A stretch of DNA of 64,000 nucleotides from positions 20,345 to 84,344 of the forward strand of contig CP129470.1 in the NCBI GenBank assembly GCA_030583685.1, given 5' to 3'. The notes beneath the pieces are model-generated. The model was not told where the DNA came from and made no database searches. It saw only the letters and a program-made list of their open reading frames with translations. Of the stretch, positions 1-64,000 are shown in pieces. The stretch comes from Candidatus Dojkabacteria bacterium (GTDB taxonomy: Bacteria > Patescibacteriota > Dojkabacteria > GCA-002793355). The translations under genes and the position numbers were made by a program. Numbering within the stretch: the first letter of the stretch is position 1; every line of letters starts with the position of its first letter.

Positions 1-1674
<1,674 letters not shown>

Positions 1675-1678
<4 letters not shown>

Positions 1679-3312
1679 TGACGTCGTCTCACTTGCGGTG
1701 ACTGCGAAAGTAAATCACAGATAACGCGCATTTTAAGGGCGCTTAGCTCCAGCATGGAAAGAATATCTACAAGTAGGGTTCTCTGGGGGGAATTTACCCG
1801 CGAAAGATTTTGAATATATTCGGTATACGCAACAGAAATACGTTGTAAATACAACGAGAGTCCACTTTGTAGCTGAAACAATTCACTTCGAGAGTTTTTC
1901 ACCAGAGAATCTCCGACTGCATTAAGGAGTTCTTGTTGCTGTTTTATCAATAGTAAGGCAGGAGAGAGTAATTGTTTAACCTCATCTGCATGGCTTCGCT
2001 TTATTGATTTCACAATACTCTCCAGCAGGTCCTTTCCAATATCTCCAATTTGCTCAAGGGTATTAGAAATTCGAAGCAAACGAATACTCGTTCTTTCTCG
2101 TGCAATATTCTTAGAGATTTCCCCATTTTTTGATAAATACACCATAATCTGATCATCGAGGTAATCATTAAGTTCTTCGAGTAGAGACACACGATGCATG
2201 CTTTGAGTACCCCAGGGAGGTAAACAGGTAGCAAAAATTTTTCCTGCATTTCTAGCGGCTCTTCTGAGTTCTTTGCGAACACGGTGTTGTCGCTGAGCCA
2301 TTCTTCTACCAGGGTCAAGATACTGTGTGACAAGTAAAATTTGTTCTTGACTTCCAGGAACAATTCTCAGAATCAATTTTTCAAATTGAGGAAGTACAAG
2401 AAGGAAGAGTAGTGAGTTTCCAACATTAAAAATGAGATGCGCATTGGCAACCTGTTGCGCAGGACTTCCTCCGAACGAGGAAACAAAGGTTGTAAATTCT
2501 GGCATGATGGCTAGAAAAAGGAGAGATCCGGTCAGGTTAAACAAAACATTTGCAATACCAGTTCTACGTGCAAATAGGTCTAACTTTACTGATGCTAATA
2601 ATGCGGTTGTACTTGACCCAAGATTTGCACCGAGAATCATTGGAATAGCGGTGTCAAAGGGAAGTATACCGGAGGCTACGAGCACCACAATGACGCCGGT
2701 CGTTACAGAGCTCGACTGAACAAGCGTTGTAACTAGGACACTGAGGCCATATGCGGCTAACGGAGAAGATACTGAAACAAAAAGAGAAAGTAAACGAGGA
2801 TCTTGACTCACAGGAGCAAGAGAGAGAGACAAGAGTTGCAATGCGAACAAAATAAAACCAAAATAAAATATTGGTTTTGCAATGCTTCCGAGTTTCCCAC
2901 CAATAAGTCGGAGTATCGCTCCAACAATCAAAATGACTGCCCCAATAAATTGCGTATCAATCAAAGCTAATTGCGCTGTGACTGTCGTGCCAATATTGCT
3001 TCCAAACAAAATCGCAAGACTATTTCTGAAACTAATAACTCCTGCGTTCACCAACAAGAGCGTCATAATGGTGACCGCAGCGCTTGACTGTACAAGCGCA
3101 GTGACCACTGCACCGAGAGACAGCGCAAGAAATCTATGGTGAACTGCTCTGGACAAGATTTGTTTGACTCGTGCTGATGATGTGGTAACAACCTCTTTAC
3201 TCAAGTTATCTATTGCAAAGATAAAGAGAATTAACGCAGTAAGGGCACCAAGTGAGATTTGAACATATGGTGAGGCAAACCAGTCCATATCTGACTGTAC
3301 CAAAAATCGCAC
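1675..3312 (-). CDS. Na+/phosphate cotransporter family protein (NptA-like) with C-terminal PhoU-like domain
   Basis: Two internal repeats with QSSS(V/A)TT and GANLG(S/T)T signatures in a polytopic membrane N-terminal half; soluble helical C-terminal half. Confidence 0.75.
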
Positions 3313-4346
3313 TACAATGATATAAGTTTTCTTGTTCCAGGAAACTTATAGAGAAGCGCACTGAACAATATTGAAATCGTATAAACAACGACAATGAACA
3401 CCATCACGGTAGCCCCTATTGGCAAGGCGAAGAACCACTCGTAAGGCACAAGGGTGACAATGATTGTTCGTAACACCGGGTGAATAAGATAAATTCCCAT
3501 TCCATAATACGCCAAATTTGTTAAAAGAGGTGTACTTTTAAGGTGAAACGTAAGTGCAAAGGAGAAGAGAAAAATCATGTACAACGTTCTTAAAACATCT
3601 TCAAATACAGTTAATGAGCCAAAATGAAATAAGTGAGAGTACGGCATAAACAAGGAACTCAGAAGCGAAATTCCGATACCGAGAACACTTAGTTTTCGGA
3701 CAGTAATTTTTTGTGTAGTCGACATCGAGAGAATTGTCCTTCCCAACCAATACCCAAGTATCAGTAAACTCAGATAATCAACCGTTAACAACGGTATCCA
3801 AACCCTTTGATTCTGTTGTGCTCTCCATGCAAAATCAAAAAAGCGAAAAAGTAAAAGAAATATACCGAGTTTCAAGAACGACATGTCGCTTATTCGCTCA
3901 CGAATACTTACCAAGTACGGAACGACAGCTAATAAGAAAGGAAGCAGAAAGAGGTACCACAAGTGATAATAAGGTCGTCCGTCAAGAAGATTAACCAAGA
4001 AACTTTTAATTGTTTCTATTCGCTCAAACAATGAACCGCTGCTGAACTCAAGAACGAAAACAACACCATAAAATAAACTCCAAACGAACAAGGGAAGAAA
4101 AAGTGCCCTAATTTTTCTTGAAACGACCAACAAAGACTTTTGAAACTCATAGGCGAGTAAAAAATATCCCGTAATCATAACAAAAAGTCTTGTTCCGGTT
4201 GGCGCAAGGGTATGAACAACCCAAAGGAAATATTTTTCCAGTTCAGTATAGGGTTGTTCCAACAGCCAAGCGAGTACGTGAATCGTGAGAACACCAAAAC
4301 TAGCAATAATTCGAATCAGATCGAGTGTCCCTTCACGTTTTCGCAT
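3312..4346 (-). CDS. Acyltransferase family 3 (OatA/OafA-like) integral membrane acyltransferase
   Basis: About 10 predicted TM helices. N-terminal LDLIRIIASFGVLTIHV motif (acyltransferase_3 His) and conserved Arg in the first loop. Confidence 0.6.
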   Translation of the reverse strand: MRKREGTLDLIRIIASFGVLTIHVLAWLLEQPYTELEKYFLWVVHTLAPTGTRLFVMITGYFLLAYEFQKSLLVVSRKIRALFLPLFVWSLFYGVVFVLEFSSGSLFERIETIKSFLVNLLDGRPYYHLWYLFLLPFLLAVVPYLVSIRERISDMSFLKLGIFLLLFRFFDFAWRAQQNQRVWIPLLTVDYLSLLILGYWLGRTILSMSTTQKITVRKLSVLGIGISLLSSLFMPYSHLFHFGSLTVFEDVLRTLYMIFLFSFALTFHLKSTPLLTNLAYYGMGIYLIHPVLRTIIVTLVPYEWFFALPIGATVMVFIVVVYTISILFSALLYKFPGTRKLISL

Positions 4347-4394
4347 ACTAGAGGATTATACATGACCAATTATATAGATATGTTACAATGAAAC

Positions 4395-4793
4395 ATGTTA
4401 CTCAAACTCTATCTCATTGCCCTTCCCGTCTTTTTTATTATTGACATGATATGGCTTGGACTTATCGCAAAAAACTTCTATGCGCAACAGATTGGGTATC
4501 TCATGAAGACCAATATTAACTGGGTTGCAGCAATTCTATTTTATCTTATCTTTATCGGTGGTGTCGTCTTCTTCGTGTTGAATCCAGCACTTGAAAAAAA
4601 TAGTCTCACGTATGCAATAGGCGCAGGCGCTCTCTTTGGATTAATTACCTATGCGACATACGACCTAACTAATCTTGCAACAATAAAAGATTGGCCACTC
4701 CTGGTCACCGTAGTTGACCTAGTATGGGGAATGACCTTATCTGCCTCGGTGGCAAGCATTTCCTTCTTACTTGCAAAACAATTTGGTTTATAA
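4395..4793 (+). CDS. Small integral membrane protein (DUF2177-like), unknown function
   Basis: 132 aa, four hydrophobic segments; no catalytic motif recognised. Confidence 0.4.
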   Translation: MLLKLYLIALPVFFIIDMIWLGLIAKNFYAQQIGYLMKTNINWVAAILFYLIFIGGVVFFVLNPALEKNSLTYAIGAGALFGLITYATYDLTNLATIKDWPLLVTVVDLVWGMTLSASVASISFLLAKQFGL

Positions 4794-5554
4794 TGAATCC
4801 TTTCCTTTTGCTCGCCTTTATTTTATGGGGATACATGACTTGTTGGTTTATATTCTCACTTTTTCTAAAAAGAAACGATATCGCAGACATTGCATGGGGA
4901 CTTGGTTTTGTCCTTATGGCGTGGCTTTCCTTCGATTATGGAACGCAACCAAAATACGCACTTCTGATATCGCTCTTAGTAACGATTTGGGGAATTCGTT
5001 TAGCGCTTCATATCTACTTGAGAAATAGAAAGAAAACCGAAGATTATCGATACCTGGAATGGAGAAAAACATGGAGACATTTCTATATAAGAAGCTACCT
5101 TCAAGTATTTATGTTACAAGGTGTCTTCTTGTATGTTATTTCCCTTCCTTTTCTGGTAACAAATCTCGTGCCAGCACATTTTGATTCACTCTTGGTGCCG
5201 CTTGGGGTTATTCTCTGGACAGTCGGGTTCCTGTTCGAATCCGTTGGAGATTTACAGCTGTCGCGATTTATTTCTCAGCCCGAAAACAAAGGAAAACTCA
5301 TGACTTCAGGTTTATGGAAGTATTCACGCCATCCTAACTACTTTGGCGAAGTTGCTGTATGGTGGGGAATTTTCCTTCTTGCGTATGCGGTTACGGGCAA
5401 TTTACTTCTTATAATTTCGCCACTCCTGATCACTGTATTGCTTCTTGCCATTTCAGGAATACCCCTTCTTGAAAAGAAATACGAGGGGAGAGCTGATTGG
5501 GAAGAATACAAAAGAAAAACCAGCGCACTATTTCCTTTACCCCCAAGGAAATAA
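4794..5554 (+). CDS. DUF1295 / steroid-5-alpha-reductase-ICMT-like membrane protein
   Basis: C-terminal KYSRHPNYFGE motif, characteristic of the ICMT/DUF1295/5-alpha-reductase superfamily. ATG at 4794 sits directly after the upstream stop; the listed ORF start at 4724 is probably an upstream extension. Confidence 0.55.
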
Positions 5555-5559
5555 CCACA

Positions 5560-6165
5560 TCAGTTATATGAAATAACACTTTTCACCACTCCTTCTATGG
5601 TTAGGTCTTCCTCTTGTACAACTCTGATTGGCGGATATTTCGGATTAAATGAGGTAAGAATGATTCCCTCATTCGTTATGTGATATTGTTTAATGAGCAC
5701 TTTGGATTTATGAACACCAACGATAACAGATCCCGAATCAGCGCCAGGCTGCATTTTTGCGACGACTAAATCCCGCTCTCGTATTTTTGGCTCCATGGAA
5801 TCACCTTTGGCTGCAACAATAAACACCTGTTCTAAAGGAAACGTTACGAGTTTTCTTGCAAACGGAATTCGGTCAATGGGGCTTCCATCTAACAATGTCC
5901 CGTTTGGTCCACATTGAGCCATTCCATAAATATTTACATAGCCAATATCACTTTCTTTTGGATCAGAAATAATTTTGTAGTCGCGAGGGTCAGCGGGATT
6001 ACGCACGAGATACCCCTTTTTCTCTAACTGCTTGAGGTGATGCGCAACAACGCTTGTTGAAGAAATGGATAATCTTTCCTGAAGTTCACGTATTGTCAAG
6101 GGTTCGGCCTGATTTTTCAGAAGTAATTCGAGTAATTCTTGTTGTTTAATATGTAGTTTGTTCAT
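5560..6165 (-). CDS. lexA: LexA repressor (S24 peptidase, SOS regulator). Likely start is the internal Met (MNKLHIKQQ), not the ORF's first Met
   Basis: N-terminal wHTH (LTIRELQERLSISSTSVVAHHLKQLEKKGYLVR). Cleavage-site region and catalytic Ser in VAAKGDSMEP; Lys in the downstream KSKVLIKQYH region. Confidence 0.85.
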   Translation of the reverse strand: MNKLHIKQQELLELLLKNQAEPLTIRELQERLSISSTSVVAHHLKQLEKKGYLVRNPADPRDYKIISDPKESDIGYVNIYGMAQCGPNGTLLDGSPIDRIPFARKLVTFPLEQVFIVAAKGDSMEPKIRERDLVVAKMQPGADSGSVIVGVHKSKVLIKQYHITNEGIILTSFNPKYPPIRVVQEEDLTIEGVVKSVISYN

Positions 6166-6210
6166 AGAACAAAAATAGCACAGGTCAACTGTTTTTGTCA
6201 AGAACAATAT

Positions 6211-6230
6211 AATTTGTTCTAGTGTTGACA
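6211..6230. promoter_or_regulatory. Candidate SOS/LexA operator: palindrome AGAACAA-N6-TTGTTCT in the lexA/ogt divergent intergenic region; a third GAACA half-site lies at 6167-6172
   Basis: Perfect 7-bp inverted arms seen in the sequence. GAAC/GTTC half-sites are the core of several known LexA box classes, but the spacing here is non-canonical. Confidence 0.3.
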
Positions 6231-6259
6231 TCACGCAAAAGTAAAACTACACTAGTCCT

Positions 6260-6754
6260 ATGCAACGATATTTTTGCATCGTAGATACGCCAATCGGCGA
6301 ACTTTTATTGATCGCATCACACAACCACCTCCTCCAAATTGAATTTGATTCAAATAAAGAGTATCCCCGTCGTTCCAATGCAATCCTTTCTTTGGCGGTA
6401 GAACAGCTTGGAGAATATTTTATAGGAGAACGCTCTCACTTTACCATCCCTTATCGATATGTTGGCACTCCGTTTCAAGTCAAGTGCTGGAATTATCTTA
6501 TGACCATTCCGTATGGTGAAACTCGTTCATATCTACAAGAGGCGACCGCAATTTCTTCTCCACGTGCTGTCAGAGCAGTTGCACAGGCAAATAAGCGGAA
6601 TCCTTTGCCAATTCTTACGCCTTGTCATCGCGTCATTGCACATTCTGGTGAACTCTCCGGTTATGGCGGCGGTGTGTGGCGAAAGGAATGGCTCCTTACA
6701 CATGAGAGAGTTCTGAATCGATCCTCTGAAGCATCTCCTCAGCGTCCTTCATAA
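6260..6754 (+). CDS. ogt: Methylated-DNA--protein-cysteine methyltransferase (O6-alkylguanine-DNA alkyltransferase)
   Basis: Active-site PCHRV motif; wHTH DNA-binding region (TPFQVKCWNYLMTIPYGETRSY); divergent from lexA. Confidence 0.85.
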   Translation: MQRYFCIVDTPIGELLLIASHNHLLQIEFDSNKEYPRRSNAILSLAVEQLGEYFIGERSHFTIPYRYVGTPFQVKCWNYLMTIPYGETRSYLQEATAISSPRAVRAVAQANKRNPLPILTPCHRVIAHSGELSGYGGGVWRKEWLLTHERVLNRSSEASPQRPS

Positions 6755-7691
6755 TGATCAGCTCATTTCGTAATTGGGCAGAACCAGGAAAATCACGTAA
6801 ATAAATTTTAAAATACTTTTTCAGTAGTTCAAAGTTTTTTGAATTCCCCCATGTTTCTTGAAACAGGAGAATATGCTTTCGAAGAGCCTGCAATCGTTGA
6901 CCTCGAGAGAGATGAGTGGGCGATTCTGAAAAAATACTGATATCTTCAAAGATACCTCTTCCAACCATCGCACCATCAAATCCATAGGTCACTTTTGTAT
7001 CATGAATATGCTGACGTGAAGTGATGTCACCATTCGCAATAAGAACGAGATCCGGGTTTAGCGCCTCTCTCATCTGCGAATATTCCTTCGCAAGTTCCCA
7101 ATGTGCCGGAACTCTTGTCATTTCTTTTCGAGTTCTCAGGTGTAGGGTTAGCGCATCAATTGGCTGCTGCATCAGAAAGGTAACCCATTCTGGCTGAATA
7201 AGCGTAAAGCCAATTCGCGTTTTTACGCTAAAACCAAAGTGAGGATCAATTTCTTCGATCTTTTCCCGGACACGATGAATAATTTCTTTTGTTTTCTCAA
7301 AATCTCGAATAAGTCCTGAACCGGCACCATTCTTCACAACGTTAACGACGGGACATCCCATGTTAATATCGACCCCAGAAAAACCACGTTCTATAAGCTC
7401 AGGAATAATTGCGACATAAGACTCTACTTGAGTTGCCCATATTTGTGCAACAAGAGGGAGTTCCTGGTGGGTGAATTGTAGTCGATGCGCAACGTGTTCC
7501 CTTCCTTTATCGGATAACAATCCTTCACAGTTTGTGAATTCTGTCATAAAGAGATCTGGCCTTCCATACTCGCAAACAATTTGTCGGAAAACAGTGTCTG
7601 TAACATCTTCCATAGGCGCAAGAATGGTAAAGGCACGGTTTGTCGCTTGGCTTTGTTGCTTCAGTGAAGTCCAGAGAGGGGAGTCCATCAT
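6696..7691 (-). CDS. dus: tRNA-dihydrouridine synthase (DusB-like). Likely start at the internal MMDSPLW Met, so it abuts rather than overlaps the next gene
   Basis: LAPMEDVTD...FRQ N-terminal motif; FMN/active-site DINMGCPV motif with catalytic Cys; TIM-barrel length. Confidence 0.85.
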   Translation of the reverse strand: MMDSPLWTSLKQQSQATNRAFTILAPMEDVTDTVFRQIVCEYGRPDLFMTEFTNCEGLLSDKGREHVAHRLQFTHQELPLVAQIWATQVESYVAIIPELIERGFSGVDINMGCPVVNVVKNGAGSGLIRDFEKTKEIIHRVREKIEEIDPHFGFSVKTRIGFTLIQPEWVTFLMQQPIDALTLHLRTRKEMTRVPAHWELAKEYSQMREALNPDLVLIANGDITSRQHIHDTKVTYGFDGAMVGRGIFEDISIFSESPTHLSRGQRLQALRKHILLFQETWGNSKNFELLKKYFKIYLRDFPGSAQLRNELIIMKDAEEMLQRIDSELSHV

Positions 7692-7693
7692 AA

Positions 7694-8524
7694 CTATAAA
7701 ATCTTGTACGTATTTTTTCCGGAATTTTTTGCTTTCTGTAACTGTGAATCGACTCTTTGCAGGTATAGTTCCCACGCTTTTTTGGTATCCCGTTTTCGCA
7801 ACAGTGTGGTAATTTCTTCTGCTTTCATGAAATAAAGTCCGAGGGATACAGTCGTTTTCATAACTTTGTTTTCTTTGATATTTTTCAGAATTCGTTTTGC
7901 TATTTGCTCCAAAAGGTGTTTATCCGTCGAGCGCATCGGCAATATTGCTAAATATTCATCACCACCCACACGAGCCAATACATCATTTTTCCGGAGCGTC
8001 TTTTTTAAAACGGAAGCGACTTCGACAATCTGTTCATCTCCTCCTAAATAGCCATACCGTGTATTCATTTCCTTCATATTATCGACATCGACAAAGATAA
8101 TACCAATATTGTATCCAAACTGTTCTGAAGACTTAAAAAGGTCAAACAAACTTGCATAATATCCGTGCCGATTTAATGCCCCAGTCAAATTATCAACATA
8201 GGCGACTTCTCGAAACAAAGCAATATCTTCATGTAGTTGATATATCGGCTCAAGGTTTATCAGAGAAACAGTAAATTTTTCTTTACCTTTACGTACCATG
8301 ACGAGAAATCTTTGCGGAGTATTTTTCTCCAGCGAGAGAGTTAAATGGTACTGTTTGTACGAATGTTTTGGGAGCGACAATAGTCTCTCAAATAAATCTG
8401 CATCAGGTTGCACACACAGCTCAACAAACGATTTTCCTTGTAAGGATTTATCTTTTGCATCAATAACAAGGAGGGAAGAGTCTAAAATGAGAAAACTTGC
8501 CTGTATTGTTTTACTTACCGTCAC
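7694..8524 (-). CDS. GGDEF-domain diguanylate cyclase with GGDEY active-site variant and roughly 110-aa N-terminal sensory region
   Basis: RYGYLGGDEQ / LARVGGDEYLAIL motifs, FVDVDNMKEMN (metal-binding D); typical GGDEF spacing. Confidence 0.75.
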   Translation of the reverse strand: MTVSKTIQASFLILDSSLLVIDAKDKSLQGKSFVELCVQPDADLFERLLSLPKHSYKQYHLTLSLEKNTPQRFLVMVRKGKEKFTVSLINLEPIYQLHEDIALFREVAYVDNLTGALNRHGYYASLFDLFKSSEQFGYNIGIIFVDVDNMKEMNTRYGYLGGDEQIVEVASVLKKTLRKNDVLARVGGDEYLAILPMRSTDKHLLEQIAKRILKNIKENKVMKTTVSLGLYFMKAEEITTLLRKRDTKKAWELYLQRVDSQLQKAKNSGKNTYKIL

Positions 8525-8570
8525 GAGCGTATTATACCACTATTACACTAATTTAGCAACCATCTTACCA

Positions 8571-9011
8571 TTACTTTCGCTCATCAAGCGCTTGATTGAC
8601 GAGACTATCCGCTATTTTGTTTTTTTCACGAAGAATATGTTTCAGACTAAATCGAGGGATCAAAGAAAGATACTGATGAATTGAGTTCGCAAGTGTTTTC
8701 AACCGACTTTCTTTGATTTTGTATACACCGGTAAGTTGTTTAACAACCAATTCACTGTCAAGGTTCAGTTCAATCTCCTCACAATGTGGGTATTTCGTAG
8801 AAATATCACGAACTGCAGTGAGCAATGCCTGATATTCTGCTTCATTATTTGTTGCTATGCCAATATACTGATTATATCGCTCAAGCTCAGTACCTGTTTT
8901 ATCAAAGATGACATACCCAATAGCAGCATGTCCTGGATTATTTCGTGAACCACCATCGGTGTAGACAACTAATTTTTCAATATTTTCTGACATTACGATG
9001 TATGATACCAT
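8571..9011 (-). CDS. rnhA: Ribonuclease HI
   Basis: VVYTDGGSRNNPG (DEDD Asp1), TNNEAEYQAL (Glu), C-terminal D...ADSL motif; 146 aa. Confidence 0.85.
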   Translation of the reverse strand: MVSYIVMSENIEKLVVYTDGGSRNNPGHAAIGYVIFDKTGTELERYNQYIGIATNNEAEYQALLTAVRDISTKYPHCEEIELNLDSELVVKQLTGVYKIKESRLKTLANSIHQYLSLIPRFSLKHILREKNKIADSLVNQALDERK

Positions 9012-9020
9012 AGAAGAGAT

Positions 9021-10238
9021 ATGAGACGGCGAATAATTCTAACACTACTCCTGGTTGTCGCTCTTTCGACAAACACTGTCTTTGCAGAATCTCTTGATTC
9101 TACCAACTACAAACTGCTAGACCCTCAAATTGGCGCGGCCTCAGGAACTTCAGCTTCAGATAATTATGCAATTCTCGTTCAAGGAGGATCTGGCATAGGA
9201 CTTGGAGAAATATCCTCCTCCTTATACAAATTAGGTTCAGGTCAAGGGTTTACATTTATGGCAAATGTTCCGAAGGTCTCCTGCTTTGAAACCGTCACCA
9301 CTTCGATGACGACAGACTGTGTTTCTTTACCGGCAAACAACGGAATGGTCGGTGAGTGTGGAGAAGGAGGTTGTTACGATCGAGCTATGTTACAAATTGA
9401 TACTCAAGCAAATCCAACCGACACATTGTACTCAATCCAATTATCCTCCGACAATTGGGCAACCACGTACATTTTAGACGGTACAACAAGAACACTCAAG
9501 GCAGCATCAAGCAAATCGATTGCAGACTATAAAACAAAAGCGCAATGGGAGGGTGCCCCTTGGAATCGGTATAATATTCTTGGGTTACAACCAGACACAG
9601 AGTACAAAGTTCGCCTAACTGCCTTACACGGAGATTTTACAGAATCTTCACCTGGGCCTGAAGCAATTGCGACAACAGGTGTTCCGACAACAGTTTTTGA
9701 TCTCGACATAACGCCCGATATTTCTGGCACCTCCACTGCACCTTACTCAGTCAATCTTGGTGGAGTATCACCAGAATCCTATACATTTCAAACAAACGAA
9801 CGAATTAAGCTGAGTATTTCGACTAATCTGCAAGTTGGCGTATCTGTATTCCTACAAGATGAGTACTCTGGACTACGAAGTCAAAGTACAAGTTTTACGC
9901 TCGAGAGTGATGATGAAGATCTGGCAAACCCAGCGAGTGGTGACGGATTTGGGCTGCAGTTTACTGAATCCGATGAAGCTGCTGCATCGGAAGGTTATAT
10001 TGTCCCCTCAGCAGTGTATGCAGTTTCAGGAACAAATGTCGGGGCAATTTCATCAATCGCTGCAACTCGAGTACTTTGTACACTAACCTCTCCTTCAGGA
10101 ACATGTGGAGTTGATTCCCAAACCTGGGTAACTGATGGAAGAGCGCTGTTTACCCTAGGTCTTCGCGCATCAATACTTGCTCCCGCAGTTGCAGATTACG
10201 AGGACACACTAACCTTTACAATCATGGGAGGGTGGTAA
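9021..10238 (+). CDS. Secreted protein of unknown function (signal peptide, Ser/Thr/Gly-rich)
   Basis: N-terminal MRRRIILTLLLVVALSTNTVFA signal peptide; no enzymatic motif; first gene of a same-strand surface block. Confidence 0.4.
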   Translation: MRRRIILTLLLVVALSTNTVFAESLDSTNYKLLDPQIGAASGTSASDNYAILVQGGSGIGLGEISSSLYKLGSGQGFTFMANVPKVSCFETVTTSMTTDCVSLPANNGMVGECGEGGCYDRAMLQIDTQANPTDTLYSIQLSSDNWATTYILDGTTRTLKAASSKSIADYKTKAQWEGAPWNRYNILGLQPDTEYKVRLTALHGDFTESSPGPEAIATTGVPTTVFDLDITPDISGTSTAPYSVNLGGVSPESYTFQTNERIKLSISTNLQVGVSVFLQDEYSGLRSQSTSFTLESDDEDLANPASGDGFGLQFTESDEAAASEGYIVPSAVYAVSGTNVGAISSIAATRVLCTLTSPSGTCGVDSQTWVTDGRALFTLGLRASILAPAVADYEDTLTFTIMGGW

Positions 10239-10241
10239 CCA

Positions 10242-11129
10242 ATGATTAAATTTTATCCATCCTTCCTCACGTTTACTTCGGACAGACGTGAAAGAGTAGT
10301 AACCATTTCAGGTGAAGGGGTTGAATCGCTAACACTTCCGTCTATCAGACCTGTCAGAATACTCACCACACCGCATACACTTCAAACAGAAGCTTGTACT
10401 TCTATTCCAATCTCCTTGGTCGGTAAGCTTCAGAAAAACAACACAGATGCACGCTTTACCATAACGATGTCTGATTCTCTTTCTGAATTACTGCACCAGT
10501 GCAAACGATCACCAACTGAGCTTCTCGCAATTGAAGTAGCCGTACCAACGAGTTCCAAAGAGTCTGTTGGAATCCAGTCTACACTTCTTATTCCCATTTT
10601 CGATACAACGAAGCATTCATTACTCGGAGGACAAGAAGTGCTTGGTGAAATCTCAAAAAATCTCATTGTGGACACCGTCACCTGTACTCCTCAATTCCAA
10701 CTCTACAAAAAAGATTTACACTGCCAAACAACCATCACTAATGCTACTGAATACCCGGTTCTATCAACACTCGTTGTTACCAGTAGAGAGCAACTCCCCC
10801 CGGGACTCACCAAGCATGAACGCTTAGAAAGAACAAATCTTCTCTTGCTCCCACAACAAAGTTATTCTCTTAATTTCTCGATCCCTGAAACAAAATTTTC
10901 TCTTTTTCAAAATACCGTCGCCGTTACCGCATCATTTTCCGACGTATCAAATCAAGGAGGATCAATCAGAGCGAGCCAAGAATACACTTTCTGGTATCTT
11001 CCCCTTCTCCTGGTGATTGGAATCAGTAGCGCACTGCTTTCACTTTCTGCTATACTGCTTCGAAAGAATATTATTAAATTTATTACTCTGCCCACATTAT
11101 GGCTCAGCAAAAAAAGAGGTTCACCTTAA
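10242..11129 (+). CDS. Hypothetical protein with C-terminal transmembrane anchor
   Basis: C-terminal WYLPLLLVIGISSALLSLSAILL hydrophobic helix; start lies 4 nt after the upstream stop (operonic). Confidence 0.35.
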   Translation: MIKFYPSFLTFTSDRRERVVTISGEGVESLTLPSIRPVRILTTPHTLQTEACTSIPISLVGKLQKNNTDARFTITMSDSLSELLHQCKRSPTELLAIEVAVPTSSKESVGIQSTLLIPIFDTTKHSLLGGQEVLGEISKNLIVDTVTCTPQFQLYKKDLHCQTTITNATEYPVLSTLVVTSREQLPPGLTKHERLERTNLLLLPQQSYSLNFSIPETKFSLFQNTVAVTASFSDVSNQGGSIRASQEYTFWYLPLLLVIGISSALLSLSAILLRKNIIKFITLPTLWLSKKRGSP

Positions 11130-13399
11130 GAATTCCATCACTAGACACATTCGACTTCCTCGCAATACTTCTGTGGATTGCCGTTTTACTTCCCGCTATT
11201 CAATTACCTTCCTCAGCAACGTTCACATTTCTGAGAAGTGTCTTCTTTATTGCTTGGGTCGCGCTGTTTGTACTGTATGTTGCGTTCAGAATCAATGCCG
11301 AGAAAAAGATTGTTTTTTATTCGGCAACAGCGGCTAATGGTTTAATGGCAGCGATAGCTGGTTCTTTCCTACTTTCATTTATACTGTCAGCCTCACCAAT
11401 TGATTCATTATATGGGTATGATCTTTCTTTCTCCTCAAGTTTCCTTGTGTTGATTTCACTGGTCGTATTCTATTTCACGTTGAAACTTGCTGGACTCTCT
11501 CTAGAATACTCAGTATCTCGAATTTTCTCAGTTCTTCCAATAACACTTGTTGCCATAGATTTGATTGCACTCGTGAGTTACCTCCTTCCACAAGGGTTTT
11601 ACACTGCAATCTTTGGTACATATGCCCAATATTTTAGTTTTTTTGCCAATTCACCCGCAGGATTACTTGGTGGCGTATCTCAATCATTGTTTCTCCACAT
11701 CATTGCCTTAGCGGTTGCACTCTGGCAAATTGCGACAGTCTACAAAAAAGGTGAGCCACTCTCACTTGGATTGTATCGACGAGCAGTTGTCGGCGGTTTC
11801 CTTCTATTGGTAACTGCGTATCTCCTGACAGTTTCGTTTACGTTCTCGATTCTTTCTGTTGCCGTGGCATTTGGCGTATTAGCGACCATTGCGTTCCTTA
11901 TTGTGTCCACAAATAACCCGAGAGTAAAGCAATTTGGCGTATTTGCGCTTATTTCTCTGGGTGTTGTTGCCATTATTACCTTTGCAACCCTTCAGCTTGG
12001 AACCTTCGGTACTGCTTCACAAGTTACCATTCCTTCACAAACCTCATCAACAATTATTCAGAATAGTTTCAGAAATCAAGGCGTACAACTATGGCGCTAT
12101 TTCACCGGGTATGGGGTAGGTACATTCCCGTATTTGTACCTACAACATCGTCCAATCGATGCAGCTATTAGATTTGGCAACGACACGTATTTCTTTAAAC
12201 CCGCAACCTTTGTTGGAGAACTCTTTATTGAACATGGTGTCATTGGAGTCCTTGTTCTGCTAGGCTTTCTGACCGCGTTAGTATTAGCTTACAAAGGTGC
12301 AAGCTCAAGAGCGATGATGACTCCAGAAGCTGTCATATTGCTCCTTGCTGTTGGATTCTTGCTTACCTCACCATCTTCGCTCGCCGTTCTCATCGTATTC
12401 TTTGCAGCAGCAGCGGCATTGCTTGATAAAGCAGAATCACTTCCTGAGCTCCTCCCGAGTGTGAGAGCAGTCGATGTAAAAGAATCAACGTACACAAATA
12501 AAGCGGTTGCAAAAACAGGTGTAGCACTCTTGACACTTTCTGTTGCGTACACGCTTTTTGTTGTGCTTTCACTTGTTCCCCCTACAGTTACCATGGCAGG
12601 ATATGCAAAATCATTACAACGATATGCCGTTGCCAAATTACAACTTTCGCAAGGTTCAACAGAATCGTCAAAAACCTTCATGGATGCATATGCACTTGCA
12701 AGTCGATATCGTCAGTATTGCGACAAATGTGCTCAGCTTCCCTATCTCAACCTTAGTACGCTGGTCGCAAGTACAGATCTGTATGCAGGATTAACCTTGG
12801 AACAGCGTAATGCATCAGCTGAGCTACGTGATATTCGAAATATGACACTACAAGGAATTACTGACTTGCTTGGTAAGAATACCATTCGATACGATTATTG
12901 GCTCACAATTTCTCAAGCGTATCAACTTATTGCAGAAGACGAAAAGAGTGCCAGCTTATACATTCTTGCACTACAAGGCGCGAGAAATGCACTTTCAGTT
13001 AACCCTTATTCTGTCGAAGCAAACTATCTCTTCTTAGATATGCTTCTGAAAACGGGAAACACACCAGAAATCAACACTCGTGTGAAAGAGACAGTCGCCT
13101 TGCTCAAACAACTGGTTGGTACACCGTATAGGATTCAGTTTACAGACGGAATCATTGCAGCAAGAGAGCAGAAGTATGACGAAGCAATTTCTCTTTTTGA
13201 AAAGATCAAAACTGAAGCACAAAATGCAGCAAATCTAAACGAGAATGACAAAAAACTTATTGTCTCACTTGCAGAACAGAGAATTGAAGAGGTAAAGAAA
13301 TTGAAGACGGGAACTCCTCAAACTGAGCAGTATACTACGCCGAGACCAACACAAACACCACGTCCAACACCGACCGTAACGCAACAATCTGAAAACTAA
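11099..13399 (+). CDS. Large polytopic membrane protein (about 12 TM; O-antigen-ligase/oligosaccharyltransferase-like topology) with C-terminal TPR-like repeats and a Pro/Thr-rich tail
   Basis: N-terminal 450 aa almost entirely hydrophobic helices; C-terminal helical repeats (AYQLIAEDEKSASLYILALQGARNAL...) resembling TPR; ends in TPRPTQTPRPTPTVTQQ. Confidence 0.5.
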   Translation: MAQQKKRFTLRIPSLDTFDFLAILLWIAVLLPAIQLPSSATFTFLRSVFFIAWVALFVLYVAFRINAEKKIVFYSATAANGLMAAIAGSFLLSFILSASPIDSLYGYDLSFSSSFLVLISLVVFYFTLKLAGLSLEYSVSRIFSVLPITLVAIDLIALVSYLLPQGFYTAIFGTYAQYFSFFANSPAGLLGGVSQSLFLHIIALAVALWQIATVYKKGEPLSLGLYRRAVVGGFLLLVTAYLLTVSFTFSILSVAVAFGVLATIAFLIVSTNNPRVKQFGVFALISLGVVAIITFATLQLGTFGTASQVTIPSQTSSTIIQNSFRNQGVQLWRYFTGYGVGTFPYLYLQHRPIDAAIRFGNDTYFFKPATFVGELFIEHGVIGVLVLLGFLTALVLAYKGASSRAMMTPEAVILLLAVGFLLTSPSSLAVLIVFFAAAAALLDKAESLPELLPSVRAVDVKESTYTNKAVAKTGVALLTLSVAYTLFVVLSLVPPTVTMAGYAKSLQRYAVAKLQLSQGSTESSKTFMDAYALASRYRQYCDKCAQLPYLNLSTLVASTDLYAGLTLEQRNASAELRDIRNMTLQGITDLLGKNTIRYDYWLTISQAYQLIAEDEKSASLYILALQGARNALSVNPYSVEANYLFLDMLLKTGNTPEINTRVKETVALLKQLVGTPYRIQFTDGIIAAREQKYDEAISLFEKIKTEAQNAANLNENDKKLIVSLAEQRIEEVKKLKTGTPQTEQYTTPRPTQTPRPTPTVTQQSEN

Positions 13400-13755
13400 T
13401 CGTAAGAGAGAAATTGTTCGAGGCGATATACTGAATATTTCTGTGTTGTTTTACCTACTCTCAGATAGTGAAGGAGCATGCATGAATTTGGATAGTATGC
13501 GTGAGCGCCAAAAACCAGTGTTTTGAGTTTTTTCTGCGGAAACACGAGCATTATATCGCTTGCCTGGTCATCTTGAAGCGTCACCGTTCTAACTTCGTGT
13601 ATGAATATACTCTGACGTGACCTTAAAAAGCTAATGATATCAAACTCAAACCTACCTCTTCGGACGTTCGTGCCGAGTATCAGGTGACCACTTTTTTGAA
13701 GTCTCCGTTTTACATATGATTCGCCAAATTGTTGAAGGCCTCGAGTCCTATCCAC
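13396..13755 (-). CDS. yraN: YraN-like (UPF0102) predicted endonuclease
   Basis: RFEFDII and IFIHEVRT motifs resemble the GEIDII / FVEVKTR motifs of UPF0102; located directly downstream of rnhB, the conserved rplS-rnhB-yraN arrangement. Confidence 0.5.
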   Translation of the reverse strand: MDRTRGLQQFGESYVKRRLQKSGHLILGTNVRRGRFEFDIISFLRSRQSIFIHEVRTVTLQDDQASDIMLVFPQKKLKTLVFGAHAYYPNSCMLLHYLRVGKTTQKYSVYRLEQFLSYD

Positions 13756-13778
13756 AGTTCATGAGTATAAACCAACCT

Positions 13779-14381
13779 TTATGATTCAGGAATAAAGGTC
13801 TTTCGATGAAGCATCGTGTATCCATAAGTTGCAATTTCTTCAAAATGCTTACGTGTACCATACCCTTTATGAGAAGAAAATGAATACTGGGGAAACTGCG
13901 CTTCGTACGTCATCATTAGTCTATCTCGATATACTTTTGCAAGGATCGAAGCAACAGCAATAGCGTAGTGTTTCATATCTCCCTTGTTGTACTGATACGT
14001 TCTTCCGGGAAGCGGAATGGTTGCTTTCTCGCCGTCCATCAGAATTACAGCAGGTCGTGTTTGTAACTTCCAGTAGGCACGAAGCATAGCAAGATGCGTT
14101 GCACGTCTAATTCCCAGTGCATCAATTTCTGGTGCGGAAGCCTCTGCAACCGCATGGCATGGATATTGTGTGAGTATTTTTGCGTAGAACTGTTCGCGTT
14201 GTGATTCTGAGAGCAGTTTTGAATCTCTGATTCCTGTAAGACAATGAGATGAATCATTAATGAGAACAATTCCTGCAACCACTGGGCCTGCGATACAACC
14301 TCTACCAACCTCATCAATACCTGCAACTGAAACATACTTTTGCAGGAGTGTAAATTCTAAGGAAAAATGTGCAAACTGCAT
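13779..14381 (-). CDS. rnhB: Ribonuclease HII
   Basis: GIDEVGRGCIAGPVV N-terminal motif (catalytic DE), DSK, and C-terminal HKGYGT region. Confidence 0.9.
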   Translation of the reverse strand: MQFAHFSLEFTLLQKYVSVAGIDEVGRGCIAGPVVAGIVLINDSSHCLTGIRDSKLLSESQREQFYAKILTQYPCHAVAEASAPEIDALGIRRATHLAMLRAYWKLQTRPAVILMDGEKATIPLPGRTYQYNKGDMKHYAIAVASILAKVYRDRLMMTYEAQFPQYSFSSHKGYGTRKHFEEIATYGYTMLHRKTFIPES

Positions 14382-14875
14382 TATGCAGCCGGTTCAACTG
14401 ATGCGTCTTGGGGTACTGCAACAGCTTTCTTTTCGCGAACTCGAAGTGCTTTCTTACCAACTCGGTTTCGAAGATAGTACAATTTTGCACGTCGTGGTTT
14501 ACCTTGGGCAACGATTTCTAATTTTTCTAATACTGGAGAAAACAAAGGAATAATCTTCTCAACGCCAATTCCATCTGCACCAATTTTACGAACAACAAAC
14601 TTTTTATTGTTTCCATATCCTTTCATAGCAACAACAACACCACGAAATGGCTGTGATTTAAGGTTCTCCATTTCGTCAAAGACTTTACCTGCATCTTGCG
14701 CTTTTTTCATTGCTTGCTTTTCAGCTGTCGTCAACGTTTTTTGGACCTTTTTGATGACAATAATTTTTGTATGAGCGACAACGGTATCACCAACAGCAAC
14801 TGATTGGCGAGCTTCCATATCAGGGAATTCTTTAACAAATTGTGCTGAAACTTTCTTCATTACTTCACTATTCAT
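14381..14875 (-). CDS. rplS: 50S ribosomal protein L19
   Basis: GDTV..H.KI motif; C-terminal GIGVEKIIPLFSPVLEKLEIVAQGKPRRAKLYYLR, the classic L19 signature. Confidence 0.85.
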   Translation of the reverse strand: MNSEVMKKVSAQFVKEFPDMEARQSVAVGDTVVAHTKIIVIKKVQKTLTTAEKQAMKKAQDAGKVFDEMENLKSQPFRGVVVAMKGYGNNKKFVVRKIGADGIGVEKIIPLFSPVLEKLEIVAQGKPRRAKLYYLRNRVGKKALRVREKKAVAVPQDASVEPAA

Positions 14876-14934
14876 GCGGTAATAATACCATAACCGCCCC
14901 CCAAGGTCAACGCTCTTCGTGCTAGAATAGGGAT

Positions 14935-16791
14935 ATGTCAGATATCAAAAAATTATCCCAGCACGTCATTAATCAAATTGCTGCGGGAGAAGTTGTTGAA
15001 CGTCCAGCATCCGTTGTCAAAGAGCTTATTGAAAATGCGATCGACGCTGGAGCAAACAAAATTGATGTTATTGTTGTTGATGGTGGTTTATCGAAAATTG
15101 AAGTCAAAGATAACGGAAAGGGAATTTCTCGAGAAGATCTTCCCCTAACAATCGAACGCTACGCAACAAGTAAACTCAGTAAGACAGAGGATTTAGAATC
15201 ACTTCTGACCTATGGGTTTCGAGGAGAGGCTCTTGCTGCAATTAGCTCTGTCAGCACTACGACAATTGTCAGTCGGAAGGGAGAAGAAGCATATGAATTA
15301 GTCACCACCAATGGTAGTGCACCTGCCATTACGCCGAGTTCTCGGTCTCAGGGAACAACAGTAACAATAGATAATTTGTTTCAATCACTTCCTGCCCGAC
15401 AAAAGTTTCTTAAGTCTGCAGAAACAGAATATCGGTACATCCTCAAAATGTTTACAAGTTTTGCGTTATTAAACGGTAACATACACGTCACACTCACGCA
15501 CAATGGAAAGGAGATTTATAATCTTCCGATATCTTCAGAATCACTTTTTCCAAAAGAGAGAGTTGCCGCGTTATACGCAGTCGATAAAAATGATTTGCTG
15601 AAGATTACTCATCAAGAATATGGTATTTCTGTATCAGGTTACCTCCTTCATCCGCGGTCACTCAAAGCTACAAGTAAATTTTTTCAAACATATATCAACT
15701 CAAGACCAGTAGAGGATAAAGGTGTGTTTAAAGCTACCTCACAAGGTCTCAGTGGGTTTGTACCAGATTTCTATAAACCGACGGCAATTGTACACATTTC
15801 TCTCGCTCCAAATCAGGTTGACAGTAATGTACACCCCCGAAAAACCGAGGTTTCATTAATCAACCCCTTCCGCGTTTACAGTGCGGTAACTCACGCAGTT
15901 CGTGCTGCACTTCAACAAGGTGTTGTTCTTGTTGACAAATCCTATCTTCAAAAAAACGATAGTACCGTTCCTCAGGGTGCAACTTTCTCCCGCAATTCTT
16001 GGGAACAGAGGCAAGAGAATGCATTTCAACGATTGCGAGGGAATCAGCCCGAATTTCTTTTCGATAACGCACAGGCGAATCACTATGGGGAAGCTCCCGA
16101 ACCCTTGATGCAAGATGACATTAGTAACCGTACTACTAGTGAATCTGCCGACGCTATCCCTGAGTACATCGTATCTCAAGCACGCAACTCACTAAGTGAC
16201 GCTACTGTATCTCCCGTTCTCGGAAGATATATTATCGTCGGGTTCATCGATGAACTCTGGATGATTGATCAGCATGCAGCAGCTGAACGCATTCGATATG
16301 AGCAATTAAAAAAATCGTATCTGGCAGAAGTTTCACTCCCGCAACAACATGTACTGACGCCACTCTCAATTCAGATAACGGCAGAAGAACAGGTTGTTCT
16401 CAAAAAACATCACGGTCTACTGAAGAGACTTGGGTTTACCAATAAATTTGACGACAATAGATTATTGATCACCTCAGTTCCAACATTTTTACAGAAAGCC
16501 GACACTGAACAACTTATTCGTGACACACTTGCAGAGTTGCTGCTTCATGATGAAACATTTCTGAGTCCAGTTATTGAGGATTTTACTTCCTCTCGTTCCA
16601 TCAGCCATATTATTGCGACCATGGCATGCCATAGCAGTATCCGGATGAATGAAAGAATCTCCGCTCAAGAGGCTCAGTCAATTGTAAAGAATCTTCTGGA
16701 ATGTGACATTCCTTATGCTTGTCCTCACGGAAGAAGAGTAGTCTGGCGACTCAGTAAGGAAGAGATTGATCGTCAATTTATGCGGACATAG
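14935..16791 (+). CDS. mutL: DNA mismatch repair protein MutL
   Basis: GHKL ATPase N-terminus: INQIAAGEVVERPASVVKELIENAIDAGA, GFRGEAL, Bergerat-fold spacing; C-terminal dimerisation region. Confidence 0.9.
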   Translation: MSDIKKLSQHVINQIAAGEVVERPASVVKELIENAIDAGANKIDVIVVDGGLSKIEVKDNGKGISREDLPLTIERYATSKLSKTEDLESLLTYGFRGEALAAISSVSTTTIVSRKGEEAYELVTTNGSAPAITPSSRSQGTTVTIDNLFQSLPARQKFLKSAETEYRYILKMFTSFALLNGNIHVTLTHNGKEIYNLPISSESLFPKERVAALYAVDKNDLLKITHQEYGISVSGYLLHPRSLKATSKFFQTYINSRPVEDKGVFKATSQGLSGFVPDFYKPTAIVHISLAPNQVDSNVHPRKTEVSLINPFRVYSAVTHAVRAALQQGVVLVDKSYLQKNDSTVPQGATFSRNSWEQRQENAFQRLRGNQPEFLFDNAQANHYGEAPEPLMQDDISNRTTSESADAIPEYIVSQARNSLSDATVSPVLGRYIIVGFIDELWMIDQHAAAERIRYEQLKKSYLAEVSLPQQHVLTPLSIQITAEEQVVLKKHHGLLKRLGFTNKFDDNRLLITSVPTFLQKADTEQLIRDTLAELLLHDETFLSPVIEDFTSSRSISHIIATMACHSSIRMNERISAQEAQSIVKNLLECDIPYACPHGRRVVWRLSKEEIDRQFMRT

Positions 16792-16843
16792 CCCGCGACT
16801 TCACTTGTATAAGTACACTGTTTTCTAGTATAATTCTGCAAGT

Positions 16844-16926
16844 GCCGGGGTGGTGGAATGGCAGACACGCTACCTTGAGGTGGTAGTGCCCGTAAGGGTG
16901 TGGAGGTTCGACTCCTCTTCCCGGCA
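16844..16926 (+). tRNA. tRNA-Leu (anticodon GAG) with long variable arm
   Basis: Acceptor GCCGGGG/CCCGGCA pairing, anticodon loop TTGAGGT, long extra arm GCCCGTAAGGGTGT, T-loop GGTTCGACTCC. Confidence 0.85.
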
Positions 16927-16942
16927 TATCTCGATTTTCAAT

Positions 16943-17017
16943 CGGGGCGTAGTTCAGTTGGCTAGAACGCACGGTTTGGGACCGTGAGGTCGCGAGTTCG
17001 AGTCCCGCCGCCCCGAT
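16943..17017 (+). tRNA. tRNA-Pro (anticodon TGG)
   Basis: Acceptor CGGGGCG/CGCCCCG, D-arm GTTCAGTTGGCTAGAAC, anticodon stem-loop CACGG-TTTGGGA-CCGTG, T-loop TTCGAGT; 17 nt after tRNA-Leu. Confidence 0.85.
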
Positions 17018-17383
17018 TGAACAGTACGAGTTCTTCCGCAAGGTCACTAAAAGCCTTATACAATGGGCTGATTCCTAAGTTCGTAAGTTTCCCATTTTCA
17101 ATCTTTGGACAGTTCGTAAACATGTCCGCCAGTATCTCTCTACGCTGATCAATGGATTTAGTTGATTATGAGGAAGATGTTGAAGACTGGCAAATCCATT
17201 TAGTAAATTAATTTTCATAACCTTTGAGGGTTAGAAGGTAAAACCCTCAAAATTTGAGCAGTTGAAACTTACTTTCTTTATCTCTAGCCGAAATAAGAAA
17301 GTAAGCAAAGAAAGTTGGCTTTGTTTTTTACATTCTCTTTACAATAGAGTAAAATATTTCTATCTTATTTTGTTAGCACATAC

Positions 17384-17608
17384 TTGATGGATAAGAAAAG
17401 ATCCGATATCGGAAAGGCAATACAAAAAGTGAGGTTAGATAAGGGATTGACTCAAGAGGAATTATCTCGCAAGGCTGATATTCCATATACAACTCTTGCG
17501 AAAATCGAAAGCGGAATGGTTGTAAATCCTAGATTTAAAACCCTTCAAAAAATTGCAACTGCTTTGGAAGTTACAATTGATTATTTAATTAAGTTAGATG
17601 GTAAATAA
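17384..17608 (+). CDS. XRE/Cro-C1-family HTH transcriptional regulator (putative controller of the downstream R-M operon)
   Basis: LTQEELSRKADIPYTTLAKIESG HTH_3 motif; 74 aa; stop overlaps the hsdM start. Confidence 0.75.
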   Translation: MMDKKRSDIGKAIQKVRLDKGLTQEELSRKADIPYTTLAKIESGMVVNPRFKTLQKIATALEVTIDYLIKLDGK

Positions 17609-19358
17609 CATGGCAAAATCAAATCTACATTCAATTATTAGCTTTATTTGGTCTGTAGCAGATGATGTTCTGAGAGATCACTATAAAAAAGGTGAATATC
17701 CAAATGTAATTTTACCAATGACAGTAATAAGAAGAATTGACCTTTCTCTCGATGATACAAAAGCTGATGTCGTAAAGGCATACGAAGACTACAAAGACAA
17801 AATTATTAATCCTCAAGGTCTTCTTGAAAGTGCTTCAAAAAAGAAATACTACAACTACTCGAAATACACTCTTAAAACCCTTTTAAACGAACCAAAAAAC
17901 CTGAAAGAGAATACTCTTTCGTATTTAAACAGCTATTCCGATAATGTAAAAGACATCATCGAAAAGTTTGAGCTTAAGAATATTGTTGAAAAATGCAGTC
18001 GAGATGGAATACTTTTCTCATTAATTGAGAAGTTTGCAGATCCAAAAGTAGCTATTTCCCCTACCGAATTATCAAATCATGAAATGGGACATGTATTTGA
18101 AGATTTAATAAGGCGATTTAACGAAGAAAATAATGAGGAGGCAGGGGAACACTTCACTCCAAGAGAAGTTATTAAACTGATGAATCGAATTGTCTTTGAT
18201 CCTGTTAAAGACAAAATTAAGGATATCGGAACTATTCTTGTATATGATCCTGCATGTGGAACTGGTGGTATGCTTTCAGAATCCAAAGAATATCTGAAGG
18301 ACATTCTTAAATATGATGGTTTTATTCACTTATTTGGTCAAGAAGTAAATGATAAAACATATGCAACTTGTAAAGCAGACCTGCTTATTAAAGGTGAAGA
18401 TCCCGATGGTGTAGCTTTTGGTTCAACATTATCAAATGATGGTTTTCCTGATAAGAAGTTTGATTTTATGCTTACAAATCCTCCATATGGAAAAACTTGG
18501 AAAGACGATCAAAAGAAGCTATTAGTTGGCGATGGGAAGAAGAAACAAATTGTTGATAGTAGGTTTCAAATTGGTATCCCAAGAGTTTCCGATGGACAAC
18601 TATTGTTTGTCGAGCATATGCTTTCCAAAATGAAAACTGATACAGAACTAGGATCAAGAATAGCCTCTGTTCATAATGGCTCAGCTCTCTTTACTGGTGA
18701 TGCAGGACAAGGAGAAAGTGAGATTAGAAAATATTTGTTTGAAAATGATCTAATTGACGCAATTATTGCGCTCCATTCAGATATGTTTTACAACACAGGA
18801 ATACCGACTTATATCTTGTTAATAACTAACAAAAAGCATGAAAAAAGAGTAGGTAAAATTCAACTAATCAATGCTACATCAGAGGAATTTTATACAAACC
18901 TTAAAAAGACTTTAGGCCAAAAAAGAGTTGAAATTACGGATGCACAGATAAATAAAATCTATGAGATTTATACTAAATTTGAAAATTCTGAATTTTCAAA
19001 AATATTTTCTAATAAAGAGTTCGGATATACGCAAATAAAGGTGCACCAACCGAAGAAAGATGAAAAAGGAAATATTATTAGAAAGAAAATGGGAGGTGTC
19101 GAAATTGATAAAAGCTTAGAGGATATTGAAAATATCCCATTGAAAATGGATATTGATACATTCTTTAATGAAGAGGTTAAAAAATATTATCCTGATGCTT
19201 GGTATGAACCTGATGAATCAAAAATTGGATATGAAATAAACTTTAATAAATACTTTTATAAGTTTACTCCGCCTAGATCATCAGATGTAATTTTAAATGA
19301 GTTGAGAATACTTGATAAAGAAACAGACTCATTACTTAAGGAATTACTTAAAGATTAA
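17598..19358 (+). CDS. hsdM: Type I restriction-modification system N6-adenine DNA methyltransferase subunit
   Basis: Motif I (DPACGTGGML), catalytic motif IV NPPYG (MLTNPPYGKTW), N-terminal HsdM_N helical domain. Confidence 0.9.
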   Translation: MVNNMAKSNLHSIISFIWSVADDVLRDHYKKGEYPNVILPMTVIRRIDLSLDDTKADVVKAYEDYKDKIINPQGLLESASKKKYYNYSKYTLKTLLNEPKNLKENTLSYLNSYSDNVKDIIEKFELKNIVEKCSRDGILFSLIEKFADPKVAISPTELSNHEMGHVFEDLIRRFNEENNEEAGEHFTPREVIKLMNRIVFDPVKDKIKDIGTILVYDPACGTGGMLSESKEYLKDILKYDGFIHLFGQEVNDKTYATCKADLLIKGEDPDGVAFGSTLSNDGFPDKKFDFMLTNPPYGKTWKDDQKKLLVGDGKKKQIVDSRFQIGIPRVSDGQLLFVEHMLSKMKTDTELGSRIASVHNGSALFTGDAGQGESEIRKYLFENDLIDAIIALHSDMFYNTGIPTYILLITNKKHEKRVGKIQLINATSEEFYTNLKKTLGQKRVEITDAQINKIYEIYTKFENSEFSKIFSNKEFGYTQIKVHQPKKDEKGNIIRKKMGGVEIDKSLEDIENIPLKMDIDTFFNEEVKKYYPDAWYEPDESKIGYEINFNKYFYKFTPPRSSDVILNELRILDKETDSLLKELLKD

Positions 19359-20698
19359 TGAAAAAGTATAATAATTACAAGCAAACATTCGTGGATTGGA
19401 TTGGAGAGATACCAGAGCAATGGAAAGTAAAACCACTTATGGCTGTATTACAACAACGTAATGAAAAAAATGATCCTGTAAAAACAGAGCAGATTCTTTC
19501 GCTTTCAATCGCAGATGGTGTAACACTATATTCTCATATTGGTAGAGGAGGTAACAAGTCTAAAGGTGATTTGACTGCTTACAAGATAGCTCATGAGGGG
19601 GATATTGTTATGAATAGTATGAATGTTATTGTCGGAGCTGTAGGTCTCTCTAGATATTTTGGAGCAATTAGTCCAGTATATTATGCACTGTTCCCTAAAG
19701 ATGATTCGGTGGAAATTAAATTTTATGAGAATATCTTTAAAAGCAAAGCTTTTCAGAAATTTCTTATGGTATATGGCAAGGGTATACTTATCAAGAAAAG
19801 TGCCTCAGGAAAATTAAATACAATTAGAATGAAGGTCTCTTCAACCGATCTTAGGCGAACACTCCTACCAGTACCTGCGTACATAGAACAAGTAGCAATA
19901 GGACAAGCCCTTGATGAAGCCAACCGCAAGATTGATAAAGTAGTTGAAGGAAAACGTCAGTATATTAACCTCCTTAAAGAATATAAACAGTCAAAAATTA
20001 ATGAATTAGTAACAAAAGGTCTGAACCCAAATGTAAAGATGAAGGATAGTGGGATTGAGTGGTTAGGAGAAATTCCTGAACATTGGGACACCCTGAGACT
20101 CAAAACAATAATTAGTACTTCAAAAAATGGTATTTGGGGTGAAGATGTTAATCAAAATAAACACAATTATCCATGTATTAGAGTTGCAGATTTTGATTAT
20201 ACCCATTACTGTGTAAAAGATGAAATTCTAACATTACGTTCTTATGCTGACAAAGATATTGTGTATCTTATTGAAGAACCGTCTGTATTAATTGAGAAAT
20301 CTGGCGGAGGTGAAAAAATGCCTGTAGGAAGAATTGTTTATTATAACTCTTCAAAACCTTGCATGTGTTCCAATTTTATTTCAAGAATTAAAGTTAAAGA
20401 AGAAAAGGTGTTATTACAATATTTTGTATATTTTATGAGTGTTTTATATTCCAAGAGAGTAATTACAAAATCAATTAAGGCTACTACAGGCATTCAGAAC
20501 ATTGACGAGTATAGTCTTTTTGCCGAAAAAATACTTATACCTCCTGTAAATGAACAGTCTCAAATAGTTAACATAATTAAATCTGTTATTGGTAAATATG
20601 ATCAATTAGTTGAAAAAGCAGAGAAACAGATAGAATTAATTCAACAATATCGCCAATCACTAATATATGAATTAGTAACTGGTAAAAGAAAACCTTAA
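19358..20698 (+). CDS. hsdS: Type I restriction-modification system specificity subunit (two target-recognition domains)
   Basis: Two repeated TRD halves, each followed by a conserved coiled-coil spacer (LIELIQQYRQSLIYELVTGK at the C-terminus; similar central repeat). Start ATGA overlaps the hsdM stop. Confidence 0.8.
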   Translation: MKKYNNYKQTFVDWIGEIPEQWKVKPLMAVLQQRNEKNDPVKTEQILSLSIADGVTLYSHIGRGGNKSKGDLTAYKIAHEGDIVMNSMNVIVGAVGLSRYFGAISPVYYALFPKDDSVEIKFYENIFKSKAFQKFLMVYGKGILIKKSASGKLNTIRMKVSSTDLRRTLLPVPAYIEQVAIGQALDEANRKIDKVVEGKRQYINLLKEYKQSKINELVTKGLNPNVKMKDSGIEWLGEIPEHWDTLRLKTIISTSKNGIWGEDVNQNKHNYPCIRVADFDYTHYCVKDEILTLRSYADKDIVYLIEEPSVLIEKSGGGEKMPVGRIVYYNSSKPCMCSNFISRIKVKEEKVLLQYFVYFMSVLYSKRVITKSIKATTGIQNIDEYSLFAEKILIPPVNEQSQIVNIIKSVIGKYDQLVEKAEKQIELIQQYRQSLIYELVTGKRKP

Positions 20699-20715
20699 AT
20701 TATGAAATAATCAAT

Positions 20716-23697
20716 ATGAACGATCAAAACAATACATTAAATAAAAAAGAATCAGGGTTTGAAGATATTATTTTTGAATTTTTGACTCAATCACAATCTC
20801 CAAAGTATCGTGCAAGAGTAGATTCTGATTATGATAAAGCTAATTGTATTGATTTTGGTCTGCTTATTGAGTTTTTACAACAAACTCAACCTGAAAAGCT
20901 AGAAAAACTAAAGAATATTCACAAAGAACTGTTTGAACGAAATTTTTCCTATCGATTAAACCAACAGGTAAAACTTAAAGGTGTAATTGAAGTCTTAAGA
21001 AAAGGAATTGAAGATATGGGCGTACAATTTACTCTAATGTATCCTCACCCATCTTCCTCAAAGAATCCAAATTCTCAAGAACAATATGATCAAAACATAA
21101 CATCAATAATTAGGCAGGTACATTTTAGCCAACAATCAAATGAGTCTGTAGATTTAGTTCTTTTTGTTAATGGAATACCTGTATTAACTATTGAACTAAA
21201 GAACCCATTATCAGGACAGACTTATCAAGACGCCATATGGCAGTATAGAAATGATCGCTCACCAAAGGAAGAACTCTTTTCATTTACAAGATGTATGGTG
21301 CATTTTGCAATGGATAGTGAGCAGGTCTTTATGTGTACCAAATTAGATGGTGAAAAATCTGTGTTCTTGCCTTTCAATAAAGGAAATAACGAACAAGCAG
21401 GAAACCCTGATAACCCGAATGGTTATAGAACTTCATATATGTGGGAAGAAATATTCCAAAAGGATTCATTAATCAACATTATTGAAAGTTTTGCAAGTAA
21501 AGTGGTTGAGAAAGACGAGGATACAGGGAAAGAGAAAGTTAAACAAATTTTTCCAAGATATCACCAATTGAATTGTGTGAGAAATCTATTAACAGATGCT
21601 AAACAAAATGGTACTGGAAAAAGGTATTTAATTCAGCACTCAGCAGGTTCAGGAAAAAGTAATTCAATTACATGGTTAGCTCATCAATTGGTAGAGCTTC
21701 ATGATTCTACAAACGAGAACACTATTTTTGACAGCGTTATCGTTGTTACTGACAGAAAAGTCCTTGATCAACAGATTAGAAATAACATTAAACAATTTGC
21801 ACATGTAGATGGAGTTGTTGAGGCGATTACAGAAGGAAGTCAACATCTAAGAACTGCGTTAGAATCAGGTAAAAAAGTAATAATTACAACTGTTCAGAAA
21901 TTTCCTTATATTGTAAATGATATTGGGCAACTTCCTTCAAAGAAATTTGCATTGATTATTGATGAGGCTCATTCTTCTCAATCAGGGGAAACTTCAAGAA
22001 ATATTAGCATGACATTGGCTGATAAATCTTCTTTAGGGTATAACGAAGACCAACCTAAGAAAGATTTTGAAGATGAGCTTAATGAAATGGTAGTAAACAA
22101 AAAACTACTTCCAAATGCGAGTTATTTTGCCTTTACAGCAACTCCAAAAAATAAAACATTAGAACTATTTGGTGTTAAACAAACTGATGGCTCTTATAAA
22201 GCCTACCATGTGTATTCTATGCAACAAGCAATTCAAGAGAAATTTATTCTCGATGTTTTGCTTAACTATACGACATATCACACATATTACAGTTTGATTA
22301 AAAAGGTTGAAACAGATCCTGAATACGACAAAAAGGAAGCAAAAAAGATTATCTACAAATTTTTGCAATCTAACCCCGATACAATCGAAAAGAAAGCAAG
22401 AATTATGTTAGATCATTTCAGAAATAATTCTTTATACAAAATTGGAGGAAACGCTAAAGCTATGGTTGTCGCAGGTAGTCGTAAGAACGCAGTTGAATAT
22501 TATTATGCTTTCAATAAGGTATGTGAAGAATTGAATCTTCCTTTTAAGTCAATTGTAGCCTTTACAGGTGAAATAGATGGTTTAACAGAAGATAAGATTA
22601 ACGGATTTAGCATATCTTTGAGATCCGTTAAGAAGAAATTAGAAAATGAAAATACCTATAAATTCTTGATTGTTGCAGAAAAGTTTCAGACAGGATTCGA
22701 TGAACCCCTACTACACTCTATGTATGTAGATAGAATTCTTGCAGGAGTAACCGCAGTTCAAACCCTATCAAGATTGAATCGTGTTATGCCACCTCAAAAA
22801 ACAGATACTTTTGTACTAGATTTTGTTAATACTCACGAAGATATACAAACAGCATTTGAACCTTACTATAAAACAACTGTACTATCTGAAGGAACAGATC
22901 CCAATAAGCTTTTTGACCTCAAAGATGCGATTAAAGGATTCCAAATATTCACAGATGAGGAAGTTACTTCATATGTTATGAAATGTTTAGAAAAAAGATC
23001 CGTAGTTGAACTACACCCCATTATTGATAAAGCAGTTGAGAGATTTACTATTCTTGATGAAGAACATAAGTATGACTTGAAAGCGAAAGTAAAATCATTC
23101 ATTCGACTTTATGCTTATATTTCTCAAATAGCACCTTTTGAAAGTGTAGAACTAGAAAAGCTTTACATTTATCTTTCAGACCTTAATAAAAAACTTGTAA
23201 TAGATGTTAAAAAAGACCCTATTGACGATCTAATTAATGCGATAGACCTCGATTCAATCAGGGTTCAAAAAGAAACAGATGGTTCTATTGGGTTAAAGGG
23301 TGATGAACAGCTTCAACCAAACCCTTCAATAATGAGAGGGGGAAAGTTAAATGAAGAAAAAGACAGATTATCAAGGATTCTAGAGGAAATGAACGAGAGA
23401 TTCGGAGGAATTGATTTTAGCGATGGAGATAAAGTAAGAAAAACCTTTGGTGAGATTGCAGATGATGTTAGAAATGATCCTACATTTATGAAAGCAACGC
23501 TAAATGCCGATAGGCAAAATTCTTGGATAACATTTGAAAAACTCCTAAATGAAAAGTTCCAAAATATGATCAATGTGAACTTTAGTTTGTATAAAAAATA
23601 TTCTGACGATCCTGAGTTTAAAAAGTTTATGGCTGATAGATTGTTTGAGATGGTTTGGGGGCAGTCTAGCTCACAAGGGAGGGAAAGAAATAGTTAA
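20716..23697 (+). CDS. hsdR: Type I restriction enzyme R subunit (SF2 helicase/translocase plus N-terminal PD-(D/E)xK nuclease)
   Basis: Walker A HSAGSGKSNS, DEAH box LIIDEAHSSQ, helicase motifs III-VI (TATP, QTGFDEP, QTLSRLNR); N-terminal nuclease region with D...ELK pattern. Confidence 0.9.
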   Translation: MNDQNNTLNKKESGFEDIIFEFLTQSQSPKYRARVDSDYDKANCIDFGLLIEFLQQTQPEKLEKLKNIHKELFERNFSYRLNQQVKLKGVIEVLRKGIEDMGVQFTLMYPHPSSSKNPNSQEQYDQNITSIIRQVHFSQQSNESVDLVLFVNGIPVLTIELKNPLSGQTYQDAIWQYRNDRSPKEELFSFTRCMVHFAMDSEQVFMCTKLDGEKSVFLPFNKGNNEQAGNPDNPNGYRTSYMWEEIFQKDSLINIIESFASKVVEKDEDTGKEKVKQIFPRYHQLNCVRNLLTDAKQNGTGKRYLIQHSAGSGKSNSITWLAHQLVELHDSTNENTIFDSVIVVTDRKVLDQQIRNNIKQFAHVDGVVEAITEGSQHLRTALESGKKVIITTVQKFPYIVNDIGQLPSKKFALIIDEAHSSQSGETSRNISMTLADKSSLGYNEDQPKKDFEDELNEMVVNKKLLPNASYFAFTATPKNKTLELFGVKQTDGSYKAYHVYSMQQAIQEKFILDVLLNYTTYHTYYSLIKKVETDPEYDKKEAKKIIYKFLQSNPDTIEKKARIMLDHFRNNSLYKIGGNAKAMVVAGSRKNAVEYYYAFNKVCEELNLPFKSIVAFTGEIDGLTEDKINGFSISLRSVKKKLENENTYKFLIVAEKFQTGFDEPLLHSMYVDRILAGVTAVQTLSRLNRVMPPQKTDTFVLDFVNTHEDIQTAFEPYYKTTVLSEGTDPNKLFDLKDAIKGFQIFTDEEVTSYVMKCLEKRSVVELHPIIDKAVERFTILDEEHKYDLKAKVKSFIRLYAYISQIAPFESVELEKLYIYLSDLNKKLVIDVKKDPIDDLINAIDLDSIRVQKETDGSIGLKGDEQLQPNPSIMRGGKLNEEKDRLSRILEEMNERFGGIDFSDGDKVRKTFGEIADDVRNDPTFMKATLNADRQNSWITFEKLLNEKFQNMINVNFSLYKKYSDDPEFKKFMADRLFEMVWGQSSSQGRERNS

Positions 23698-23708
23698 TTA
23701 TTCTTATT

Positions 23709-26459
23709 ATGACAAAATACACAAGAGGTTCGGAATGGAGAAAGTGGGATTTACATATCCATACTCCATTCACAAAACTTAATGATCAATACAAAGTAAA
23801 TCAAGGGGAAGATGTATGGGATAAATACTGTGAGACAATAAAAAAGTCAGATGTAGAAGTCATCGGAATAACTGATTACTTTTCAATTGATAATTATTTA
23901 CTCTTTCTTGACAAATTTAAGAACAAGTACCCAAATAGTAACAAAAGATTTTTCCCTAACATTGAACTGCGATTAGAAGTTAGTGTCAATTCAACAAATG
24001 AAGAAGTAAATATCCATATAATATTCTCAAATAAGGTCAAGGAAAAAAAGATTAAAGATTTCCTAAGTAAACTTGAAACTAATAGAACAAAAAGCGGAGC
24101 CAATATTTTTTGTTCGGATCTTTCTTCGGAAGAGGATTACAAAAAGGCATGTATTGATTATAAAAAACTGAAGCCTACATTAAAAAAAGTATTTGGTAAT
24201 AATGAGTGCTACTTAATCGTTGCACCTGTAAACAATCAAGGATTACGACCAGATTCAAATTCTCCTCGTAAACTAATTACTTCAGACGAAATTGACAAGA
24301 TATGTGATTGCTTTTTTGGTAACAGTTCAAATGTCGACTACTTCTTAGATACTCAAAGATATGAGGCAGATAGTGATGGAAAGAAAGAGTTTTCCAAATC
24401 ATGTCCTGTTGTAACAGGGTCAGACGCACATTCGTTTGAGGATTTAGAGCTTAAGTTAGGCAAAAACTACCTAAAGAAAGATTCACAAGACAAAATATGT
24501 GATTCCTCAGAAATAACATGGATAAAAGCAAATCCTACATTCAATGGGTTAAAACAGATATTATATGAACCAATTGAAAGAGTAAAAATCCAAGAATTGA
24601 GACCCGATGACAAAGAAGACTACCAATTGATTGATAGTGTAAGCTTCATTGATGATAAGTTTACTAATCAATCCATATTACTTAGTAAAAACTTAACTGC
24701 AATTATTGGTGGTAAATCCACTGGTAAATCAATATTGCTTAGAAATATTGCAAAAACGATTGATCCTGATGAAGTCGCAAAGCGTTTGAATGAAGTTTCA
24801 ATGGAGGATTATGATAAACCGATTAATGACTTTAATGTTCTTTGGAATGATTCTCAAAATTTTTCTAAAGGGACAACTTCACAAACTCACAAGAAAATAA
24901 TCTACATTCCTCAATCTTACTTAAATAGATTAATTGATAAAAAAGAAGATAGATCAGCTATTGATGAAATCATTAAGAATGTATTGAATCAACAAGTGGA
25001 AGTTCAACAAGCTTTTGATGGCCTAAAAAAACGAACTAGAGAGATTGAACAATCAATATCTTCAAAAATTGAGCAGTTGTTTTTTACTATTAAAGACTTA
25101 TCAACTATAAAGGAAAAAATAAAAGAGATAGGAGATAAGAAAGGAATTGATACAGAAATTGAAAAACTGAAGATTGAAATCAATGAATTAAAAAAGGTCT
25201 CGAGCTTGTCCAAAACAGATTTGGAAGACTTTGATAAATACACAACTTCTTTAAAATCATTAAATATCAAAGCTTCTCAGATTGAGTATGATATAGATAG
25301 CTTAACGAAAGCTAAGGAAACAGTTCCTTTTGTATTTCCATTACTCGAGAATGTATCAAGCGACATTGCTGATACTTTAAGGGAAACATTTAATAACATA
25401 AAAGTTGAATTAGAACAAAAATATAATCAGGCTTTAGAAACAGAGTTAGGTAAAGCCAATAAGTCACAAGTTGCTACTAAAAAAGAAATTCTTGATATAT
25501 CTTCTAAAATTTTACCAATTCAGAAAAGGATTTCTGAATCGAAGGCTTTAGATGAAAAGATTAGAAAATTAACAGCAGAAGAAGAGAAATTAAAACTCAT
25601 TTCAGAACAAGAAATTAATTTTGAAAAAGTGAGGAAACTATTTGATAACATTATCGAAGAGTTAGTAAATACTCATCAAGATTATTATTCTGAAATCTTT
25701 AAAGCAAAGAATTTAATATTACAACAAAATATTATTAATGGAGAGCTTGAGTTTGATATAAATATTACATTTAAGAATGATAGCTTCCAAAAGCTATTTA
25801 TTGATGAGGTTTGTAATTTAAGAACTTTGACCCAATTTAACGAAGTTGAATTGAACAGTTATCAATTCAAAGATAGTGTTAAATTTAAGGATGAGGTAAA
25901 AAAGATTGTCTTAGGTTTTCTAAAAAAACATATACAATTAAAAAATAATTATACCCAAGCAGATGCAATAAGAAAGCTATTGCAGAATTGGTACATTTTT
26001 GACTTTAAGATAAAACAAAATGGTGATGATTTATCTACAATGTCGCCCGGGAAAAAGTCGTTTGTATTACTAAAACTATTAATCGAACTTGATAATAGCA
26101 AGTGTCCAATCCTATTAGACCAGCCAGAAGATGATCTAGATAATCGGTCAATATATTTTGATTTGGTTAGATTCATTAAAAGCAAGAAAAAAGAACGACA
26201 AATCATCATTGCTACGCATAATCCGAATTTAGTTGTTGGTGCTGATGCTGAGTGCGTTATTGTCGCAAATCAGGAAGGTATAGAAACTAAAAATCGCACA
26301 TATCAGTTTGAATATGTTCAAGGAAGTTTGGAATTCTCACAAAAAATTAAACCAAACCAACCAATACTATATAGTCGAGGTATTCAAGAACATGTTTGTG
26401 ATATTCTCGAAGGTGGACGAGAAGCTTTTGAGAATAGAAAAAATAAATATCATATTTAA
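23709..26459 (+). CDS. Fusion protein: N-terminal PHP-family phosphoesterase domain plus SMC/ABC-type ATPase (Walker A, long coiled-coil insert, Walker B/D-loop/H-loop). Candidate anti-phage effector
   Basis: PHP motifs WDLHIHT (HxH), IGITDY, NIELRLE, NIHIIF in the first roughly 110 aa; Walker A AIIGGKSTGKS about residue 330; roughly 350 aa of heptad-rich K/E/L sequence; C-terminal ILLDQPEDDLD (Walker B) and IIIATHNPNL (H-loop). Confidence 0.6.
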   Translation: MTKYTRGSEWRKWDLHIHTPFTKLNDQYKVNQGEDVWDKYCETIKKSDVEVIGITDYFSIDNYLLFLDKFKNKYPNSNKRFFPNIELRLEVSVNSTNEEVNIHIIFSNKVKEKKIKDFLSKLETNRTKSGANIFCSDLSSEEDYKKACIDYKKLKPTLKKVFGNNECYLIVAPVNNQGLRPDSNSPRKLITSDEIDKICDCFFGNSSNVDYFLDTQRYEADSDGKKEFSKSCPVVTGSDAHSFEDLELKLGKNYLKKDSQDKICDSSEITWIKANPTFNGLKQILYEPIERVKIQELRPDDKEDYQLIDSVSFIDDKFTNQSILLSKNLTAIIGGKSTGKSILLRNIAKTIDPDEVAKRLNEVSMEDYDKPINDFNVLWNDSQNFSKGTTSQTHKKIIYIPQSYLNRLIDKKEDRSAIDEIIKNVLNQQVEVQQAFDGLKKRTREIEQSISSKIEQLFFTIKDLSTIKEKIKEIGDKKGIDTEIEKLKIEINELKKVSSLSKTDLEDFDKYTTSLKSLNIKASQIEYDIDSLTKAKETVPFVFPLLENVSSDIADTLRETFNNIKVELEQKYNQALETELGKANKSQVATKKEILDISSKILPIQKRISESKALDEKIRKLTAEEEKLKLISEQEINFEKVRKLFDNIIEELVNTHQDYYSEIFKAKNLILQQNIINGELEFDINITFKNDSFQKLFIDEVCNLRTLTQFNEVELNSYQFKDSVKFKDEVKKIVLGFLKKHIQLKNNYTQADAIRKLLQNWYIFDFKIKQNGDDLSTMSPGKKSFVLLKLLIELDNSKCPILLDQPEDDLDNRSIYFDLVRFIKSKKKERQIIIATHNPNLVVGADAECVIVANQEGIETKNRTYQFEYVQGSLEFSQKIKPNQPILYSRGIQEHVCDILEGGREAFENRKNKYHI

Positions 26460-26471
26460 AAAGTCAATCTT

Positions 26472-27650
26472 ATGGTTAAATTCATACCAAAATTTAAAGA
26501 TCGTAGTCTATTAGACACAAACTGTAATGAGTTTATTGTTGACGCAGATGTAACAATTAAGAACAAGAATAGCTTTCAAGAGATAGCTACTCAAATCCCT
26601 AATTATGTTATAAACCCAGTTACTAGTCGATTTCCATATAGCTCAACAAAAACTAGTGAAAAATTGCCATATTTTTTTAGCAAAAATGAATTTGCTAAAA
26701 TTCTTTCGAATTCCTCAGAGAGACTTAAAAAGTTAATAATTCCTTGTGTTAAATTTTTACTAGAAACAAATTCCAAGAATGTAATACCCCCATATTTTTA
26801 TGCAGAAGACATTACATCTCAGACCTTTAATGTTAATCTTGAAAATATTGCAAATGTTATAAAGTTTAAGGAAAAAGAAAATGTTCAATTTAGTATCTAT
26901 CCAGTCATAAATGTTTCTTCAAATATTCTTACTAATGATAATTCTATTAGATATGTCGCCTCTATGTATATGTCTGATGAATATTACGAAAATATCTCTG
27001 GTTACTATATATTGATTGATGAGTTTGATGCAAATAAAGCAGATCCTTCAACATTAATTGGGTATTTAAAATTAATCAAAGCACTTTCCAAAAAGGAAGT
27101 ACACTTATTGAATATTAATTCATTCGGATACATTGGACTTTTAGCTGGTGCAACTAGCTTTTCTAGTGGATTAGCTAGTGGTGAAAGTAGCTCTGTAAAT
27201 AATTGGATTAGTGATGATAATCAAAATGCTCCAAGACAAAGACCTCCAAAGTTTATTTATGTACCCGAAATATTCTCATATATTGACGAAATAGAATTAC
27301 AGAAAGCAAATTACACTTGTAATTGCTCACATTGTAATGGGACTCTCCCAAGTACTACTATTTCAAAGAAAAAACATTTTCTTGCATGTAGACAAAGAGA
27401 TATCAAAAATAACTTCTCAGGCGAGTTTGATTCAGATTTATTAGCCTGGGAAAATGTCTTTTCGGAAGCCTTGTCGTATGCTAACAATTTATTAAGTTTG
27501 AAAAAAACAACACGATCATATAGCACATTAGTAACTCCGATTAATAAATGGAATAGTATCTTACCAGTTCTAAAAGACTTAAAAAGTTTAGAAGAAAATG
27601 AAGATCTATTAGCCCAAATTCTAAATGAAATTGATGAAACTAATGATTAG
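26472..27650 (+). CDS. Hypothetical 392-aa protein with a CxCxxC...H putative zinc site; partner of the PHP-ATPase
   Basis: Starts 12 nt after the upstream stop; motif CNCSHCNG...KKKHFLAC near residue 285; no other recognisable motif. Confidence 0.4.
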   Translation: MVKFIPKFKDRSLLDTNCNEFIVDADVTIKNKNSFQEIATQIPNYVINPVTSRFPYSSTKTSEKLPYFFSKNEFAKILSNSSERLKKLIIPCVKFLLETNSKNVIPPYFYAEDITSQTFNVNLENIANVIKFKEKENVQFSIYPVINVSSNILTNDNSIRYVASMYMSDEYYENISGYYILIDEFDANKADPSTLIGYLKLIKALSKKEVHLLNINSFGYIGLLAGATSFSSGLASGESSSVNNWISDDNQNAPRQRPPKFIYVPEIFSYIDEIELQKANYTCNCSHCNGTLPSTTISKKKHFLACRQRDIKNNFSGEFDSDLLAWENVFSEALSYANNLLSLKKTTRSYSTLVTPINKWNSILPVLKDLKSLEENEDLLAQILNEIDETND

Positions 27651-28083
27651 AATTGTCATTGATACAAATGTTGCATTATCGGGACTTCTTAGCTATACAT
27701 CTCCTGAACGCATGATAATTAATTATGCAATGCAAAAAAGAATTTCATTGATAGGTTCAAGAGAAACGTTTTCAGAATTCAAAGAAAAGGTTCTAGAAAA
27801 CAAACGATTTATCAAAGTAGCTAAGGATTTAATGTTTCCACAAAATCAGATCCTATCCCAATACAAGGCGTTAGTTAAGTTTGTTGAAATTGAGCAATCA
27901 TTAAAAGAATTACATTTTTGTGAACAAGATCCCGACGATGACATGTTTTTGCATGTAGCAATTCAATCTGGCACTAATATTCTAATAACAAACGATAATC
28001 ATCTCAGAAAATTAAAGAAAATCAATGAAATAAGAATAATTACACCAACAAAGTTCTTAGAAGTTATTAGAAAGCACTTTTAA
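27625..28083 (+). CDS. PIN-domain protein (predicted RNase/nuclease). Probable true start at the MIRIV Met around 27643, overlapping the upstream stop
   Basis: IRIVIDTNVALSGLL (Asp1), later acidic residues (E..D..ITNDNHL), length about 145 aa, typical of VapC-like PIN. Confidence 0.65.
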   Translation: MKLMKLMIRIVIDTNVALSGLLSYTSPERMIINYAMQKRISLIGSRETFSEFKEKVLENKRFIKVAKDLMFPQNQILSQYKALVKFVEIEQSLKELHFCEQDPDDDMFLHVAIQSGTNILITNDNHLRKLKKINEIRIITPTKFLEVIRKHF

Positions 28084-28734
28084 CATATCATTCCAAAAAT
28101 ACTCACATACATAGTTTTGTTTTGATGAAATGATTTCATCTTTTTGCTTTAATGGCCTGTGAATAAATTGTATTGTTCCATGTTTTAATGTTATGAGACC
28201 AGTATTTGACTTAATTAATTCATTAATAGGAACTAGATGTATTTTATTTGACGGTAAAGCTAAATATACTCTATTTGCAAAGGTTTTATAGCGAGAAGCT
28301 TGAACTAAGCCTCTTTTCCAATCAGAAAGTTTTGATTCAATAGCGATTATATTGTTAGATAGTGGTGCCCAGCCATTAACCTTTATGTAGAAATGTTTGT
28401 CGATTTCCTTTATGAAATGACCTTTAATTAACTGCTTAATTATACGACTTTTCAAATAGCCTTTTGACAATCCAACATAATTAATTATATCTTCGAATGA
28501 GGATGGTTTCTTACGATTTTCTGTTATTAATTCAAGTACCTTAAAATAATTCTCACTTTCTAATTCGTTAACCTGCATGTAATTTTCTCTTTTCCGAATT
28601 CTCTTGTAATTAATTTTTAATCCAACGATATCTGCGACACCATATCCCGAATCTACTTCTGTCTTAGTAATATACCCAGATAATGATAACTTTTCTGCAA
28701 TTGTTTTTGAAAATTCTAATTCTGTCATATCCAT
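28057..28734 (-). CDS. Hypothetical protein, possible wHTH plus PD-(D/E)xK-like nuclease fold; convergent with the PIN gene
   Basis: N-terminal helical segment, then a D-x(n)-E-S-K pattern (VADIVGL...IAIESKLSDWK). Weak, motif-level only. Confidence 0.3.
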   Translation of the reverse strand: MDMTELEFSKTIAEKLSLSGYITKTEVDSGYGVADIVGLKINYKRIRKRENYMQVNELESENYFKVLELITENRKKPSSFEDIINYVGLSKGYLKSRIIKQLIKGHFIKEIDKHFYIKVNGWAPLSNNIIAIESKLSDWKRGLVQASRYKTFANRVYLALPSNKIHLVPINELIKSNTGLITLKHGTIQFIHRPLKQKDEIISSKQNYVCEYFWNDMLKVLSNNF

Positions 28735-29010
28735 TATTATTTAGTATAGTCTTTTTTTAAAAACATGCAAAGTTTAATTTCTTGGTTTTCTCAGTAGAAG
28801 TAATAGCAAATATAGTGGAGAAAACAAAATCCACCCAATACACCCAAAACTTCCAAACCCACTATTTTTGTAGATTCTCTTTCCTTTTCCTCTTTTATAC
28901 ATCATAATAATTACAAGTTTAAATTAACATCGGAGTAATAAGCAAGGAATTTCCAACGATTTTGTAGCTCGGAAACAAACTGCAATACTTTGGAAAAAAG
29001 TTCGTAACGC

Positions 29011-29026
29011 GTCCCGCCGCCCCGAT
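29011..29026. repeat. Right-end att-like direct repeat of the tRNA-Pro 3' end (GTCCCGCCGCCCCGAT)
   Basis: Exact 16-nt match to 17002-17017; the upstream AGTTCG also echoes the tRNA T-arm. Confidence 0.6.
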
Positions 29027-29045
29027 GTGATTTAGTAACTTCAGT

Positions 29046-29369
29046 ATGTACAAACTAATAACATTTTGTCCCAAAAACGCAGTAGATTCTCTAATACAGG
29101 CTATGGGTGATGCTGGAGCAGGAATAGTCGGTAACTACTCACACTGTGCGTTTGTGACCGAAGGTCAAGGTAACTGGTTTTCAGGTGCAAATACAAACCC
29201 AACAATTGGAAAAGCTGGAACAATGAGTAAAGAACCTGAATGCAGGATAGAAATGCTTTGCAAAAAGGAAAATCTACAATTGGTCATTAAAGCAATTAAT
29301 AAGACACATCCTTACGAAGAACCAGAAATTGACATTATAAAGCTAGAAGATTTGCAAGATATCAAATAG
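29046..29369 (+). CDS. Small CutA/PII-like fold protein (NIF3-insert-domain-like)
   Basis: C-terminal HPYEEPEIDIIKLED resembles the CutA HPYEVPEI motif; 107 aa; glycine-rich GDAGAGIVGNYSHCAF segment. Confidence 0.4.
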   Translation: MYKLITFCPKNAVDSLIQAMGDAGAGIVGNYSHCAFVTEGQGNWFSGANTNPTIGKAGTMSKEPECRIEMLCKKENLQLVIKAINKTHPYEEPEIDIIKLEDLQDIK

Positions 29370-29434
29370 TATCAATAGGCGTTCACTCTGGCCCCCGTGA
29401 TATAATTCGTAAACCGTAACTTAATCATCTCAAT

Positions 29435-30247
29435 ATGGCTATTTTTGTATATGCAGCGGGCGGAGTATCAGAAAGGTTTGGAGGAAAGGTAAAGGGGCTT
29501 ACACCAGTTGGTTCAAACAATGAAACACTTCTTGAAATATCGATGACTCAAGCGATTCAAGCAGGATGCACAGAGTTTATTTTTATCGTTGGAAAAAAAT
29601 CAGCACATGAAATTCAAGCTTTTTTTGGGAATGAATATAAGCAAATCCCCATTCGATATGCAATGCAAACGTTCGACGAAAAGGAACGAGATAAACCATG
29701 GGGTACCACAGATGCTCTTATTGCTGCCAAACCGTTGATTTCATCAAACTTTGTATTTCTTAACGCAGATGATATTTATGGTACTCACGCACTACGTACC
29801 CTTGTACAAAGCTTAAACTCATCACAAAATTGTTTACTTATCGGGTATTTGCTCGAAAACGTCCTTCCAGCAGACCAAAGCACCGCAAACAGAGCTATTG
29901 TTACGGAAGAGCAGGGCCTTGTTACAGACATCCAAGAAAACTTCCAGCTTTCACTGACAAACTATAAAAATCGTGGGTTAGACCGAAACTCAATTTGTGC
30001 ATTAAATTTATTTGGAATCACAAATAAAACACTTTCCCTCTTGGAAAAAGAGTTAGAGGAATTCAAGAAGCTACATCGAGGTAACCGTACTATAGAATGC
30101 TATCTCCCAAATTCGTTACAGAACCTCATATCAAAGAAGTTAATTCACATGACCGTCATAAAGACCTCAGACAAATGGTTTGGGATAACTAGTCCATCAG
30201 ATGTTCCACTACTTCGTAAGCAAATTGCGGAGAGGGAATCAAGCTAA
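29435..30247 (+). CDS. Sugar-phosphate nucleotidyltransferase (NTP_transferase family)
   Basis: N-terminal AAGGVSERFGG...K signature glycine-rich loop of the nucleotidyltransferase Rossmann fold; EFIFIVG. Confidence 0.65.
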   Translation: MAIFVYAAGGVSERFGGKVKGLTPVGSNNETLLEISMTQAIQAGCTEFIFIVGKKSAHEIQAFFGNEYKQIPIRYAMQTFDEKERDKPWGTTDALIAAKPLISSNFVFLNADDIYGTHALRTLVQSLNSSQNCLLIGYLLENVLPADQSTANRAIVTEEQGLVTDIQENFQLSLTNYKNRGLDRNSICALNLFGITNKTLSLLEKELEEFKKLHRGNRTIECYLPNSLQNLISKKLIHMTVIKTSDKWFGITSPSDVPLLRKQIAERESS

Positions 30248-30291
30248 TTCCACCAGGCTCACCGTAAAACTTGTTACTAGTTCATGGTACA

Positions 30292-31134
30292 TTAAAACAA
30301 CTGTAACACGCCCTCAATCATTTCTTCCTGATACTTGACGTGTGTATTCTCAAAAGAATCGCAAATTTTTAGCAGAACCCAAGGTAACAGTTGCTCCATT
30401 TTATACTCACCATATCCTGCAAAAAAAGCTTCTCGAAGTTCGGTATCTTGTTGATAATCTGGATCTTGAGTGGTAAGGAGAAAACCATTTGGATATTCAA
30501 GCACAATTGTAGCGAGATCTTCGTAAGGTGACCCCGACCAAATAGTATCTGATTTATCAAATAATATTGTTTCTTTATCGCGGAGTAACACATTATTACT
30601 GTGCATATCACCATGAATGACTCCGAATTTCACTGGGCTGCAGGTTAAAACGGATTCAGTCACTTGCCTTTCTACCTGAGCATAGACATCACGAGAAAGA
30701 TAGGGACGTGCTTTTTGTAAGGCTCCTGCAATAATCTCCTTACTATATTCAGCCCAAGAGTACTGAGCAAGCGTTCCAGTATCAGTCACTTTTTCAGGAT
30801 ATGATTGTTGCTGCTGGTGAAGTTGTCTTACCGTGTTTCCCCAGATTTCTGCATGCAAGGGGCTCCTCTTTGTATCCATTGTCTCAGCATTCTGACTATA
30901 TTCGAGGAGTAATTCATCAGGCCCTACCCACGGTTGTGAATACACGTGCAAATGGGGAAGTTTTATCTGTGCAAGTAACTGCTGAAATCTTTTTTCACTC
31001 TCAACAATCCTTCGCTTTGTTTTTTTAAGTACAAACAATTTCTGCTCAAATTCAATCACTTGGGCAATATCCCTTCCAGCCTCAGAAAGTACTTGTAATC
31101 TTTTATATGGCAACATAGCCAAGTATACCACCAT
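30292..31134 (-). CDS. Aminoglycoside/choline-kinase-like phosphotransferase (APH family)
   Basis: Catalytic loop VIHGDMHSNNVLL (HGDxHxxN) and downstream D (ILFDKSD); protein-kinase-like fold length. Confidence 0.65.
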   Translation of the reverse strand: MVVYLAMLPYKRLQVLSEAGRDIAQVIEFEQKLFVLKKTKRRIVESEKRFQQLLAQIKLPHLHVYSQPWVGPDELLLEYSQNAETMDTKRSPLHAEIWGNTVRQLHQQQQSYPEKVTDTGTLAQYSWAEYSKEIIAGALQKARPYLSRDVYAQVERQVTESVLTCSPVKFGVIHGDMHSNNVLLRDKETILFDKSDTIWSGSPYEDLATIVLEYPNGFLLTTQDPDYQQDTELREAFFAGYGEYKMEQLLPWVLLKICDSFENTHVKYQEEMIEGVLQLF

Positions 31135-31171
31135 AATTGCCCAAAGTTACTAAACTTGATATAGTAACCCT

Positions 31172-32104
31172 ATGTTACTTACTGCCCAACTCGCTCTGCT
31201 TTTTGTTGCTCTCTGGGTAAGTTCCTCCGTCATCATTAAAAGTGTTACCAAGCTTTCGGTGAAGGCAAAACTTCCAACATTTCTTGTATCCTTCTTTTTG
31301 CTTGGATTTTTAACCTCAATCTCAGAAATCTCTGTTGCCATCTCGTCGTATCTTGATGGCGTTCCGCAAATATCAGCCGGCAATTTATTGGGGGGAATTA
31401 TAGTCATGTTTCTTTTGGTTCTTCCCCTTCTTGCGATACTTGGAAACGGCATTAGTGCCGAGAGCAATTACAAACCACATGAATTGTTTATCACACTCAC
31501 AGTACTTGTACTCCCTGCGCTTCTCTTCCTTGATAAACAGATAACTCCGTCTGAAGGGTATTTTTTATTGGGATCCTACCTCATACCCGTCATTATTTTA
31601 GTCGCTAAAAATAGCGATTTACCCGCGAAAAAAGGTCGAATCCCTAATGCTGTTAAGAGTACAAATATTCTGTTAGAAATTGCAAAAATTGTGCTCGGTG
31701 GTGTTGTCCTCTTGTATGCGGCTGATCATCTCGTTGATTTATTAGTCATTTCTGCGCAAGTACTCGGAATTACCCCTTTTATCCTGAGTCTTCTCACACT
31801 CTCTCTGGGTACGAACCTTCCTGAGATAATTCTGGTCATCAAAGCAGTTCTTACCGGCAATAAGGAAGTAGCGTTGGGAAATTACATCGGTTCAGCGTTA
31901 ATGAATTTGTTAATCCTTTCTTTCCTTGCCATCGCAAATGGGGGACTTTCAATTTCTGCAGATTTTACGAAGATTTTTATTTTTACCTCCATTGGGCTTG
32001 TTTTGTTTTTTTCGTTCATCACTTCTAAAAATGTTCTCACAAGAAAAGAGGGGATTCTCCTTCTCCTGCTTTATGTAGCGTTCTTATGGACAGAATTGCT
32101 ATAA
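31172..32104 (+). CDS. Ca2+/cation antiporter (CaCA/YrbG-like)
   Basis: Two alpha-repeat regions with G(N/T)xxPE-like motifs (SLGTNLPEIILVI; AISSYLDGVPQISAGNLLGG), about 10 TM. Confidence 0.7.
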   Translation: MLLTAQLALLFVALWVSSSVIIKSVTKLSVKAKLPTFLVSFFLLGFLTSISEISVAISSYLDGVPQISAGNLLGGIIVMFLLVLPLLAILGNGISAESNYKPHELFITLTVLVLPALLFLDKQITPSEGYFLLGSYLIPVIILVAKNSDLPAKKGRIPNAVKSTNILLEIAKIVLGGVVLLYAADHLVDLLVISAQVLGITPFILSLLTLSLGTNLPEIILVIKAVLTGNKEVALGNYIGSALMNLLILSFLAIANGGLSISADFTKIFIFTSIGLVLFFSFITSKNVLTRKEGILLLLLYVAFLWTELL

Positions 32105-32121
32105 AATTGGTATAATTCGCA

Positions 32122-32787
32122 ATGAAGGAACGCTTTCCAGAAGAACTCAAGGCAATTTTCTTTGATATGGATGGCGTGTTGCTTGATTCTGAGCGTGTCT
32201 GGCGAGATGAGTATGGAGATGCCTTTTGGAATGACATTGGCGTCAAGGAGCTTCCCCCTGCACTTTCCGAGCAAATATACGGAATCTCCATGCACGATGA
32301 ACATGCAATATTACAACGTGAAATTGGACTTTCCTTAACACTCGATGAATACATAGCAAAATATGATAAATATTCTGACTTAGTTTACAGTTCAGCAAAA
32401 CTTGCCGAAAATTTAGAAGAGACCTTATCGCATTGCAAAGAGACAGGATTATACATAGCGATTGTCACTTCATCTGTTGGAAATTGGGTAGAAAAAGTAT
32501 TGAGACGATTATCGAAAGACTACTTTGACTTGGTTGTTGCAGTTCCAGATCATCCCGAGCTCAAACCAAAACCACAGCCTGACCCTTACCTGTACACACT
32601 GCAACGATCTGGATTTAGAGCAAACCAAGTAATTGCCGTTGAAGATTCAAACAGAGGAATACAAGCAGCAGTTACTGCAGGTATCTACACGATTGCATCG
32701 GCAGAGTTTGTAAATGAGGAATATGAGCAGAAGGAGTACAACTTATTGCTCAAAAAACTAGCAAACCTTACAGATTTAATTAAATAA
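32122..32787 (+). CDS. HAD-superfamily hydrolase, subfamily IA (beta-phosphoglucomutase/phosphatase-like)
   Basis: Motif I FDMDGVLLDSE, motif II VTSS, motif III K...., motif IV EDSNRG. Confidence 0.8.
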   Translation: MKERFPEELKAIFFDMDGVLLDSERVWRDEYGDAFWNDIGVKELPPALSEQIYGISMHDEHAILQREIGLSLTLDEYIAKYDKYSDLVYSSAKLAENLEETLSHCKETGLYIAIVTSSVGNWVEKVLRRLSKDYFDLVVAVPDHPELKPKPQPDPYLYTLQRSGFRANQVIAVEDSNRGIQAAVTAGIYTIASAEFVNEEYEQKEYNLLLKKLANLTDLIK

Positions 32788-32794
32788 AAGCAGA

Positions 32795-33223
32795 ATGACC
32801 GCTAAAACAATTACGGTAGCTATTTTCGATGATGAACAGCTTAAAAGAGAAGCAATTGCACGCGCAATATCCGGAAGGAAATCTGGCAACTTCGTATTTG
32901 ATATTCCAGGGTGGGCTGTAGGGGCCTCTCTTGAGCAAGGCAAATTAATCATCAAGAAAGACACACTAAAGAATATTAAAATTTTCTTAGTAGACGGAAA
33001 AATGGATGGCGACAATAATGCCGGCTACGAACTGGCACAGAAAATTAGATCTGAAAGACCTGATGCACTCATTATATCTATCTCAATAAATACCGATGAA
33101 AGAGGATGGTACGATGCTCATCTTAACACTACTATCAAAAGTCAAAGATATCCAATCTTCCTTGAAAGTGAACTTAGAAAACTCAAGTCAAGAGCAATAG
33201 AAAAAAAAGACCTAATTCTCTAA
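32795..33223 (+). CDS. Stand-alone receiver (REC)-like domain protein
   Basis: Flavodoxin-like alternation, acidic pocket (FDDE), conserved Asp in FLVDGKMDG and Ser/Thr-Lys pattern; atypical. Confidence 0.4.
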   Translation: MTAKTITVAIFDDEQLKREAIARAISGRKSGNFVFDIPGWAVGASLEQGKLIIKKDTLKNIKIFLVDGKMDGDNNAGYELAQKIRSERPDALIISISINTDERGWYDAHLNTTIKSQRYPIFLESELRKLKSRAIEKKDLIL

Positions 33224-33607
33224 CTCCATGGGTGACACATCGGTCTTTACAAACTTCGTTCGAGTAACAACATTTCCGTTGTAATCGCTCGTTATCACCA
33301 TCATTTTTCTATTCGGTTCGCCATCAAGGTTACTCACAATAACTTCGCAATTCCCGTCTGAGAAAGCAATGCTTCGCGTCCCAGTGAAACTGGGATTTCT
33401 GGTCAATTGTCTCATTCCTTCTTCTATGCAACTTACTGTTCGGAGTTCTGCAAATTGCCGATTCACATACGATTTCGTACTTAGCGCAATATCCATGGCA
33501 TTCGAAAGAACTGCCATACCAGAAACAATTAACAACGCTCCCACAAGAATTACCGTAGTTAAGGAAATATTTCCCCGAATTCGTTTTTTTTGTTTATCGG
33601 AATGCAT
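33212..33607 (-). CDS. Small N-terminally anchored protein, possible pseudopilin
   Basis: Single N-terminal hydrophobic helix LTTVILVGALLIVSGMAVL; sits within the pilus minor-pilin block; lacks a canonical G/FxxxE. Confidence 0.3.
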   Translation of the reverse strand: MHSDKQKKRIRGNISLTTVILVGALLIVSGMAVLSNAMDIALSTKSYVNRQFAELRTVSCIEEGMRQLTRNPSFTGTRSIAFSDGNCEVIVSNLDGEPNRKMMVITSDYNGNVVTRTKFVKTDVSPMELEN

Positions 33608-34076
33608 AGTAACTTTCGATTGTCTTAGTTACAGATGGATACTTTTCGGCAATAAACGTTATCCGAACACGTACCCCAAGAATTTCTCCCTCATTGCGTA
33701 CAGGTTGGACACGAAATTCTGTGACCTGTACAAATGGATCAGTTAACAGGAAAGTTCCTCCATTCCTGTTGACTCGAAGTCGTTGATTTTGCACATTATA
33801 ATCGAAGTAGTCGGAATCTGTCGAGATTCGAACACTTCCTTGCCCTGTATGAAAGCTACTCTCGTCCTCGACGACAGTTCTTCCTCTTCTGAACGTATCG
33901 CTTAAGTGTTCCGTAACAAAAATTGCGTTTTTTTCGATTGCATTCCGATATTCGGCATTCCGATTACTTTGAGTGAGCGTTATCGCCCAGGTAATGACAG
34001 AAAAGAAAATTATATTGAACAACGCAAGATAGAGAATCGTTTCTACAAGCGTAAACGCAGAAATTCGATGGTTCAT
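33594..34076 (-). CDS. Type IV minor pilin / pseudopilin
   Basis: Prepilin-type N-terminus ISAFTLVETILYLALF (G/A-F-T-L-x-E), roughly 150-aa beta-rich body. Confidence 0.55.
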   Translation of the reverse strand: MNHRISAFTLVETILYLALFNIIFFSVITWAITLTQSNRNAEYRNAIEKNAIFVTEHLSDTFRRGRTVVEDESSFHTGQGSVRISTDSDYFDYNVQNQRLRVNRNGGTFLLTDPFVQVTEFRVQPVRNEGEILGVRVRITFIAEKYPSVTKTIESYYAFR

Positions 34077-36010
34077 TTTTGGTACGTGATTTCAATTTGG
34101 TCAAAGACTCCGGATGCAATGTTATCTGCGGAGTCAAACAATACTCTGTATTGAAGATAGCGTTTATTTGAGAGCGATTGAGGTAATTGCATGACTCCTG
34201 GTGATGAGAAATAGCTTCCGCTTGTTCCATCAGGTCCAACCCAATTAATCCCTGAGAATGTGTTCATTTCGCTTGTCCTTACTTGTACACGTACCATTGC
34301 GTTATTTGGCACAGTTCCTTGCCAATCAAGCGTAAAGTATTGAGTTGTCTCTGATTCAGTATCAATAACTGATGAGATATAACTTGCCTGAGATGCAACT
34401 CCTTGACCGTTTCCACCACCACCCCCCGGGCCACCTTTCAATACGCGTAATTCCGCAGAGGGATTATTGGTCACCAGATGTGAGTACACATTCCCATTAC
34501 TTTCTGTAACTGCAGCAACCCCATTAACACCATTCACAATCGCCAATCCGCCGCAATACTGTGGATTAGATTCATTATTTAAGGTTGCAACTTGATATTG
34601 CTCAGTGCCATTTTTCCCTCCAATTAATAATCTCTGAGAACCCTCCGGTACGACTAAATCGGTAACCGACATACCATTCGTTTCATAACTACTGAAAGGA
34701 GTTTTATTACCAGTTTTCGTCGTGACATCAATCACAAAGACTTCACGTTGTGAACTTGACGAATTTGCACCTAAGTACGCTCTTGTTTCGTCTTCTGCAA
34801 CATATACTGCAGTAAGTGAGGTATTCGGTGTTGTTATAGTGCCAACAATTGCTGGTGCAGAAGGATTACTTATAGAAATAATGTGAGCTTGCACTGCGCC
34901 CGAAGTGTACGTAACATAGGCGAAATTACCACGAACGAATAAATCTGAAATATTATTTTGCAGAACTACATTTCCTAATGCTGGTCGTGCACCTGTTTTA
35001 GAAGTAACATCAAAAGTGTACAAACGAGAGGAGGTCACCATGACTCCAACATTGCCTGTAGCAAATACACCCCGTCCGGAGTTATTTCCCGGTGCATCAA
35101 AATAGCCTATTTGTGAAAAAGGGGTCGTTGCCGTATTGATGATAACAATTTCTCGGCTGTTGGTATCAGTTCCGATATAGCCATACTGCCCATCGCCAAA
35201 TACAGCATTTGTCTTATATCCATCAAAAGTTCCTGTCGCTGATACAACGGGCGGCTCTGAAGCGGTAAAATTCATTTTTGCGAAGGAAACACCTGAAGCA
35301 TTTCCCCCTGTCCCCATAAAAATACTTCCTGGATGTGCAACAATTGATTGTGCGACACCCTGTCCAGGTAAATCATGCGAACTTTGAGTCAATGATGGCT
35401 TACACCAATCAGCAAATATTATTGTTTCCATGGTGACTTCGCCATCATCCTCGTTAGTAATAACGGTCATGTCTCGAGTTCCAGTGTTAAACTCCGCTTG
35501 GGTCGTTTCCATTACTCGTAAGGTATTCCAATCACTCACATAAACCGTTGATTCCAATGAATTCGACATCCCCAGAAAATCAATCCACGTGACCTGAATA
35601 ACAATTGCTCGAGTATGAAAATCGACAACACCAGCAGTAGTAACAATTTCACCTGCTTGGTTTCGTTGCACTTCATTAATCTGAAGTGTAAGTGAAATAC
35701 CATCTGAAGTAGGTCCGCTTCCGTCTTCAAATCCGTATGTTTCAGCCTCAGCATCATAAACCATGTGCTTAACACCGTCACCTGTATGTTCTACCATAAG
35801 CGACCATAAAGAATCTTTATTCATCAGTACAGCATTCGTAGTCTCCTGAATTGCCTGCATTGCGTGTACCTTTACGCCAGAGTTTCTAATGGCCCTCATC
35901 GCATCTAAAGAAAATGTTGCTACGGAAGTAATAAGTAATGCGAATAGTCCCATGCCAAGCAGTAGTTCTGCCAAACTGAACGCGGGAAGTCTTCGATTAG
36001 TCAAGCGCAT
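34073..36010 (-). CDS. Large (645 aa) pilin-like protein: prepilin N-terminus fused to a big beta-rich, Gly/Thr/Asn-rich domain; candidate pilus tip adhesin
   Basis: N-terminal RRLPAFSLAELLLGMGLFALLI prepilin signature, then repeated GT/NG/SG beta-strand-like segments; ATGA overlap with flanking pilin genes. Confidence 0.55.
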   Translation of the reverse strand: MRLTNRRLPAFSLAELLLGMGLFALLITSVATFSLDAMRAIRNSGVKVHAMQAIQETTNAVLMNKDSLWSLMVEHTGDGVKHMVYDAEAETYGFEDGSGPTSDGISLTLQINEVQRNQAGEIVTTAGVVDFHTRAIVIQVTWIDFLGMSNSLESTVYVSDWNTLRVMETTQAEFNTGTRDMTVITNEDDGEVTMETIIFADWCKPSLTQSSHDLPGQGVAQSIVAHPGSIFMGTGGNASGVSFAKMNFTASEPPVVSATGTFDGYKTNAVFGDGQYGYIGTDTNSREIVIINTATTPFSQIGYFDAPGNNSGRGVFATGNVGVMVTSSRLYTFDVTSKTGARPALGNVVLQNNISDLFVRGNFAYVTYTSGAVQAHIISISNPSAPAIVGTITTPNTSLTAVYVAEDETRAYLGANSSSSQREVFVIDVTTKTGNKTPFSSYETNGMSVTDLVVPEGSQRLLIGGKNGTEQYQVATLNNESNPQYCGGLAIVNGVNGVAAVTESNGNVYSHLVTNNPSAELRVLKGGPGGGGGNGQGVASQASYISSVIDTESETTQYFTLDWQGTVPNNAMVRVQVRTSEMNTFSGINWVGPDGTSGSYFSSPGVMQLPQSLSNKRYLQYRVLFDSADNIASGVFDQIEITYQK

Positions 36011-36443
36011 AGTACGATATCATTCCTTCTGAATTAATCTCTAAACGATAGGTGCTTCGTGAATCTGAGATAGTAATATGTCCAAACGCACCAGCGCGAA
36101 ATTCGCCAACGGGGAAAGTTATTTCATTACCGACAGAAAGTTGAATCGAGGAGATTCTGATAGGTTGTGTAAAGTAATAGGTATCTTGATATGTTGCATC
36201 GCTTAGACGTTCTCCTGTAAATACAGTGTACCGATCCGAGAAAAATGCAATTCCATATGAGTCCTGCTGTAGACCTGCATATGCATCTTGCTGTTGACGA
36301 AAAAGCATGTACGCTATCGTTTTAGCCTCTGCATCGGCACGAGAGCGATTGATTAACTGCATAGAAAAAGGAAATGTAAGCACTACCATCATAGAAAATA
36401 TTCCCATAACCACGAGTGTCTCGAACAAACTAGCAGCCTTCAT
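35997..36443 (-). CDS. Type IV minor pilin / pseudopilin
   Basis: N-terminal ASLFETLVVMGIFSMMVV (prepilin F-E-T-L motif), 148 aa. Confidence 0.55.
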   Translation of the reverse strand: MKAASLFETLVVMGIFSMMVVLTFPFSMQLINRSRADAEAKTIAYMLFRQQQDAYAGLQQDSYGIAFFSDRYTVFTGERLSDATYQDTYYFTQPIRISSIQLSVGNEITFPVGEFRAGAFGHITISDSRSTYRLEINSEGMISYYALD

Positions 36444-37555
36444 TAGTTGATTGCTGAAGTTAATGAATAAATTGGCCCAACAATGACAATTGCCAGCATT
36501 CCAATCATTGCACCAATCAAAATCAGAAGGAGTGGTTCAATTAACGATGCCATATTACTGGTTAGTTCCTGCAAATCTTCAGAGTAAAATCCATAGAGAT
36601 ATCGGAGGTTTTCTTCAAGCGTTCCGCTTGACTCACCAAGTTCGATCAATTTCAAGAACGTTTCAGGGAAATACTGCTTATATTCACTCAATGCCTGCGC
36701 AAGCGATGTCCCATTTTCCACTTCGTTGGCAACTTTTGCTAAAATTTCGCTATACACTGTATTTGTTGTTGTTTCTGAGGTTATTCGAATTGCTCGCACT
36801 AAAGGTATTCCGTTGGACATTAACACACCAATTGTTCGTGCAATAGAGGTAAGAATCTGTAATCGAACAACTTGATTAAAAATTGGGAACTTCAACATGA
36901 TTTTACTCATTGTTCGCTGTCCGTTCTTCGTTTTGAAGTAGAAGTACAGTGCAAGGCCAATGACGAAAACTACGCCAAGCAGATAATACCAATTTAACCT
37001 AATAAAACGCGTTACCTGCATGATAACTATGGTATATTGAGGAATATTTTTAAAGGTAAGAAAAAGTGTTTCAAGTTTAGGTAATACGAAAAAGATAACC
37101 CCAGCCATTTCAACGGTCGTCAAAAACAAGACAATCATCGGGTAGAGGAGAGCACCGTTGATTTTTTTCTGTAAATCATGCTTTTTTTTCAAAAAATCTG
37201 ACAAGAATAATAGGTTTTGATCCAGCCCACCTCCTTGCTCACCAACTTCAATAATTGAAATAATAATTGAGGAAAAAACCTTCGGATACCGCTTCATTGA
37301 CTCTGCAAGGGAAACTCCCTTTTGAATGGTTCCATAAATTGCAGAAAAGACTTTTCGTAATACTGGATTTTCTGACTGCTCCGACATAATATTGACGGAA
37401 TTCGCCAAACTAATCCCAGAACGAAGCATAACAGACATATGGCGAATAGCCATTGCAATATTTAACTCTGAAACTCGATCAAAAAAACCTGGTTGATAAT
37501 CTTCAGCTCGAACAGGTTTGACATCAGCTTTAGGCGATTTCTTTGAGGCAGCCAT
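36443..37555 (-). CDS. pilC: Type IV pilus assembly platform protein PilC (GspF family)
   Basis: Two GspF repeats with SGISL..S and LGE.GG motifs, three TM segments, roughly 370 aa; downstream of pilB. Confidence 0.85.
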   Translation of the reverse strand: MAASKKSPKADVKPVRAEDYQPGFFDRVSELNIAMAIRHMSVMLRSGISLANSVNIMSEQSENPVLRKVFSAIYGTIQKGVSLAESMKRYPKVFSSIIISIIEVGEQGGGLDQNLLFLSDFLKKKHDLQKKINGALLYPMIVLFLTTVEMAGVIFFVLPKLETLFLTFKNIPQYTIVIMQVTRFIRLNWYYLLGVVFVIGLALYFYFKTKNGQRTMSKIMLKFPIFNQVVRLQILTSIARTIGVLMSNGIPLVRAIRITSETTTNTVYSEILAKVANEVENGTSLAQALSEYKQYFPETFLKLIELGESSGTLEENLRYLYGFYSEDLQELTSNMASLIEPLLLILIGAMIGMLAIVIVGPIYSLTSAIN

Positions 37556-37602
37556 AACACCTACATCGTACTGTTTTTTCCTGAATTTTGCAATCTTATG
37601 TG

Positions 37603-38871
37603 TTATTCTCGCATCGTCGTAACGCGCATGAGTTCATCAAAATCGATTAAACCGGTTTTAATTTTTTCGATACCGCTTTCTACAATCAACTCAAGACCCA
37701 TTTTTCGAGCAAGTACAAACAAATCGTCGACGGTCGCTTTTTCTGAGATTGCACGTCTCAAGGATTCTGTTAATTCAAGCACTTCGTACAAACCGACACG
37801 TCCCTTATACCCAGAGTTACTACAGACTTCGCAGCCGTTTTTTTTGTATAATGCGTCCCCCTCTTTGAATTTTGCACCAATGTCGGGACGCATCTTTTTT
37901 ACATGAGCCAGTTCAGTGGCCGTGAGCTTATATTTTTGCTTACATTTTTCACATAATCGACGAGTTAGTCGCTGGGCAACAATAACATTGACCGTTGAGG
38001 CAACAAGGTATGGTTCAATTCCCATATCAACAAGTCGAGGAATTGTTGTTACAGAATCATTCGTGTGCAGCGTGGAAAGAACTAAGTGACCCGTCATTGC
38101 AGCATTGATTGCAATACGTGCTGTTTCGGTATCTCGAATTTCACCAACCATGACAATATCTGGATCTTGACGAAGAATCGAGCGCAGTCCCGACGCAAAG
38201 GTCATGTTCGCCTTAGTATTTACTTGAATATGGTTCACGCCATCAATATCATACTCAACCGGGTCTTCAATCGTGGTGATATTCCGCTCTCGAGAGTTAA
38301 GATTTTTAAGAATCGTATAGAGTGTTGTGGTTTTTCCTGACCCAGTTGGACCGACAGCAAGAATCATTCCATAGGGTTTCTGATAGCTTTTTGTCACTTT
38401 TTCCAAATCTGCACCAACAATTCCGAGCTGCTCAAGACTCAGATCACTCCCTTGTTGTGCTAACAATCGAATGACAACTTTTTCACCCTTTGTTGTCGGA
38501 ATTATTGAAATACGTGCATCAATCTTTGTATCTTTAATAAGAAACCGAATTTTTCCATCTTGCGGTGCAAAGTGTTCATCAGTTCTAATTTGCGCCTCAA
38601 CCTTAATCTTAAAGAGCAGTGCCTCTTCAAGTGCTTTATCGAAATAAAATGCTTCTCTGAGCAATCCATCGATACGATATCTAATTACCAAATGTTTTCC
38701 CGTTGGCTCAATATGAATATCCGAAGATTTTGCTTCAAAGGCCTTCTCAATCAACGAAACCAATAACGCACCAATATCTTGAGTATTCACCCTCGTTACT
38801 GATACATTGCTTGTCTCTTCTGGCGTCACTTCACCTGAGATATTCGGGTTTTCTTTATTTTTTTCAGACAT
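37603..38871 (-). CDS. pilB: Type IV pilus assembly ATPase PilB (GspE family)
   Basis: Walker A VGPTGSGKTTTLY, Asp box, Walker B IVMVGEIRD, His box TLHTN, tetracysteine CEKC...CEVC zinc motif. Confidence 0.9.
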   Translation of the reverse strand: MSEKNKENPNISGEVTPEETSNVSVTRVNTQDIGALLVSLIEKAFEAKSSDIHIEPTGKHLVIRYRIDGLLREAFYFDKALEEALLFKIKVEAQIRTDEHFAPQDGKIRFLIKDTKIDARISIIPTTKGEKVVIRLLAQQGSDLSLEQLGIVGADLEKVTKSYQKPYGMILAVGPTGSGKTTTLYTILKNLNSRERNITTIEDPVEYDIDGVNHIQVNTKANMTFASGLRSILRQDPDIVMVGEIRDTETARIAINAAMTGHLVLSTLHTNDSVTTIPRLVDMGIEPYLVASTVNVIVAQRLTRRLCEKCKQKYKLTATELAHVKKMRPDIGAKFKEGDALYKKNGCEVCSNSGYKGRVGLYEVLELTESLRRAISEKATVDDLFVLARKMGLELIVESGIEKIKTGLIDFDELMRVTTMRE

Positions 38872-38893
38872 GGTCTAGACATTATAGCATCAT

Positions 38894-38922
38894 AAAAAAA
38901 GGACGGGAGTCACCTCCCGTCC
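38894..38922 (-). terminator. Rho-independent terminator (9-bp GC stem plus T-run on the minus strand) between the major pilin and pilB
   Basis: Plus strand: AAAAAAA GGACGGGAG TCAC CTCCCGTCC. On the minus strand this is a hairpin followed by TTTTTTT, right after the pilin stop. Confidence 0.5.
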
Positions 38923-38944
38923 TTCTACGAATAAGGAGAGAAAA

Positions 38945-39406
38945 TTATTTTCTCACTTTAATTTCCTTACCGTTTTCTGCACCAGGTGCTGCGACTTCAA
39001 CTCGCTGACCTGAAGTTTGACAGATTGTATAGCCTGTGTTTGCTTCAGTTCCACCATTTGGGTCCATCGGAATGGCTGCAATATACTCATCAACTAGGAG
39101 GGTATACAGGTTAATTGTTCCTGCGGGTGGTGTTCCCGTGGTAACTGCACTAATTGGTGCTGGAGTTGCATCACACAGGGGGATTGTTCCGAATGCTGCA
39201 AGTGTATTTCCTGGCTCAGAAGTGTATTGCACAACAGCATTGAGAATTTGTTGAACATCAGCACTTCGCTGAGTATTTCTGGTATCAGCAAAGTTCTTTG
39301 CTGGGTTAATCGCGACGATTGTGATTGCAGCTAAAATGGCAATCAAACCGACGACGACTAAAATTTCAATAAGGGTAAACCCCTTAAGTGTCGCCTTTTT
39401 TTGCAT
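38945..39406 (-). CDS. pilA: Type IV major pilin (type IVa-like prepilin)
   Basis: MQKKATLKGFTLIEILVVVGLIAILAAI: leader ending in G, F+1, E+5, hydrophobic alpha1; 153 aa; own terminator. Confidence 0.85.
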   Translation of the reverse strand: MQKKATLKGFTLIEILVVVGLIAILAAITIVAINPAKNFADTRNTQRSADVQQILNAVVQYTSEPGNTLAAFGTIPLCDATPAPISAVTTGTPPAGTINLYTLLVDEYIAAIPMDPNGGTEANTGYTICQTSGQRVEVAAPGAENGKEIKVRK

Positions 39407-39574
39407 GGGACAGGTTTATTTAACTTATACCTATAGGTAGTATAGAGCAGATTGAAGTGAAAATGCAAGTCATTCACCGGTACACGCCTTACTCATGCAA
39501 TACTTAATACTGTCTTCTTGCAGTGGGACAACAAATGCTATAGAAAAGTGAACTCTTTGGCTATATAATGTATT

Positions 39575-41245
39575 ATGCATACAGAACAAATACTGAAAGA
39601 GACATTGGGGTTAACCGATTATCAAACTCTCGTTTATCTCTCGCTTATTGAGAAATCCGCTACCGCAGGACAGCTGTTTCGACGGTTGAATATTAATCGT
39701 GCAACACTTTATCGAATTCTTGAAGAATTAGTCACGCTGAGCTTAGCAATACGAAAACAAATCAAATCGCGAATGTACTTTGAGGCGCTTCATCCAGACG
39801 CATTAATGGATTTGTACGAGAAACGAAGAATCTCATACGAAGAAAAGGGAAGACTGCTTGAGCGAACAGTTCATGAGCTACTTCACAAAGCGCAGTCACA
39901 ACCACTCGATGCGTCAATCACCATTGAGAAAGGAATCTCTGCACATTACAAAAAAATGAGACTGAAAATGTCCTGTAAAGAAAAAATTATTAGGATGAAA
40001 GTAAATAATGATTCAAATATTTACGATTACACTGAATACCCCGAAGGAAAAGATTATCTGTCTTTTTTATCAAAATTCACCAAACACTGCGCTGAAAATG
40101 ATATTTTCACGAAACTCCTAGTTCACACCAATCTTTCGACATCAATGCGAGATGTTAATATCTCAAATCCATTTGAACTAAAAGAATCACGAATTTTACC
40201 AGCTGAAATACTTCCTACCGTAAGTTTTGAAGTATTTGATGACTACACAATCTTCACCGTACGAAACGATAAACCTGAAGAAATGGTCGTTATTACAATT
40301 CGGAACCAAATTACCGCAGATCTCATGAAATCTCTTTATGACTTTATTTTTGAAAGAAGCATTCAAACCTATAAAGATAGCCCCGTTCCCACCTTTAAAA
40401 CCAACGGAAATGCCAATCTACCGTTGATTGGCATTGGTACCTCAGGAATTGGAGGCTACTGGTACGGTGCGAACCCCTATGTTGATGACACCAGTGATGT
40501 TGATAAACTTCGTCACGCTATGAGTAAAGGTATACGCTATATTGATGCCTGTTTGATGTATGCTGACGGGCACGCGGTAGAATTGATTGCCAAAGCGATT
40601 AAGAATATCGCAAGGAGCGATCTTTTTATTAATGGAAAACTGACACGTGTTGGAGGTATCCCACTCAAAAACGCACGAGAAATAGCGGAACAGTGCGATC
40701 AGTACCTGAAAAAACTTGGAATTGATTACCTTGACCAGTTTCAAATTCACAGCTTGCGAACATTAGGAGATGTCCCTCAGGAAGAGGCAATTGAGCAAAT
40801 TGGAAACCTCATTACTGCGGGAAAAGTACGGTACTGGGGCGTGAGTAACTATGACATGGAAAATCTGAAAATTGCGATGTCTGTTATTAAAGAACCAATT
40901 CATTCAAACGAAATTCCTTTTGGTGTATTCGCCAGAGAGTATGAAAAGAATGGAACACTCGACTTTATGAGAACGCATGGAATTACCACAATTGCTTACT
41001 TCACTGTAAAAAAAGGTGGAATGCTTGTTGATACCTTTTTTAATTCAGATGAAGATTCTATTCTCCAGCAATTAGCTAAAAAGTACCAAAAAACTCCGAC
41101 ACAAATTGCTATTAATTGGGTCACTCACCATCCACGTACTATGGCGGTTATAAAAGCGACCAACGGAACACACATCAACGAAAATGTTGCTGCAGTGGGG
41201 TGGAAAATGGAGGAAGCGGACTATCGAGCAATAGGGGAAACGTGA
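39575..41245 (+). CDS. Fusion of TrmB-like wHTH transcriptional regulator (N-terminus) with aldo/keto reductase (C-terminus)
   Basis: N-terminal LTDYQTLVYLSLIEKSATAGQLFRRLNINRATLYRILEEL (TrmB-type HTH). C-terminal AKR motifs IGIGTSGIGG, YIDACLMYADGH (catalytic Y/D region), K, WGVSNY. Confidence 0.7.
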   Translation: MHTEQILKETLGLTDYQTLVYLSLIEKSATAGQLFRRLNINRATLYRILEELVTLSLAIRKQIKSRMYFEALHPDALMDLYEKRRISYEEKGRLLERTVHELLHKAQSQPLDASITIEKGISAHYKKMRLKMSCKEKIIRMKVNNDSNIYDYTEYPEGKDYLSFLSKFTKHCAENDIFTKLLVHTNLSTSMRDVNISNPFELKESRILPAEILPTVSFEVFDDYTIFTVRNDKPEEMVVITIRNQITADLMKSLYDFIFERSIQTYKDSPVPTFKTNGNANLPLIGIGTSGIGGYWYGANPYVDDTSDVDKLRHAMSKGIRYIDACLMYADGHAVELIAKAIKNIARSDLFINGKLTRVGGIPLKNAREIAEQCDQYLKKLGIDYLDQFQIHSLRTLGDVPQEEAIEQIGNLITAGKVRYWGVSNYDMENLKIAMSVIKEPIHSNEIPFGVFAREYEKNGTLDFMRTHGITTIAYFTVKKGGMLVDTFFNSDEDSILQQLAKKYQKTPTQIAINWVTHHPRTMAVIKATNGTHINENVAAVGWKMEEADYRAIGET

Positions 41246-41257
41246 TTTACATAGAAA

Positions 41258-41965
41258 TTATGTTCGAAACATGTCTTTTATATACTGTGGTTGAAGAGCC
41301 AACAAGACAGGTACTCTATTTGTAGATTGCTGTATATTACTTGCCTTTTTCCGAATTTTCCCATGTGGATTTTCGTTTTGTATAATCTCCCATTTTACAA
41401 AACACTCCTGTAAGAAAGCACTTATTGCCTCAGAATTGGGAAACGAACTATAAAAACTCATAGTTTTATTCTCGAATTTCCTCGGAAGTGTTGTGCAGGA
41501 AAACGGTATAACGGCTCCATCAGTAAATTCAATCTGAAAATCAACCATGCTCTCTGACCGGTCAGCTGCGCTGCCTATTTGAATTTCTTTAACTGCACTA
41601 AGATTTGAGAAGTTCAAAATGACATAGGCTTGGCATGCCATTTTTTCTAGGAGGTTTCGAAATGGAACAATTTTCTCTTTAGGTGCTTTAGCTCTATTAA
41701 ATTCGATGATTTTAGCTCTAAAATACCTTCTTTCCTCTCGTCCCGATATCATTTTGTGTAAAATTGTCAGTTCAATGGTTCGTAATTCAGTCTGTCGTAA
41801 AACAACTTCCAAAGCAGGTATCTGCAAATATCGCTTATATAGTTTATCAATATCTTGTTGGTAAGGTTCAAACGAAAATTTGATTTTTTCTTTTTTTCCT
41901 GTCAAATATAACTCTCTTTCTCCCATATTACCGCGTATTATACCAAATTTGACCATTCTTTGCAC
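41258..41965 (-). CDS. Hypothetical protein
   Basis: 235-aa ORF, no motif recognised; good coding periodicity. Confidence 0.3.
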   Translation of the reverse strand: MQRMVKFGIIRGNMGERELYLTGKKEKIKFSFEPYQQDIDKLYKRYLQIPALEVVLRQTELRTIELTILHKMISGREERRYFRAKIIEFNRAKAPKEKIVPFRNLLEKMACQAYVILNFSNLSAVKEIQIGSAADRSESMVDFQIEFTDGAVIPFSCTTLPRKFENKTMSFYSSFPNSEAISAFLQECFVKWEIIQNENPHGKIRKKASNIQQSTNRVPVLLALQPQYIKDMFRT

Positions 41966-42007
41966 GTCTTATATACTTGTAAGACATAAACTGATTGCCC
42001 CGAACTC

Positions 42008-43495
42008 ATGCAAGAACAATATCTTTATCTTGGAAACGAAGAAGTATACAACGGCCAATATATGCTTACGGTCTTTAAATTGGTCCCCTATGGTGACATT
42101 AGTCTAGAAGATGTTGCTTCTGAAATCGCAGCAGAATCCTCGACTGGCTCAAACCTCAAGGTCGGAACAATGACACCATATTCCCAAGGAATTGACGCGA
42201 GAGTCTATAAAATTGATAAGGAGAAAAATCTTGCGTATATTGCATACCCCTGGAGCATGTTCGACCGAGTCGGAAATGTTCAGAATATTCTCACATTTAT
42301 CGCTGGAAATGTATTTGGTGTTTCAGAAGTTAAAGAATGCAAACTCCTTGATGTGTGGTTTCCTCCGCAAATGCTTTCTCAATACGATGGGCCATCAGTA
42401 ACCCTTGATGATATGCGTGATTACTTGCAGAATTATGATAGACCTGTTCTTGGAACAATCATCAAACCAAAGATTGGGTTAACGTCAACTGAGTACGCAG
42501 AAGTTTGTTACGATTATTGGGTTGGAGGGGGAGATTTCGTGAAAAACGATGAACCTCAAGCCGATCAAGTCTTTTCTCCATACGAAAAAATGGTAGTGTC
42601 GGTTCGTGAAGCAATGGATAGAGCAGAGGATGTCACTGGCCATACGAAAGTACACTCCTTCAACGTTTCCGCTGCAGACTTTGACACAATGCTGAAACGC
42701 GCAGAATATGTTGCATCTGTAATGAAACCGGGAAGTTATGCCTTCCTCGTTGATGGCATTACTGCAGGCTGGACTGCGGTACAAACGATTCGCCGTCACT
42801 TTCCGAATGTATTCCTCCATTTTCACCGCGCAGGACATGGGGCATTCACTCGACGAGAGAATCCAATTGGTTATTCAGTTCTTGTACTTTCCAAGTTCGC
42901 TCGTTTAGCTGGCGCTTCAGGAATCCACACAGGAACTGCAGGAATCGGTAAAATGGCAGGAGATGCAGTAGAGGACATCACTGCGGCACAAAATATTCTC
43001 AGACTGCGCGCAAAAGGAATCGCTTTTGACCAAACATGGAGTGAAATTCCAGAAACAGATTTAGACATCCAAGCAGCAATCAAGAAAGAGGAAGAATTGT
43101 GGTCACAGGGAGCGCAAGGGATTATGAAATCTCGCAGCGACGGACTCGATACCGTTCTTGAGAGAAAAACTTCATGGAGATTAATCAACAAAACTGCACC
43201 AATCATCTCAGGAGGGCTCAACCCTGTCTTGTTACCGCAATTTATTGATACGATTGGAACGATTGACTTTATTACCACCATGGGCGGAGGAGTTCATTCT
43301 CATCCAGACGGAACGACCAAAGGAACAATGGCGGTTGTACAAGCATTTGAAGCCTGGAAAAATGAAATTCCACTCGCAGAATATGCAAAAGATCACCCAG
43401 AGCTTGCAAAGGCAATTGAATACTACGACAAACACGGCACACAAGCACATCGAGCAGAAAACAAAGCTGTGTACAACAACGAAGAAGCAGTATAA
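42008..43495 (+). CDS. rbcL: Ribulose-1,5-bisphosphate carboxylase/oxygenase large subunit, form II/III (archaeal/CPR-type), catalytic residues intact
   Basis: GTIIKPKIGL (K175 region), GGGDFVKNDEPQ (carbamylated Lys plus D/E metal ligands), HFHRAGHG (H294/R295), GIHTGTAGIGKMAG (H327/K334), C-terminal GGGVHSHP. No small subunit in the window. Confidence 0.85.
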   Translation: MQEQYLYLGNEEVYNGQYMLTVFKLVPYGDISLEDVASEIAAESSTGSNLKVGTMTPYSQGIDARVYKIDKEKNLAYIAYPWSMFDRVGNVQNILTFIAGNVFGVSEVKECKLLDVWFPPQMLSQYDGPSVTLDDMRDYLQNYDRPVLGTIIKPKIGLTSTEYAEVCYDYWVGGGDFVKNDEPQADQVFSPYEKMVVSVREAMDRAEDVTGHTKVHSFNVSAADFDTMLKRAEYVASVMKPGSYAFLVDGITAGWTAVQTIRRHFPNVFLHFHRAGHGAFTRRENPIGYSVLVLSKFARLAGASGIHTGTAGIGKMAGDAVEDITAAQNILRLRAKGIAFDQTWSEIPETDLDIQAAIKKEEELWSQGAQGIMKSRSDGLDTVLERKTSWRLINKTAPIISGGLNPVLLPQFIDTIGTIDFITTMGGGVHSHPDGTTKGTMAVVQAFEAWKNEIPLAEYAKDHPELAKAIEYYDKHGTQAHRAENKAVYNNEEAV

Positions 43496-43501
43496 TAGTA
43501 G

Positions 43502-44689
43502 ATGCAACAGCCACTCGCCTCGCGAATGAGGCCAACTTCTTTGGTTGGTTTTGTCGGGCAACAAGAGATTATTGGGGAAAACGCACCACTCACAAAACTT
43601 ATTACACATAACAAAGTCCCCAGTATGGTCTTTTGGGGTCCTCCAGGCACGGGAAAAACAACCTTGGCAGAAATTATTGCACACGAAGTTTCTGCAGACT
43701 TTCAACGACTTTCTGCAGTGACAGAAGGCAAAGACGCACTCAAAAAGATTATTTCAACAGCGCAAAAAAACAAAGAACAAGAACGACAAACTATTCTTTT
43801 CATCGATGAAATTCACAGGTGGAATAAAGCACAGCAAGATGCACTGCTGCCCTATGTTGAGAATGGCACAATCATACTCATTGGGGCAACAACCGAAAAC
43901 CCAAGTTTTAGTATTATAGCTCCGTTATTATCTCGAACCCGAGTCTTCATATTTAAAGAACATACACCAGAAGCTATCCAAACAAAACTACGTGAAGCAG
44001 CTGAACACCTTAACGTAAAACTTTCGTCCGATGTATCTACCTATATCAGCGATCTAGCCCATGGAGACCTACGTTTTGCGCTCAACTCGTTTGAAATTGC
44101 GATACAAATTGCTGGAAAAAAAACTCTCACAAAAGAAATAGTAGAGGTCGCCATGCAACGATATCTTCGCTATGATAAAAACGGTGAAGAACACTACAAC
44201 ATTATTTCCGCAGTTCATAAAAGTTTGCGCTCGAGTAACGCCACAGCAGCTGTATACTGGATAGTTCGAATGCTTGAAGCAGGAGAAGACCCACTGTATA
44301 TCGCTCGTCGCTTAGTTCGTTTTGCTTCAGAAGATATTGGGAATGCGCAGACAAATGCACTACTACTCGCGAATCAGGTCTTTCAAACGTGTAAAAATAT
44401 TGGCATGCCTGAATGTGGAGTAGCCTTAGTGCAACTCGCTGAATACCTCGCAAAAGCTCCAAAGAATAATGCCGCATACAACGCATATCAACAAGCAGTC
44501 TCCGATGTAAAGAAGTATGGTGCGCTCGGTGTTCCTCTCCATTTACGCAATGCACCAACCGCTTTCATGAAAGACATCGGGTACGGAAGAGGATACGAAT
44601 ATGATCACGACTTAACATCAAAAAAATCAGAGCAAGAATGTCTTCCCGATGAACTGAAAGGGAGGAATTACTTTACGGACTCGGAGTAA
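43502..44689 (+). CDS. rarA: Replication-associated recombination protein A (AAA+ ATPase RarA/MgsA)
   Basis: MRP.SL..FVGQ N-terminus, Walker A GPPGTGKTTLA, Walker B ILFIDEIHR, sensor and C-terminal MgsA helical domain. Confidence 0.9.
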   Translation: MQQPLASRMRPTSLVGFVGQQEIIGENAPLTKLITHNKVPSMVFWGPPGTGKTTLAEIIAHEVSADFQRLSAVTEGKDALKKIISTAQKNKEQERQTILFIDEIHRWNKAQQDALLPYVENGTIILIGATTENPSFSIIAPLLSRTRVFIFKEHTPEAIQTKLREAAEHLNVKLSSDVSTYISDLAHGDLRFALNSFEIAIQIAGKKTLTKEIVEVAMQRYLRYDKNGEEHYNIISAVHKSLRSSNATAAVYWIVRMLEAGEDPLYIARRLVRFASEDIGNAQTNALLLANQVFQTCKNIGMPECGVALVQLAEYLAKAPKNNAAYNAYQQAVSDVKKYGALGVPLHLRNAPTAFMKDIGYGRGYEYDHDLTSKKSEQECLPDELKGRNYFTDSE

Positions 44690-45554
44690 CTATGTTTTCC
44701 TCAACTTCAGCAGGAAAAAACCATTCATATATTTCGTTCATATATTCAGTATCAACATCCCAATGCGTCTTTCCCTTCAGTGTCACCAATTCAAGCGGCA
44801 CAGAGTGCTTTTTGAAATACGTTGCTAATTCCTCAGCTACCCAATAGGGAACATTCACGTCAGCCGTTCCATGCCAAACCTTCAATCTGACTTGGCTGAA
44901 TTGTTTGATTTGCGCTGCGGAGTATGTTTCAATTTGCTGTGCAGGCGCAAGGAGTGCAATTTTTTTCACTTCTTTTGGATATGTCACCACATGACGCATC
45001 GCAGGCATTCCACCCATGCTAAAGCCTAGAATATACACGTTTCCTGAGGTCGGATAGCGATCCTGTACCCATTTAATGAGCGCTCTTGAATCTTCGACTG
45101 CAACGATTCGACCAAAATTATCCCCATGCTGGTTTGAAGCCAGAAAAGCAACATTTCTTTCTGTAAAGAAAGAACCGTATTCACGCATATTTTTCATAAC
45201 TTGCTCAGAAAAATTCGTAGTAATTCTTTGCGTTGAACCGTGATAGTACATAACTATTGCTGGTGGCTTATCCTCCTGTATTTTCATTGGATAGGCTACA
45301 TATCCCTGTTCTCCACCGAGCTTTGGCGTTTTCTCAAAAAAATGCTCAGCGCCAGGTGCTGCTTTTTCCTCGAACATGATGGTAACAGGAGTGGGTTCAG
45401 GAGTTGTCGGCAGAGGGGTTGGCGTGATGGTCTCTGGATTATCTTGTTGTTGCTCATCTCTGTTAACGGATAATTGTCCCGAAAAGTAAAGCATTGCGAA
45501 CACAATAAGTGAGAAGAGGGTCAACAGGAGTGAAGCGTGAAGTAATCCTTTCAT
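44673..45554 (-). CDS. Secreted/anchored alpha/beta-hydrolase (esterase/S9-like) with Pro/Thr-rich linker
   Basis: N-terminal hydrophobic anchor, TPTPLPTTPEPTPVT linker, nucleophile elbow ILGFSMGG (GxSxG), downstream Asp and His (HWD). Confidence 0.65.
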   Translation of the reverse strand: MKGLLHASLLLTLFSLIVFAMLYFSGQLSVNRDEQQQDNPETITPTPLPTTPEPTPVTIMFEEKAAPGAEHFFEKTPKLGGEQGYVAYPMKIQEDKPPAIVMYYHGSTQRITTNFSEQVMKNMREYGSFFTERNVAFLASNQHGDNFGRIVAVEDSRALIKWVQDRYPTSGNVYILGFSMGGMPAMRHVVTYPKEVKKIALLAPAQQIETYSAAQIKQFSQVRLKVWHGTADVNVPYWVAEELATYFKKHSVPLELVTLKGKTHWDVDTEYMNEIYEWFFPAEVEENIVTPSP

Positions 45555-46321
45555 TTTTGATTATACGCTACCATTGCAGAGAGAGCTATAAACCATTAGA
45601 ATGTGCTATGCCCGATCAATTTATTTCCTCCATGACTCACCATCTCAATCAAGAAATCACCTTGGTTTTATCGAAAAAAACATCACGTGCGTTTGAGCAA
45701 ATTGAAGCAACATACCCAGTGTATTTAAAAAAAGTCACAAAACATGACACGAGCATCGAAATAAGTTGTGTTCCCGTTGGCAGTTCCGTCAAGCAAGCCT
45801 TCTTGACTGTAAGAATTCCAATAACTGCTCACTTTATTCAAAAACAGGACAATTCCTGGAGAATACACTATGAAGAAGATTCGTTTACACGTATCGTTAC
45901 GCTTGTATTCCCAAAACCTCAGTATCAGCCATCACGAGATATCACTTCAAGTAAACCAAGTAAACCACTCATTAAAGAATTCAAAAATGCCCACGGCAAG
46001 GTTGAGAGAATATATGTTGAGACCCATGCACCGGAAGTTACGCTGTCCTATTTGAAAAAAGTGCAGGAATTATTGGAAAAACTTCTCCGCCACTGGTATA
46101 GCGTCACAATCACCTCCAATAACACTGAACTTTCTCGGCTTTCGATATTCAAAAAAATGGAGTTACTCCTTATCCCGGGTAACCCCCTCTTTGAGGCCAC
46201 TTTTCTCTCTGATGAAGAGGAATTTATTACAGAGATCCCGGCTTCCTTCAAAATTGATTTGGTTAAAAATGAGATTTCTTTCACTGTCGATCGTGATTCT
46301 ATAACTATTCGGAAAAAATAA
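45509..46321 (+). CDS. Hypothetical protein (probable true start at the internal MPDQFISS Met)
   Basis: ORF only; no motif recognised. Confidence 0.3.
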   Translation: MRRGSTGVKREVILSFLIIRYHCRESYKPLECAMPDQFISSMTHHLNQEITLVLSKKTSRAFEQIEATYPVYLKKVTKHDTSIEISCVPVGSSVKQAFLTVRIPITAHFIQKQDNSWRIHYEEDSFTRIVTLVFPKPQYQPSRDITSSKPSKPLIKEFKNAHGKVERIYVETHAPEVTLSYLKKVQELLEKLLRHWYSVTITSNNTELSRLSIFKKMELLLIPGNPLFEATFLSDEEEFITEIPASFKIDLVKNEISFTVDRDSITIRKK

Positions 46322-46322
46322 C

Positions 46323-47309
46323 ATGCAACTGCCTAGATTACCTTTCTTTCTTTCGTATTTTGTCTTCGGAGTAACAATCATTGCATTGCTTGGGTATTCC
46401 GGATTTTTTTCTGAGAATCTTCCCTGGTTCTATCTCATCAACACCCCAGGACAGCTCCTTGTTATTCCTTTACTCCTTCACGCTTTCTATACTTACTTTG
46501 CAAAACAGAACAAATTATTTTTGGTCTCAGCCTGCTGTGTCGTAATTATCTTTTTGCTCGTCTCTTATCTCCCGGGAAGGGAATTCCCCGTAAAAGCACC
46601 TGCAACTGATACGGTAACTTCAAGAATTTGTTCTCTCAATACAGGATATTTTTTCGAAACATACGAAGAAGAGGCCTTTAAAAAGCTGCAACCACGCGCC
46701 TGTGATGTACTCATACTTCAGGAAGTCTGGGCTTCAAGCACCTATGTACCGATACTACGCGAACTTCGAGAACGATATTATCCAGACCATTATGTCGTCA
46801 ATTATGGTGAATATGTAGTTTTTTACCCAAAGGCATGGACCGTAACACTCTCACCAAGTAGTGAAGGAGGGTTTCTTGCCCTACAGGTTCGAGGAAACAA
46901 GCATTTTACCTTACTCAATGTTCATTTATGGAATCCGATTACTCACAAGCCTAAAATTGACCCTAACGATGTAATTACCGCTATTCCCGCGCATCTCGCA
47001 AGAAAACTGCAAGAAACAGAACTACAAGAAAAAATCGACTCACTTCTCAAGAAAAATGAACCAATGCTTATCATAGGAGATTTCAATGCCTTATCAAATG
47101 CAGCAATCATACAAAATCTTGCAAAAAATACTCGCGAGATAAAGGTAGCTCTTTTACAGAATAAAAACACCTATCCGTCAAGACATCCTTTTATCAAAAT
47201 TGATTATGCATTTACGACAGTTCCAAGATATTCTTCAGAAAAACAGACAATTATTTGTGACTACGTGCTCTCTGACCACTGTTTGCTGATCTTAGATATC
47301 GTGTTATAA
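46323..47309 (+). CDS. Membrane-anchored endonuclease/exonuclease/phosphatase (EEP) family protein
   Basis: Three N-terminal TM helices, then EEP motifs: CDVLILQEVW (Glu), IIGDFNA (Asp-x-Asn), SDHCLLILD (catalytic His). Confidence 0.65.
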   Translation: MQLPRLPFFLSYFVFGVTIIALLGYSGFFSENLPWFYLINTPGQLLVIPLLLHAFYTYFAKQNKLFLVSACCVVIIFLLVSYLPGREFPVKAPATDTVTSRICSLNTGYFFETYEEEAFKKLQPRACDVLILQEVWASSTYVPILRELRERYYPDHYVVNYGEYVVFYPKAWTVTLSPSSEGGFLALQVRGNKHFTLLNVHLWNPITHKPKIDPNDVITAIPAHLARKLQETELQEKIDSLLKKNEPMLIIGDFNALSNAAIIQNLAKNTREIKVALLQNKNTYPSRHPFIKIDYAFTTVPRYSSEKQTIICDYVLSDHCLLILDIVL

Positions 47310-47325
47310 TTATCCACTATTGACC

Positions 47326-47402
47326 GGGCAGCTAGCTCAGCTGGTTAGAGCACTTCATTGACATTGAAGAGGTCACAAGTTCGAATCTTGTGCTGCCCAC
47401 CA
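47326..47402 (+). tRNA. tRNA-Val (anticodon GAC) with encoded CCA
   Basis: Acceptor GGGCAGC/GCTGCCC, D-arm TAGCTCAGCTGGTTAGAGCA, anticodon loop TTGACAT, T-loop GGTTCGAATCC, 3' ACCA. Confidence 0.85.
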
Positions 47403-47431
47403 CGACAAATCATTACAGGATACTATTAAAA

Positions 47432-47460
47432 TTGTCCCTCTCTTGACATTGGTGTATAAT
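47432..47460 (+). promoter_or_regulatory. Predicted sigma70-type promoter of surface-protein gene 1 (-35 TTGTCC, 17-nt spacer, -10 TATAAT within the GGTGTATAATTG motif)
   Basis: Hexamers read directly from the sequence; the same GGTGTATAATTG motif recurs upstream of the paralog at 49031-49042. Confidence 0.35.
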
Positions 47461-47492
47461 TGTTAACCTTAATTTATTTATATAAGGTCACT

Positions 47493-48950
47493 ATGCTTAG
47501 ATTTCAACAGCTTATAGCGAAAACACTTTCCGTTGTTTTACTCTTTTCTTTATATGTAGCGGCACCACTCTTTTCCTTTGCTGCAAACAATCCAACTAGC
47601 GCATATAATGACAAAAAGGACAATTCAAAGGTAGAAATTTGTCATAGAACAAGTTCCAAGAATAATCCATACGTGTATGTAAAAATCTCTAAGAATGCAC
47701 AGCACACACACGAAGATCATCATCAAGATTTTGCTTACAAGGGACCAAAAAATCCCTCTCAGAAGACTGGAGATAACTGGTGTAATGATAATGCACCAGA
47801 AAACAACCATGAGGATGAAGATGAGGATGAAGATGAAGACAAAAAGGATAAGAAGGACAAGAAAGTCAACATTTGTCATGCGACAGGAAGCAACAGTAAC
47901 CCTTATGTCGCAATTTCAGTTGAAAAGAGCTCACTGACTGCACACCTTTCTCATGGAGACTTTCTCTATTTTGGTCCACTAAAACACGGCAAGATTGACG
48001 ATAAAAAGGGCGATAAATGGTGCCGCGACAACGCTCCTGAGCCAACAGGAACGCCAACCGATACACCGACCGATACACCAACCGATACACCAACTGATAC
48101 ACCAACTGATACACCAACCGACACACCAACCGACACACCAACTGACACGCCAACTGATACTCCAACCGATACACCGACCGACACACCAACTGATACGCCA
48201 ACTGATACTCCAACTGACACTCCAACCGATACACCGACTGACACGCCAACTGATACTCCAACCGATACACCGACCGACACACCAACTGATACGCCAACTG
48301 ACACTCCAACCGATACACCGACTGACACGCCAACTGACAAGCCAACTGATACTCCTGTGGAAACAACACTTCCTCCCGTAACCACAACCACTGTACCAAC
48401 CACTCCTCCAGGTGGTGGAGGAAACCCTCCAGTCATTGTCAATTTGCCCCCAGTTACTACTCCAACCCCAGACGTTCAGGGAGAAACAACTGATCCTGAG
48501 CCTGAGGTGTTAGGAGCACTCAGCTGTGCAAACCCAGTCAAACTCGTCGGTATTACCTATGTAGACGAAAATAAGAACGGTGCCTATGACTTCGGTGAGG
48601 ATTTATTATCCAATATCACGGGTAAAGTGACATACACCGAAAACGATGTTGAATACTTTGTTGGCTACTTCATCAGTGATAATGAAGGTCGCTGGGAACT
48701 TCCCGTTTGTCCTCGAGAATACGATGTAACCATCAATAGAGGCTCAATTCCACAAGGAATTATGGATAGTGAAGAAGTTCACAAGGTAACAGTACTTGCG
48801 ACTCAACCAGAGACACTACTCTTTATGGCGTTGCTCATAACAACGTCCTGGACCTGGTCTTGGTGGTGGCTCCTCCTTGCGTTATTCATTCTCGCAGTCA
48901 TCTATTACCTTTATAGAAGAAGAAGGCAATATATCGCAGATAACACCTAA
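47493..48950 (+). CDS. Cell-surface protein: signal peptide, two ICH-x-T-S-x3-NPYV repeat modules, acidic DEDEDEDEDKKDKKDKK stretch, about 25 TPTD tandem repeats, SdrD-B-like Ca-binding domain (YVDENKNGAYDFGED), C-terminal W-rich TM anchor
   Basis: All elements seen directly in the translation. ATG at 47493 preferred over the upstream TTG at 47460 because of promoter placement. Confidence 0.6.
   Translation: MLRFQQLIAKTLSVVLLFSLYVAAPLFSFAANNPTSAYNDKKDNSKVEICHRTSSKNNPYVYVKISKNAQHTHEDHHQDFAYKGPKNPSQKTGDNWCNDNAPENNHEDEDEDEDEDKKDKKDKKVNICHATGSNSNPYVAISVEKSSLTAHLSHGDFLYFGPLKHGKIDDKKGDKWCRDNAPEPTGTPTDTPTDTPTDTPTDTPTDTPTDTPTDTPTDTPTDTPTDTPTDTPTDTPTDTPTDTPTDTPTDTPTDTPTDTPTDTPTDTPTDTPTDTPTDTPTDKPTDTPVETTLPPVTTTTVPTTPPGGGGNPPVIVNLPPVTTPTPDVQGETTDPEPEVLGALSCANPVKLVGITYVDENKNGAYDFGEDLLSNITGKVTYTENDVEYFVGYFISDNEGRWELPVCPREYDVTINRGSIPQGIMDSEEVHKVTVLATQPETLLFMALLITTSWTWSWWWLLLALFILAVIYYLYRRRRQYIADNT
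48051..48353 (+). repeat. Perfect in-frame 12-nt tandem repeat (ACNGAYACNCCR)n encoding (TPTD)n, about 25 units
   Basis: Visible periodicity gataca-cca/ccg-ac(c/t); synonymous-site variation only; generates spurious ORFs on the opposite strand. Confidence 0.9.
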
Positions 48951-49012
48951 AGAAAACGAGGGCGGGTTATCTAACCAATAAGAGATCATTGCGTTGTACA
49001 AATTTAACTGTC

Positions 49013-49039
49013 TTGACAAATCATATTTGGGTGTATAAT
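49013..49039 (+). promoter_or_regulatory. Predicted sigma70-type promoter of surface-protein gene 2 (-35 TTGACA, 15-nt spacer, -10 TATAAT inside GGTGTATAATTG)
   Basis: Hexamers read from the sequence; the -10 context is identical to the paralog promoter; ATG 34 nt downstream. Confidence 0.4.
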
Positions 49040-49072
49040 TGAGTAACACAAGCTTAATTATATAGGCCAGTT

Positions 49073-52000
49073 ATGAAAATCCCAAGACTAGGAAAAATAT
49101 TCACAAATACCACCGCAATTATGATTGCGCTCTGGTTGTATGTTGTCTCGCCATTATCAACAATATATTTCCTTGGAGGAATTCCAAGGGTCAGTGCAAA
49201 TAATGGAAACAATGTCGCAATATGTCATGTCAACGACAAGATTGTGGAAGCAAGCAAAAATTCTGCAAATGGAACAACAAAGATACTTGTCCCTGAAAAC
49301 ATCGTTGCACTTGGGCTGGACCAGATGACTCTATGGTGCAAAGCTGGAGCTCCTACAGAGTGGCCACCTGTAACTCCCTCGCCCACGTCCACACCCACAC
49401 CTTCACCTACTGTTACAGATACACCCACACCTTCCCCAACTAGTGAGGAACCGGTCATTACCTCCCTCGATGCTCCCACTAACCTTCGCTTCTCCTCACC
49501 AACCCTTGCGTGTGGTGCAATTACCAATGCTACGCCAGTCACAGTTGAGTGGAATGCAGTTGAAAACGCAGTTTCTTATGACTATGAAATTGACTATCCA
49601 TTACCTGCAGGCGGTCGATCCCCATGGTCTACGGTTAAATATATGACCTCACATTCTGGCCCAATCAATGAAGGAACCTCTTATATCAGAGTTCGCGCAG
49701 TCGCAGCAAACGGAGTAAAATCCGACTGGAGTGAACCATGTGCAATCACAAGTGACATCACAGCACCAGCAAAACCAACCGGGTTACAATGGCTTAACCT
49801 TTATCGTTCGCAGACCTATGCCTGCGGAGCAACAGCACCAAGAGCTCCATACATTCCGGACTGGAATGATATTTCTGATGACCCAACATTTTCTCACTAT
49901 GAATATACTTCTTTTTGGCCAAACGGAGACAAAGGACTCATTGAGATGTCACTCACTACCTCAGAATTTGACAACGATTGGCCACCACCATACGACGGAT
50001 TTTATGGGTTTGCAGTTCGCTCTGTAGATTTCGCAGGCAATAAATCAGCATGGGCACTTTCAGATGACACCCTTACTGGCAGCTGCAAAATCGAACTGCT
50101 TGCAGATGAAGAAGCACCAGAGTTACACCTTCCCGAAGATTTTACTGAAGAAGCTCAACAACAATTTGGCGCAGTCGTATCCTATATTGCGTCAGCAACG
50201 GATGATGTCACATCACCTATCGAAGTTTCATGTACACCAGCGTCTGGAACTCTTTTCCCCATGGGACCGACGACGGTAAATTGTTCTGCAACTGATGATT
50301 CAGGGAAAACAACCACGGGGAGTTTTACCGTAACCGTAGAAGATACTATTGCACCACAAAAGCCAACTGGTCTTCACCGAGATAACCAAGCACGAACAAA
50401 ATCGTATGTATGTGGCGATGTGGTTACGCTACAAACTCTCATACCCGATTGGGACGATATCACTGATGACCCAACATTTTCGCACTTTGAATATACCTCT
50501 TTCAACCCGGGCGGACAAGTTGGAATTAACGAGCAGGTAGTTTTCGTTTCCGAATACCTCCATACCTGGATACCAACAGTTGAAGATACACACGGCTTTG
50601 CAGTTCGCTCCGTAGATTATTCGGGGAACAAATCAGAATGGGCACTAACTGCCAAAACACTTGAGGGTAGTTGTCAAATCACCTATGATTCGACGGCACC
50701 AGCTGTTGAAATCACCCATCCTACTGATATCTATTTAAGCGGAGAAGTACCCATCAGAGGAACCGTACAAGATGATAATCTTCTTCGCTACTGGACTGTC
50801 GTTCATAAAAAAGGAACGACATCGCCAACAATTGCTGGTCTAGGAACGGTCAACACTACCGTTACCTTTACAGATAAACTCCTTTTCACCTGGGATACAA
50901 CTGAAACACCAGATGGAGAATATACCATCAAGCTTGAGGCAAGAGATCAAGCAGACAACAAAAACAGCAGTTCTGTTCACTGGAAAGATGTCATTGTCGA
51001 TAATACGGCACCAACCGTCGATCTTGTGTTTCCAGTTATCGGAACCACGGCAACCTATTTTCAAGCAGTTTTTAGTGAAAATGTTCGACAAGAAGATGCT
51101 GAAAACCCTGAAAATTACTTTTTAAACAATTGGCCAGGAGCAGGTGGATCTGGAAACCTTCTTGGTGATGCAACAATTGAGTACGACGAAACCACGTTTA
51201 CCGCAACAATTACTTTTACCAATCCTGGGTGGTATGTTTCGCCAGAACAACAATGGGGTGTATCAAATGTTCGTGATCTTGCAGGCAACCCTCTTTCAGT
51301 TTCACCCTACATAGAATATTCAACACCGATGATTGCACCAGTGACAACTAACGACTCACCATCAGGCTGGCAGAATTCAGACATTACCGTAACCCTAACC
51401 TGTGATGACGGAACACTTCTCGTCGATGCAAGTGGCTGTAAAACTACCTATTATCGTGTCAATGGTGGCTCTTGGCAAACAGGGAACACTGTTGTTCTCA
51501 CAGAGGAAGGAGAACACACACTAGAATATTATTCCACGGATAATGCAGGAAACAGTGAAACAGAAAAGACTGCGACCAATGTCATTAAAATCGACAAGAC
51601 CTTACCCTTCGTCTTTGTCCCGGAAAATCAAACCTTTGACGAGGACGAAACAGGAACATACTTTTACACATTCGAGCCCACTGCTTCGGAAAATGAATTT
51701 GAAACACTCGCGGAACTAACTGACACACTCCCAGTGAATTGTAATTATGACCCGACCGGATACGCGTACCCAGCAGGAGTAACCACAGTGACCTGTTCAG
51801 CAACTGACCGAGCAGGTAATGTGAAATCAGAAAGCTTTACGATCACCGTCAATAATCTTGTTCCTAGTGTCACCATTGCGGCTGAACTTCTAGGGTCAGG
51901 AGCATATACGTTTACTGCCGCAGTTCTTGGTGGAAACACACCATACACATACGCTTGGAGTGGCAGTTGCTCAGGGACAACCGCACAGACGACAACCGCA

Positions 52001-52627
52001 ACAACCCCAGGGACATACAACTGTTCTCTCCTCGTCACTGATGCTGATGGTGATACAGACACCGAAAGTATCTCTCGAACGATTCCTGCACCAGTAATTG
52101 CAACAGCAATCATTCCTGCAGTGCAAGGAGTAACAACCGAGGACGAGGAAGATGAAGAGACAGAGGAGACCGAAGAAGAACAAGGAGAAGTACTTGGTGA
52201 AAGAATTTGTAGTGATAAAACGGCATTTACCGCGATATTTTATGTCGATAAGAACAATAATGGGCAATTCGATGAAGGAGAGGCGTATGAGGGAACAGTC
52301 GAGGGTTCAATCACCTATGAGGTTGATGGAATCACCTATACGGCAGACACCTTCAAAGCCGAATTTAACGGACTCTTTGTTGGATCAGTTTGTCCTGGCG
52401 ACTATACAATAAAGGTTACACCAACGTCACTTCCGAATACTGTTGACGTTGCGGGTGTCTATACGATAACCGTTTCGGAAACTGGGCCAAATAATGTTTT
52501 CTTTGCACTTCTCCAGAAAGAAGCAACCCAAAAATCACTCTGGTGGTTGTGGTGGCTGATCGCTACAATCGTTGCCTTTATGGTGTTCATTGGATTGCGT
52601 TACAGAAAGAACCAGTACAGTTCTTAA
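49073..52627 (+). CDS. Giant (1184 aa) cell-surface adhesin-like protein: signal/anchor, one ICH module, PT-rich linker, two copies of a roughly 190-aa repeat, two HYR-like Ig-fold domains, further Ig/FN3-like beta domains, acidic EDEEDEETEETEEEQ stretch, SdrD-B-like domain, C-terminal W-rich TM anchor
   Basis: Repeat pair P(A/Q)KPTGL...IPDW(N/D)DI(S/T)DDPTFSH(Y/F)EYTSF...GFAVRSVD(F/Y)(A/S)GNKS(A/E)WAL. HYR-like signatures ...CSATDDSGKTTTGSFTVTV and ...VTCSATDRAGNVKSESFTITV. C-terminal architecture shared with the upstream paralog. Confidence 0.6.
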   Translation: MKIPRLGKIFTNTTAIMIALWLYVVSPLSTIYFLGGIPRVSANNGNNVAICHVNDKIVEASKNSANGTTKILVPENIVALGLDQMTLWCKAGAPTEWPPVTPSPTSTPTPSPTVTDTPTPSPTSEEPVITSLDAPTNLRFSSPTLACGAITNATPVTVEWNAVENAVSYDYEIDYPLPAGGRSPWSTVKYMTSHSGPINEGTSYIRVRAVAANGVKSDWSEPCAITSDITAPAKPTGLQWLNLYRSQTYACGATAPRAPYIPDWNDISDDPTFSHYEYTSFWPNGDKGLIEMSLTTSEFDNDWPPPYDGFYGFAVRSVDFAGNKSAWALSDDTLTGSCKIELLADEEAPELHLPEDFTEEAQQQFGAVVSYIASATDDVTSPIEVSCTPASGTLFPMGPTTVNCSATDDSGKTTTGSFTVTVEDTIAPQKPTGLHRDNQARTKSYVCGDVVTLQTLIPDWDDITDDPTFSHFEYTSFNPGGQVGINEQVVFVSEYLHTWIPTVEDTHGFAVRSVDYSGNKSEWALTAKTLEGSCQITYDSTAPAVEITHPTDIYLSGEVPIRGTVQDDNLLRYWTVVHKKGTTSPTIAGLGTVNTTVTFTDKLLFTWDTTETPDGEYTIKLEARDQADNKNSSSVHWKDVIVDNTAPTVDLVFPVIGTTATYFQAVFSENVRQEDAENPENYFLNNWPGAGGSGNLLGDATIEYDETTFTATITFTNPGWYVSPEQQWGVSNVRDLAGNPLSVSPYIEYSTPMIAPVTTNDSPSGWQNSDITVTLTCDDGTLLVDASGCKTTYYRVNGGSWQTGNTVVLTEEGEHTLEYYSTDNAGNSETEKTATNVIKIDKTLPFVFVPENQTFDEDETGTYFYTFEPTASENEFETLAELTDTLPVNCNYDPTGYAYPAGVTTVTCSATDRAGNVKSESFTITVNNLVPSVTIAAELLGSGAYTFTAAVLGGNTPYTYAWSGSCSGTTAQTTTATTPGTYNCSLLVTDADGDTDTESISRTIPAPVIATAIIPAVQGVTTEDEEDEETEETEEEQGEVLGERICSDKTAFTAIFYVDKNNNGQFDEGEAYEGTVEGSITYEVDGITYTADTFKAEFNGLFVGSVCPGDYTIKVTPTSLPNTVDVAGVYTITVSETGPNNVFFALLQKEATQKSLWWLWWLIATIVAFMVFIGLRYRKNQYSS

Positions 52628-52649
52628 ACACAACGTTGTTGAGTACTTT

Positions 52650-53339
52650 CTATACTGACGTAAATATCAGCCTTTTAACGGCGTGAACGGCACTTTCAAA
52701 CCCACTTTTTCCATATTCAACAGGATTACTGGGATTCTTCACCAAATAATGAGCAACCTGAGGCGACTGCTCAATTTTCTCACGAGATTCAATCAAACGA
52801 GTCGTTGGGTTATTTCGTGATCCATGAGTGATTCGTTTTTCCATATCTTCTAAAGAGTCTGGAACAATGAATATAATCATGACATCGTAGAGTTCAGAAA
52901 GCGTTTTTTCCAAAAAAAGTGCACCTTTATTCTCTGAACAATATAAAGGAATTTTTTTAGAGGTAATCGCGTTTTTAAGCGAATCAAGCGGAGTTCCATA
53001 CATATTGCCGTAATGATAGTTGTATTCAAACAAGTCATACTGCCTAATCAGGCTACGTAAATACGGCTTCTCTGGCTCGTTTTCATAGCGGGAACGCATC
53101 CAAATATACTCTCGGGGATTTTCATTTTCGCGCATTTGACGATTTGTAGCAGTTCGAATATGATGAAACTTTCCCGTATGCAGCAATCTTTCTTTAATAG
53201 CATCTTTTCCTGCACCTGAAGGCCCAATTAAGGCAACAAACAAAGGTTTCTTGGAGTTACGTACAAATCGTCTCCCCGAATAAATGAGGGGAATTTCGGT
53301 TTCTCTCTCTGTTGTAAAGATTTGGGACAGCAAATCCAT
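52650..53339 (-). CDS. P-loop nucleoside/nucleotide kinase, guanylate-kinase-like
   Basis: Walker A ALIGPSGAGKD (cf. the gmk GPSGVGK) and RTATNRQMRENE..P.EY (cf. TTRxPRxGE..G.DY); otherwise divergent. Confidence 0.4.
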   Translation of the reverse strand: MDLLSQIFTTERETEIPLIYSGRRFVRNSKKPLFVALIGPSGAGKDAIKERLLHTGKFHHIRTATNRQMRENENPREYIWMRSRYENEPEKPYLRSLIRQYDLFEYNYHYGNMYGTPLDSLKNAITSKKIPLYCSENKGALFLEKTLSELYDVMIIFIVPDSLEDMEKRITHGSRNNPTTRLIESREKIEQSPQVAHYLVKNPSNPVEYGKSGFESAVHAVKRLIFTSV

Positions 53340-53374
53340 GTGTCAGTATAGCAAAGAATATTTGGAATAGCCAC

Positions 53375-55249
53375 TTATGCGTTATCGTTCAGGTTTCGTT
53401 CCTTTCGTTTTTGTATATCTCTGGCAGTTTTCGTGAGATGAATTTTTCGAAGTCGTAAGTTGAGAGGAGTGATCTCCAACATTTCATCTTTTGCAAGAAA
53501 TGCAAGAGCAAATTCAATGCTGAGTTGCACCGGTGGTTTCAGTTTAATGCCTGCATCTGCAGTCGCTGAGCGAATATTCGTTGCGTGTTTTGCACGAACG
53601 GCATTCACTTCGATATCCTCTTGGAATTTATTAATACCCACAATCATTCCTTCATACACTTTGTCGCCGGGTTGCACAAACAATTCGCCTCGTTCTTGTG
53701 ACATATTGAGTGCATAGCCAGTAGCATCACCCGTTTCCGTTGCAATAAGGACACCTTTTCTAAAAAGTTCTGCTTGTTTTGTATAAGGAACATATTCAGA
53801 TAAATAGTTTGCCATAATGACATTTCCTTTTGTCGAAGTCAGCAAGACTGTTCGAATACCTAATAAGTTTCGCGTCAGAATCTTATAAACAAATTTTGTT
53901 TGCCCATTTTCTGTTTCCATACTTACTAACTCACCTTTTCTTTTGCTCACAATTTGGGTGATTTCTCCTGCGTATTCTTCAGGAACATCAATATATAATT
54001 CCTCGACTGGTTCAGAAGTAACTCCGTCAATTTCTTGTAAAACGACTTCTGGCCTACGAACCTGAAATTCATAACCTTCACGTCTCAGTGTTTCAATCAA
54101 AATCGACAATTGTAATTCGCCACGTCCTGCAACAGAGCAGCGCCCTTCATCAAGTTTTTTAATGGTTAACCCAACGTTCGTTTCTTTTTCGTAATCCAAG
54201 CGTTGCTGTAACAATTTCATTGTCACAAATTTTCCTTCTTTACCAGCATAGGGAGAGGTATTTGCTTCAAAGGTAATCTGAACCGACGGGTTAGAAATTT
54301 TTATTGCGGGGAGTATAACCTCTTTTTCAGGTGAACAAATGGTACCACCAATTGCGCTTACATCAATTCCCGAAATGGAAATGATTTCGCCTACCCCTGC
54401 TGATTCGACATCAGTAAAAACGAGACCCTCACGAACTTGCAATCGATCGATTCTACCCTTGTGTTTTTCAACTTCTCCTTTTGAGTTTTCCTGTAAGAGG
54501 ATAATTGGATCTCCCTTCTTTGCGATGCCATTTTGTATTCTTCCAATAAGTGAACGTCCCACATGTGAGTCATAATCCATCGACGCAACCTGCATAAGCA
54601 AAGGCTCCGCAATATCACCTTTTGGTTCAGGAATATGCTCTACAATAGTTTCCAAAATTGGCGTAATATCACCAGGAAGAACAGCCCACGACGTTGGATT
54701 TCCATCCGGAATACTCTTCCATACTTTTCCTTCACGACCAATGGCATAGAGAGTAGGGAATTCAAGATCTTCGTCTCTTTTTGCGAGCATTAAAAATAAA
54801 TCAGTTGCCTTGTCGAGTGCGTGTGCAGGATCTGCATGCGATTTATCAATTTTATTAATGATTAAGATAGGCTTCAACTGCAGCTCGAGAGCTCGCTTCA
54901 GAACAAAACGAGTCTGAGGCATTGGGCCTTCCTGAGCATCAATGAGGAGAATGACACCGTCAGCCATGGTTAACGTTCTTTCAACCTCACCTCCAAAATC
55001 TGCGTGCCCAGGAGTATCAATTATATTGATTTTGTATTCTTTAAAACGAATCGAAATATTTTTTGCCTGAATGGTAATTCCTTTTTCTCGTTCAAGTTCG
55101 TTAAAATCGAGAATAAAATTCTCGTTCATTTCTTTTTGATTGTCTCGAAACAGGTGTGACTGCTTCATAAGCGCATCGACTAGGGAAGTCTTTCCGTGGT
55201 CAACGTGGGCAATGATTGCAACGTTCCGAATTAACGATTTATCCGTCAT
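53375..55249 (-). CDS. typA: Translational GTPase TypA/BipA (start at the MTDKSLIRN Met)
   Basis: IRNVAIIAHVDHGKTSLVDALM G1 motif matches the BipA signature; DTPGHADF G3, NKID G4; EF-G-like domains III/V and C-terminal BipA-specific domain; about 625 aa. Confidence 0.85.
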   Translation of the reverse strand: MTDKSLIRNVAIIAHVDHGKTSLVDALMKQSHLFRDNQKEMNENFILDFNELEREKGITIQAKNISIRFKEYKINIIDTPGHADFGGEVERTLTMADGVILLIDAQEGPMPQTRFVLKRALELQLKPILIINKIDKSHADPAHALDKATDLFLMLAKRDEDLEFPTLYAIGREGKVWKSIPDGNPTSWAVLPGDITPILETIVEHIPEPKGDIAEPLLMQVASMDYDSHVGRSLIGRIQNGIAKKGDPIILLQENSKGEVEKHKGRIDRLQVREGLVFTDVESAGVGEIISISGIDVSAIGGTICSPEKEVILPAIKISNPSVQITFEANTSPYAGKEGKFVTMKLLQQRLDYEKETNVGLTIKKLDEGRCSVAGRGELQLSILIETLRREGYEFQVRRPEVVLQEIDGVTSEPVEELYIDVPEEYAGEITQIVSKRKGELVSMETENGQTKFVYKILTRNLLGIRTVLLTSTKGNVIMANYLSEYVPYTKQAELFRKGVLIATETGDATGYALNMSQERGELFVQPGDKVYEGMIVGINKFQEDIEVNAVRAKHATNIRSATADAGIKLKPPVQLSIEFALAFLAKDEMLEITPLNLRLRKIHLTKTARDIQKRKERNLNDNA

Positions 55250-55357
55250 AACTTGCGAATTATACCACAAAAATTGTCGTTATCCAAACATTCGTCCTGC
55301 AGTAGCGGTTGCACATAATAATATTGACATTAGTTTCAAAAACATCTAGAGTAGTGT

Positions 55358-56467
55358 ATGAGAGAACTCCGTTTAAAAGGACAAGCATTGGCACTCGTGC
55401 TGATTGTTATTGTCGTTGCCATCGTTGTTGCGTTTGCGATTACAAACCGTGTTGTTGAAGATATTCGTCAGCAAGGAGAGGAACGTGCATCAACAAGAGC
55501 AGAAACTATTGCTGAAGGTGCAATTGAGCAGCTCACCATGCAAATTCAAAGTCAAATGGAGAACGTCATGCCCGCCACGGGCGAGCAGTTCAAAATTTTC
55601 GCCATTAGCAATGAGGCACCAGACGGCAGCGCTTACGAAACGCTTGACCTATGCAAACCTGACTCAGAAGCAGATGTGAGTGAACAATGTGATAAAAATA
55701 GTCTTGCCCAAATCAATTACTACAAACAGATTATTCAGTTTAAACTCTTTTCAAATGAGAGTATTGAGGCATTTATGGAAAACACAAACGAATCAACAGG
55801 GTCTCTCAACCCTATTATCATTCACCTAAAAAATAATGATTCTTTTCAGAAAACTGGTTCACATCTCTTAGTAAAAGGATTTGTTCGAAAGGTTCCGGTG
55901 TCAGGTAGAGAAGGTGGAGGTTCAAATAGTGCACCAATTTTACAGGTTGTCGGAGACTGCATTATTCAGCTCAATGCTGGAGATACTGCCTCTGCTGCTT
56001 GCCTCCCGAATACGACATTAGAATTGAATCGCGTTACTTGCCCGACAGATGTCCCTGTAATCCCCAATCCAGCAGAACCAGCTTCACAAGTAAAAACATC
56101 CCTTGCTGGAGAAGATGGAATTTGTTTCAAAGTTAGTCCAAAAACTCCCGTTTCGACGTACCGAATCAAACCCATGCTTGCAGCTCGTGCACAAGATACG
56201 GAAGTACCTTATGTTGATGTGAGCGTTACCGGAGCGTCAGCAGAATCTTCATATTTACTTCCTGTCAATCAAATGGCAATGATTACGGCAGGAGTATTTG
56301 CAGGTGCAACAGGAAGTGATCAACAGGTTTACCAACAATCAACACGATTACTCCTGATAAACAAAACTGTACCTGAAATTGCTGATTACGTTTTGTACAA
56401 CGGTTCAGACAAACCTATTACAAAATGTAAGACCAGCACAGCAGATGCAACGTGTGGGAACGATTAG
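55358..56467 (+). CDS. N-terminally anchored extracytoplasmic protein of unknown function
   Basis: Single N-terminal TM (ALALVLIVIVVAIVVAFAI); Cys-containing, Thr/Ser-rich body; no enzymatic motif. Confidence 0.3.
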   Translation: MRELRLKGQALALVLIVIVVAIVVAFAITNRVVEDIRQQGEERASTRAETIAEGAIEQLTMQIQSQMENVMPATGEQFKIFAISNEAPDGSAYETLDLCKPDSEADVSEQCDKNSLAQINYYKQIIQFKLFSNESIEAFMENTNESTGSLNPIIIHLKNNDSFQKTGSHLLVKGFVRKVPVSGREGGGSNSAPILQVVGDCIIQLNAGDTASAACLPNTTLELNRVTCPTDVPVIPNPAEPASQVKTSLAGEDGICFKVSPKTPVSTYRIKPMLAARAQDTEVPYVDVSVTGASAESSYLLPVNQMAMITAGVFAGATGSDQQVYQQSTRLLLINKTVPEIADYVLYNGSDKPITKCKTSTADATCGND

Positions 56468-56468
56468 T

Positions 56469-56933
56469 ATGGATCTCAAGCAGATTATTTTTGATTATTT
56501 GGGTACCCAACGTCTCATGTCTGTAGCAACATTTGCTAACGATGTACCTTGGATTGCAAATGTCTATTTTGTTCATGACAATGATCTTAATCTGTATTTT
56601 CTCAGTAAGAAAGCTCGTGAGCATTGCGTGGCACTTGAAACAAACAACAAGGTGGCAGTTGCAATTGCCGATTCACACCAACCTTTAAGACCTCCACAAT
56701 TAGGCATTCAACTTCACGGAACAGCACAGCGAGTCAATGTTCTCAATCAGGTAAAATGGATGTTTGCCATGTGGAACAAACTTATAGCTCCCAATGCTGA
56801 TGAGTTTCTTGAAGATCCAAAACAGTTTCTGCAAGCTGGAAGTTCTTCAATTTACAAAATAACGCCAAAGCGAATCAAGTTCTTTAATACGGGCTTGTGG
56901 CCGGAAGAGCAGTGTCAGGTGTTGGAGTTGTAA
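56469..56933 (+). CDS. Pyridoxamine-5'-phosphate-oxidase-like FMN-binding split-barrel protein (general stress protein 26-like); start at the MDLKQ ATG
   Basis: MSVATFANDVPWIANVYFVHDNDLNLYFLS matches the PNPOx-like split-barrel N-terminal pattern; 154 aa. Confidence 0.6.
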   Translation: MDLKQIIFDYLGTQRLMSVATFANDVPWIANVYFVHDNDLNLYFLSKKAREHCVALETNNKVAVAIADSHQPLRPPQLGIQLHGTAQRVNVLNQVKWMFAMWNKLIAPNADEFLEDPKQFLQAGSSSIYKITPKRIKFFNTGLWPEEQCQVLEL

Positions 56934-56940
56934 AGACACG

Positions 56941-57918
56941 TTACTCGAAAGAAAGGACTTCTGGTAGATTTTCTTGTATCGATAAGACATGTTGATGATT
57001 CGTTACGTCAAGGTGTAAGTCATCCATCATATATGCAATATCATTTACAGCAATAAGAACATTCGTAATAAGTAATTTTTCTCGAACGAATCTCTCGTGC
57101 GGTATGAACTTATGATACAAAGAAATCACAAATTCACGATCACTGTTTTGAAGATATGAATATAAATACGCAAAATCATAGAATATTGAAGAGCAACGAA
57201 ACTCGTCAAGGTCAATGACCCCAGTAAATTTTCCATTTTCAACCATAATGTGTTTATCAGAGAGATCTCCATGACAGAATACTGACACATCTTGCTTCAA
57301 GTAGCGCTTATAGATTGAAAGTTTGTCTAGAATTTTTATAATATCATTTGAAGCATGCATCTGTGAACAAATCTTATGCATATGTAACTCAAAATTTGAT
57401 AATAAAAAATCATAATTAGTTGCATATGGAGCAACGGGCCCGAATTCCCCAAGTGACTTCTTATTGCCATGACCAAAACCCTTACACGTGTACTTCCAAA
57501 AAGCCTTCATCGTTTCGAAAAGTTCAGAAAGGATTTCTTCACGTTGTTTTCTTGTCATTTCACCGAGATAACTTCTGAAAGGACGACCCATAATCTCGGC
57601 AACAATCATCCAGTCCATTGGAAACAATGTGCTGCGTGAACCGTTTGTATAGACTTTCGGGATTTTTGCACCTAACTGTAGAAGTTCAGAGTGAATTGAT
57701 GACAATACTTCGAATGATTTTTCTCTTGAATTTGATGCTCGAAAATAGTAAACTTTCCCAGTGTCCAGAACAATTTTATACACAAGGGTCATATGACCTT
57801 GTTGCACTTCATGAATAGTAAATGTATTAGTAGGAAATACTTTAGCAATTATTCTGTGGATTACACCATCCACCTTAGCTCCTAATGTACTCTGAACTCG
57901 TAGATTTTTCATATCCAA
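56941..57918 (-). CDS. Protein-kinase-like phosphotransferase (APH/choline-kinase family), second copy in the window
   Basis: Catalytic loop VFCHGDLSDKHIMV (HGDxxxxN-like) and IDLDEF (DxD metal site); Lys-containing N-lobe. Confidence 0.6.
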   Translation of the reverse strand: MDMKNLRVQSTLGAKVDGVIHRIIAKVFPTNTFTIHEVQQGHMTLVYKIVLDTGKVYYFRASNSREKSFEVLSSIHSELLQLGAKIPKVYTNGSRSTLFPMDWMIVAEIMGRPFRSYLGEMTRKQREEILSELFETMKAFWKYTCKGFGHGNKKSLGEFGPVAPYATNYDFLLSNFELHMHKICSQMHASNDIIKILDKLSIYKRYLKQDVSVFCHGDLSDKHIMVENGKFTGVIDLDEFRCSSIFYDFAYLYSYLQNSDREFVISLYHKFIPHERFVREKLLITNVLIAVNDIAYMMDDLHLDVTNHQHVLSIQENLPEVLSFE

Positions 57919-58525
57919 CTATACTTTTTGCAAGTTCTTCAACAAGTGGCAACCTTGAATACTTACCGCCAAGATGATGTCCATCCACGACAGGAATAAC
58001 GGTACTATCAAGTAACTGAGCAAATTTCAATGATGAAGTACTTGGAACATAAGGGTCATTAGTAGAGTAGAGCACATAACTAAAAGGGATGCAGTCTCTG
58101 AGTGAATCTGCGTTAAACTCCGTTGAATAGAACGTGCTATTTGCGAGTCCAAATTGCCAAGAAGTACCGGGTAAAGCATCAAGAAAAGGCGCTAAGAATA
58201 TTGCTCCCTTGATCTTTATCGGGAATTTTTCCATGGCATGTAAGGTAAAAACTGGACCAAGTGAATGCGCGATAAAAATAGTTTGTTCGTCACAATAAGG
58301 TAAAACTTCCTTTTCATAGTGGTCTAACCAGCTAGTTAGTGATTGTTTACGATTTTGTAATTCTTTTGCATTGGCTTCACCTAATGCTGTAATTTCATCG
58401 AACGAGTCAATTGGAAATTGAGGACGAATGACTTCATGCCCAACTGCAGTTAATTCAGCATCAAATGTGTCATACCAATTAGTATTTTTGCTTGTGTATG
58501 TTCCATGAAAAATGACAAATTTCAT
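57875..58525 (-). CDS. RBBP9/YdeN-like serine hydrolase (alpha/beta fold)
   Basis: N-terminal FVIFHGTYTSK...W pattern, nucleophile motif IAHSLGP (GxSxG variant), C-terminal DGHH region; about 200 aa. Confidence 0.6.
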   Translation of the reverse strand: MKFVIFHGTYTSKNTNWYDTFDAELTAVGHEVIRPQFPIDSFDEITALGEANAKELQNRKQSLTSWLDHYEKEVLPYCDEQTIFIAHSLGPVFTLHAMEKFPIKIKGAIFLAPFLDALPGTSWQFGLANSTFYSTEFNADSLRDCIPFSYVLYSTNDPYVPSTSSLKFAQLLDSTVIPVVDGHHLGGKYSRLPLVEELAKSIVGYEKSTSSEYIRS

Positions 58526-58541
58526 AACTTATTGTACACCA

Positions 58542-59228
58542 TCAAGTTCGTTCTCGCAAAATTATCACTTCGCCATCGCGTAACGCTCGATATGTAATCT
58601 CCTGCTTCTTGTAATATTCAACCACCTGTTCAATCATTTCACTTTCTTGGTGAGCTGAACGATAATGAGGAGCAAATGCAAAATCGATTATTCCCAATCC
58701 CTCATAAAGTGCGGGTTGCTGGTATGCAACCTGTGTCTCCTCAGGGTAATCGACTAGTTCTAAGCCTTTCAGTGAAGGCGCAAGAACACAAACGCCGGCG
58801 CTAAATCCACCATAGACAAAATCCTTTCTCGTATGATGCATTTCTTGCATAATAAGATCGAAACCACTGAGTTTATACGCCAATCGCAATACAAATGCAT
58901 TTCCTCCACGAACCCAGACACCACCAAACTCTTGCATTTTCTTATCCAACTCGTTTTGTTTGCCAAAATAATTGCGTAGATCAATACTTTCCGGAAAAAG
59001 CCCGAGGTCTGTCAATGACGATAATTGCTCTTCTTCACTTAACTTTCGCCTGGTGATATCAGAAAATGAATCAAGCGCATTAGAAATAAGGGCAACCCTC
59101 CTATTGGTTCCATACATATTCGAAAACTGTTCAGGGTTATCGCCAAACCGATATGAAGAAAGATAGAGATGCATGTACGTACGATAATACCACGATACGT
59201 AAATTCCAAAAAATACGCTTACCTCCAC
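58542..59228 (-). CDS. Peptidase family S51 (dipeptidase E / cyanophycinase-like)
   Basis: Nucleophile elbow YGGFSAGVCV (GxSAG), class I glutamine-amidotransferase-like fold length, conserved His near the C-terminus (FAPHY). Confidence 0.55.
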   Translation of the reverse strand: MEVSVFFGIYVSWYYRTYMHLYLSSYRFGDNPEQFSNMYGTNRRVALISNALDSFSDITRRKLSEEEQLSSLTDLGLFPESIDLRNYFGKQNELDKKMQEFGGVWVRGGNAFVLRLAYKLSGFDLIMQEMHHTRKDFVYGGFSAGVCVLAPSLKGLELVDYPEETQVAYQQPALYEGLGIIDFAFAPHYRSAHQESEMIEQVVEYYKKQEITYRALRDGEVIILRERT

Positions 59229-60205
59229 GAAGGAATACCATCAATGCTTTTCGCCTGCATGATACTATTGTTGATTGCGTTAACTACCGCCTCTTGAGCG
59301 CCAATACCAATAAAATCTACCAGCGTTAATGGATTCATCTTGGGGAATACTTTTCGTTCACAAGATCTGGATGATAAGGCAAAAACAACATCACCATCCA
59401 TATTTGTGTGAATAGGATGAATTGCTCGTGCATAGCCATCGTGAGTGAATTCTGCCACTTTCATGAGCTGATTTTTGGTCATCGAAACATTAGTTGCAAT
59501 AACAGTAAGAGTCGTATTACCGGATAAATTCATCGTTGCGGTTAGATGTTCTAATGAATCTCCAAATTCCGAATGAATAGCAGTATACTTTCCACTTTCC
59601 GAATAGAACTCGCCTGTAATCGGGTTTATAATATCGCCAAGCGCATTTGTTACTGTGAATGCTGCAACAATAATGTCGTGAGGGAGGAAAGATACTCCAA
59701 TACCAAATCCCCCTTTCATAAGCTTCCCTTTAAACCATTTACCGACAACAGCACCTGTCCCCACACCTACATTTCCTTGCTCAGGTAGCTCATCAGATAT
59801 ATTTCTTACTGCCTGCCGTCCTTCCTCGAGTGCAGGATGAGTATTAGTTCCGACAGCGATATCATAAATTACTGCACCTGTAGTTGCAGGAATAATTCCC
59901 GCTCGGGTTTGGTTACCAATTCCTTTTTCTACTAATTCTTCCATGACTCCGACAGCGGACGCCAAACCGAATGTACTTCCTCCTGTAAGAACCACTGCAT
60001 GAGTTGATTGATTTGCAGCTTTCGGATCAAAGGCTGGAGTATTAAAAGTTCCTGTATTTGAGCCCCGAATATCAATCCCAATATCTGCGGATTGCTCAGC
60101 AATGAACGCAGTTACACCTGTAATATTTTTCAAATCGGTATAGTGACCTATCCTGAGTCCTATTCGCTTGAGTAAATCGTGCGGTAATTGTTGGATCCTT
60201 TCCAT
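59219..60205 (-). CDS. DmpA/OAT-like (peptidase S58 / P1 family) protein; start at MERIQQ to avoid overlapping tRNA-Gly
   Basis: Gly-rich beta-strand motifs ITGVTAFIAE...IGIDIRGSNTGTFN and LTGGSTFGLASA typical of DmpA/ArgJ Ntn-fold enzymes. Motif-level only. Confidence 0.45.
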   Translation of the reverse strand: MERIQQLPHDLLKRIGLRIGHYTDLKNITGVTAFIAEQSADIGIDIRGSNTGTFNTPAFDPKAANQSTHAVVLTGGSTFGLASAVGVMEELVEKGIGNQTRAGIIPATTGAVIYDIAVGTNTHPALEEGRQAVRNISDELPEQGNVGVGTGAVVGKWFKGKLMKGGFGIGVSFLPHDIIVAAFTVTNALGDIINPITGEFYSESGKYTAIHSEFGDSLEHLTATMNLSGNTTLTVIATNVSMTKNQLMKVAEFTHDGYARAIHPIHTNMDGDVVFALSSRSCERKVFPKMNPLTLVDFIGIGAQEAVVNAINNSIMQAKSIDGIPSWR

Positions 60206-60277
60206 ACGTACTATTTTATCAGATACAAGACAAAATAATGGGATACTACCCACCTTTCGGGTGAACACTATCCCATT

Positions 60278-60351
60278 AGCGGGAAACGGGACTCGAACCC
60301 GCAACCCTCAGTTTGGAAAACTGATGCTCTAACCAATTGAGCTATTCCCGC
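60278..60351 (-). tRNA. tRNA-Gly (anticodon TCC)
   Basis: Minus-strand sequence GCGGGAATAGCTCAATTGGTTAGAGCATCAGTTTTCCAAACTGAGGGTTGCGGGTTCGAGTCCCGTTTCCCGCT: 7-bp acceptor, anticodon loop TTTCCAA, T-loop TTCGAGT, discriminator U. Confidence 0.85.
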
Positions 60352-60462
60352 AGCGTTATACACGAAGCTGCCCCGCGAGGGAATACAAAGTATTCCTGCA
60401 GAGTACCACCTGCCAGTTTCGTTACGAGGAAATACGACCTATTCCCTCATTTCTCACTTATT

Positions 60463-61137
60463 TTACTCGTTAATTCGACTTTTTTCAAGGTACTGATCCA
60501 TTGCACCCATGTAGAAAATAACCGCCCTCGCCCAACTACTGCCACTTGCAGCGCAAGGAGGACAATATGCAGGTTCAATCTGGTACGGCGTCAAATGAGT
60601 TCCATAGCCCAAGGCCAATCGCGAAGTTAAAACCTTAACGCCGACACCATAATCTTCAAATTTTTGCCATGTCCCTCCTGGTCCACCTTTCCACCCCCAA
60701 CAATTATTCGTATCTACCGGGGTAATTCGGCAAAAACGCGATTCAATACCAGAGATTGCAGGAACGAGTCGCCAATCCAGTTTATAAATATCGGCCTCCC
60801 GAACAATTAACTCTGCATAAGGAGTTAAGGGTGACCCTTGGTCACGCAAAAAATTCCGGAGTGCCGCAGCTCGACCATCAAGGGTCGCAATGTCTGAACC
60901 AATTCCATATTCCTTGTCATAGCCACCGCTCAAAAATACATCACTTCGCGCAAGAAATCGAGTTTTATCGATTGCCTCTAATTCATATACTTTTCCTGGA
61001 GAAGCTGCTGATTTAAAAGAGTGGAGAAGATTACTGGTAACAAAGTTCGTTAAGGGAGCATAGAAATACAATGCCAATAACACCCACGATGAGATGAGGG
61101 CAAAAATTCCGGCCTGTGGGGTGATATTGAGTTTCAT
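60463..61137 (-). CDS. N-terminally anchored secreted protein of unknown function (possible cell-wall hydrolase)
   Basis: Signal-anchor IFALISSWVLLALYFYA; body has NNCWGWKGG and conserved Cys pairs; no confident family assignment. Confidence 0.3.
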   Translation of the reverse strand: MKLNITPQAGIFALISSWVLLALYFYAPLTNFVTSNLLHSFKSAASPGKVYELEAIDKTRFLARSDVFLSGGYDKEYGIGSDIATLDGRAAALRNFLRDQGSPLTPYAELIVREADIYKLDWRLVPAISGIESRFCRITPVDTNNCWGWKGGPGGTWQKFEDYGVGVKVLTSRLALGYGTHLTPYQIEPAYCPPCAASGSSWARAVIFYMGAMDQYLEKSRINE

Positions 61138-61203
61138 ACCATACTAGTCTATAATATCGGAGCTTAAGAGTAAAGAAGCGTTCATAATATCATTACGGTC
61201 GAC

Positions 61204-61371
61204 ATGAAAAAAGGTAAGACACAATATGTCAGATTGAAGTGCAGTGTTTGTAGCGAAATTAACTACACAACCGTACGCGGAACAAAAGCTGGTGCTGAGA
61301 AATTAGCGCTCAAAAAGTTCTGTAACCGATGTAAACTTCACACTGACCACAACGAAACAAAGATTAAATAA
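61204..61371 (+). CDS. rpmG: 50S ribosomal protein L33 (55 aa; below the ORF-track length cutoff)
   Basis: Hand translation gives MKKGKTQYVRLKCSVCSEINYTTVRGTKAGAEKLALKKFCNRCKLHTDHNETKIK: CxxC...CxxC zinc ribbon and L33 consensus; directly upstream of tRNA-Trp-secE-nusG. Confidence 0.7.
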   Translation: MKKGKTQYVRLKCSVCSEINYTTVRGTKAGAEKLALKKFCNRCKLHTDHNETKIK

Positions 61372-61377
61372 AGCACT

Positions 61378-61448
61378 GGGGGTATAGTTTAATGGTAAAA
61401 TGACGGTCTCCAAAACCGTTGTTCTCCGTTCGAGTCGGAGTACCCCTG
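61378..61448 (+). tRNA. tRNA-Trp (anticodon CCA)
   Basis: Acceptor GGGGGTA/TACCCCT, anticodon stem-loop ACGGT-CTCCAAA-ACCGT, T-arm CTCCG-TTCGAGT-CGGAG; conserved position before secE. Confidence 0.85.
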
Positions 61449-61484
61449 TACTTTGTCTCTGCAATTAATTTGGTACAATAACAC

Positions 61485-61691
61485 ATGAAGAAGCTCACAC
61501 TCCCCAAAACAGTCCGAATTCCCTGGTTGGGAGATATCGTTACGACTTTTAAAGCGATTCTCTGGCCGACACCCAAAGTGCTTGCCGTCAGTTTAGTTGC
61601 AGTTTTGATTATTTCTGCTATAATTGGCGGGTACTTATGGGCTCTCGATAGTGGCTTTGAGTACCTCAGAAACTTGATTTTATTTAATTAG
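61485..61691 (+). CDS. secE: Preprotein translocase subunit SecE
   Basis: 68 aa, single C-terminal TM (VAVSLVAVLIISAIIGGYLWAL) preceded by a basic region; conserved location between tRNA-Trp and nusG. Confidence 0.7.
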   Translation: MKKLTLPKTVRIPWLGDIVTTFKAILWPTPKVLAVSLVAVLIISAIIGGYLWALDSGFEYLRNLILFN

Positions 61692-61698
61692 CGACAAA

Positions 61699-62235
61699 AT
61701 GCAGGAACACAAATGGTACGTGCTCAACGTTCACTCCGGAAAAGAAGATTTTGTCGCCGACAAAATCAAGACGATGATTGACGCACAGAATGCAAAAGAT
61801 GTCATCTCTGAAATCAATATCCCCAAACAATCAAAAATCGTCATCAAAGAGGGAAAGAAAGAAATTAAAAAACAGCGACTACTTCCGGGTTATATTTTAG
61901 TCAAAATGCGTTACGATCAGCAGACAGCTTCCTTGTTAACAAACATCGAAGAAGTCCGTGGATTTGTTCGTATTGGAACAGAAGTATACCCATTAACCGA
62001 CGAAGAAGTCGTTCGAATGATGGAGCAGAAGACCGATGATACCAAAAAGACGAAATCATACGCAGTGTCGGTGCGAATTAATGATGCCGTCAAAATTGTC
62101 GATGGTCCATTTAAGGAATTTATTGGCAAAGTATCAGAAGTTGATGAAGCAAAAGGCAAAGTCAAAGTTCTCATTACCATGTTCGGTCGTGAGACTCCGT
62201 TTGACCTCGACCTAACACAAATTATTAAGCTTTAG
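61699..62235 (+). CDS. nusG: Transcription termination/antitermination factor NusG
   Basis: NGN domain KWYVLNVHSGKE, KOW motif VKIVDGPFKEFIGKVSEVD; 178 aa. Confidence 0.9.
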   Translation: MQEHKWYVLNVHSGKEDFVADKIKTMIDAQNAKDVISEINIPKQSKIVIKEGKKEIKKQRLLPGYILVKMRYDQQTASLLTNIEEVRGFVRIGTEVYPLTDEEVVRMMEQKTDDTKKTKSYAVSVRINDAVKIVDGPFKEFIGKVSEVDEAKGKVKVLITMFGRETPFDLDLTQIIKL

Positions 62236-62255
62236 TTGAGAGGGAGGAGTATAGT

Positions 62256-62681
62256 ATGGCAAAAAAGATTAAAAGCCAGTTTAAGGTCATTATCCCTGCG
62301 GGGAAGGCCGTACCAGCGCCACCACTTGGGCCTGCATTATCTGCAAAGCAAGTGAACATTAAAGAATTTTGTGACAAATTCAACGAGGCAACACGCCAAA
62401 TGGGAGATGTCAAAATTCCAGCAATTGTAACAACCTACGACGATCGTACGTTTTCAATTGAATTGCGGACCCCACCGGTTTCTGACTTGATTAAGAAGAA
62501 AGCAAAGATTGGGAAAGGTTCTGCAAAACCAAACTTACAACAGGTTGCAACCTTGACCAAAGATCAAGTGCGAGAAATTGCTCAAGAAAAGATGCAAGAT
62601 CTCAATACCACCAATGTTGACAGTGCTATGAAAACCGTTGCCGGAACAGCACGCCAAATGGGAGTTAAAATTGTCGAGTAA
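62256..62681 (+). CDS. rplK: 50S ribosomal protein L11
   Basis: IPAGKAVPAPPLGPALS, N-terminal NIKEFCDKFN, C-terminal GSAKP; 141 aa. Confidence 0.9.
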   Translation: MAKKIKSQFKVIIPAGKAVPAPPLGPALSAKQVNIKEFCDKFNEATRQMGDVKIPAIVTTYDDRTFSIELRTPPVSDLIKKKAKIGKGSAKPNLQQVATLTKDQVREIAQEKMQDLNTTNVDSAMKTVAGTARQMGVKIVE

Positions 62682-62685
62682 TACT

Positions 62686-63375
62686 ATGAAACGAGGAAAA
62701 AAATACCAAAAAACAGCGGAAAAGAAGCTCGACATGGTAGTTTCTTTAAAAAATGCAATTGAAAACGTCAAGAAACTTTCATACAGCAAATTTGATGGAA
62801 CCATCGAACTTCATATTGCTACGATTTTGCCAAAAGAAAAGGATCCAAAGTCAATCAAAGGAAGTGTGAGTTTGCCTCACATGGAAAGCAAGGCCTCAAG
62901 AATTGCCGTTGCCGTGCCAGAACACCTTGAAAAACAAGCAAAAGAAGCTGGAGCAGACATTTATACCTTTTCTGAGTTAATGGAGGGAATTAAGGGCGGT
63001 AAAATCGATTTTGATATTCTGCTTGCAACTCCAGATATGATGGTGCAATTAGCCGTTCATGGAAAAGCACTTGGTCCAAAAGGTTTAATGCCAAACCCAA
63101 AAAATGGTACCGTTGTAGTTCCAGAAAAATTATCCGACGTCATCGGTGAATTTAAACGAGGTAAGCTTGTTTTCAAAGCAGATGCTGCCGGCGGGATTCA
63201 TGTTGCCGTTGGAAAGGTTTCCTACGCAAATGACAAAATAGAAGCAAATGTCAAAGAAATGATTGATGCAGTTGTTTCGCTTCTTGGAAAAAGTAGAGAA
63301 TATGTGATTAAAAAGGCATTTTTGGCCCCAACCATGGGACCATCAGTCGCGTTTGATGTTAAGTTGATGGATTAA
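62686..63375 (+). CDS. rplA: 50S ribosomal protein L1 (start at the MKRGKKYQ ATG)
   Basis: MKRGKKYQKTAEK N-terminus, PHMESKASRIAV, GKALGPKGLMPNPK; conserved L1 signatures. Confidence 0.9.
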   Translation: MKRGKKYQKTAEKKLDMVVSLKNAIENVKKLSYSKFDGTIELHIATILPKEKDPKSIKGSVSLPHMESKASRIAVAVPEHLEKQAKEAGADIYTFSELMEGIKGGKIDFDILLATPDMMVQLAVHGKALGPKGLMPNPKNGTVVVPEKLSDVIGEFKRGKLVFKADAAGGIHVAVGKVSYANDKIEANVKEMIDAVVSLLGKSREYVIKKAFLAPTMGPSVAFDVKLMD

Positions 63376-63379
63376 GAAT

Positions 63380-63640
63380 ATGGCAAGACGATGTGATGTA
63401 TGTGATAAAAAAACAGCCCACGGTGATTCACACATTCACCGACACTCTGCATGGCGCTATAAGGCACCTCGCACAAAAAGAACTTGGGTTCCCAATTTGC
63501 GACCAGTAAAGGTTACTGCAAAAGAAAGAACTCAGGAGATTACGATGTGTATGGCGTGTTATAAGCGATATACTAAGGACGGATCATCTTTCCTCACAAA
63601 GAAACAAGTGAAAGAACTGAAAGGATTGACGTTAGTGTAG
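63380..63640 (+). CDS. rpmB: Probable ribosomal protein L28-family protein
   Basis: MARRCDVCDKKTAHGDSHIHRH...KRTWVPNLRPVKV matches the L28 pattern C.V.GK...G...SH....R.W.PNL..V.V; has a C-terminal extension with a CxxC. Confidence 0.5.
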   Translation: MARRCDVCDKKTAHGDSHIHRHSAWRYKAPRTKRTWVPNLRPVKVTAKERTQEITMCMACYKRYTKDGSSFLTKKQVKELKGLTLV

Positions 63641-63660
63641 ACTCCTAACGGCGCTTTTGA

Positions 63661-63942
63661 TTATCCTTTAAGACGTGGTGAATATTCGTGTTCAGATTGA
63701 CACCTAGAATCGTTTGTTACTGTTCGACCATTATACCCAACACAGTTTGTGGTTCTTCTCTCTACTGCCAAATCAGCTTGTAAATCAGCATAAACCTGCA
63801 TTGCCTCATCGAATGGTAGTGACTCAGCGAATTCATCAACTACCGCAGCTCTCTCAACGAGGTTTAGAAGAACATTAAAATTTGTAAATGGCTTGCAATG
63901 CGTACAATTGAAGCAAAGAAGTATTCGATTAGCCCCATTCAT
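63661..63942 (-). CDS. Hypothetical protein
   Basis: ORF only. Confidence 0.2.
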   Translation of the reverse strand: MNGANRILLCFNCTHCKPFTNFNVLLNLVERAAVVDEFAESLPFDEAMQVYADLQADLAVERRTTNCVGYNGRTVTNDSRCQSEHEYSPRLKG

Positions 63943-64000
63943 GCTATAGATCTATACCACAAACCCCCTCGTTATTCACTCAACCCATTCCCCTGTAATC

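Follow-up and report, generated by a model that had tools for sequence, protein, structure and literature searches.

A TrmBL2-type TrmB module fused to a complete aldo/keto reductase barrel in Candidatus Dojkabacteria: a candidate one-component regulator

Regulators of the TrmB family are best known from Archaea. The genomes of CPR bacteria contain few recognisable regulators, and to our knowledge regulation in these bacteria is almost unstudied. The effector-binding region of TrmB is composed of a phospholipase-D (PLD)-fold subdomain followed by a second, ligand-contacting subdomain (PMC4158304). In sugar-sensing TrmB, a small β-barrel subdomain makes most of the contacts to the sugar. DNA is recognised through a tyrosine, Y50 of TrmB and TrmBL2, which resides in the recognition helix (PMC4158304). 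TrmBL2 is a chromosomal protein and global repressor that binds DNA in a largely sequence-nonspecific manner and has no known ligand (PMC4158304). Aldo/keto reductases (AKRs), in turn, have a precedent as sensors of cofactor state in the Kvβ/Hyperkinetic protein (PMC12043502).

The gene described here occupies positions 39575..41245 on the plus strand of the window, that is, the whole 64-kb stretch of DNA that was analysed. It encodes 556 amino acids in one frame with an ATG start, and the stop-to-stop frame opens two codons 5′ of this ATG. An earlier note on the same DNA had proposed a TrmB-type regulator fused in-frame to an AKR. The ORF call, the Pfam searches, and the homologue alignment bear this out, with both domains scoring above their Pfam cutoffs and the architecture being kept across independent assemblies. 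The protein unites an entire short TrmB, of the TrmBL2 type, and a full AKR barrel in a single polypeptide. According to the Pfam assignments and the AlphaFold model, it carries its DNA-binding (output) and candidate sensor (input) domains within one chain, which is a one-component layout.

The N-terminal helix-turn-helix was confirmed by domain annotation. Residues 7–74 (39593..39796, plus strand) matched the TrmB profile PF01978 with 37.3 bits against a cutoff of 25.6 (E = 2.4e-9), and the same profile was matched by 38 of the 38 members of alignment A2. Y46 of this winged helix was invariant in alignments A1 and A2 and, in a profile alignment, fell on the TrmBL2 tyrosine; it thus aligns as the counterpart of the DNA-recognition tyrosine of TrmB and TrmBL2. 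In the AlphaFold models, the winged helix is followed by a helix of 34 residues (residues 75–108; 39797..39898, plus strand), presumably a coiled-coil helix that serves dimerisation, by analogy with the TrmB family. The earlier note had read some 250 residues behind the winged helix as linker or sensor. This description needs revision: the segment between HTH and AKR comprises about 190 residues and is not a linker, but the rest of a TrmBL2-like protein.

The isolated middle segment gave no significant Pfam match, and its identity was therefore taken from profile-to-PDB and fold searches. These searches and the AlphaFold models revealed an α/β domain with the phospholipase-D/Nuc fold (residues 111–262; 39905..40360, plus strand). 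It is the counterpart of the TrmBL2 C-terminal domain and, in TrmB, of the subdomain that comes first in the effector-binding domain. The N-terminal module matched the TrmBL2 crystal structures end to end at the profile level (E = 1.2e-8) and also in fold (Foldseek E = 1e-13). For the PLD-fold domain (model pLDDT 90.6), Foldseek returned TrmBL2, NucT, Nuc, Zucchini, and 2F5T, the sugar-binding domain of TrmB. The profile of the sugar-binding subdomain, PF11495, matched neither the whole fusion protein nor the middle segment, and no HKD catalytic motif was visible when the sequence of the PLD-fold domain was read by eye. Many stand-alone relatives, approximately 250–270 residues in length, end exactly at the fusion junction. 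Together, winged helix, coiled-coil helix, and PLD-fold domain give residues 1–262 the full make-up of a short, TrmBL2-type TrmB.

The HTH-PLD module is joined to the AKR by a short connector (residues 263–272; 40361..40390, plus strand) with the pattern RS-x5-7-P-x-P. In the alignment of fused proteins, this connector of about 10 residues is fixed in length and P270 is invariant. The full-length AlphaFold model reached a pTM of 0.70, so that the packing of the domains is only moderately confident. The AKR itself, an (α/β)8 barrel, spans residues 273–556 (40391..41242, plus strand), as judged from Pfam, the PDB match, and the alignments. The profile PF00248 (Aldo_ket_red) matched residues 285–553 with 146.8 bits (E = 9e-43), covering its positions 2–286 of 291, and the predicted model displays alternating strands and helices. 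The barrel is complete, as had been claimed before, and both motifs quoted for it are present: YIDACLMYADGH at residues 322–333, which includes D324 and Y329, and WGVSNY at residues 421–426, which includes N425. Among the NCBIfam models, no equivalog reached its cutoff; Kv_beta gave a weak match (E = 5e-9), far below its cutoff.

All 18 close and 8 distant fused proteins retain the catalytic tetrad D324/Y329/K355/H392, and a residue comparison recovered it in 17/17 fused proteins and 74/74 stand-alone relatives. Since the tetrad is invariant, the AKR domain probably still turns over substrate. Canonical AKRs hold the nicotinamide with Ser, Asn, and Gln residues around the carboxamide and carry a C-terminal K-x5-[RH]-x2-E-N motif for the phosphate and ribose. 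In the fusion protein, the C-terminal cofactor motif reads K527..H533..E536-N537. None of the 17 fused proteins compared deviates at N425 or H533, and K527, E536, and N537 were invariant or nearly so. Two positions in the pocket set the fused clade apart. Position 446, which we take to be that of Q183 in AKR1B1, is Glu in 17/17 fused proteins versus Gln in 67/74 stand-alone AKRs, and position 326 is Cys or Ser in 17/17 versus Ala in 73/74. The fused clade accordingly carries the motifs D-x-[CS] and [NH]E, whereas DTAE and NQ are canonical in stand-alone AKRs. These two substitutions suggest that the barrel was adapted after the fusion. The Gln-to-Glu exchange affects the nicotinamide-binding position and could make cofactor binding weaker rather than tune it.

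The altered Gln and DTAE motif, found in all fused proteins, would also suit a barrel that merely acts as a structural or oligomerisation domain and senses no ligand. Yet the D/Y/K/H tetrad and the K..H..EN motif are invariant or nearly so despite a domain identity of only ~37–45%. We consider a pseudo-enzyme very improbable, because a purely structural role would not predict conserved catalytic and cofactor residues. A plain enzyme and a sensor are equally compatible with the invariant tetrad.

Homologues were drawn from NCBI, ENA, JGI, and Logan assemblies. Around 18 independent assemblies, with identities of 50–68%, keep TrmB and AKR as a full-length single ORF. The same architecture was observed in nine more divergent fusions (P0020 and eight representatives of 50% clusters), which share ~23–32% identity in the N-terminal half. 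All named sources of the fusion belong to Candidatus Dojkabacteria. Among themselves, the fused AKR domains are 37–66% identical, versus at most 34.5% to any stand-alone AKR. As the fused domains are closer to each other than to stand-alone AKRs, they point to a single old fusion event that was kept under selection.

The earlier note had raised the concern that a sequencing or assembly frameshift might make two separate genes appear fused, and a chimeric assembly could have the same effect. Nothing in this window hints at such an artefact, and its probability is practically nil: the single ORF is conserved in ~27 distinct sequences, which come from four data sources and from independent assemblies, and the junction is free of gaps. 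The sole broken copy consists of a 182-aa and a 375-aa ORF on the same contig. It is interrupted inside the PLD-fold domain and not at the junction, and the other members of its cluster are intact. The search for homologues split into two genes, as the earlier note had proposed, yielded none. When all ORFs were compared with an HMM of the N-terminal module, no TrmB-module gene was detected within ±4 kb at any of 79 stand-alone AKR loci, and among 80 metagenome loci the HMM recovered only fusion genes and no split pairs. Because their search patterns came from the C-terminal part of the AKR, two collection scans returned mostly stand-alone AKRs and added only two fusion loci.

Comparison of six loci revealed a conserved element, TGTCTTC-N9-GACAAC (39511..39532, plus strand), which lies just 5′ of the −35 hexamer and is a candidate operator. 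It forms an imperfect dyad, TGTCTT-N8-AAGACA, and in 6/6 Dojkabacteria fusion loci it occupies the same offset, −64..−43 from the ATG. The exact sequence TCTTC-N9-GACAAC is present in five distinct loci and the window, and locus L001 deviates by one base (GACAAA). Within the 64-kb window the element occurs once, and in this copy, TGTCTT-N8-GGGACA, 4/6 dyad positions are complementary. One divergent fusion locus, L004, has an 18-bp palindrome without any mismatch in the corresponding place. Downstream of the element in the window, we read a sigma-70-like promoter, TAGAAA-17-TATAAT (39541..39569, plus strand), which ends 5 nt before the ATG. A −10-like hexamer was read 5–6 nt before the ATG in 6/6 loci, and the mRNA of the fusion gene is probably leaderless or near-leaderless. 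As the conserved dyad sits just upstream of the gene's own promoter in 6/6 loci, it suggests that the fusion gene is autoregulated; the dyad could equally be the site of some other factor. Neither the element nor the dyad proved enriched when searched for in the rest of the window and in L001, and no copy was located at the pilin or RuBisCO promoters. Because the dyad is imperfect in the window and not enriched elsewhere, no regulon can be named.

These observations bear on two further explanations. The protein might be first of all an enzyme for carbonyl or sugar reduction, whose TrmB module only feeds back on its own synthesis and does not control other genes. Trigger-enzyme or autoregulated-enzyme arrangements of this kind are represented by BirA and PutA. 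The invariant tetrad and the invariance of most cofactor-motif residues fit such a role, as does the location of the sole conserved candidate operator, which was detected at the promoter of the gene itself and nowhere else in the window or L001. Mean pairwise identity is likewise somewhat higher in the AKR half than in the PLD-fold half (59% vs 54%). The best-conserved part, however, is the winged helix-turn-helix (65%), and the two fusion-specific pocket changes suggest a post-fusion adaptation of the barrel. We regard this explanation as unlikely. It overlaps heavily with a regulator gated by its AKR, and the difference is mainly one of emphasis.

Alternatively, the protein might be a TrmBL2-like nucleoid protein that coats DNA nonspecifically and tethers a reductase, either as a DNA-localised detoxifier of reactive carbonyls or as a compaction factor that depends on the cofactor state. 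The solved structure nearest to the whole N-terminal module is that of TrmBL2, itself a chromosomal protein and global repressor (PMC4158304); the sugar-binding profile PF11495 is absent and the regulon motif search found none. The identity to TrmBL2 is, however, only ~14–15%, and the position-conserved dyad at the fusion gene's own promoter argues for specific binding. We consider a chromatin role distinctly unlikely.

The genomic neighbourhood was examined for functional links. A type IV pilin gene with an N_methyl motif (38945..39406, minus strand), identified by ORF call and domain searches, is transcribed divergently from the fusion gene across a spacer of 168 bp. The earlier note had described this shared intergenic region and implied a regulatory link to the pilin. 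The arrangement was confirmed, but the link was not, since the conserved element tracks the fusion gene and not the pilin. Its place next to the fusion gene is kept where another gene lies upstream: at loci L002 and L005, other genes separate the element from the pilin. Downstream, domain searches and locus comparison identified a form II/III RuBisCO gene (42008..43495, plus strand), which was found 0.07–2.2 kb behind the fusion gene in the five core Dojkabacteria contexts whose flanks are long enough. None of the four divergent fusion loci examined has a pilin or RuBisCO neighbour, and together with L002 and L005 and the lack of the element at the pilin promoter, this argues against a regulatory connection to the pilin. 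The proximity of the pilin and RuBisCO genes reflects lineage synteny only. A small convergent ORF behind the fusion gene (41258-41965) was rejected as a conserved partner, because it had no match in Pfam, NCBIfam, or PHROG and no detectable homology to ORFs in the same slot at other loci.

Given that the fusion is real and conserved, that the HTH passes the TrmB profile, and that the AKR is complete, it is reasonable to read the protein as a one-component regulator or a moonlighting enzyme. More specifically, we propose a one-component regulator of the TrmB family with the AKR as its sensor, which is the most likely explanation and to which we assign an even chance. The AKR barrel, held on a rigid connector of ~10 residues, takes the place of the sugar-contacting β-barrel subdomain of TrmB. 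We infer that the barrel would pack differently against the PLD-fold domain depending on the state of its pocket, which could be set by occupancy with NAD(P)H versus NAD(P)+, by binding of a carbonyl substrate, or by both. This change would be relayed via the dimerisation helix to the winged helices and alter their DNA binding. Most likely, the dimer would bind the conserved dyad upstream of its own leaderless promoter and thereby regulate its own synthesis. Because the invariant tetrad implies likely turnover, the protein may couple sensing to catalysis in the manner of a trigger enzyme. The architecture and its conservation, the intact catalytic residues, the pocket changes specific to the fusion, and the conserved dyad were observed directly; DNA binding at the dyad, the identity of the ligand, and the allosteric coupling are inferred.

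A bolder version, by analogy with Kvβ, is quite improbable in our view. It assumes that the AKR is a slow-turnover redox memory that makes a TrmBL2-like protein alternate between coating DNA and being released, with the oxidation state of the bound NAD(P)(H) being set by reactive carbonyls or the reducing power of the cell. If true, nucleoid structure and gene expression in CPR bacteria, whose minimal genomes hold very few transcription factors, would be under a global control that depends on the metabolic state, and targets could include nucleotide-salvage genes such as those for RuBisCO II/III and NDK.

Literature searches for TrmB-AKR or HTH-AKR regulators returned nothing relevant. Databases name the fusion proteins just "aldo/keto reductase", and the regulator half is thus hidden from name-based searches. 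In this family, a TrmB regulator occurs in bacteria and carries an entire oxidoreductase in place of its ligand-binding subdomain. Three features lend themselves to direct testing: Glu at position 446, Cys or Ser at position 326, and the short conserved dyad. If the AKR gates DNA binding, the protein would offer a small natural building block by which transcription is coupled to NAD(P)H or carbonyl status.

Among known systems, TrmBL2 of Pyrococcus and Thermococcus (PDB 5BPD, 5BOX, 5BPI, 5BQT) shares the layout of ~260 residues with winged helix, long helix, and PLD fold. Both proteins conserve the recognition tyrosine and lack the sugar-binding subdomain. TrmBL2 ends, however, where the AKR of the fusion begins, is only ~14–15% identical, and is an abundant archaeal protein without known ligand. 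The sugar-sensing TrmB and TrmBL1 of Thermococcales (PDB 2F5T, 3QPH) are one-component regulators whose effector region combines the PLD-fold subdomain with a second, ligand-contacting subdomain. The AKR of the fusion occupies the position of the latter, which in TrmB is a β-barrel of ~70–90 residues binding maltose, sucrose, or glucose (PF11495), whereas the fusion carries a TIM-barrel oxidoreductase of 284 residues. The best solved match to the AKR half is the Tm1743-type AKR of Thermotoga maritima (PDB 5DAN, 6KIK; E = 7e-52, residues 10–273 of 275). Tm1743-type enzymes and the stand-alone AKRs of ~270–300 residues from Patescibacteria, Nitrososphaeria, and Thermococci agree with the AKR half in barrel length, tetrad, and K..H..EN motif. 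These enzymes differ in being free-standing, without DNA-binding module or nearby TrmB gene, and in carrying the DTAE and NQ motifs. Rex, MocR/GabR, BirA, PutA, and NadR also join a wHTH or RHH covalently to a cofactor-binding or catalytic domain that reports the metabolic state; the NADH sensor of Rex is a Rossmann fold, and that of MocR has the fold of an aminotransferase. We know of none among them that employs a TrmB module or an AKR barrel. In Kvβ/Hyperkinetic (AKR6) of Kv1 channels, an intact AKR site controls a partner module through the oxidation state of NADP(H). The partner is a non-covalently bound ion channel of eukaryotes, and the analogy is one of mechanism only, not of membership. 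If its AKR gates DNA binding, the fusion protein would be the first known transcription factor with an AKR barrel as sensor and a prokaryotic counterpart of the Kvβ principle.

The fusion gene (window positions 39575–41245, + strand) is a single ORF of 556 aa beginning with ATG. The start codon can be taken as secure, because the frame is open for just two codons 5' of the ATG and Met1 is invariant across all aligned homologues. Pfam assigned the TrmB winged helix (PF01978) to aa 7–74 (37.3 bits, cutoff 25.6) and the aldo/keto reductase family (AKR, PF00248) to aa 285–553 (146.8 bits, profile positions 2–286 of 291). The earlier note had described a TrmB-type HTH fused to a full AKR and was right in essentials. 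NCBIfam matched only DkgA/DkgB-type reductases, all sub-threshold, and thus provided no specific enzyme name for the AKR half.

A protein identical to the fusion product is present in NCBI on a contig of 888,748 bp, and 17 further full-length homologues with 50–68% identity end to end were found in NCBI, ENA, JGI, and Logan assemblies. All 17 carry both PF01978 and PF00248, as does the related protein P0020 (34–36% identical). An exhaustive HMMER search with aa 1–284 alone as the query added eight 50%-identity cluster representatives (517–572 aa, N-half identity 27–32%). Seven of these were scanned, and all seven are TrmB–AKR fusions; P0134 among the eight is probably N-terminally truncated. 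The divergent fusion protein P0128 (UniProt A0A955L515) also originates from Ca. Dojkabacteria. In the alignments, the TrmB–AKR junction has no gaps and carries an invariant proline. As the same architecture recurs in many independent assemblies with a gap-free junction, a frameshift or chimera as the origin of the fusion is effectively excluded. The check for two separate genes revealed no sign of them, the single ORF being kept across homologues. The sole broken copy, P0389 (182 aa) plus P0392 (375 aa) on one 10,143-bp ENA contig, belongs to the P0127 cluster; the seven remaining members are intact proteins of 564 aa. Its break falls within the middle (PLD-fold) domain rather than at a domain boundary and reflects either a sequencing frameshift or a pseudogene.

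The middle segment, which the earlier note had regarded as a linker, gave no Pfam match on its own. Hundreds of stand-alone proteins of ~250–270 aa, many of them from DPANN archaea where named, match aa ~7–265 end to end and terminate exactly where the AKR of the fusion starts. The N-module profile aligned with TrmBL2 crystal structures along the entire length of the latter (profile 6–257, chain 10–263, E 1.2e-8). Foldseek with the confident AlphaFold model of the N-module (pLDDT 90.6) returned TrmBL2 first (E 1e-13), followed by the phospholipase-D/Nuc-fold proteins NucT, Nuc, Zucchini, and PLD3 and also by 2F5T, the TrmB sugar-binding domain. Taken together, profile, fold matches, and stand-alone relatives identify residues 1–262 as a complete short TrmB: a winged helix, a 34-residue helix (aa 75–108), and a PLD-fold domain (about aa 111–262). 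The supposed linker is thus the helix and PLD-fold domain of a TrmBL2-type protein. Mean pairwise identity among 17 close fusion proteins was 65% for the winged helix, 49% for the helix, 54% for the PLD-fold domain, and 59% for the AKR, which indicates purifying selection on every part. Y46 is invariant in both the close fused and the N-module alignments and corresponds to the family's DNA-recognition Tyr (Y50 in TrmB/TrmBL2; PMC4158304). Several related proteins of ~380, ~515, ~650, ~790, and 926 aa (P0149, P0153, P0156, P0157, P0161, P0189, P0198, P0258, and others) match the module in two to four separate stretches and look like tandem arrays of short TrmB in one polypeptide; P0149 has a single Pfam TrmB match despite its repeated module matches.

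TrmBL2 is a TrmB without the ~70-residue C-terminal sugar-binding subdomain, which provides six of the seven sugar contacts in TrmB (PMC4158304). In the fusion, the AKR barrel starts precisely where TrmB carries this subdomain. We give about an even chance to a one-component TrmB-type regulator in which the barrel stands in for the ligand-contacting subdomain, reporting on cofactor state, on a carbonyl substrate, or on both. The state of the barrel would be the signal input, passed via the PLD-fold domain and the dimerisation helix to the winged helices. The resemblance to TrmBL2 also brings to mind a chromatin role like that of TrmBL2, with the reductase as a tethered part, which we regard as unlikely.

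Among solved structures, the AKR half matched best a Thermotoga maritima AKR of 275 aa (5DAN/6KIK, E 7e-52); the match covers chain positions 10–273, and the barrel is therefore complete. Scans of species-representative genomes and metagenomes yielded mostly free-standing AKR relatives of 265–315 aa from Patescibacteria, Nitrososphaeria, Thermococci, and others. In our alignment (17 fused, 74 stand-alone domains), no member of either set departs from the catalytic tetrad (D324, Y329, K355, H392), an invariance which suggests that the AKR half retains catalysis; the C-terminal K..H..E-N cofactor motif is likewise kept. That the barrel is a pure pseudo-enzyme scaffold seems very improbable. Two positions cleanly divide fused from stand-alone AKRs. 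Residue 446 is Glu in 17/17 fused domains and Gln in 67/74 stand-alone ones; it aligns with the Gln through which canonical AKRs form a hydrogen bond to the nicotinamide carboxamide (Q183 of AKR1B1). The second position, residue 326, lies between the catalytic Asp and Tyr; 13 fused domains have Cys here and 4 have Ser, as against Ala in 73 of the 74 others, shifting the motif from "DTAExY" to "D-x-[CS]-x-x-Y". Fused domains are 37–66% identical to that of the window, whereas every stand-alone relative reaches at most 34.5%, which fits a single old fusion whose descendants diverged under constraint.

When all ORFs of the fetched loci were searched with an N-module HMM, it matched inside fusion genes only. 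Homologues split into two genes, whose existence the earlier note had proposed to check, were absent: at none of 79 stand-alone AKR loci did a TrmB-module gene lie within about 4 kb. At the divergent fusion locus L169 (3285–4902), the gene of a stand-alone short TrmB of 263 aa shares a 14-nt overlap with that of a shikimate-dehydrogenase-like NAD(P) oxidoreductase; this TrmB has 30% identity (E 1e-25) with the N-module of the adjoining fusion. This unfused pair lies directly upstream of the TrmB–AKR gene; although one case, it is suggestive of a repeated pairing of TrmB module and NAD(P)-dependent oxidoreductase. In L058 (Ca. Woesearchaeota, match 4001–4879), the AKR frame is open 418 codons further upstream, so that the ORF, counted from its first start codon, comprises 729 aa. 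The TrmB-module HMM does not match it, and it may represent a different N-terminal fusion.

A sigma-70-like promoter (TAGAAA-17-TATAAT, 10/12 match) ends 5 nt before the fusion ATG. In each of six Dojkabacteria loci, direct reading placed a -10-like hexamer 5–6 nt upstream of the ATG (window 39541–39577; L001, L002, L005, and L006 at ~5970–6003; L087 at ~670–700) and revealed no Shine-Dalgarno sequence; for these reasons, the mRNA is probably leaderless. A common element, TGTCTTC-N9-GACAAC, stands at a constant distance immediately 5' of the -35 in each of the six loci (window 39511–39532), with a single changed base in L001 (GACAAA). It resolves to the dyad TGTCTT-N8-AAGACA, whose halves match perfectly in L001 and L005; in L087, 5/6 positions are complementary, and in the window 4/6. 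A search for the exact element gave one occurrence in the 64-kb window and, across 166 loci, matches at this position only, bar one stray. Relaxed searches gave no enrichment and no site at pilin or RuBisCO promoters. The element is kept in L002 and L005 despite a different, co-directional upstream gene and is hence a feature of the fusion gene rather than of the pilin promoter. Upstream of the most divergent fusion gene, L004 carries a different, perfect 18-bp palindrome, TAGTAGTATATACTACTA (5892–5909), ending 16 nt 5' of the -35 element of a strong sigma-70-like promoter (11/12). Its half-sites contain TACT/AGTA, reminiscent of archaeal TrmB operators. The upstream dyads fit, without proving, autoregulation by a dimeric winged-helix protein, and control at the conserved dyad appears likely. 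An enzyme with feedback control of its own synthesis, to which we assign a rather low probability, differs from the one-component regulator in emphasis, given that the invariant tetrad suggests retained catalysis.

As the earlier note had stated, a type IV pilin-like gene (38945–39406, − strand) diverges from the fusion gene; T2SSE and T2SSF genes follow. Downstream lie a 235-aa ORF (−) without family assignment, a form II/III RuBisCO gene (42008–43495), and mgsA. Five distinct Dojkabacteria contexts (window, L001, L002/L003, L005, L006/L007) have pilus genes, fusion, RuBisCO, and mgsA in the same order, with 0–3 inserted genes on either side of the fusion gene; in L001, RuBisCO begins 66 bp downstream. 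Neither pilin nor RuBisCO was found near the four divergent fusion loci (L004, L167, L168, L169), and the association is therefore best read as lineage synteny. The regulatory link to the pilin implied by the shared intergenic region is not borne out, as the element is tied to the fusion gene and the divergent loci lack the pilin. Nucleotide-metabolism genes adjoin divergent fusions: thymidylate kinase and two NDK genes in L167 (2513–4390), NDK in L169 (7046–7516), and an adenosine-kinase-family (adenosine-specific-kinase) gene in L004 (1651–2160). They parallel the core-group RuBisCO, whose type functions in nucleoside salvage (PMC5113843), a weak lead that may be coincidence.

Between fusion and RuBisCO, a convergent ORF of 223–259 aa (window 41258–41965, −; L002 7674–8453; L005 7677–8348; L006 7673–8347; absent from L001) matched no family. 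The window copy has no detectable homology to those of the other loci, and L005 and L006 form the only matching pair (30%); the insert appears either fast-evolving or replaced. In place of the expected GGAGG-type ribosome-binding site, a conserved C-rich element occurs at the pilin gene (CCTGTCCC adjoining the ATG, 39407–39418) and the RuBisCO gene (CTGCCC 6–12 nt before the ATG; window 41985–42007 and upstream regions of L001, L002, L005, and L006). The RuBisCO promoter is conserved as TTGAC-N17-TATACT. Elsewhere in the window, a ~10-kb stretch of low GC (17598–28083; ~30% vs ~41%) directly 3' of tRNA-Leu and tRNA-Pro (16843–17017) carries genes for a type I restriction-modification system (HsdM, HsdS, HsdR), a 916-aa ABC/AAA_21-like ATPase, a PIN-domain toxin, and a 392-aa protein without a Pfam match; it probably represents a defence island gained by horizontal transfer.

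Automated annotation registers both domains of the fusion proteins (JGI names, precomputed Pfam), which NCBI and UniProt call simply "aldo/keto reductase". Full-text literature searches returned no paper on a TrmB–AKR or any HTH–AKR regulator. DNA-binding proteins whose sensor domains derive from enzymes are well known (Rex, MocR/GabR, BirA, PutA), and the fusion would thus be a variant on this theme, from a poorly understood lineage. Kv-beta/Hyperkinetic offers an analogy, not membership: there, an AKR whose active site is intact can sense cofactor state for an attached module (PMC12043502).

What the first reader, a model, noticed from the sequence alone, without database searches (positions are those of the whole stretch)
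42008..43495. Catalytically intact form II/III RuBisCO large subunit without a small subunit and without Calvin-cycle neighbours
All key residues are present: the KPK Lys, the carbamylated Lys followed by D-E in GGGDFVKNDEPQ, H-R in HFHRAGHG, and H...K in GIHTGTAGIGKMAG. It is therefore not a form IV RuBisCO-like protein. The context (hypothetical gene upstream, rarA downstream, no prk, no rbcS) fits the nucleotide-salvage (AMP to R15P to RuBP to 3PGA) role described for archaeal and CPR form III enzymes. The usual partners (AMP phosphorylase, R15P isomerase) are not adjacent in this window.
Basis: partly seen in the sequence, partly recalled or inferred. Interest (0 to 1): 0.6.

Follow-up and report, generated by a model that had tools for sequence, protein, structure and literature searches.

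The report
Ordinary form II/III RuBisCO of Dojkabacteria
This gene encodes an intact CO2-fixing enzyme (RuBisCO) of the "form II/III" type already described in tiny uncultivated CPR bacteria, where it is thought to recycle the ribose of nucleotides rather than support autotrophy, so it is a new example of a known thing rather than a discovery.

Summary
The ORF at 42008-43495 (+, 495 aa) is real and is a catalytically intact RuBisCO large subunit. All 21 active-site positions checked against spinach numbering are intact or carry the form II/form II-III variant, while form IV controls in the same alignment show the expected losses. A bootstrapped tree places it in the form II/III clade (98.4%), sister to form II (100%) and far from form IV. 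Its closest genomic relatives are Dojkabacteria (WS6)/Patescibacteria, a CPR group. The 64-kb window holds no small subunit, phosphoribulokinase, AMP phosphorylase or R15P isomerase, and rarA follows 6 nt downstream.

None of this is new. Form II/III RuBisCO in Dojkabacteria, its orphan position away from pathway partners and its long insertion were published in 2016-2019. CPR-type form II/III enzymes have since been crystallised and assayed.

It is an extended version of the 29-residue "Rubisco assembly domain" of Methanococcoides burtonii, keeps all four Mg2+-lock ligands and is predicted to form a three-helix module. The nucleotide-salvage role is inferred from the literature and cannot be tested from this window. 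Interest is low.

The parts
42008..43495 (+). rbcL: form II/III RuBisCO large subunit, 495 aa
   Evidence: ORF; Pfam PF02788 and PF00016; NCBIfam NF010002 at 562.7 bits, above the 489 cutoff; PDB best hits 9dyp, 5mac, 8vgs; tree; AlphaFold model with pLDDT 90.1 and pTM 0.91, TM 0.98 to 9dyr
42053..42373 (+). N-terminal domain (aa 16-122), carrying E43, S48, N49 and N101, which complete the partner subunit's active site
   Evidence: Pfam RuBisCO_large_N covers aa 16-122; residue mapping
42542..42553 (+). Codons for K179 (the carbamylated lysine, equivalent to K201), N180, D181 and E182 (Mg2+ ligands, equivalent to D203/E204)
   Evidence: Alignment to spinach 8ruc/1ir1; invariant in all 119 relatives
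43040..43177 (+). Extended Rubisco assembly domain (RAD) insert, aa 345-390, between barrel helix alpha6 and strand beta7. It is 44 residues longer than form II at this loop, against 27 for M. burtonii.
   Evidence: Two-segment alignment to form II 4lf1; insert survey; lock ligands D351 and D353 plus W390 and R391 conserved; predicted helices 352-366, 368-375 and 383-391, with 10-residue block mean pLDDT of 74-95 across the insert
41949..41977 (+). Promoter-like site TTGACC-17 nt-TATACT, about 30 nt upstream of the rbcL ATG (tentative)
   Evidence: 10 of 12 consensus match; the scan as a whole is not above chance (9 sites found, 8.8 expected), so only its position speaks for it
43502..44689 (+). 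rarA/mgsA, an AAA+ recombination-associated ATPase 6 nt downstream. Probably co-transcribed; listed as context, not as a functional partner.
   Evidence: Pfam MgsA_C, AAA_assoc_2, AAA; adjacency kept only in relatives of about 80% identity and lost in L004, L006, L007, L012

Best explanation
The gene encodes a functional form II/III RuBisCO large subunit of a Dojkabacteria (WS6, CPR/Patescibacteria) bacterium. It works without a small subunit. L2 dimers form the two active sites at the N-domain/barrel interface, with K179 carbamylated and Mg2+ held by D181/E182. A built-in assembly domain (aa 345-390) carries the Mg2+ 'lock' ligands D351 and D353, which pair with E165 and D169 on helix alpha1 of a neighbouring dimer. 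That should let substrate-bound dimers assemble into higher oligomers, as shown for M. burtonii RuBisCO and for RAD-bearing form II/III enzymes. In the cell it most likely carboxylates ribulose-1,5-bisphosphate made from nucleotide or nucleoside ribose (AMP to ribose-1,5-bisphosphate to RuBP, by an AMP phosphorylase and an R15P isomerase encoded elsewhere in the genome). The two 3-phosphoglycerate produced would enter lower glycolysis for substrate-level ATP.

Shown here: identity, form, intact active site, conserved lock site, lack of partners in the window. Inferred: activity, oligomerisation and the pathway role.
For: Identity and form. Intact catalytic residues, with form IV controls failing in the same alignment. 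Organism: the closest genomic loci are Dojkabacteria/Patescibacteria at 80-81% identity with shared synteny. The same locus was recovered in at least 6 sequencing runs. RAD; the lock residues are defined in PMC5399129. L2-to-L10 switching of two RAD-bearing form II-III enzymes is reported in PMC13454268. Pathway: PMC5113843 reports that all CPR genomes with RuBisCO, including the closed WS6-1 genome whose enzyme is 68-73% identical to this one (L006), have both AMP-pathway homologues and lack PRK, and that a PER form II/III enzyme complemented a RuBisCO-deletion strain. PMC6389311 reports that form II/III genes are less often close to deoA/e2b2 than form III-c genes, so an orphan position is normal. 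Enolase lies about 8 kb from rbcL in WS6-1.
Against: No AMP phosphorylase, R15P isomerase or lower-glycolysis gene is in the 64-kb window, so the pathway is not shown for this organism. No enzyme of the long-insert subgroup is known to me to have been assayed. In PMC5113843 the WS6 protein that was tested was inactive, although that was a III-like protein lacking catalytic residues, not a form II/III enzyme. T65 is Ser here, but it is also Ser in 105 of 119 relatives and in 9dyp/9dyr, which was crystallised with CABP.
Confidence: 0.8

Rival explanations
1. The enzyme scavenges or detoxifies RuBP that arises by another route (for example from PRPP, or from nucleoside phosphorylase plus ribose-1-phosphate kinase) rather than through AMP phosphorylase. 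The enzyme is the same; the feeder pathway differs.
For: PMC5113843 lists the PRPP route and the nucleoside phosphorylase/ADP-R1P kinase route as alternatives that cannot be excluded in CPR. [quoted passage not shown] No AMP phosphorylase is in the window.
Against: PMC5113843 reports both AMP-pathway homologues in every CPR genome with RuBisCO and judges the heat-dependent PRPP route unlikely at about 14 degrees C.
Confidence: 0.12
2. It is a Calvin-cycle carboxylase, with phosphoribulokinase and the other CBB genes encoded elsewhere in the genome.
For: A PER form II/III enzyme can support autotrophic growth in R. capsulatus. Some CPR with form III-c RuBisCO do encode PRK (section heading in PMC6389311).
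Against: No PRK is in the window. [quoted passage not shown] A CBB cycle is therefore not feasible in a genome of about 1 Mb of this kind.
Confidence: 0.04
3. The downstream AAA+ gene (rarA) is a dedicated RuBisCO activase or remodeller, co-transcribed with rbcL.
For: It starts 6 nt after the rbcL stop on the same strand, with no convincing terminator between them. Known RuBisCO activases (Rca, CbbX, CbbQ) are AAA+ proteins (general knowledge).
Against: The protein has the full MgsA/RarA architecture, including MgsA_C (E 2.8e-56). The adjacency exists only in the clade at about 80% identity. In L002 the gap is about 500 bp. At 72% identity or less the neighbours are MscL, an M48 peptidase, an ABC-F-type ATPase, a NYN-domain protein and a glycosyltransferase. 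Tight spacing is normal in compact CPR genomes.
Confidence: 0.02
4. It is a RuBisCO-like protein (form IV) or a decayed gene with no carboxylase function.
For: None beyond the absence of pathway genes in the window.
Against: All catalytic residues are intact and invariant across 119 relatives, while the form IV controls fail. Form IV separates with 100% bootstrap. The MtnW and OiaX models score far below their cutoffs. The ORF is uninterrupted and identical in at least 6 independent assemblies.
Confidence: 0.01

Closest known systems
Form II/III RuBisCO of Dojkabacteria WS6-1 (WS6_GWF2_39_15, LBWK; Wrighton et al. 2016, PMC5113843), which is locus L006
   Same: Same phylum and same RuBisCO form. 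68% identity over the full length and 73% on gap-free columns. Same long insert at the same site (46 versus 44 residues beyond form II; published as '48 aa'). Lock residues conserved. rbcL is not next to deoA/e2b2.
   Different: Different gene neighbourhood: glycosyltransferase and ABC-F-type ATPase there, versus TrmB-AKR and RarA here. The middle of the insert has diverged in sequence.
Methanococcoides burtonii RuBisCO (PDB 5mac; Gunn et al. 2017, PMC5399129)
   Same: 60% identity (68% on gap-free columns) and the same clade. RAD at the same position. All four Mg2+-lock ligands plus the W/R contact are conserved. No small subunit.
   Different: It is archaeal, and its RAD is 29 residues in a loop-helix-loop. 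The window's insert is about 17 residues longer and is predicted to have three helices. RAD-alpha2 contact residues differ: MbR D385 is K387 here and MbR K222 is D208 here.
PDB 9dyp/9dyr (titled M. burtonii, but 93% identical to metagenome cluster P0065 and only 59% to 5mac)
   Same: It is the best sequence and structure match: E 2.6e-210, 65% identity, TM 0.98 of the target. It shares Ser at the T65 position and the CPR-type N-terminus MQ(K/E)(E/Q)Y. It was crystallised with the transition-state analogue CABP.
   Different: Short insert (27 residues beyond form II).
Classical form II RuBisCO (R. palustris 4lf1, R. rubrum 9rub)
   Same: Sister clade with 100% bootstrap. Shares the form II-type active-site variants N49, I151 and M316. 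Passes the same NCBIfam equivalog NF010002.
   Different: 47% identity. Form II has no RAD insert and works in the CBB cycle with PRK.
Archaeal form III RuBisCO of the AMP (pentose bisphosphate) pathway (T. kodakarensis 1geh)
   Same: The proposed physiological role is the same: carboxylation of RuBP derived from nucleotides. No small subunit.
   Different: Only 35% identity. The form III equivalog TIGR03326 scores 329 against a cutoff of 497. It falls outside the II/III plus II clade.

Membership tests
RuBisCO large-subunit superfamily | N-terminal alpha/beta domain plus C-terminal TIM-barrel catalytic domain | tested here: met
   PF02788 E 1.5e-26 and PF00016 E 2e-94; model with pTM 0.91, TM 0.83-0.98 to solved RuBisCOs
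Bona fide RuBisCO (forms I-III), as opposed to form IV RLP | Full set of catalytic and RuBP-binding residues (E60, N123, K175, K177, K201, D203, E204, H294, R295, H298, H327, K334, S379, G380, G381, G403, G404) | tested here: met
   All are present in the window. The form IV controls 2zvi, 2oek and 4nas lose E60, N123, K177, R295, H298 and G380 in the same alignment.
Bona fide RuBisCO (forms I-III) | RuBP-dependent CO2 fixation | not testable with these tools
   Needs an enzyme assay. Relatives were assayed or bound CABP (PMC5113843; 9dyr, 8vgs, 5mac).
Form II/III RuBisCO | Falls in the clade containing M. burtonii RuBisCO, sister to form II and separate from form III | tested here: met
   NJ tree, 346 gap-free columns, 500 bootstraps: II/III clade 98.4%, II/III plus II 100%. 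Bit scores are 634-702 against form II/III chains, about 344 against form II and about 220 against form III.
Form II/III RuBisCO (RAD-bearing subgroup) | Insertion between helix alpha6 and strand beta7 (Rubisco assembly domain) | tested here: met
   Insert at aa 345-390, 44 residues beyond form II (27 in 5mac, 8vgs and 9dyp). 100 of 119 close relatives have 38-54.
Form II/III RuBisCO (RAD-bearing subgroup) | Mg2+ lock ligands (MbR E179, D183, D366, D368) and the W388/R389 contacts | tested here: met
   Window E165, D169, D351, D353, W390, R391. The four ligands are 95-100% conserved in the long-insert relatives, R391 in 99% and W390 in 87%.
Form II/III RuBisCO (RAD-bearing subgroup) | Ligand-induced assembly of L2 dimers into L10 | not testable with these tools
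   Needs native PAGE or SEC-SAXS with and without CABP. Reported for two RAD-bearing form II-III enzymes (PMC13454268).
Form II/III RuBisCO | No small subunit gene | tested here: met
   No RbcS family among ORFs of at least 150 aa. Precomputed Pfam for all called genes, including those of 129-148 aa, in the 16-kb locus L014 shows none. The rest of the genome was not seen.
AMP / pentose bisphosphate (nucleotide salvage) pathway | AMP phosphorylase (DeoA-like) in the same genome | not testable with these tools
   Absent from the window and from all 19 fetched loci (tblastn with 4ga5, best E = 4; no Glycos_transf_3). The whole genome is not available. Reported present in all CPR genomes with RuBisCO (PMC5113843).
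AMP / pentose bisphosphate (nucleotide salvage) pathway | Ribose-1,5-bisphosphate isomerase (e2b2) in the same genome | not testable with these tools
   Absent from the window and all loci (tblastn with 3a11, best E = 2.2; no IF-2B). The whole genome is not available.
Calvin-Benson-Bassham cycle RuBisCO | Phosphoribulokinase and CBB genes in the genome or neighbourhood | tested here: not met
   No PRK or other CBB gene in 64 kb. Only the window was tested.
Form III RuBisCO (TIGR03326 equivalog) | Score above the curated cutoff | tested here: not met
   329.2 bits against a cutoff of 497.45; 35% identity to 1geh
Form IV RuBisCO-like proteins (MtnW, OiaX) | Score above the curated cutoffs; characteristic active-site substitutions | tested here: not met
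   MtnW 132 and 107 bits against cutoffs 409 and 514; OiaX 155 against 700; none of the substitutions present
RuBisCO activase (for the neighbouring rarA) | Conserved genomic association with rbcL across the family | tested here: not met
   Adjacent only in L001-L003 (about 80% identity), absent at 72% identity or less. Domain architecture is MgsA/RarA.

The most novel reading that the evidence does not exclude
The extended, predicted three-helix assembly domain (46 residues against 29 in M. burtonii) is the norm in Dojkabacteria-type form II/III enzymes (100 of 119 close relatives) and has no solved structure. It may build a different dimer-dimer interface, giving an oligomer other than the L10 ring, a different ligand dependence, or a docking surface for another protein, instead of simply copying the M. 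burtonii lock.
Probability: 0.2. Interest if true: 0.4.

Novelty: new member of a known kind. Interest (0 to 1): 0.15.

Why it matters
It matters little beyond cataloguing. The result confirms that this Dojkabacteria lineage carries the RuBisCO that is thought to let very small, fermentative CPR cells turn scavenged nucleotide ribose into 3-phosphoglycerate and ATP. The only part with some open value is the long-insert assembly domain. It dominates this clade, keeps the Mg2+-lock residues, and has not been structurally or biochemically characterised as far as the searched literature shows. That makes it a reasonable target for work on how small-subunit-free RuBiSCOs control their own oligomerisation.

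Tried and rejected
(1) I suspected the adjacent 545-aa and 344-aa ORFs at 1675-4346 of being AMP phosphorylase plus R15P isomerase on size alone. They are a Na/Pi cotransporter and an acyltransferase.

(2) I considered RarA as a RuBisCO activase. Rejected because the synteny is not conserved beyond the clade at about 80% identity and the protein has the standard MgsA architecture.

(3) I looked for a functional neighbour conserved across the family in 6 more distant loci. There is none: the neighbours are MscL, an M48 peptidase, an ABC-F-type ATPase, a NYN-domain protein, a glycosyltransferase and a methyltransferase.

(4) The species-specific ORF at 41258-41965 has no Pfam or PHROG match and remains unexplained.

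(5) The Biopython bootstrap timed out. I replaced it with a numpy NJ on Kimura-corrected distances. No maximum-likelihood tree was possible in the sandbox.

(6) A literature search for '9DYP' found nothing. Its identity was inferred from sequence.

(7) The promoter/terminator scan over 41000-45000 was not above chance overall. Only the position of one site is suggestive.

(8) I could not search the rest of this genome or the 1.05-Mb BroJett019 contig for pathway partners.

Full report
OBSERVATION. Pfam assigns RuBisCO_large_N (aa 16-122, E 1.5e-26) and RuBisCO_large (E 2e-94). The feature is real and cannot be chance.

WHICH RUBISCO. NCBIfam's ribulose-bisphosphate carboxylase equivalog NF010002 scores 562.7 bits (cutoff 489). 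The form III equivalog TIGR03326 (329 against 497) and the form IV models MtnW and OiaX all fail their cutoffs. Against all PDB sequences the ranking is steeply graded. 9dyp, 5mac and 8vgs score E 1e-210 to 1e-190. Classical form II scores about 1e-102, form III about 1e-64 and form I about 1e-55.

To place the protein properly I needed reference sequences. I used sequences recalled from memory only as bait and took the deposited PDB chain sequences from the printed alignments: spinach 1ir1/8ruc, T. kodakarensis 1geh, 8dht, B. subtilis MtnW 2zvi, 2oek, 4nas, R. palustris 4lf1, 5mac, 8vgs and 9dyp. I aligned these with the 119 nearest protein clusters and 8 genomic relatives. A neighbour-joining tree on 346 gap-free columns, which exclude the insert, with 500 bootstraps gives the following. 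The II/III clade (window, all relatives, 5mac, 8vgs, 9dyp) has 98.4% support. II/III plus form II has 100%. Form IV apart has 100%. Identity on those columns is 70.8% to 9dyp, 68.2% to 5mac, 47.1% to form II, about 35% to forms III and I, and about 28% to form IV. An AlphaFold2 model (pLDDT 90.1, pTM 0.91) superposes best on 9dyr, 9dyp, 8vgs and 5mac (TM 0.94-0.98 of the target, rmsd 1.3-2.3 A for the best chains), and then on form II.

ACTIVE SITE. In spinach numbering, all 21 positions examined are intact or carry the variant normal for form II or II/III. The window residues are E43, S48, N49, N101, I151, K153, K155, K179, D181, E182, H273, R274, H277, H307, K315, M316, S401, G402, G403, G426 and G427. 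The Thr65-to-Ser change is shared by 105 of 119 relatives and by 9dyp/9dyr, which was crystallised with the transition-state analogue CABP. In the same alignment the three form IV controls lose E60, N123, K177, R295, H298 and G380, so the test does discriminate.

ORGANISM AND RECURRENCE. There are 3,966 relatives at E of 1e-30 or better. The named ones come from Dojkabacteria, Microgenomates and Patescibacteria. The closest genomic loci are Patescibacteria bacterium BroJett019 (81%, on a 1.05-Mb contig) and Dojkabacteria MAGs (80%). The published closed WS6-1 genome is at 68% and Methanolobus at 60%. The identical protein, with identical gene order, occurs in at least six independent sequencing-run assemblies. 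The window is therefore from a Dojkabacteria (WS6) CPR bacterium.

CONTEXT. I scanned all 53 ORFs of at least 150 aa against Pfam. There is no RbcS, PRK, Glycos_transf_3 (AMP phosphorylase) or IF-2B (R15P isomerase). A six-frame tblastn with the verified T. kodakarensis AMP phosphorylase (4ga5) and R15P isomerase (3a11) found nothing better than E = 2.2 in the window or in any of the 19 fetched loci.

Downstream, 6 nt after the stop codon, lies a standard MgsA/RarA gene. Upstream on the same strand is a TrmB-HTH/aldo-keto-reductase fusion. Between it and rbcL, on the minus strand, sits a 232-235-aa ORF with no family match. That ORF is present in this species but missing from the 80%-identity relatives, where the AKR-rbcL gap is only about 200 bp.

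The order pilC-pilB-pilin-TrmB/AKR-rbcL-rarA-hydrolase is conserved only in L001-L003. At 72% identity or less the neighbours are unrelated: glycosyltransferase, ABC-F-type ATPase, NYN-domain protein, MscL and M48 peptidase. Enolase lies about 8 kb away in WS6-1. So no neighbour is a conserved functional partner, and the idea that RarA is a RuBisCO activase is rejected.

A promoter-like TTGACC-17-TATACT sits about 30 nt upstream of the ATG, but the scan overall is at chance level.

Against form II the alignment breaks into two segments, leaving query residues 345-389 unmatched. Measured between W344 and P398, the window has 44 residues more than form II. [quoted passage not shown] Long inserts of 38-54 residues are the rule among the nearest relatives, at 100 of 119 clusters.

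This site is the Rubisco assembly domain (RAD) of M. burtonii. There it sits where small subunits sit in form I and locks neighbouring L2 dimers through a Mg2+ ion bound by E179 and D183 (helix alpha1) and D366 and D368 (RAD helix alphaJ) (PMC5399129). All four ligands are conserved in the window (E165, D169, D351, D353), together with the W388/R389 contact pair (W390, R391). The four ligands are 95-100% conserved in the long-insert family, R391 in 99% and W390 in 87%. The extra residues, about 17, lie in the middle of the RAD. The model predicts three helices (352-366, 368-375, 383-391), with 10-residue block mean pLDDT of 74-95 across the insert. Some secondary contacts differ: MbR D385 is K387 here and MbR K222 is D208 here.

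A 2026 survey reports that two RAD-bearing form II-III enzymes switch from L2 to L10 on CABP binding. Its characterised set includes a Dojkabacteria and a Gottesmanbacteria enzyme (PMC13454268).

MECHANISM. Shown: this is an intact form II/III large subunit with a conserved assembly lock, encoded apart from any pathway partner. Inferred from established work on the family: L2 dimers are the catalytic unit. K179 is carbamylated and binds Mg2+ together with D181 and E182. Substrate binding promotes RAD-mediated assembly. In vivo the enzyme converts RuBP derived from nucleotide ribose into two 3-PGA, which go to lower glycolysis.

The salvage role is the published reading for this phylum. All CPR genomes with RuBisCO examined had both AMP-pathway homologues and no PRK. 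WS6 genomes keep only the PGA-to-acetate part of glycolysis. A PER form II/III enzyme was active and complemented a RuBisCO-null strain (PMC5113843). Form II/III genes are less often close to deoA/e2b2 than form III-c genes (PMC6389311). I could not verify the partners for this genome.

NOVELTY AND VERDICT. Observation confirmed; interpretation supported. The class, its presence in Dojkabacteria, its orphan context and its long insert are all published, and CPR-type form II/III enzymes have since been crystallised and assayed. This is a new member of a known kind, and interest is low (0.15). The residual open point is the structure and behaviour of the extended RAD.

Noticed in passing
window 17598-28734 (next to tRNA-Leu/tRNA-Pro at 16843-17017): A low-GC island (29-34% GC against 40-43% elsewhere) lies directly after two tRNA genes. 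It carries a type I restriction-modification system (hsdM, hsdS, hsdR), a 916-aa AAA/ABC-like ATPase, a 392-aa unknown protein and a PIN-domain protein. It is probably a horizontally acquired defence island.
   Followed up: partly
window 39575-41245 (+): An unusual fusion of a TrmB-type sugar-regulator HTH domain with a full aldo/keto reductase domain (556 aa). It is the conserved upstream neighbour of rbcL in this lineage (L001, L003, L014-L019). Whether it regulates rbcL is unknown.
   Followed up: partly
window 41258-41965 (-): A 232-235-aa ORF wedged between the TrmB/AKR gene and rbcL. It is called as a gene in all same-species contigs but is absent from the 80%-identity relatives, where the gap is about 200 bp. 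It has no Pfam or PHROG match and is a lineage-specific insertion of unknown function.
   Followed up: partly
PDB 9dyp/9dyr (external): These entries are titled 'Rubisco from Methanococcoides burtonii', but the chain is only 59% identical to the M. burtonii chain 5mac. It is 93% identical to metagenome cluster P0065 and has the CPR-type N-terminus. The title or source organism looks wrong, or it is a different metagenome-derived enzyme.
   Followed up: partly
window 47460-48950 (+) and 49073-52627 (+): A 496-aa protein with about 30 tandem 'PTDT' repeats and a C-terminal hydrophobic segment, followed by a 1184-aa protein with HYR and bacterial Ig-like domains. They are probably cell-surface or adhesin proteins, as expected for an episymbiotic CPR cell.
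   Followed up: no
window 60278-60351 (-) and ORF 59219-60304 (-): tRNA-Gly overlaps the mechanical TTG start of the peptidase S58 ORF, so the true start codon must lie further inside the ORF.
   Followed up: no
L006 1077-2357 (-); also L007 5111-6385 and L012 1825-3102: An enolase gene lies 5-9 kb upstream of rbcL in three more distant Dojkabacteria loci. It was Pfam-confirmed in L006 only. This is loosely consistent with 3-PGA feeding lower glycolysis, but the genes are not adjacent and no enolase is in the window.
   Followed up: partly
window 28-1272 (+) and 1675-3312 (-): An ATP synthase alpha/beta-family subunit with a V/A-type C-terminal domain lies at the window edge, with a Na+/phosphate cotransporter beside it. 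Phosphate import would be relevant to a phosphorolytic nucleotide pathway, but this is generic.
   Followed up: no

Follow-up and report, generated by a model that had tools for sequence, protein, structure and literature searches.

Two adjacent genes for probable adhesin-like, modular surface proteins in a Candidatus Dojkabacteria genome

Sdr-family MSCRAMM adhesins combine a signal peptide, a distal binding region, a low-complexity repeat spacer, a Ca-loop-bearing prealbumin-type B domain and a C-terminal hydrophobic helix with a basic tail. The two Dojkabacteria proteins described here have the same parts, with TPTD, in gene 1, in place of SD as the spacer repeat, in a host that is a CPR bacterium. 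They have no LPXTG motif and are therefore probably anchored in the membrane rather than the wall. Their single B-like domain adjoins the membrane, following the spacer instead of preceding it, and scores under the Pfam SdrD_B threshold; the distal ends carry Cys/His (CH) modules or HYR/Big arrays where the MSCRAMMs have an IgG-like A region. The CnaB/SpaA stalk domains of Gram-positive pilins and adhesins are likewise seven-strand prealbumin-type sandwiches in a stalk position, and the best fold match among them is 8bdw, CnaB2 of L. plantarum (TM 0.60, 13% sequence identity). The Dojkabacteria domains show no evidence of an isopeptide bond and have instead a Cys pair and an EF-hand-like loop.

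Two further groups of surface proteins are close to one gene each. The HYR/Big_13/Big_3_3/OmpL47-type multi-domain proteins resemble gene 2, which clears the curated thresholds for these domains and differs by adding a membrane-anchored SdrD_B-like end and an allelic mosaic. The CH modules of gene 1 are clear members of an uncurated repeat family with the pattern K-V-x-I-C-H-x-T-G-S-x-x-N-P-Y-V ... H-x-x-H-G-D ... C, whose proteins carry only labels of the 'hypothetical protein' type (e.g. WP_084048049.1 of Deinococcus hopiensis). Gene 1 has the long form of the module, ending GDxWCxDNxP and found mostly in CPR-type surface proteins, where it directly follows the signal peptide, whereas most members have a short form ending IPxPxxGCP. 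Many members are LPXTG proteins, in contrast to the plain transmembrane (TM) anchor of gene 1, and gene 1 is unlike most members examined in joining the modules to an SdrD_B-like domain.

The genes lie in a 64-kb window, the whole stretch of DNA analysed, from a MAG of Candidatus Dojkabacteria (CPR/Patescibacteria), a tiny uncultured bacterium. All features given below are on the + strand of this window. Gene 1 (47493..48950; 485 aa counted from the ATG, with the mechanical ORF beginning further upstream at TTG 47460) and gene 2 (49073..52627; 1184 aa; NCBI WKZ24059.1, 'HYR domain-containing protein') are adjacent and co-oriented, at the place that an earlier note on this DNA had given from the ORF listing; at these lengths its term 'giant' is an overstatement. 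The order of elements in gene 1 is signal peptide, two CH modules, (TPTD)25 spacer, SdrD_B/CnaB-like domain and TM anchor. The same 12-nt promoter-like box precedes both genes, and both products have a Sec-type signal peptide and a shared C-terminal cassette. To this extent the tandem pair with shared ends described in the note stands; the ICH module that it assigned to both genes has bona fide copies in gene 1 only. The ends are alike and the displayed middles unlike, a TPTD spacer in one and an Ig-like array in the other, as the note had it. Both products have the look of modular surface proteins that are exported and anchored in the membrane by their C-termini, and they are probably adhesin-like type I membrane proteins of a known kind, a reading in which we infer location, topology and adhesion from sequence. 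The uncurated Cys/His module is the sole real novelty of the gene pair.

Within the 64 kb the box GGTGTATAATTG has exactly two occurrences: one at 47451, 42 nt upstream of the gene 1 ATG, and one at 49030, 43 nt upstream of the gene 2 ATG. The promoter-like region of gene 1 (47432..47462), whose function is putative, begins 30 nt downstream of tRNA-Val (47326-47402) and consists of TTGTCC (47432-47437), a 17-nt spacer and TATAAT (47455-47460) inside the 12-mer (47451-47462). In the corresponding region of gene 2 (49013..49041), TTGACA (49013-49018) is followed by a 15-nt spacer and TATAAT (49034-49039), again inside the 12-mer (49030-49041). A scan allowing 16–18-nt spacers did not call the gene 2 promoter, its TTGACA being only 15 nt from the –10 box. 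The shared –10 context proposed earlier is thus present in both genes, but the –35 assignment is less regular: the gene 2 spacing is 15 nt, and gene 1 has a TTGACA of its own merely 6 nt from its –10 box. Aligned locally, the two upstream regions reach a score of 28; shuffled sequences score 15.8 ± 2.6, and 4 of 2000 attain 28. The intergenic region ahead of gene 2 is 100% identical in strain L027. The two genes probably share a promoter type.

Gene 1 opens with a Sec-type signal peptide (aa 1–30; 47493..47582) read from the sequence, with a putative cleavage site at ...FSFA/ANN. It is followed by CH module 1 (aa 46–102; 47628..47798; KVEICHRTSSKNNPYV...HTHEDHHQD...WCNDNAP), an acidic/basic low-complexity linker (ENNHEDEDEDEDEDKKDKKDK; 47799..47861) and CH module 2 (aa 124–182; 47862..48038; KVNICHATGSNSNPYV...AHLSHGD...WCRDNAP). 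The TPTD spacer (48051..48350) is a 12-nt tandem array of 25 units with a 48-nt higher-order period, confirming the simple spacer described before, and a second Pro/Thr-rich linker (aa 287–339; 48351..48509) connects it to the C-terminal domain. The orthologue of gene 1 in contig L027 is 98–99% identical and has 21 TPTD units, so spacer length may vary; the difference may be an artefact of short-read assemblies, in which contigs end at the array. The 12-nt unit stays in frame, and the repeat is therefore incapable of on/off switching.

The two modules of gene 1 are 48% identical to each other and score 65.8 bits (module 1) and 90.5 bits (module 2) against a family HMM built solely from outside homologues. 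The ICH...NPYV module is thus real and present twice, although its size is about 57–59 aa and not the roughly 30 aa first proposed. It is bracketed by cysteines (ICH ... WCxDNAP), and the part shared across the whole family is an N-terminal core of about 35 aa. The judgement that the module is not a nameable domain was sound: no match was found in Pfam-A 2025, NCBIfam r20 or the PDB. The earlier note missed the very large, cross-phylum family to which the module belongs, which has at least 1,907 library representatives (50%-identity clusters, E ≤ 1e-3) in many phyla. About 106 of 149 members examined have signal-like N-termini and about 53 of the 149 LPXTG-like ends; the first module starts at a median residue of 91 among the members examined, and a sortase gene adjoins the homologue in Arthrobacter oryzae. 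The domains SdrD_B, SpaA, DUF11 and Big are found together with family members, and the combination with an SdrD_B-like domain was seen in 2 of 54 members examined. The family is typical of secreted, sortase-linked or TM-anchored proteins of Actinomycetota, Chloroflexota, CPR and other phyla.

Among 37 diverse modules C5, H6, H28, D33 and C54 never vary, and a third His almost never does. The confident AF2 model of the module (pLDDT 92.4 for module 1) predicts a β-hairpin followed by two helices and has no fold match in the PDB or BFVD. A disulfide between the two cysteines is most likely, as is a metal or ligand site made up by the His/His/His/Asp set. These histidines could also be read as catalytic, the module being a His-Me-finger-like (ββα-metal) nuclease or another enzyme that serves stalked nucleic-acid scavenging by a nucleotide-auxotrophic CPR cell. 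In the predicted topology strand 1 ends with the invariant His, the hairpin loop contains a conserved Asn, and a pair of His residues lies on the helix, a spacing that may resemble the H...N...H...H of HNH motifs. No HNH or His-Me Pfam match was found in the 37 modules, nor was any sequence match in the PDB. Modules of the family come in tandem sets of 2–11 with PT linkers between them, and such a set is often an entire small protein, an arrangement typical of binding or structural repeats and not of enzymes. We regard catalysis as very improbable and favor a binding site.

The C-terminal 147 aa of the two proteins are 31% identical (E 1e-19). In this cassette a Cys-bracketed β-sandwich that carries an EF-hand-like loop is followed by a Trp-rich TM helix and then a basic tail. 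Helix and tail are conserved between the two sequences, as are both cysteines and the loop pattern DxNxNGxxDxGE. These two sequences alone define the cassette; searches found no further relatives apart from SdrD_B-type repeats. In gene 1 the sandwich spans aa 340–448 (48510..48836) and includes the loop DENKNGAYDFGE (48564-48599); the helix WTWSWWWLLLALFILAVIYYLY and the tail RRRRQYIADNT follow (48849..48947; helix 107–150 of the AF2 model). In gene 2 an acidic linker (52139-52189) precedes the sandwich (aa 1041–1147; 52193..52513), which contains the loop DKNNNGQFDEGE (52247-52282) and is followed by the helix LWWLWWLIATIVAFMVFIGL and the tail RYRKNQYSS (52538..52624), both read from the sequence. 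The AF2 model of the C-terminal domain is of medium confidence (pLDDT 73, with the putative Ca loop least confident) and shows a β-sandwich and a long helix. Its best PDB fold matches are CnaB2 (probability 1.0), transthyretin-like proteins and streptococcal pilins, with weak Foldseek E-values (0.02). No direct Pfam match to SdrD_B or Cna_B was obtained; however, hhalign aligns the cassette to a repeat array in L022 with 90% probability (E 1.5e-6), and one repeat of that array clears the Pfam SdrD_B threshold. The 'SdrD-B-like' label thus holds for the fold and through this indirect profile link, and model and profiles together support a prealbumin/CnaB-type sandwich distantly linked to SdrD_B.

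The helix and basic tail might instead be a cleavable sorting signal, with a sortase-like or other, possibly unknown, enzyme attaching the proteins covalently to the wall as in MSCRAMMs. The tripartite layout is similar, LPXTG-like signals end about a third of CH-module proteins elsewhere, and the A. oryzae homologue has its neighboring sortase gene. However, neither protein has LPXTG, another known sorting motif or any common short motif ahead of the helix, and the 64-kb window contains no sortase signature. Matches to NCBIfam C-terminal sorting models (Loki-, MYXO- and Heimdall-CTERM) are weak, all below their cut-offs and confined to gene 1. Wall attachment is accordingly improbable, and a plain membrane anchor is the preferred reading.

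Gene 2 begins with a signal peptide (aa 1–42; 49073..49198) read from the sequence, with a putative cleavage site at ...RVSA/NN. The long hydrophobic N-terminal region is also compatible with an uncleaved signal anchor. The Cys-bracketed tip segment that follows (aa 47–94; 49211..49354; NVAICH...WCKAGAP) had been read as a further copy of the invariant ICH core. It keeps only V-x-I-C-H and WCxxGAP of the CH module and has none of the T, S, NPY, two helix His and Asp of the family, so that C, H and C are its sole family-invariant residues; the family HMM gives it –4 bits and hhalign a probability of 2%, and another allele has Leu in place of the His. At most the tip appears to be a degenerate relic of a CH module.

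These results bear on the proposal that the genes are tandem paralogues arisen by duplication and domain shuffling, with three homologous functional ICH modules and a dedicated display system using a special W-rich anchor. In its favor, beyond the shared ends, V-x-I-C-H and WCxxGAP are absent elsewhere in the window and, with the signal peptide and PT linker as reference points, gene 2 has them in the same place as gene 1. Both tip cysteines are kept in both gene 2 alleles, and Marmoricola genomes also contain tandem pairs of CH-module genes. The full proposal is nevertheless doubtful, given the tip scores and the His-to-Leu change. Any duplication or shuffling must be old, because the shared ends are merely 31% identical. 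A Trp-rich start of the C-terminal helix is widespread among unrelated CPR surface proteins, LPXTG-bearing or not, and lends no support to a special anchor family. The proteins look like modular surface proteins, but no dedicated 'display system' is evident. The promoter box, 5' leader, signal peptide and anchor cassette common to both genes point to old common ancestry or end exchange, and not to a recent duplication.

The middle of gene 2 is Ig-like, as proposed, with two HYR domains, Big_13, Big_3_3 and an OmpL47-type barrel. Scores exceed the curated thresholds for HYR (46.5 vs 21.7 bits), barrel_OmpL47 (85.7 vs 40 bits), Big_13 and Big_3_3. An internal duplication (49766..50701; DNA repeats 588 nt apart) comprises unit A1 (aa 232–345), HYR domain 1 (aa 345–422; 50105-50338) and unit A2 (aa 428–543). 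The conserved array downstream (50699..52117) comprises a Big_3_3-like domain (aa 543–660), the OmpL47-type barrel/Big_13 (aa 771–836) and HYR 2 (aa 845–935), and a PKD-like match covers aa 935–1015 below threshold. About 330 aa are without domain assignment (aa 129–345 and the duplicated unit, aa 428–543).

We infer the following arrangement at the cell surface. The precursors would be exported by Sec via a cleavable N-terminal signal peptide until the C-terminal hydrophobic helix halts translocation, leaving the protein membrane-anchored with its Trp cluster at the outer membrane interface and its Arg/Lys tail in the cytoplasm. Next to the membrane would stand the sandwich, presumably disulfide-bracketed, whose single DxNxNGxxDxxE loop probably binds Ca2+, by analogy with SdrD B domains, and stiffens the base of the stalk. 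A spacer would hold the distal end off the cell: about 150 Pro/Thr-rich aa including (TPTD)25 in gene 1, and about 900 aa of HYR, Big, OmpL47-type and PKD-like domains in gene 2. The distal ends would be the working parts of both proteins, with gene 1 displaying two 57–59-aa Cys/His modules and gene 2 an Ig-like array whose outer 600 aa are allelic.

This outer half of gene 2 is allelically replaced between otherwise ~99.9% identical strains, which the earlier note had not seen. Between strains the neighboring genes are 99.8–100% identical, gene 1 98.6–100% and gene 2 88.5%, with the differences confined to 49.1–50.9 kb. Strains with ~99.9% identical flanks diverge by ~25% at the nucleotide level in the replaced block (aa ~10–610; 49100..50902), and dS is 1.68 in the block against 0.01 in the rest of the gene. 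The tip is the most variable part (51% identity between allele classes). Diversity-generating retroelements are frequent in CPR, and the restriction of the variation to one gene could suggest such targeted hypermutation, or phase variation, in place of allelic recombination. The 1.8-kb block is, however, saturated at synonymous sites with a dN/dS of 0.08, it shows every type of substitution (A accounts for 135 of 445 mismatches, matching base composition), just two discrete allele classes are seen, each 99.8% identical within itself, and the in-frame TPTD unit provides no switch. Together these findings effectively refute hypermutation or phase variation of gene 2. In its outer 600 aa gene 2 has at least two alleles of ancient divergence, and homologous recombination probably exchanged them between otherwise near-identical strains. 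Frequency-dependent selection on a surface that contacts a partner or host, or that a phage or predator targets, would fit the allele pattern.

Two adjacent, co-oriented genes for surface proteins lie at 47493–48950 (+) and 49073–52627 (+). Gene 1 encodes 485 aa from its ATG (the mechanical ORF start is a TTG at 47460) and gene 2 encodes 1184 aa, so that neither product is giant, as an earlier note on this DNA had called them. A tRNA-Val gene (47326–47402) is positioned directly upstream of gene 1, and a guanylate-kinase-like gene is convergent with gene 2 at its 3' side. By exact look-up the proteins of this region are NCBI WKZ24053–WKZ24061, encoded on an 888,748-bp contig of a Candidatus Dojkabacteria MAG, with gene 2 corresponding to WKZ24059.1, annotated 'HYR domain-containing protein'.

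The likeliest products of both genes are type I membrane proteins exported through Sec, in which the C-terminal helix would serve as the anchor. In gene 1, the signal peptide (aa 1–30) is followed by a Cys/His-rich (CH) module, an acidic/basic linker, a second CH module and an array of 25 TPTD units (aa 187–286; 48051–48350) with a 12-nt period and a 48-nt higher-order period. The rest of the protein consists of another PT-rich linker, a sandwich domain (aa 340–448) and a transmembrane (TM) helix. Gene 2 begins with a signal peptide, a tip segment, a PT linker and an unassigned β-rich region containing an internal duplication. Its middle part consists of an HYR domain, Big_3_3, an OmpL47-type barrel/Big_13 match (85.7 bits), a second HYR domain and a sub-threshold PKD-like segment, and it ends with an acidic linker, a sandwich domain and a TM helix. 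The overall plan resembles that of the MSCRAMM adhesins, but the two proteins lack sortase anchoring. This architecture is conventional and of a known kind; what is new is a widespread, uncurated CH module in gene 1 and an allelic mosaic in gene 2.

The gene 1 CH unit is bracketed by two cysteines (K-V-x-I-C-H ... W-C-x-D-N-A-P), and its two copies share 48% identity. An HMM built only from sequences outside the window detects both, at aa 44–103 (65.8 bits) and aa 121–183 (90.5 bits). The 'ICH' module proposed in the earlier note is therefore genuinely present twice in gene 1, but it spans 57–59 aa rather than about 30. Searching a profile of the two copies against 1.84 billion 50%-identity cluster representatives returned 1,907 representatives at E ≤ 1e-3, 317 of them at E ≤ 1e-10, often with 2–11 copies per protein. 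Most matches reach no further than the first ~37 positions, with ...H-G-D-I-I-P-x-P-x-x-G-C-P at their end (the short form); about 20 have the long form seen here, H-G-D-F-L-Y-x-G-P...G-D-x-W-C-x-D-N-x-P. Among 37 modules with core identity below 60%, C5, H6, H28, D33 and C54 never vary, and H31 hardly does.

The view that this is not a domain one can name is borne out: Pfam-A and NCBIfam contain no match to these 37 CH modules or to seven whole family members, and a PDB sequence search with the modules found none. Source records name the family members only 'hypothetical protein' or after another part of the protein. A literature search on the motif returned nothing relevant, and searches on its context brought up only general papers on sortases, adhesins and SdrD. 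A word-indexed protein search with the ICH region, the C-terminal alignment and a 17-module alignment also gave no match. Since that collection contains the exact gene 2 product, together with five proteins from the same 90%-identity cluster, these blanks are taken to reflect a limit of the index and are not read as an absence of relatives.

The AF2 model of the CH module (pLDDT 92.4 with a 17-sequence alignment) consists of two strands (4–10 and 18–24) and two helices (25–34 and 48–57), and a Foldseek search with it found nothing in PDB or BFVD. The gene 1 modules are probably disulfide-stapled and possibly bind a metal or another ligand. Heme attachment through the 'CH' pair was rejected, as matches to CxxCH families are at noise level and the module has no CxxCH motif. 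A thioester or isopeptide domain was rejected because no such family matches and the module is too small. A His-Me finger or HNH nuclease is unlikely, as neither an HNH-type model nor a ββα-metal fold matches. A far-reaching reading, which we regard as improbable, is that the CH module at the gene 1 tip represents an undescribed, phylum-spanning extracellular metal-binding mini-domain. It would be a disulfide-stapled β-hairpin-plus-helix 'metal finger' with a His3/Asp site, serving as the functional tip of surface proteins in Actinomycetota, Chloroflexota, CPR and other groups for metal capture, recognition of a ligand or partner, or even catalysis. In Dojkabacteria, a length-variable TPTD stalk would carry it tens of nanometres away from the cell, beside a recombining, allelically variable adhesin.

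Genome contigs place the CH family in Arthrobacter, Marmoricola, Thermoleophilia and Acidimicrobiia; in Chloroflexota; in Saprospiraceae, Flavobacteriales and Rubricoccaceae; in Nitrospirales and a deltaproteobacterium; and, within the CPR, in Nomura-, Magasanik-, Moranii- and Paceibacteria. Scanning viral contigs recovered a single locus, indicating that viruses seldom carry the module. Most proteins that contain it are secreted or displayed on the surface, with signal-like N-termini in ~106 of 149 and LPXTG-like ends in ~53 of 149. The median start of the first module is residue 91, and the modules sometimes lie beside SdrD_B, SpaA, DUF11, Big or PA14 domains. In the cultivable Arthrobacter oryzae, a gene for a small two-module CH protein has a sortase-domain gene directly 3' of it (locus at 5803–7770 of contig L005). 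Marmoricola MAGs contain tandem pairs of CH-module genes (L003, 3000–5314; L006, 4346–6729), and V-H-A-G-L is conserved before the C-terminal helix in all four Marmoricola CH proteins, where it could be an unrecognised sorting motif. The module occurs in at least 1,900 clusters from many phyla, cultivable Arthrobacter included, and has a confident predicted fold without a solved analogue. Its curation, together with a single experimental structure, would give thousands of surface proteins now called 'hypothetical' an annotation.

A third copy, placed at 49.2 kb in gene 2 by the earlier note, finds no support. The segment in question (aa 47–94, NVAICH...WCKAGAP) scores –4.0 bits against the family HMM and 2% probability over 8 columns in hhalign. 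It retains only V-x-I-C-H and W-C-x-x-G-A-P, so that the invariant set C, H, H, D and C is reduced to C, H and C, and in the alternative gene 2 allele the tip His is replaced by Leu while both Cys are kept. Judged by sequence, the gene 2 tip would be at most a degenerate Cys-bracketed relic, unsupported as a CH family member. The Ig-like middle of gene 2 is as the note described it, with HYR, Big_3_3 and Big_13/OmpL47-type domains. Pfam HYR (PF02494) matches at 46.5 bits against a gathering score of 21.7, over aa 345–422 and aa 845–935. The internal duplication comprises DNA repeats at 49766–50107 and 50354–50701, 588 nt apart and 72–84% identical. These encode Cys-bracketed units of ~115 aa on either side of the first HYR domain, neither of which matches any Pfam family.

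Gene 2 is also the variable member of the pair. In contigs L023, L024 and L027, which come from separate sequencing runs and are nearly identical to this one, the flanking proteins are 99.8–100% identical and gene 1 is 98.6–100% identical, whereas gene 2 is just 88.5% identical. All of its differences fall within ~49.11–50.9 kb (aa ~10–610), where nucleotide divergence is ~25%; dS is 1.68 and dN/dS 0.08 in this block, against a dS of 0.01 for aa 611–1184. Two discrete allele classes are present, between which the tip segment is 51% identical and the remaining block 81%. Targeted hypermutation by a diversity-generating retroelement (DGR) would also concentrate change in one region, but DGR variable proteins are defined by a short variable region with adenine-specific substitutions. 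The block here is 1.8 kb long, contains every type of substitution and is saturated in dS. With two allele classes and divergence confined to the block, the gene 2 pattern bears, as far as sequence comparison can tell, the marks of recombination that swapped in an allele of ancient divergence, not those of hypermutation.

The TPTD array of gene 1 may vary in length. Short-read (Logan) contigs L001, L023, L024, L025, L026 and L028 all end inside it, and the one contig that crosses it, L027, has 21 units rather than 25, a difference that may be real or may come from collapse of the repeat in the assembly. Exact look-up of the gene 1 product found nothing on record, and its absence as a full-length catalogue product is explained by short-read assemblies breaking in the repeat. 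Such systematic breaks imply that genes of this kind are under-represented in metagenome catalogues.

The two proteins share a C-terminal cassette. The final 147 aa align with 31% identity (BLASTP E 1e-19), and both sequences keep a pair of Cys, Y-V-D-x-N-x-N-G-x-x-D-x-G-E, V-C-P, W..WWL and a basic tail, among other invariant positions, confirming the shared Cys-bracketed terminus and its Ca-loop motif. The loops DENKNGAYDFGE (gene 1 aa 358–369) and DKNNNGQFDEGE (gene 2 aa 1059–1070) both match D-x-N-x-N-G-x-x-D-x-x-E. They have the EF-hand-like form of SdrD-type B domains, with ligands at positions 1, 3, 5, 9 and 12 and Gly at 6, and are putative Ca2+ sites. Pfam SdrD_B (PF17210) and Cna_B do not match at E ≤ 10, whether the C-terminal domains are searched alone or within the whole proteins, and a PDB sequence search with the domain found no match. 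The AF2 model (pLDDT 73) shows a β-sandwich followed by one long helix. Its best Foldseek match is the CnaB2 structure 8bdw (probability 1.0, TM-target 0.60, rmsd 3.6) with a weak E of 0.02, followed by transthyretin-like proteins, streptococcal pilins and carboxypeptidase regulatory domains. The model thus superimposes on the seven-strand β-sandwich of the prealbumin-like/CnaB type, at weak E-values.

A putative remote link to SdrD_B comes from a Bacteroidota metagenome contig (L022), which encodes a type IX-secreted protein with tandem repeats resembling the C-terminal domain. One repeat exceeds the SdrD_B gathering score (31.0 versus 29.7 bits), and a profile of the two window sequences aligns with the repeat array at 90% hhalign probability (E 1.5e-6, 56 columns), making the connection to SdrD_B transitive. 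The earlier label 'SdrD-B-like' thus holds for fold, motif and probable remote homology, given the CnaB2 match and the L022 link, yet does not extend to direct membership of the Pfam family. The L022 gene itself (121–3072; Ga0164241_10006322) encodes a T9SS-sorted product with Por_Secre_tail, DUF7619, PKD and three tandem SdrD_B-type repeats, which contain the same 'IDANNNGAYDFGE' loop as the domain described here; this Ca-loop sandwich is evidently spread over surface proteins that are otherwise unrelated.

Both C-termini form a Trp-rich hydrophobic helix followed by an Arg/Lys tail. Neither contains an LPXTG-like motif (TIGR01167/PF00746) or matches an LPXTG_anchor model in NCBIfam or Pfam, and no sortase signature or LPXTG partner was found within the 64 kb. 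NCBIfam sorting models remain below their cut-offs for gene 1 (Loki-CTERM 12.9 versus 19.9, MYXO-CTERM 10.9 versus 20, Heimdall-CTERM 10.1 versus 24), and gene 2 matches none of the C-terminal sorting models (PEP-, MYXO-, Loki-, Heimdall-CTERM and similar). The suggestion that the W-rich helix marks a special anchor family is not sustained. Trp residues also open the C-terminal helix in other CPR surface proteins (PRWGWIL in contig L014, HPWWSAII in L020, NLWWFLG in protein P0119), and in another such protein, P0135, the helix sequence LPATGDNSLWWYLL follows an LPXTG motif. We read the Trp cluster as an interfacial aromatic belt rather than a new sorting family.

The two genes also share a putative –10 region. 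The box GGTGTATAATTG occurs at exactly two sites in the 64 kb, 47451 and 49030, located 42 and 43 nt 5' of the start codons, and the likeness continues into the 5' leader (TTAnTTATATAnG). The upstream regions give a local alignment score of 28, against 15.8 ± 2.6 in shuffled sequences, a score reached by 4 of 2000 shuffles. The shared promoter claimed earlier is supported by this common box and only in part by the –35 elements, whose spacing is unequal: TTGTCC lies 17 nt from the –10 box in gene 1 and TTGACA 15 nt from it in gene 2. Gene 1 also has a TTGACA, only 6 nt from its –10 box and so unusable as its –35 element. The whole region upstream of gene 2 is 100% identical in another strain. 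A recent duplication would account for the identical box, but since the coding ends are just 31% identical, a selected shared regulatory signal would explain it better.

CPR bacteria (Patescibacteria), Dojkabacteria among them, probably spend their lives attached to other cells, which makes their surface proteins likely points of host contact; to our knowledge, almost none of these proteins have been characterised. Each protein of the pair is predicted to carry a membrane-proximal CnaB/SdrD_B-type domain with a loop that may bind Ca2+, and the long spacers would push the distal parts outward: two CH modules in gene 1 and an allelically variable Ig-like array in gene 2. Alongside the observed domain content, homologies, family size and allele structure, we infer a role in adhesion or contact for both proteins. 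The locus is a candidate contact pair, in which one protein is conserved and the tip of the other is exchanged between alleles; this tip is the part on which partners or phages most likely exert selection.

Elsewhere in the window, ORFs at 45509–46321 (+; 270 aa) and 11099–13399 (+; 766 aa) have no Pfam match; for the former, gene callers choose a later start in L026–L028, giving 226–237 aa. The 369-aa product of 55358–56467 (+) has an N-terminal hydrophobic segment (MRELRLKGQALALVLIVIVVAIVVAF...), no Pfam match and 99% identity between strains, and may be a pseudopilin-like or other envelope protein. A RuBisCO large-chain gene is present at 42008–43495 (Pfam 2e-94), close to a gene at 39575–41245 in which a TrmB-type HTH is fused to an aldo/keto reductase. 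RuBisCO in CPR genomes is usually tied to nucleoside salvage. Beside tRNA-Leu (16843–16927) and tRNA-Pro (16942–17017), the segment 17598–28734 forms a low-GC island (29–34% GC versus ~41% elsewhere). It contains a type I restriction-modification operon (HsdM, HsdS, HsdR), a PIN-domain protein, an AAA/ABC-like ATPase of 916 aa that weakly resembles AbiEii-type proteins and a 392-aa protein without a family match, and it has the look of a defence island gained by horizontal transfer next to tRNA genes.
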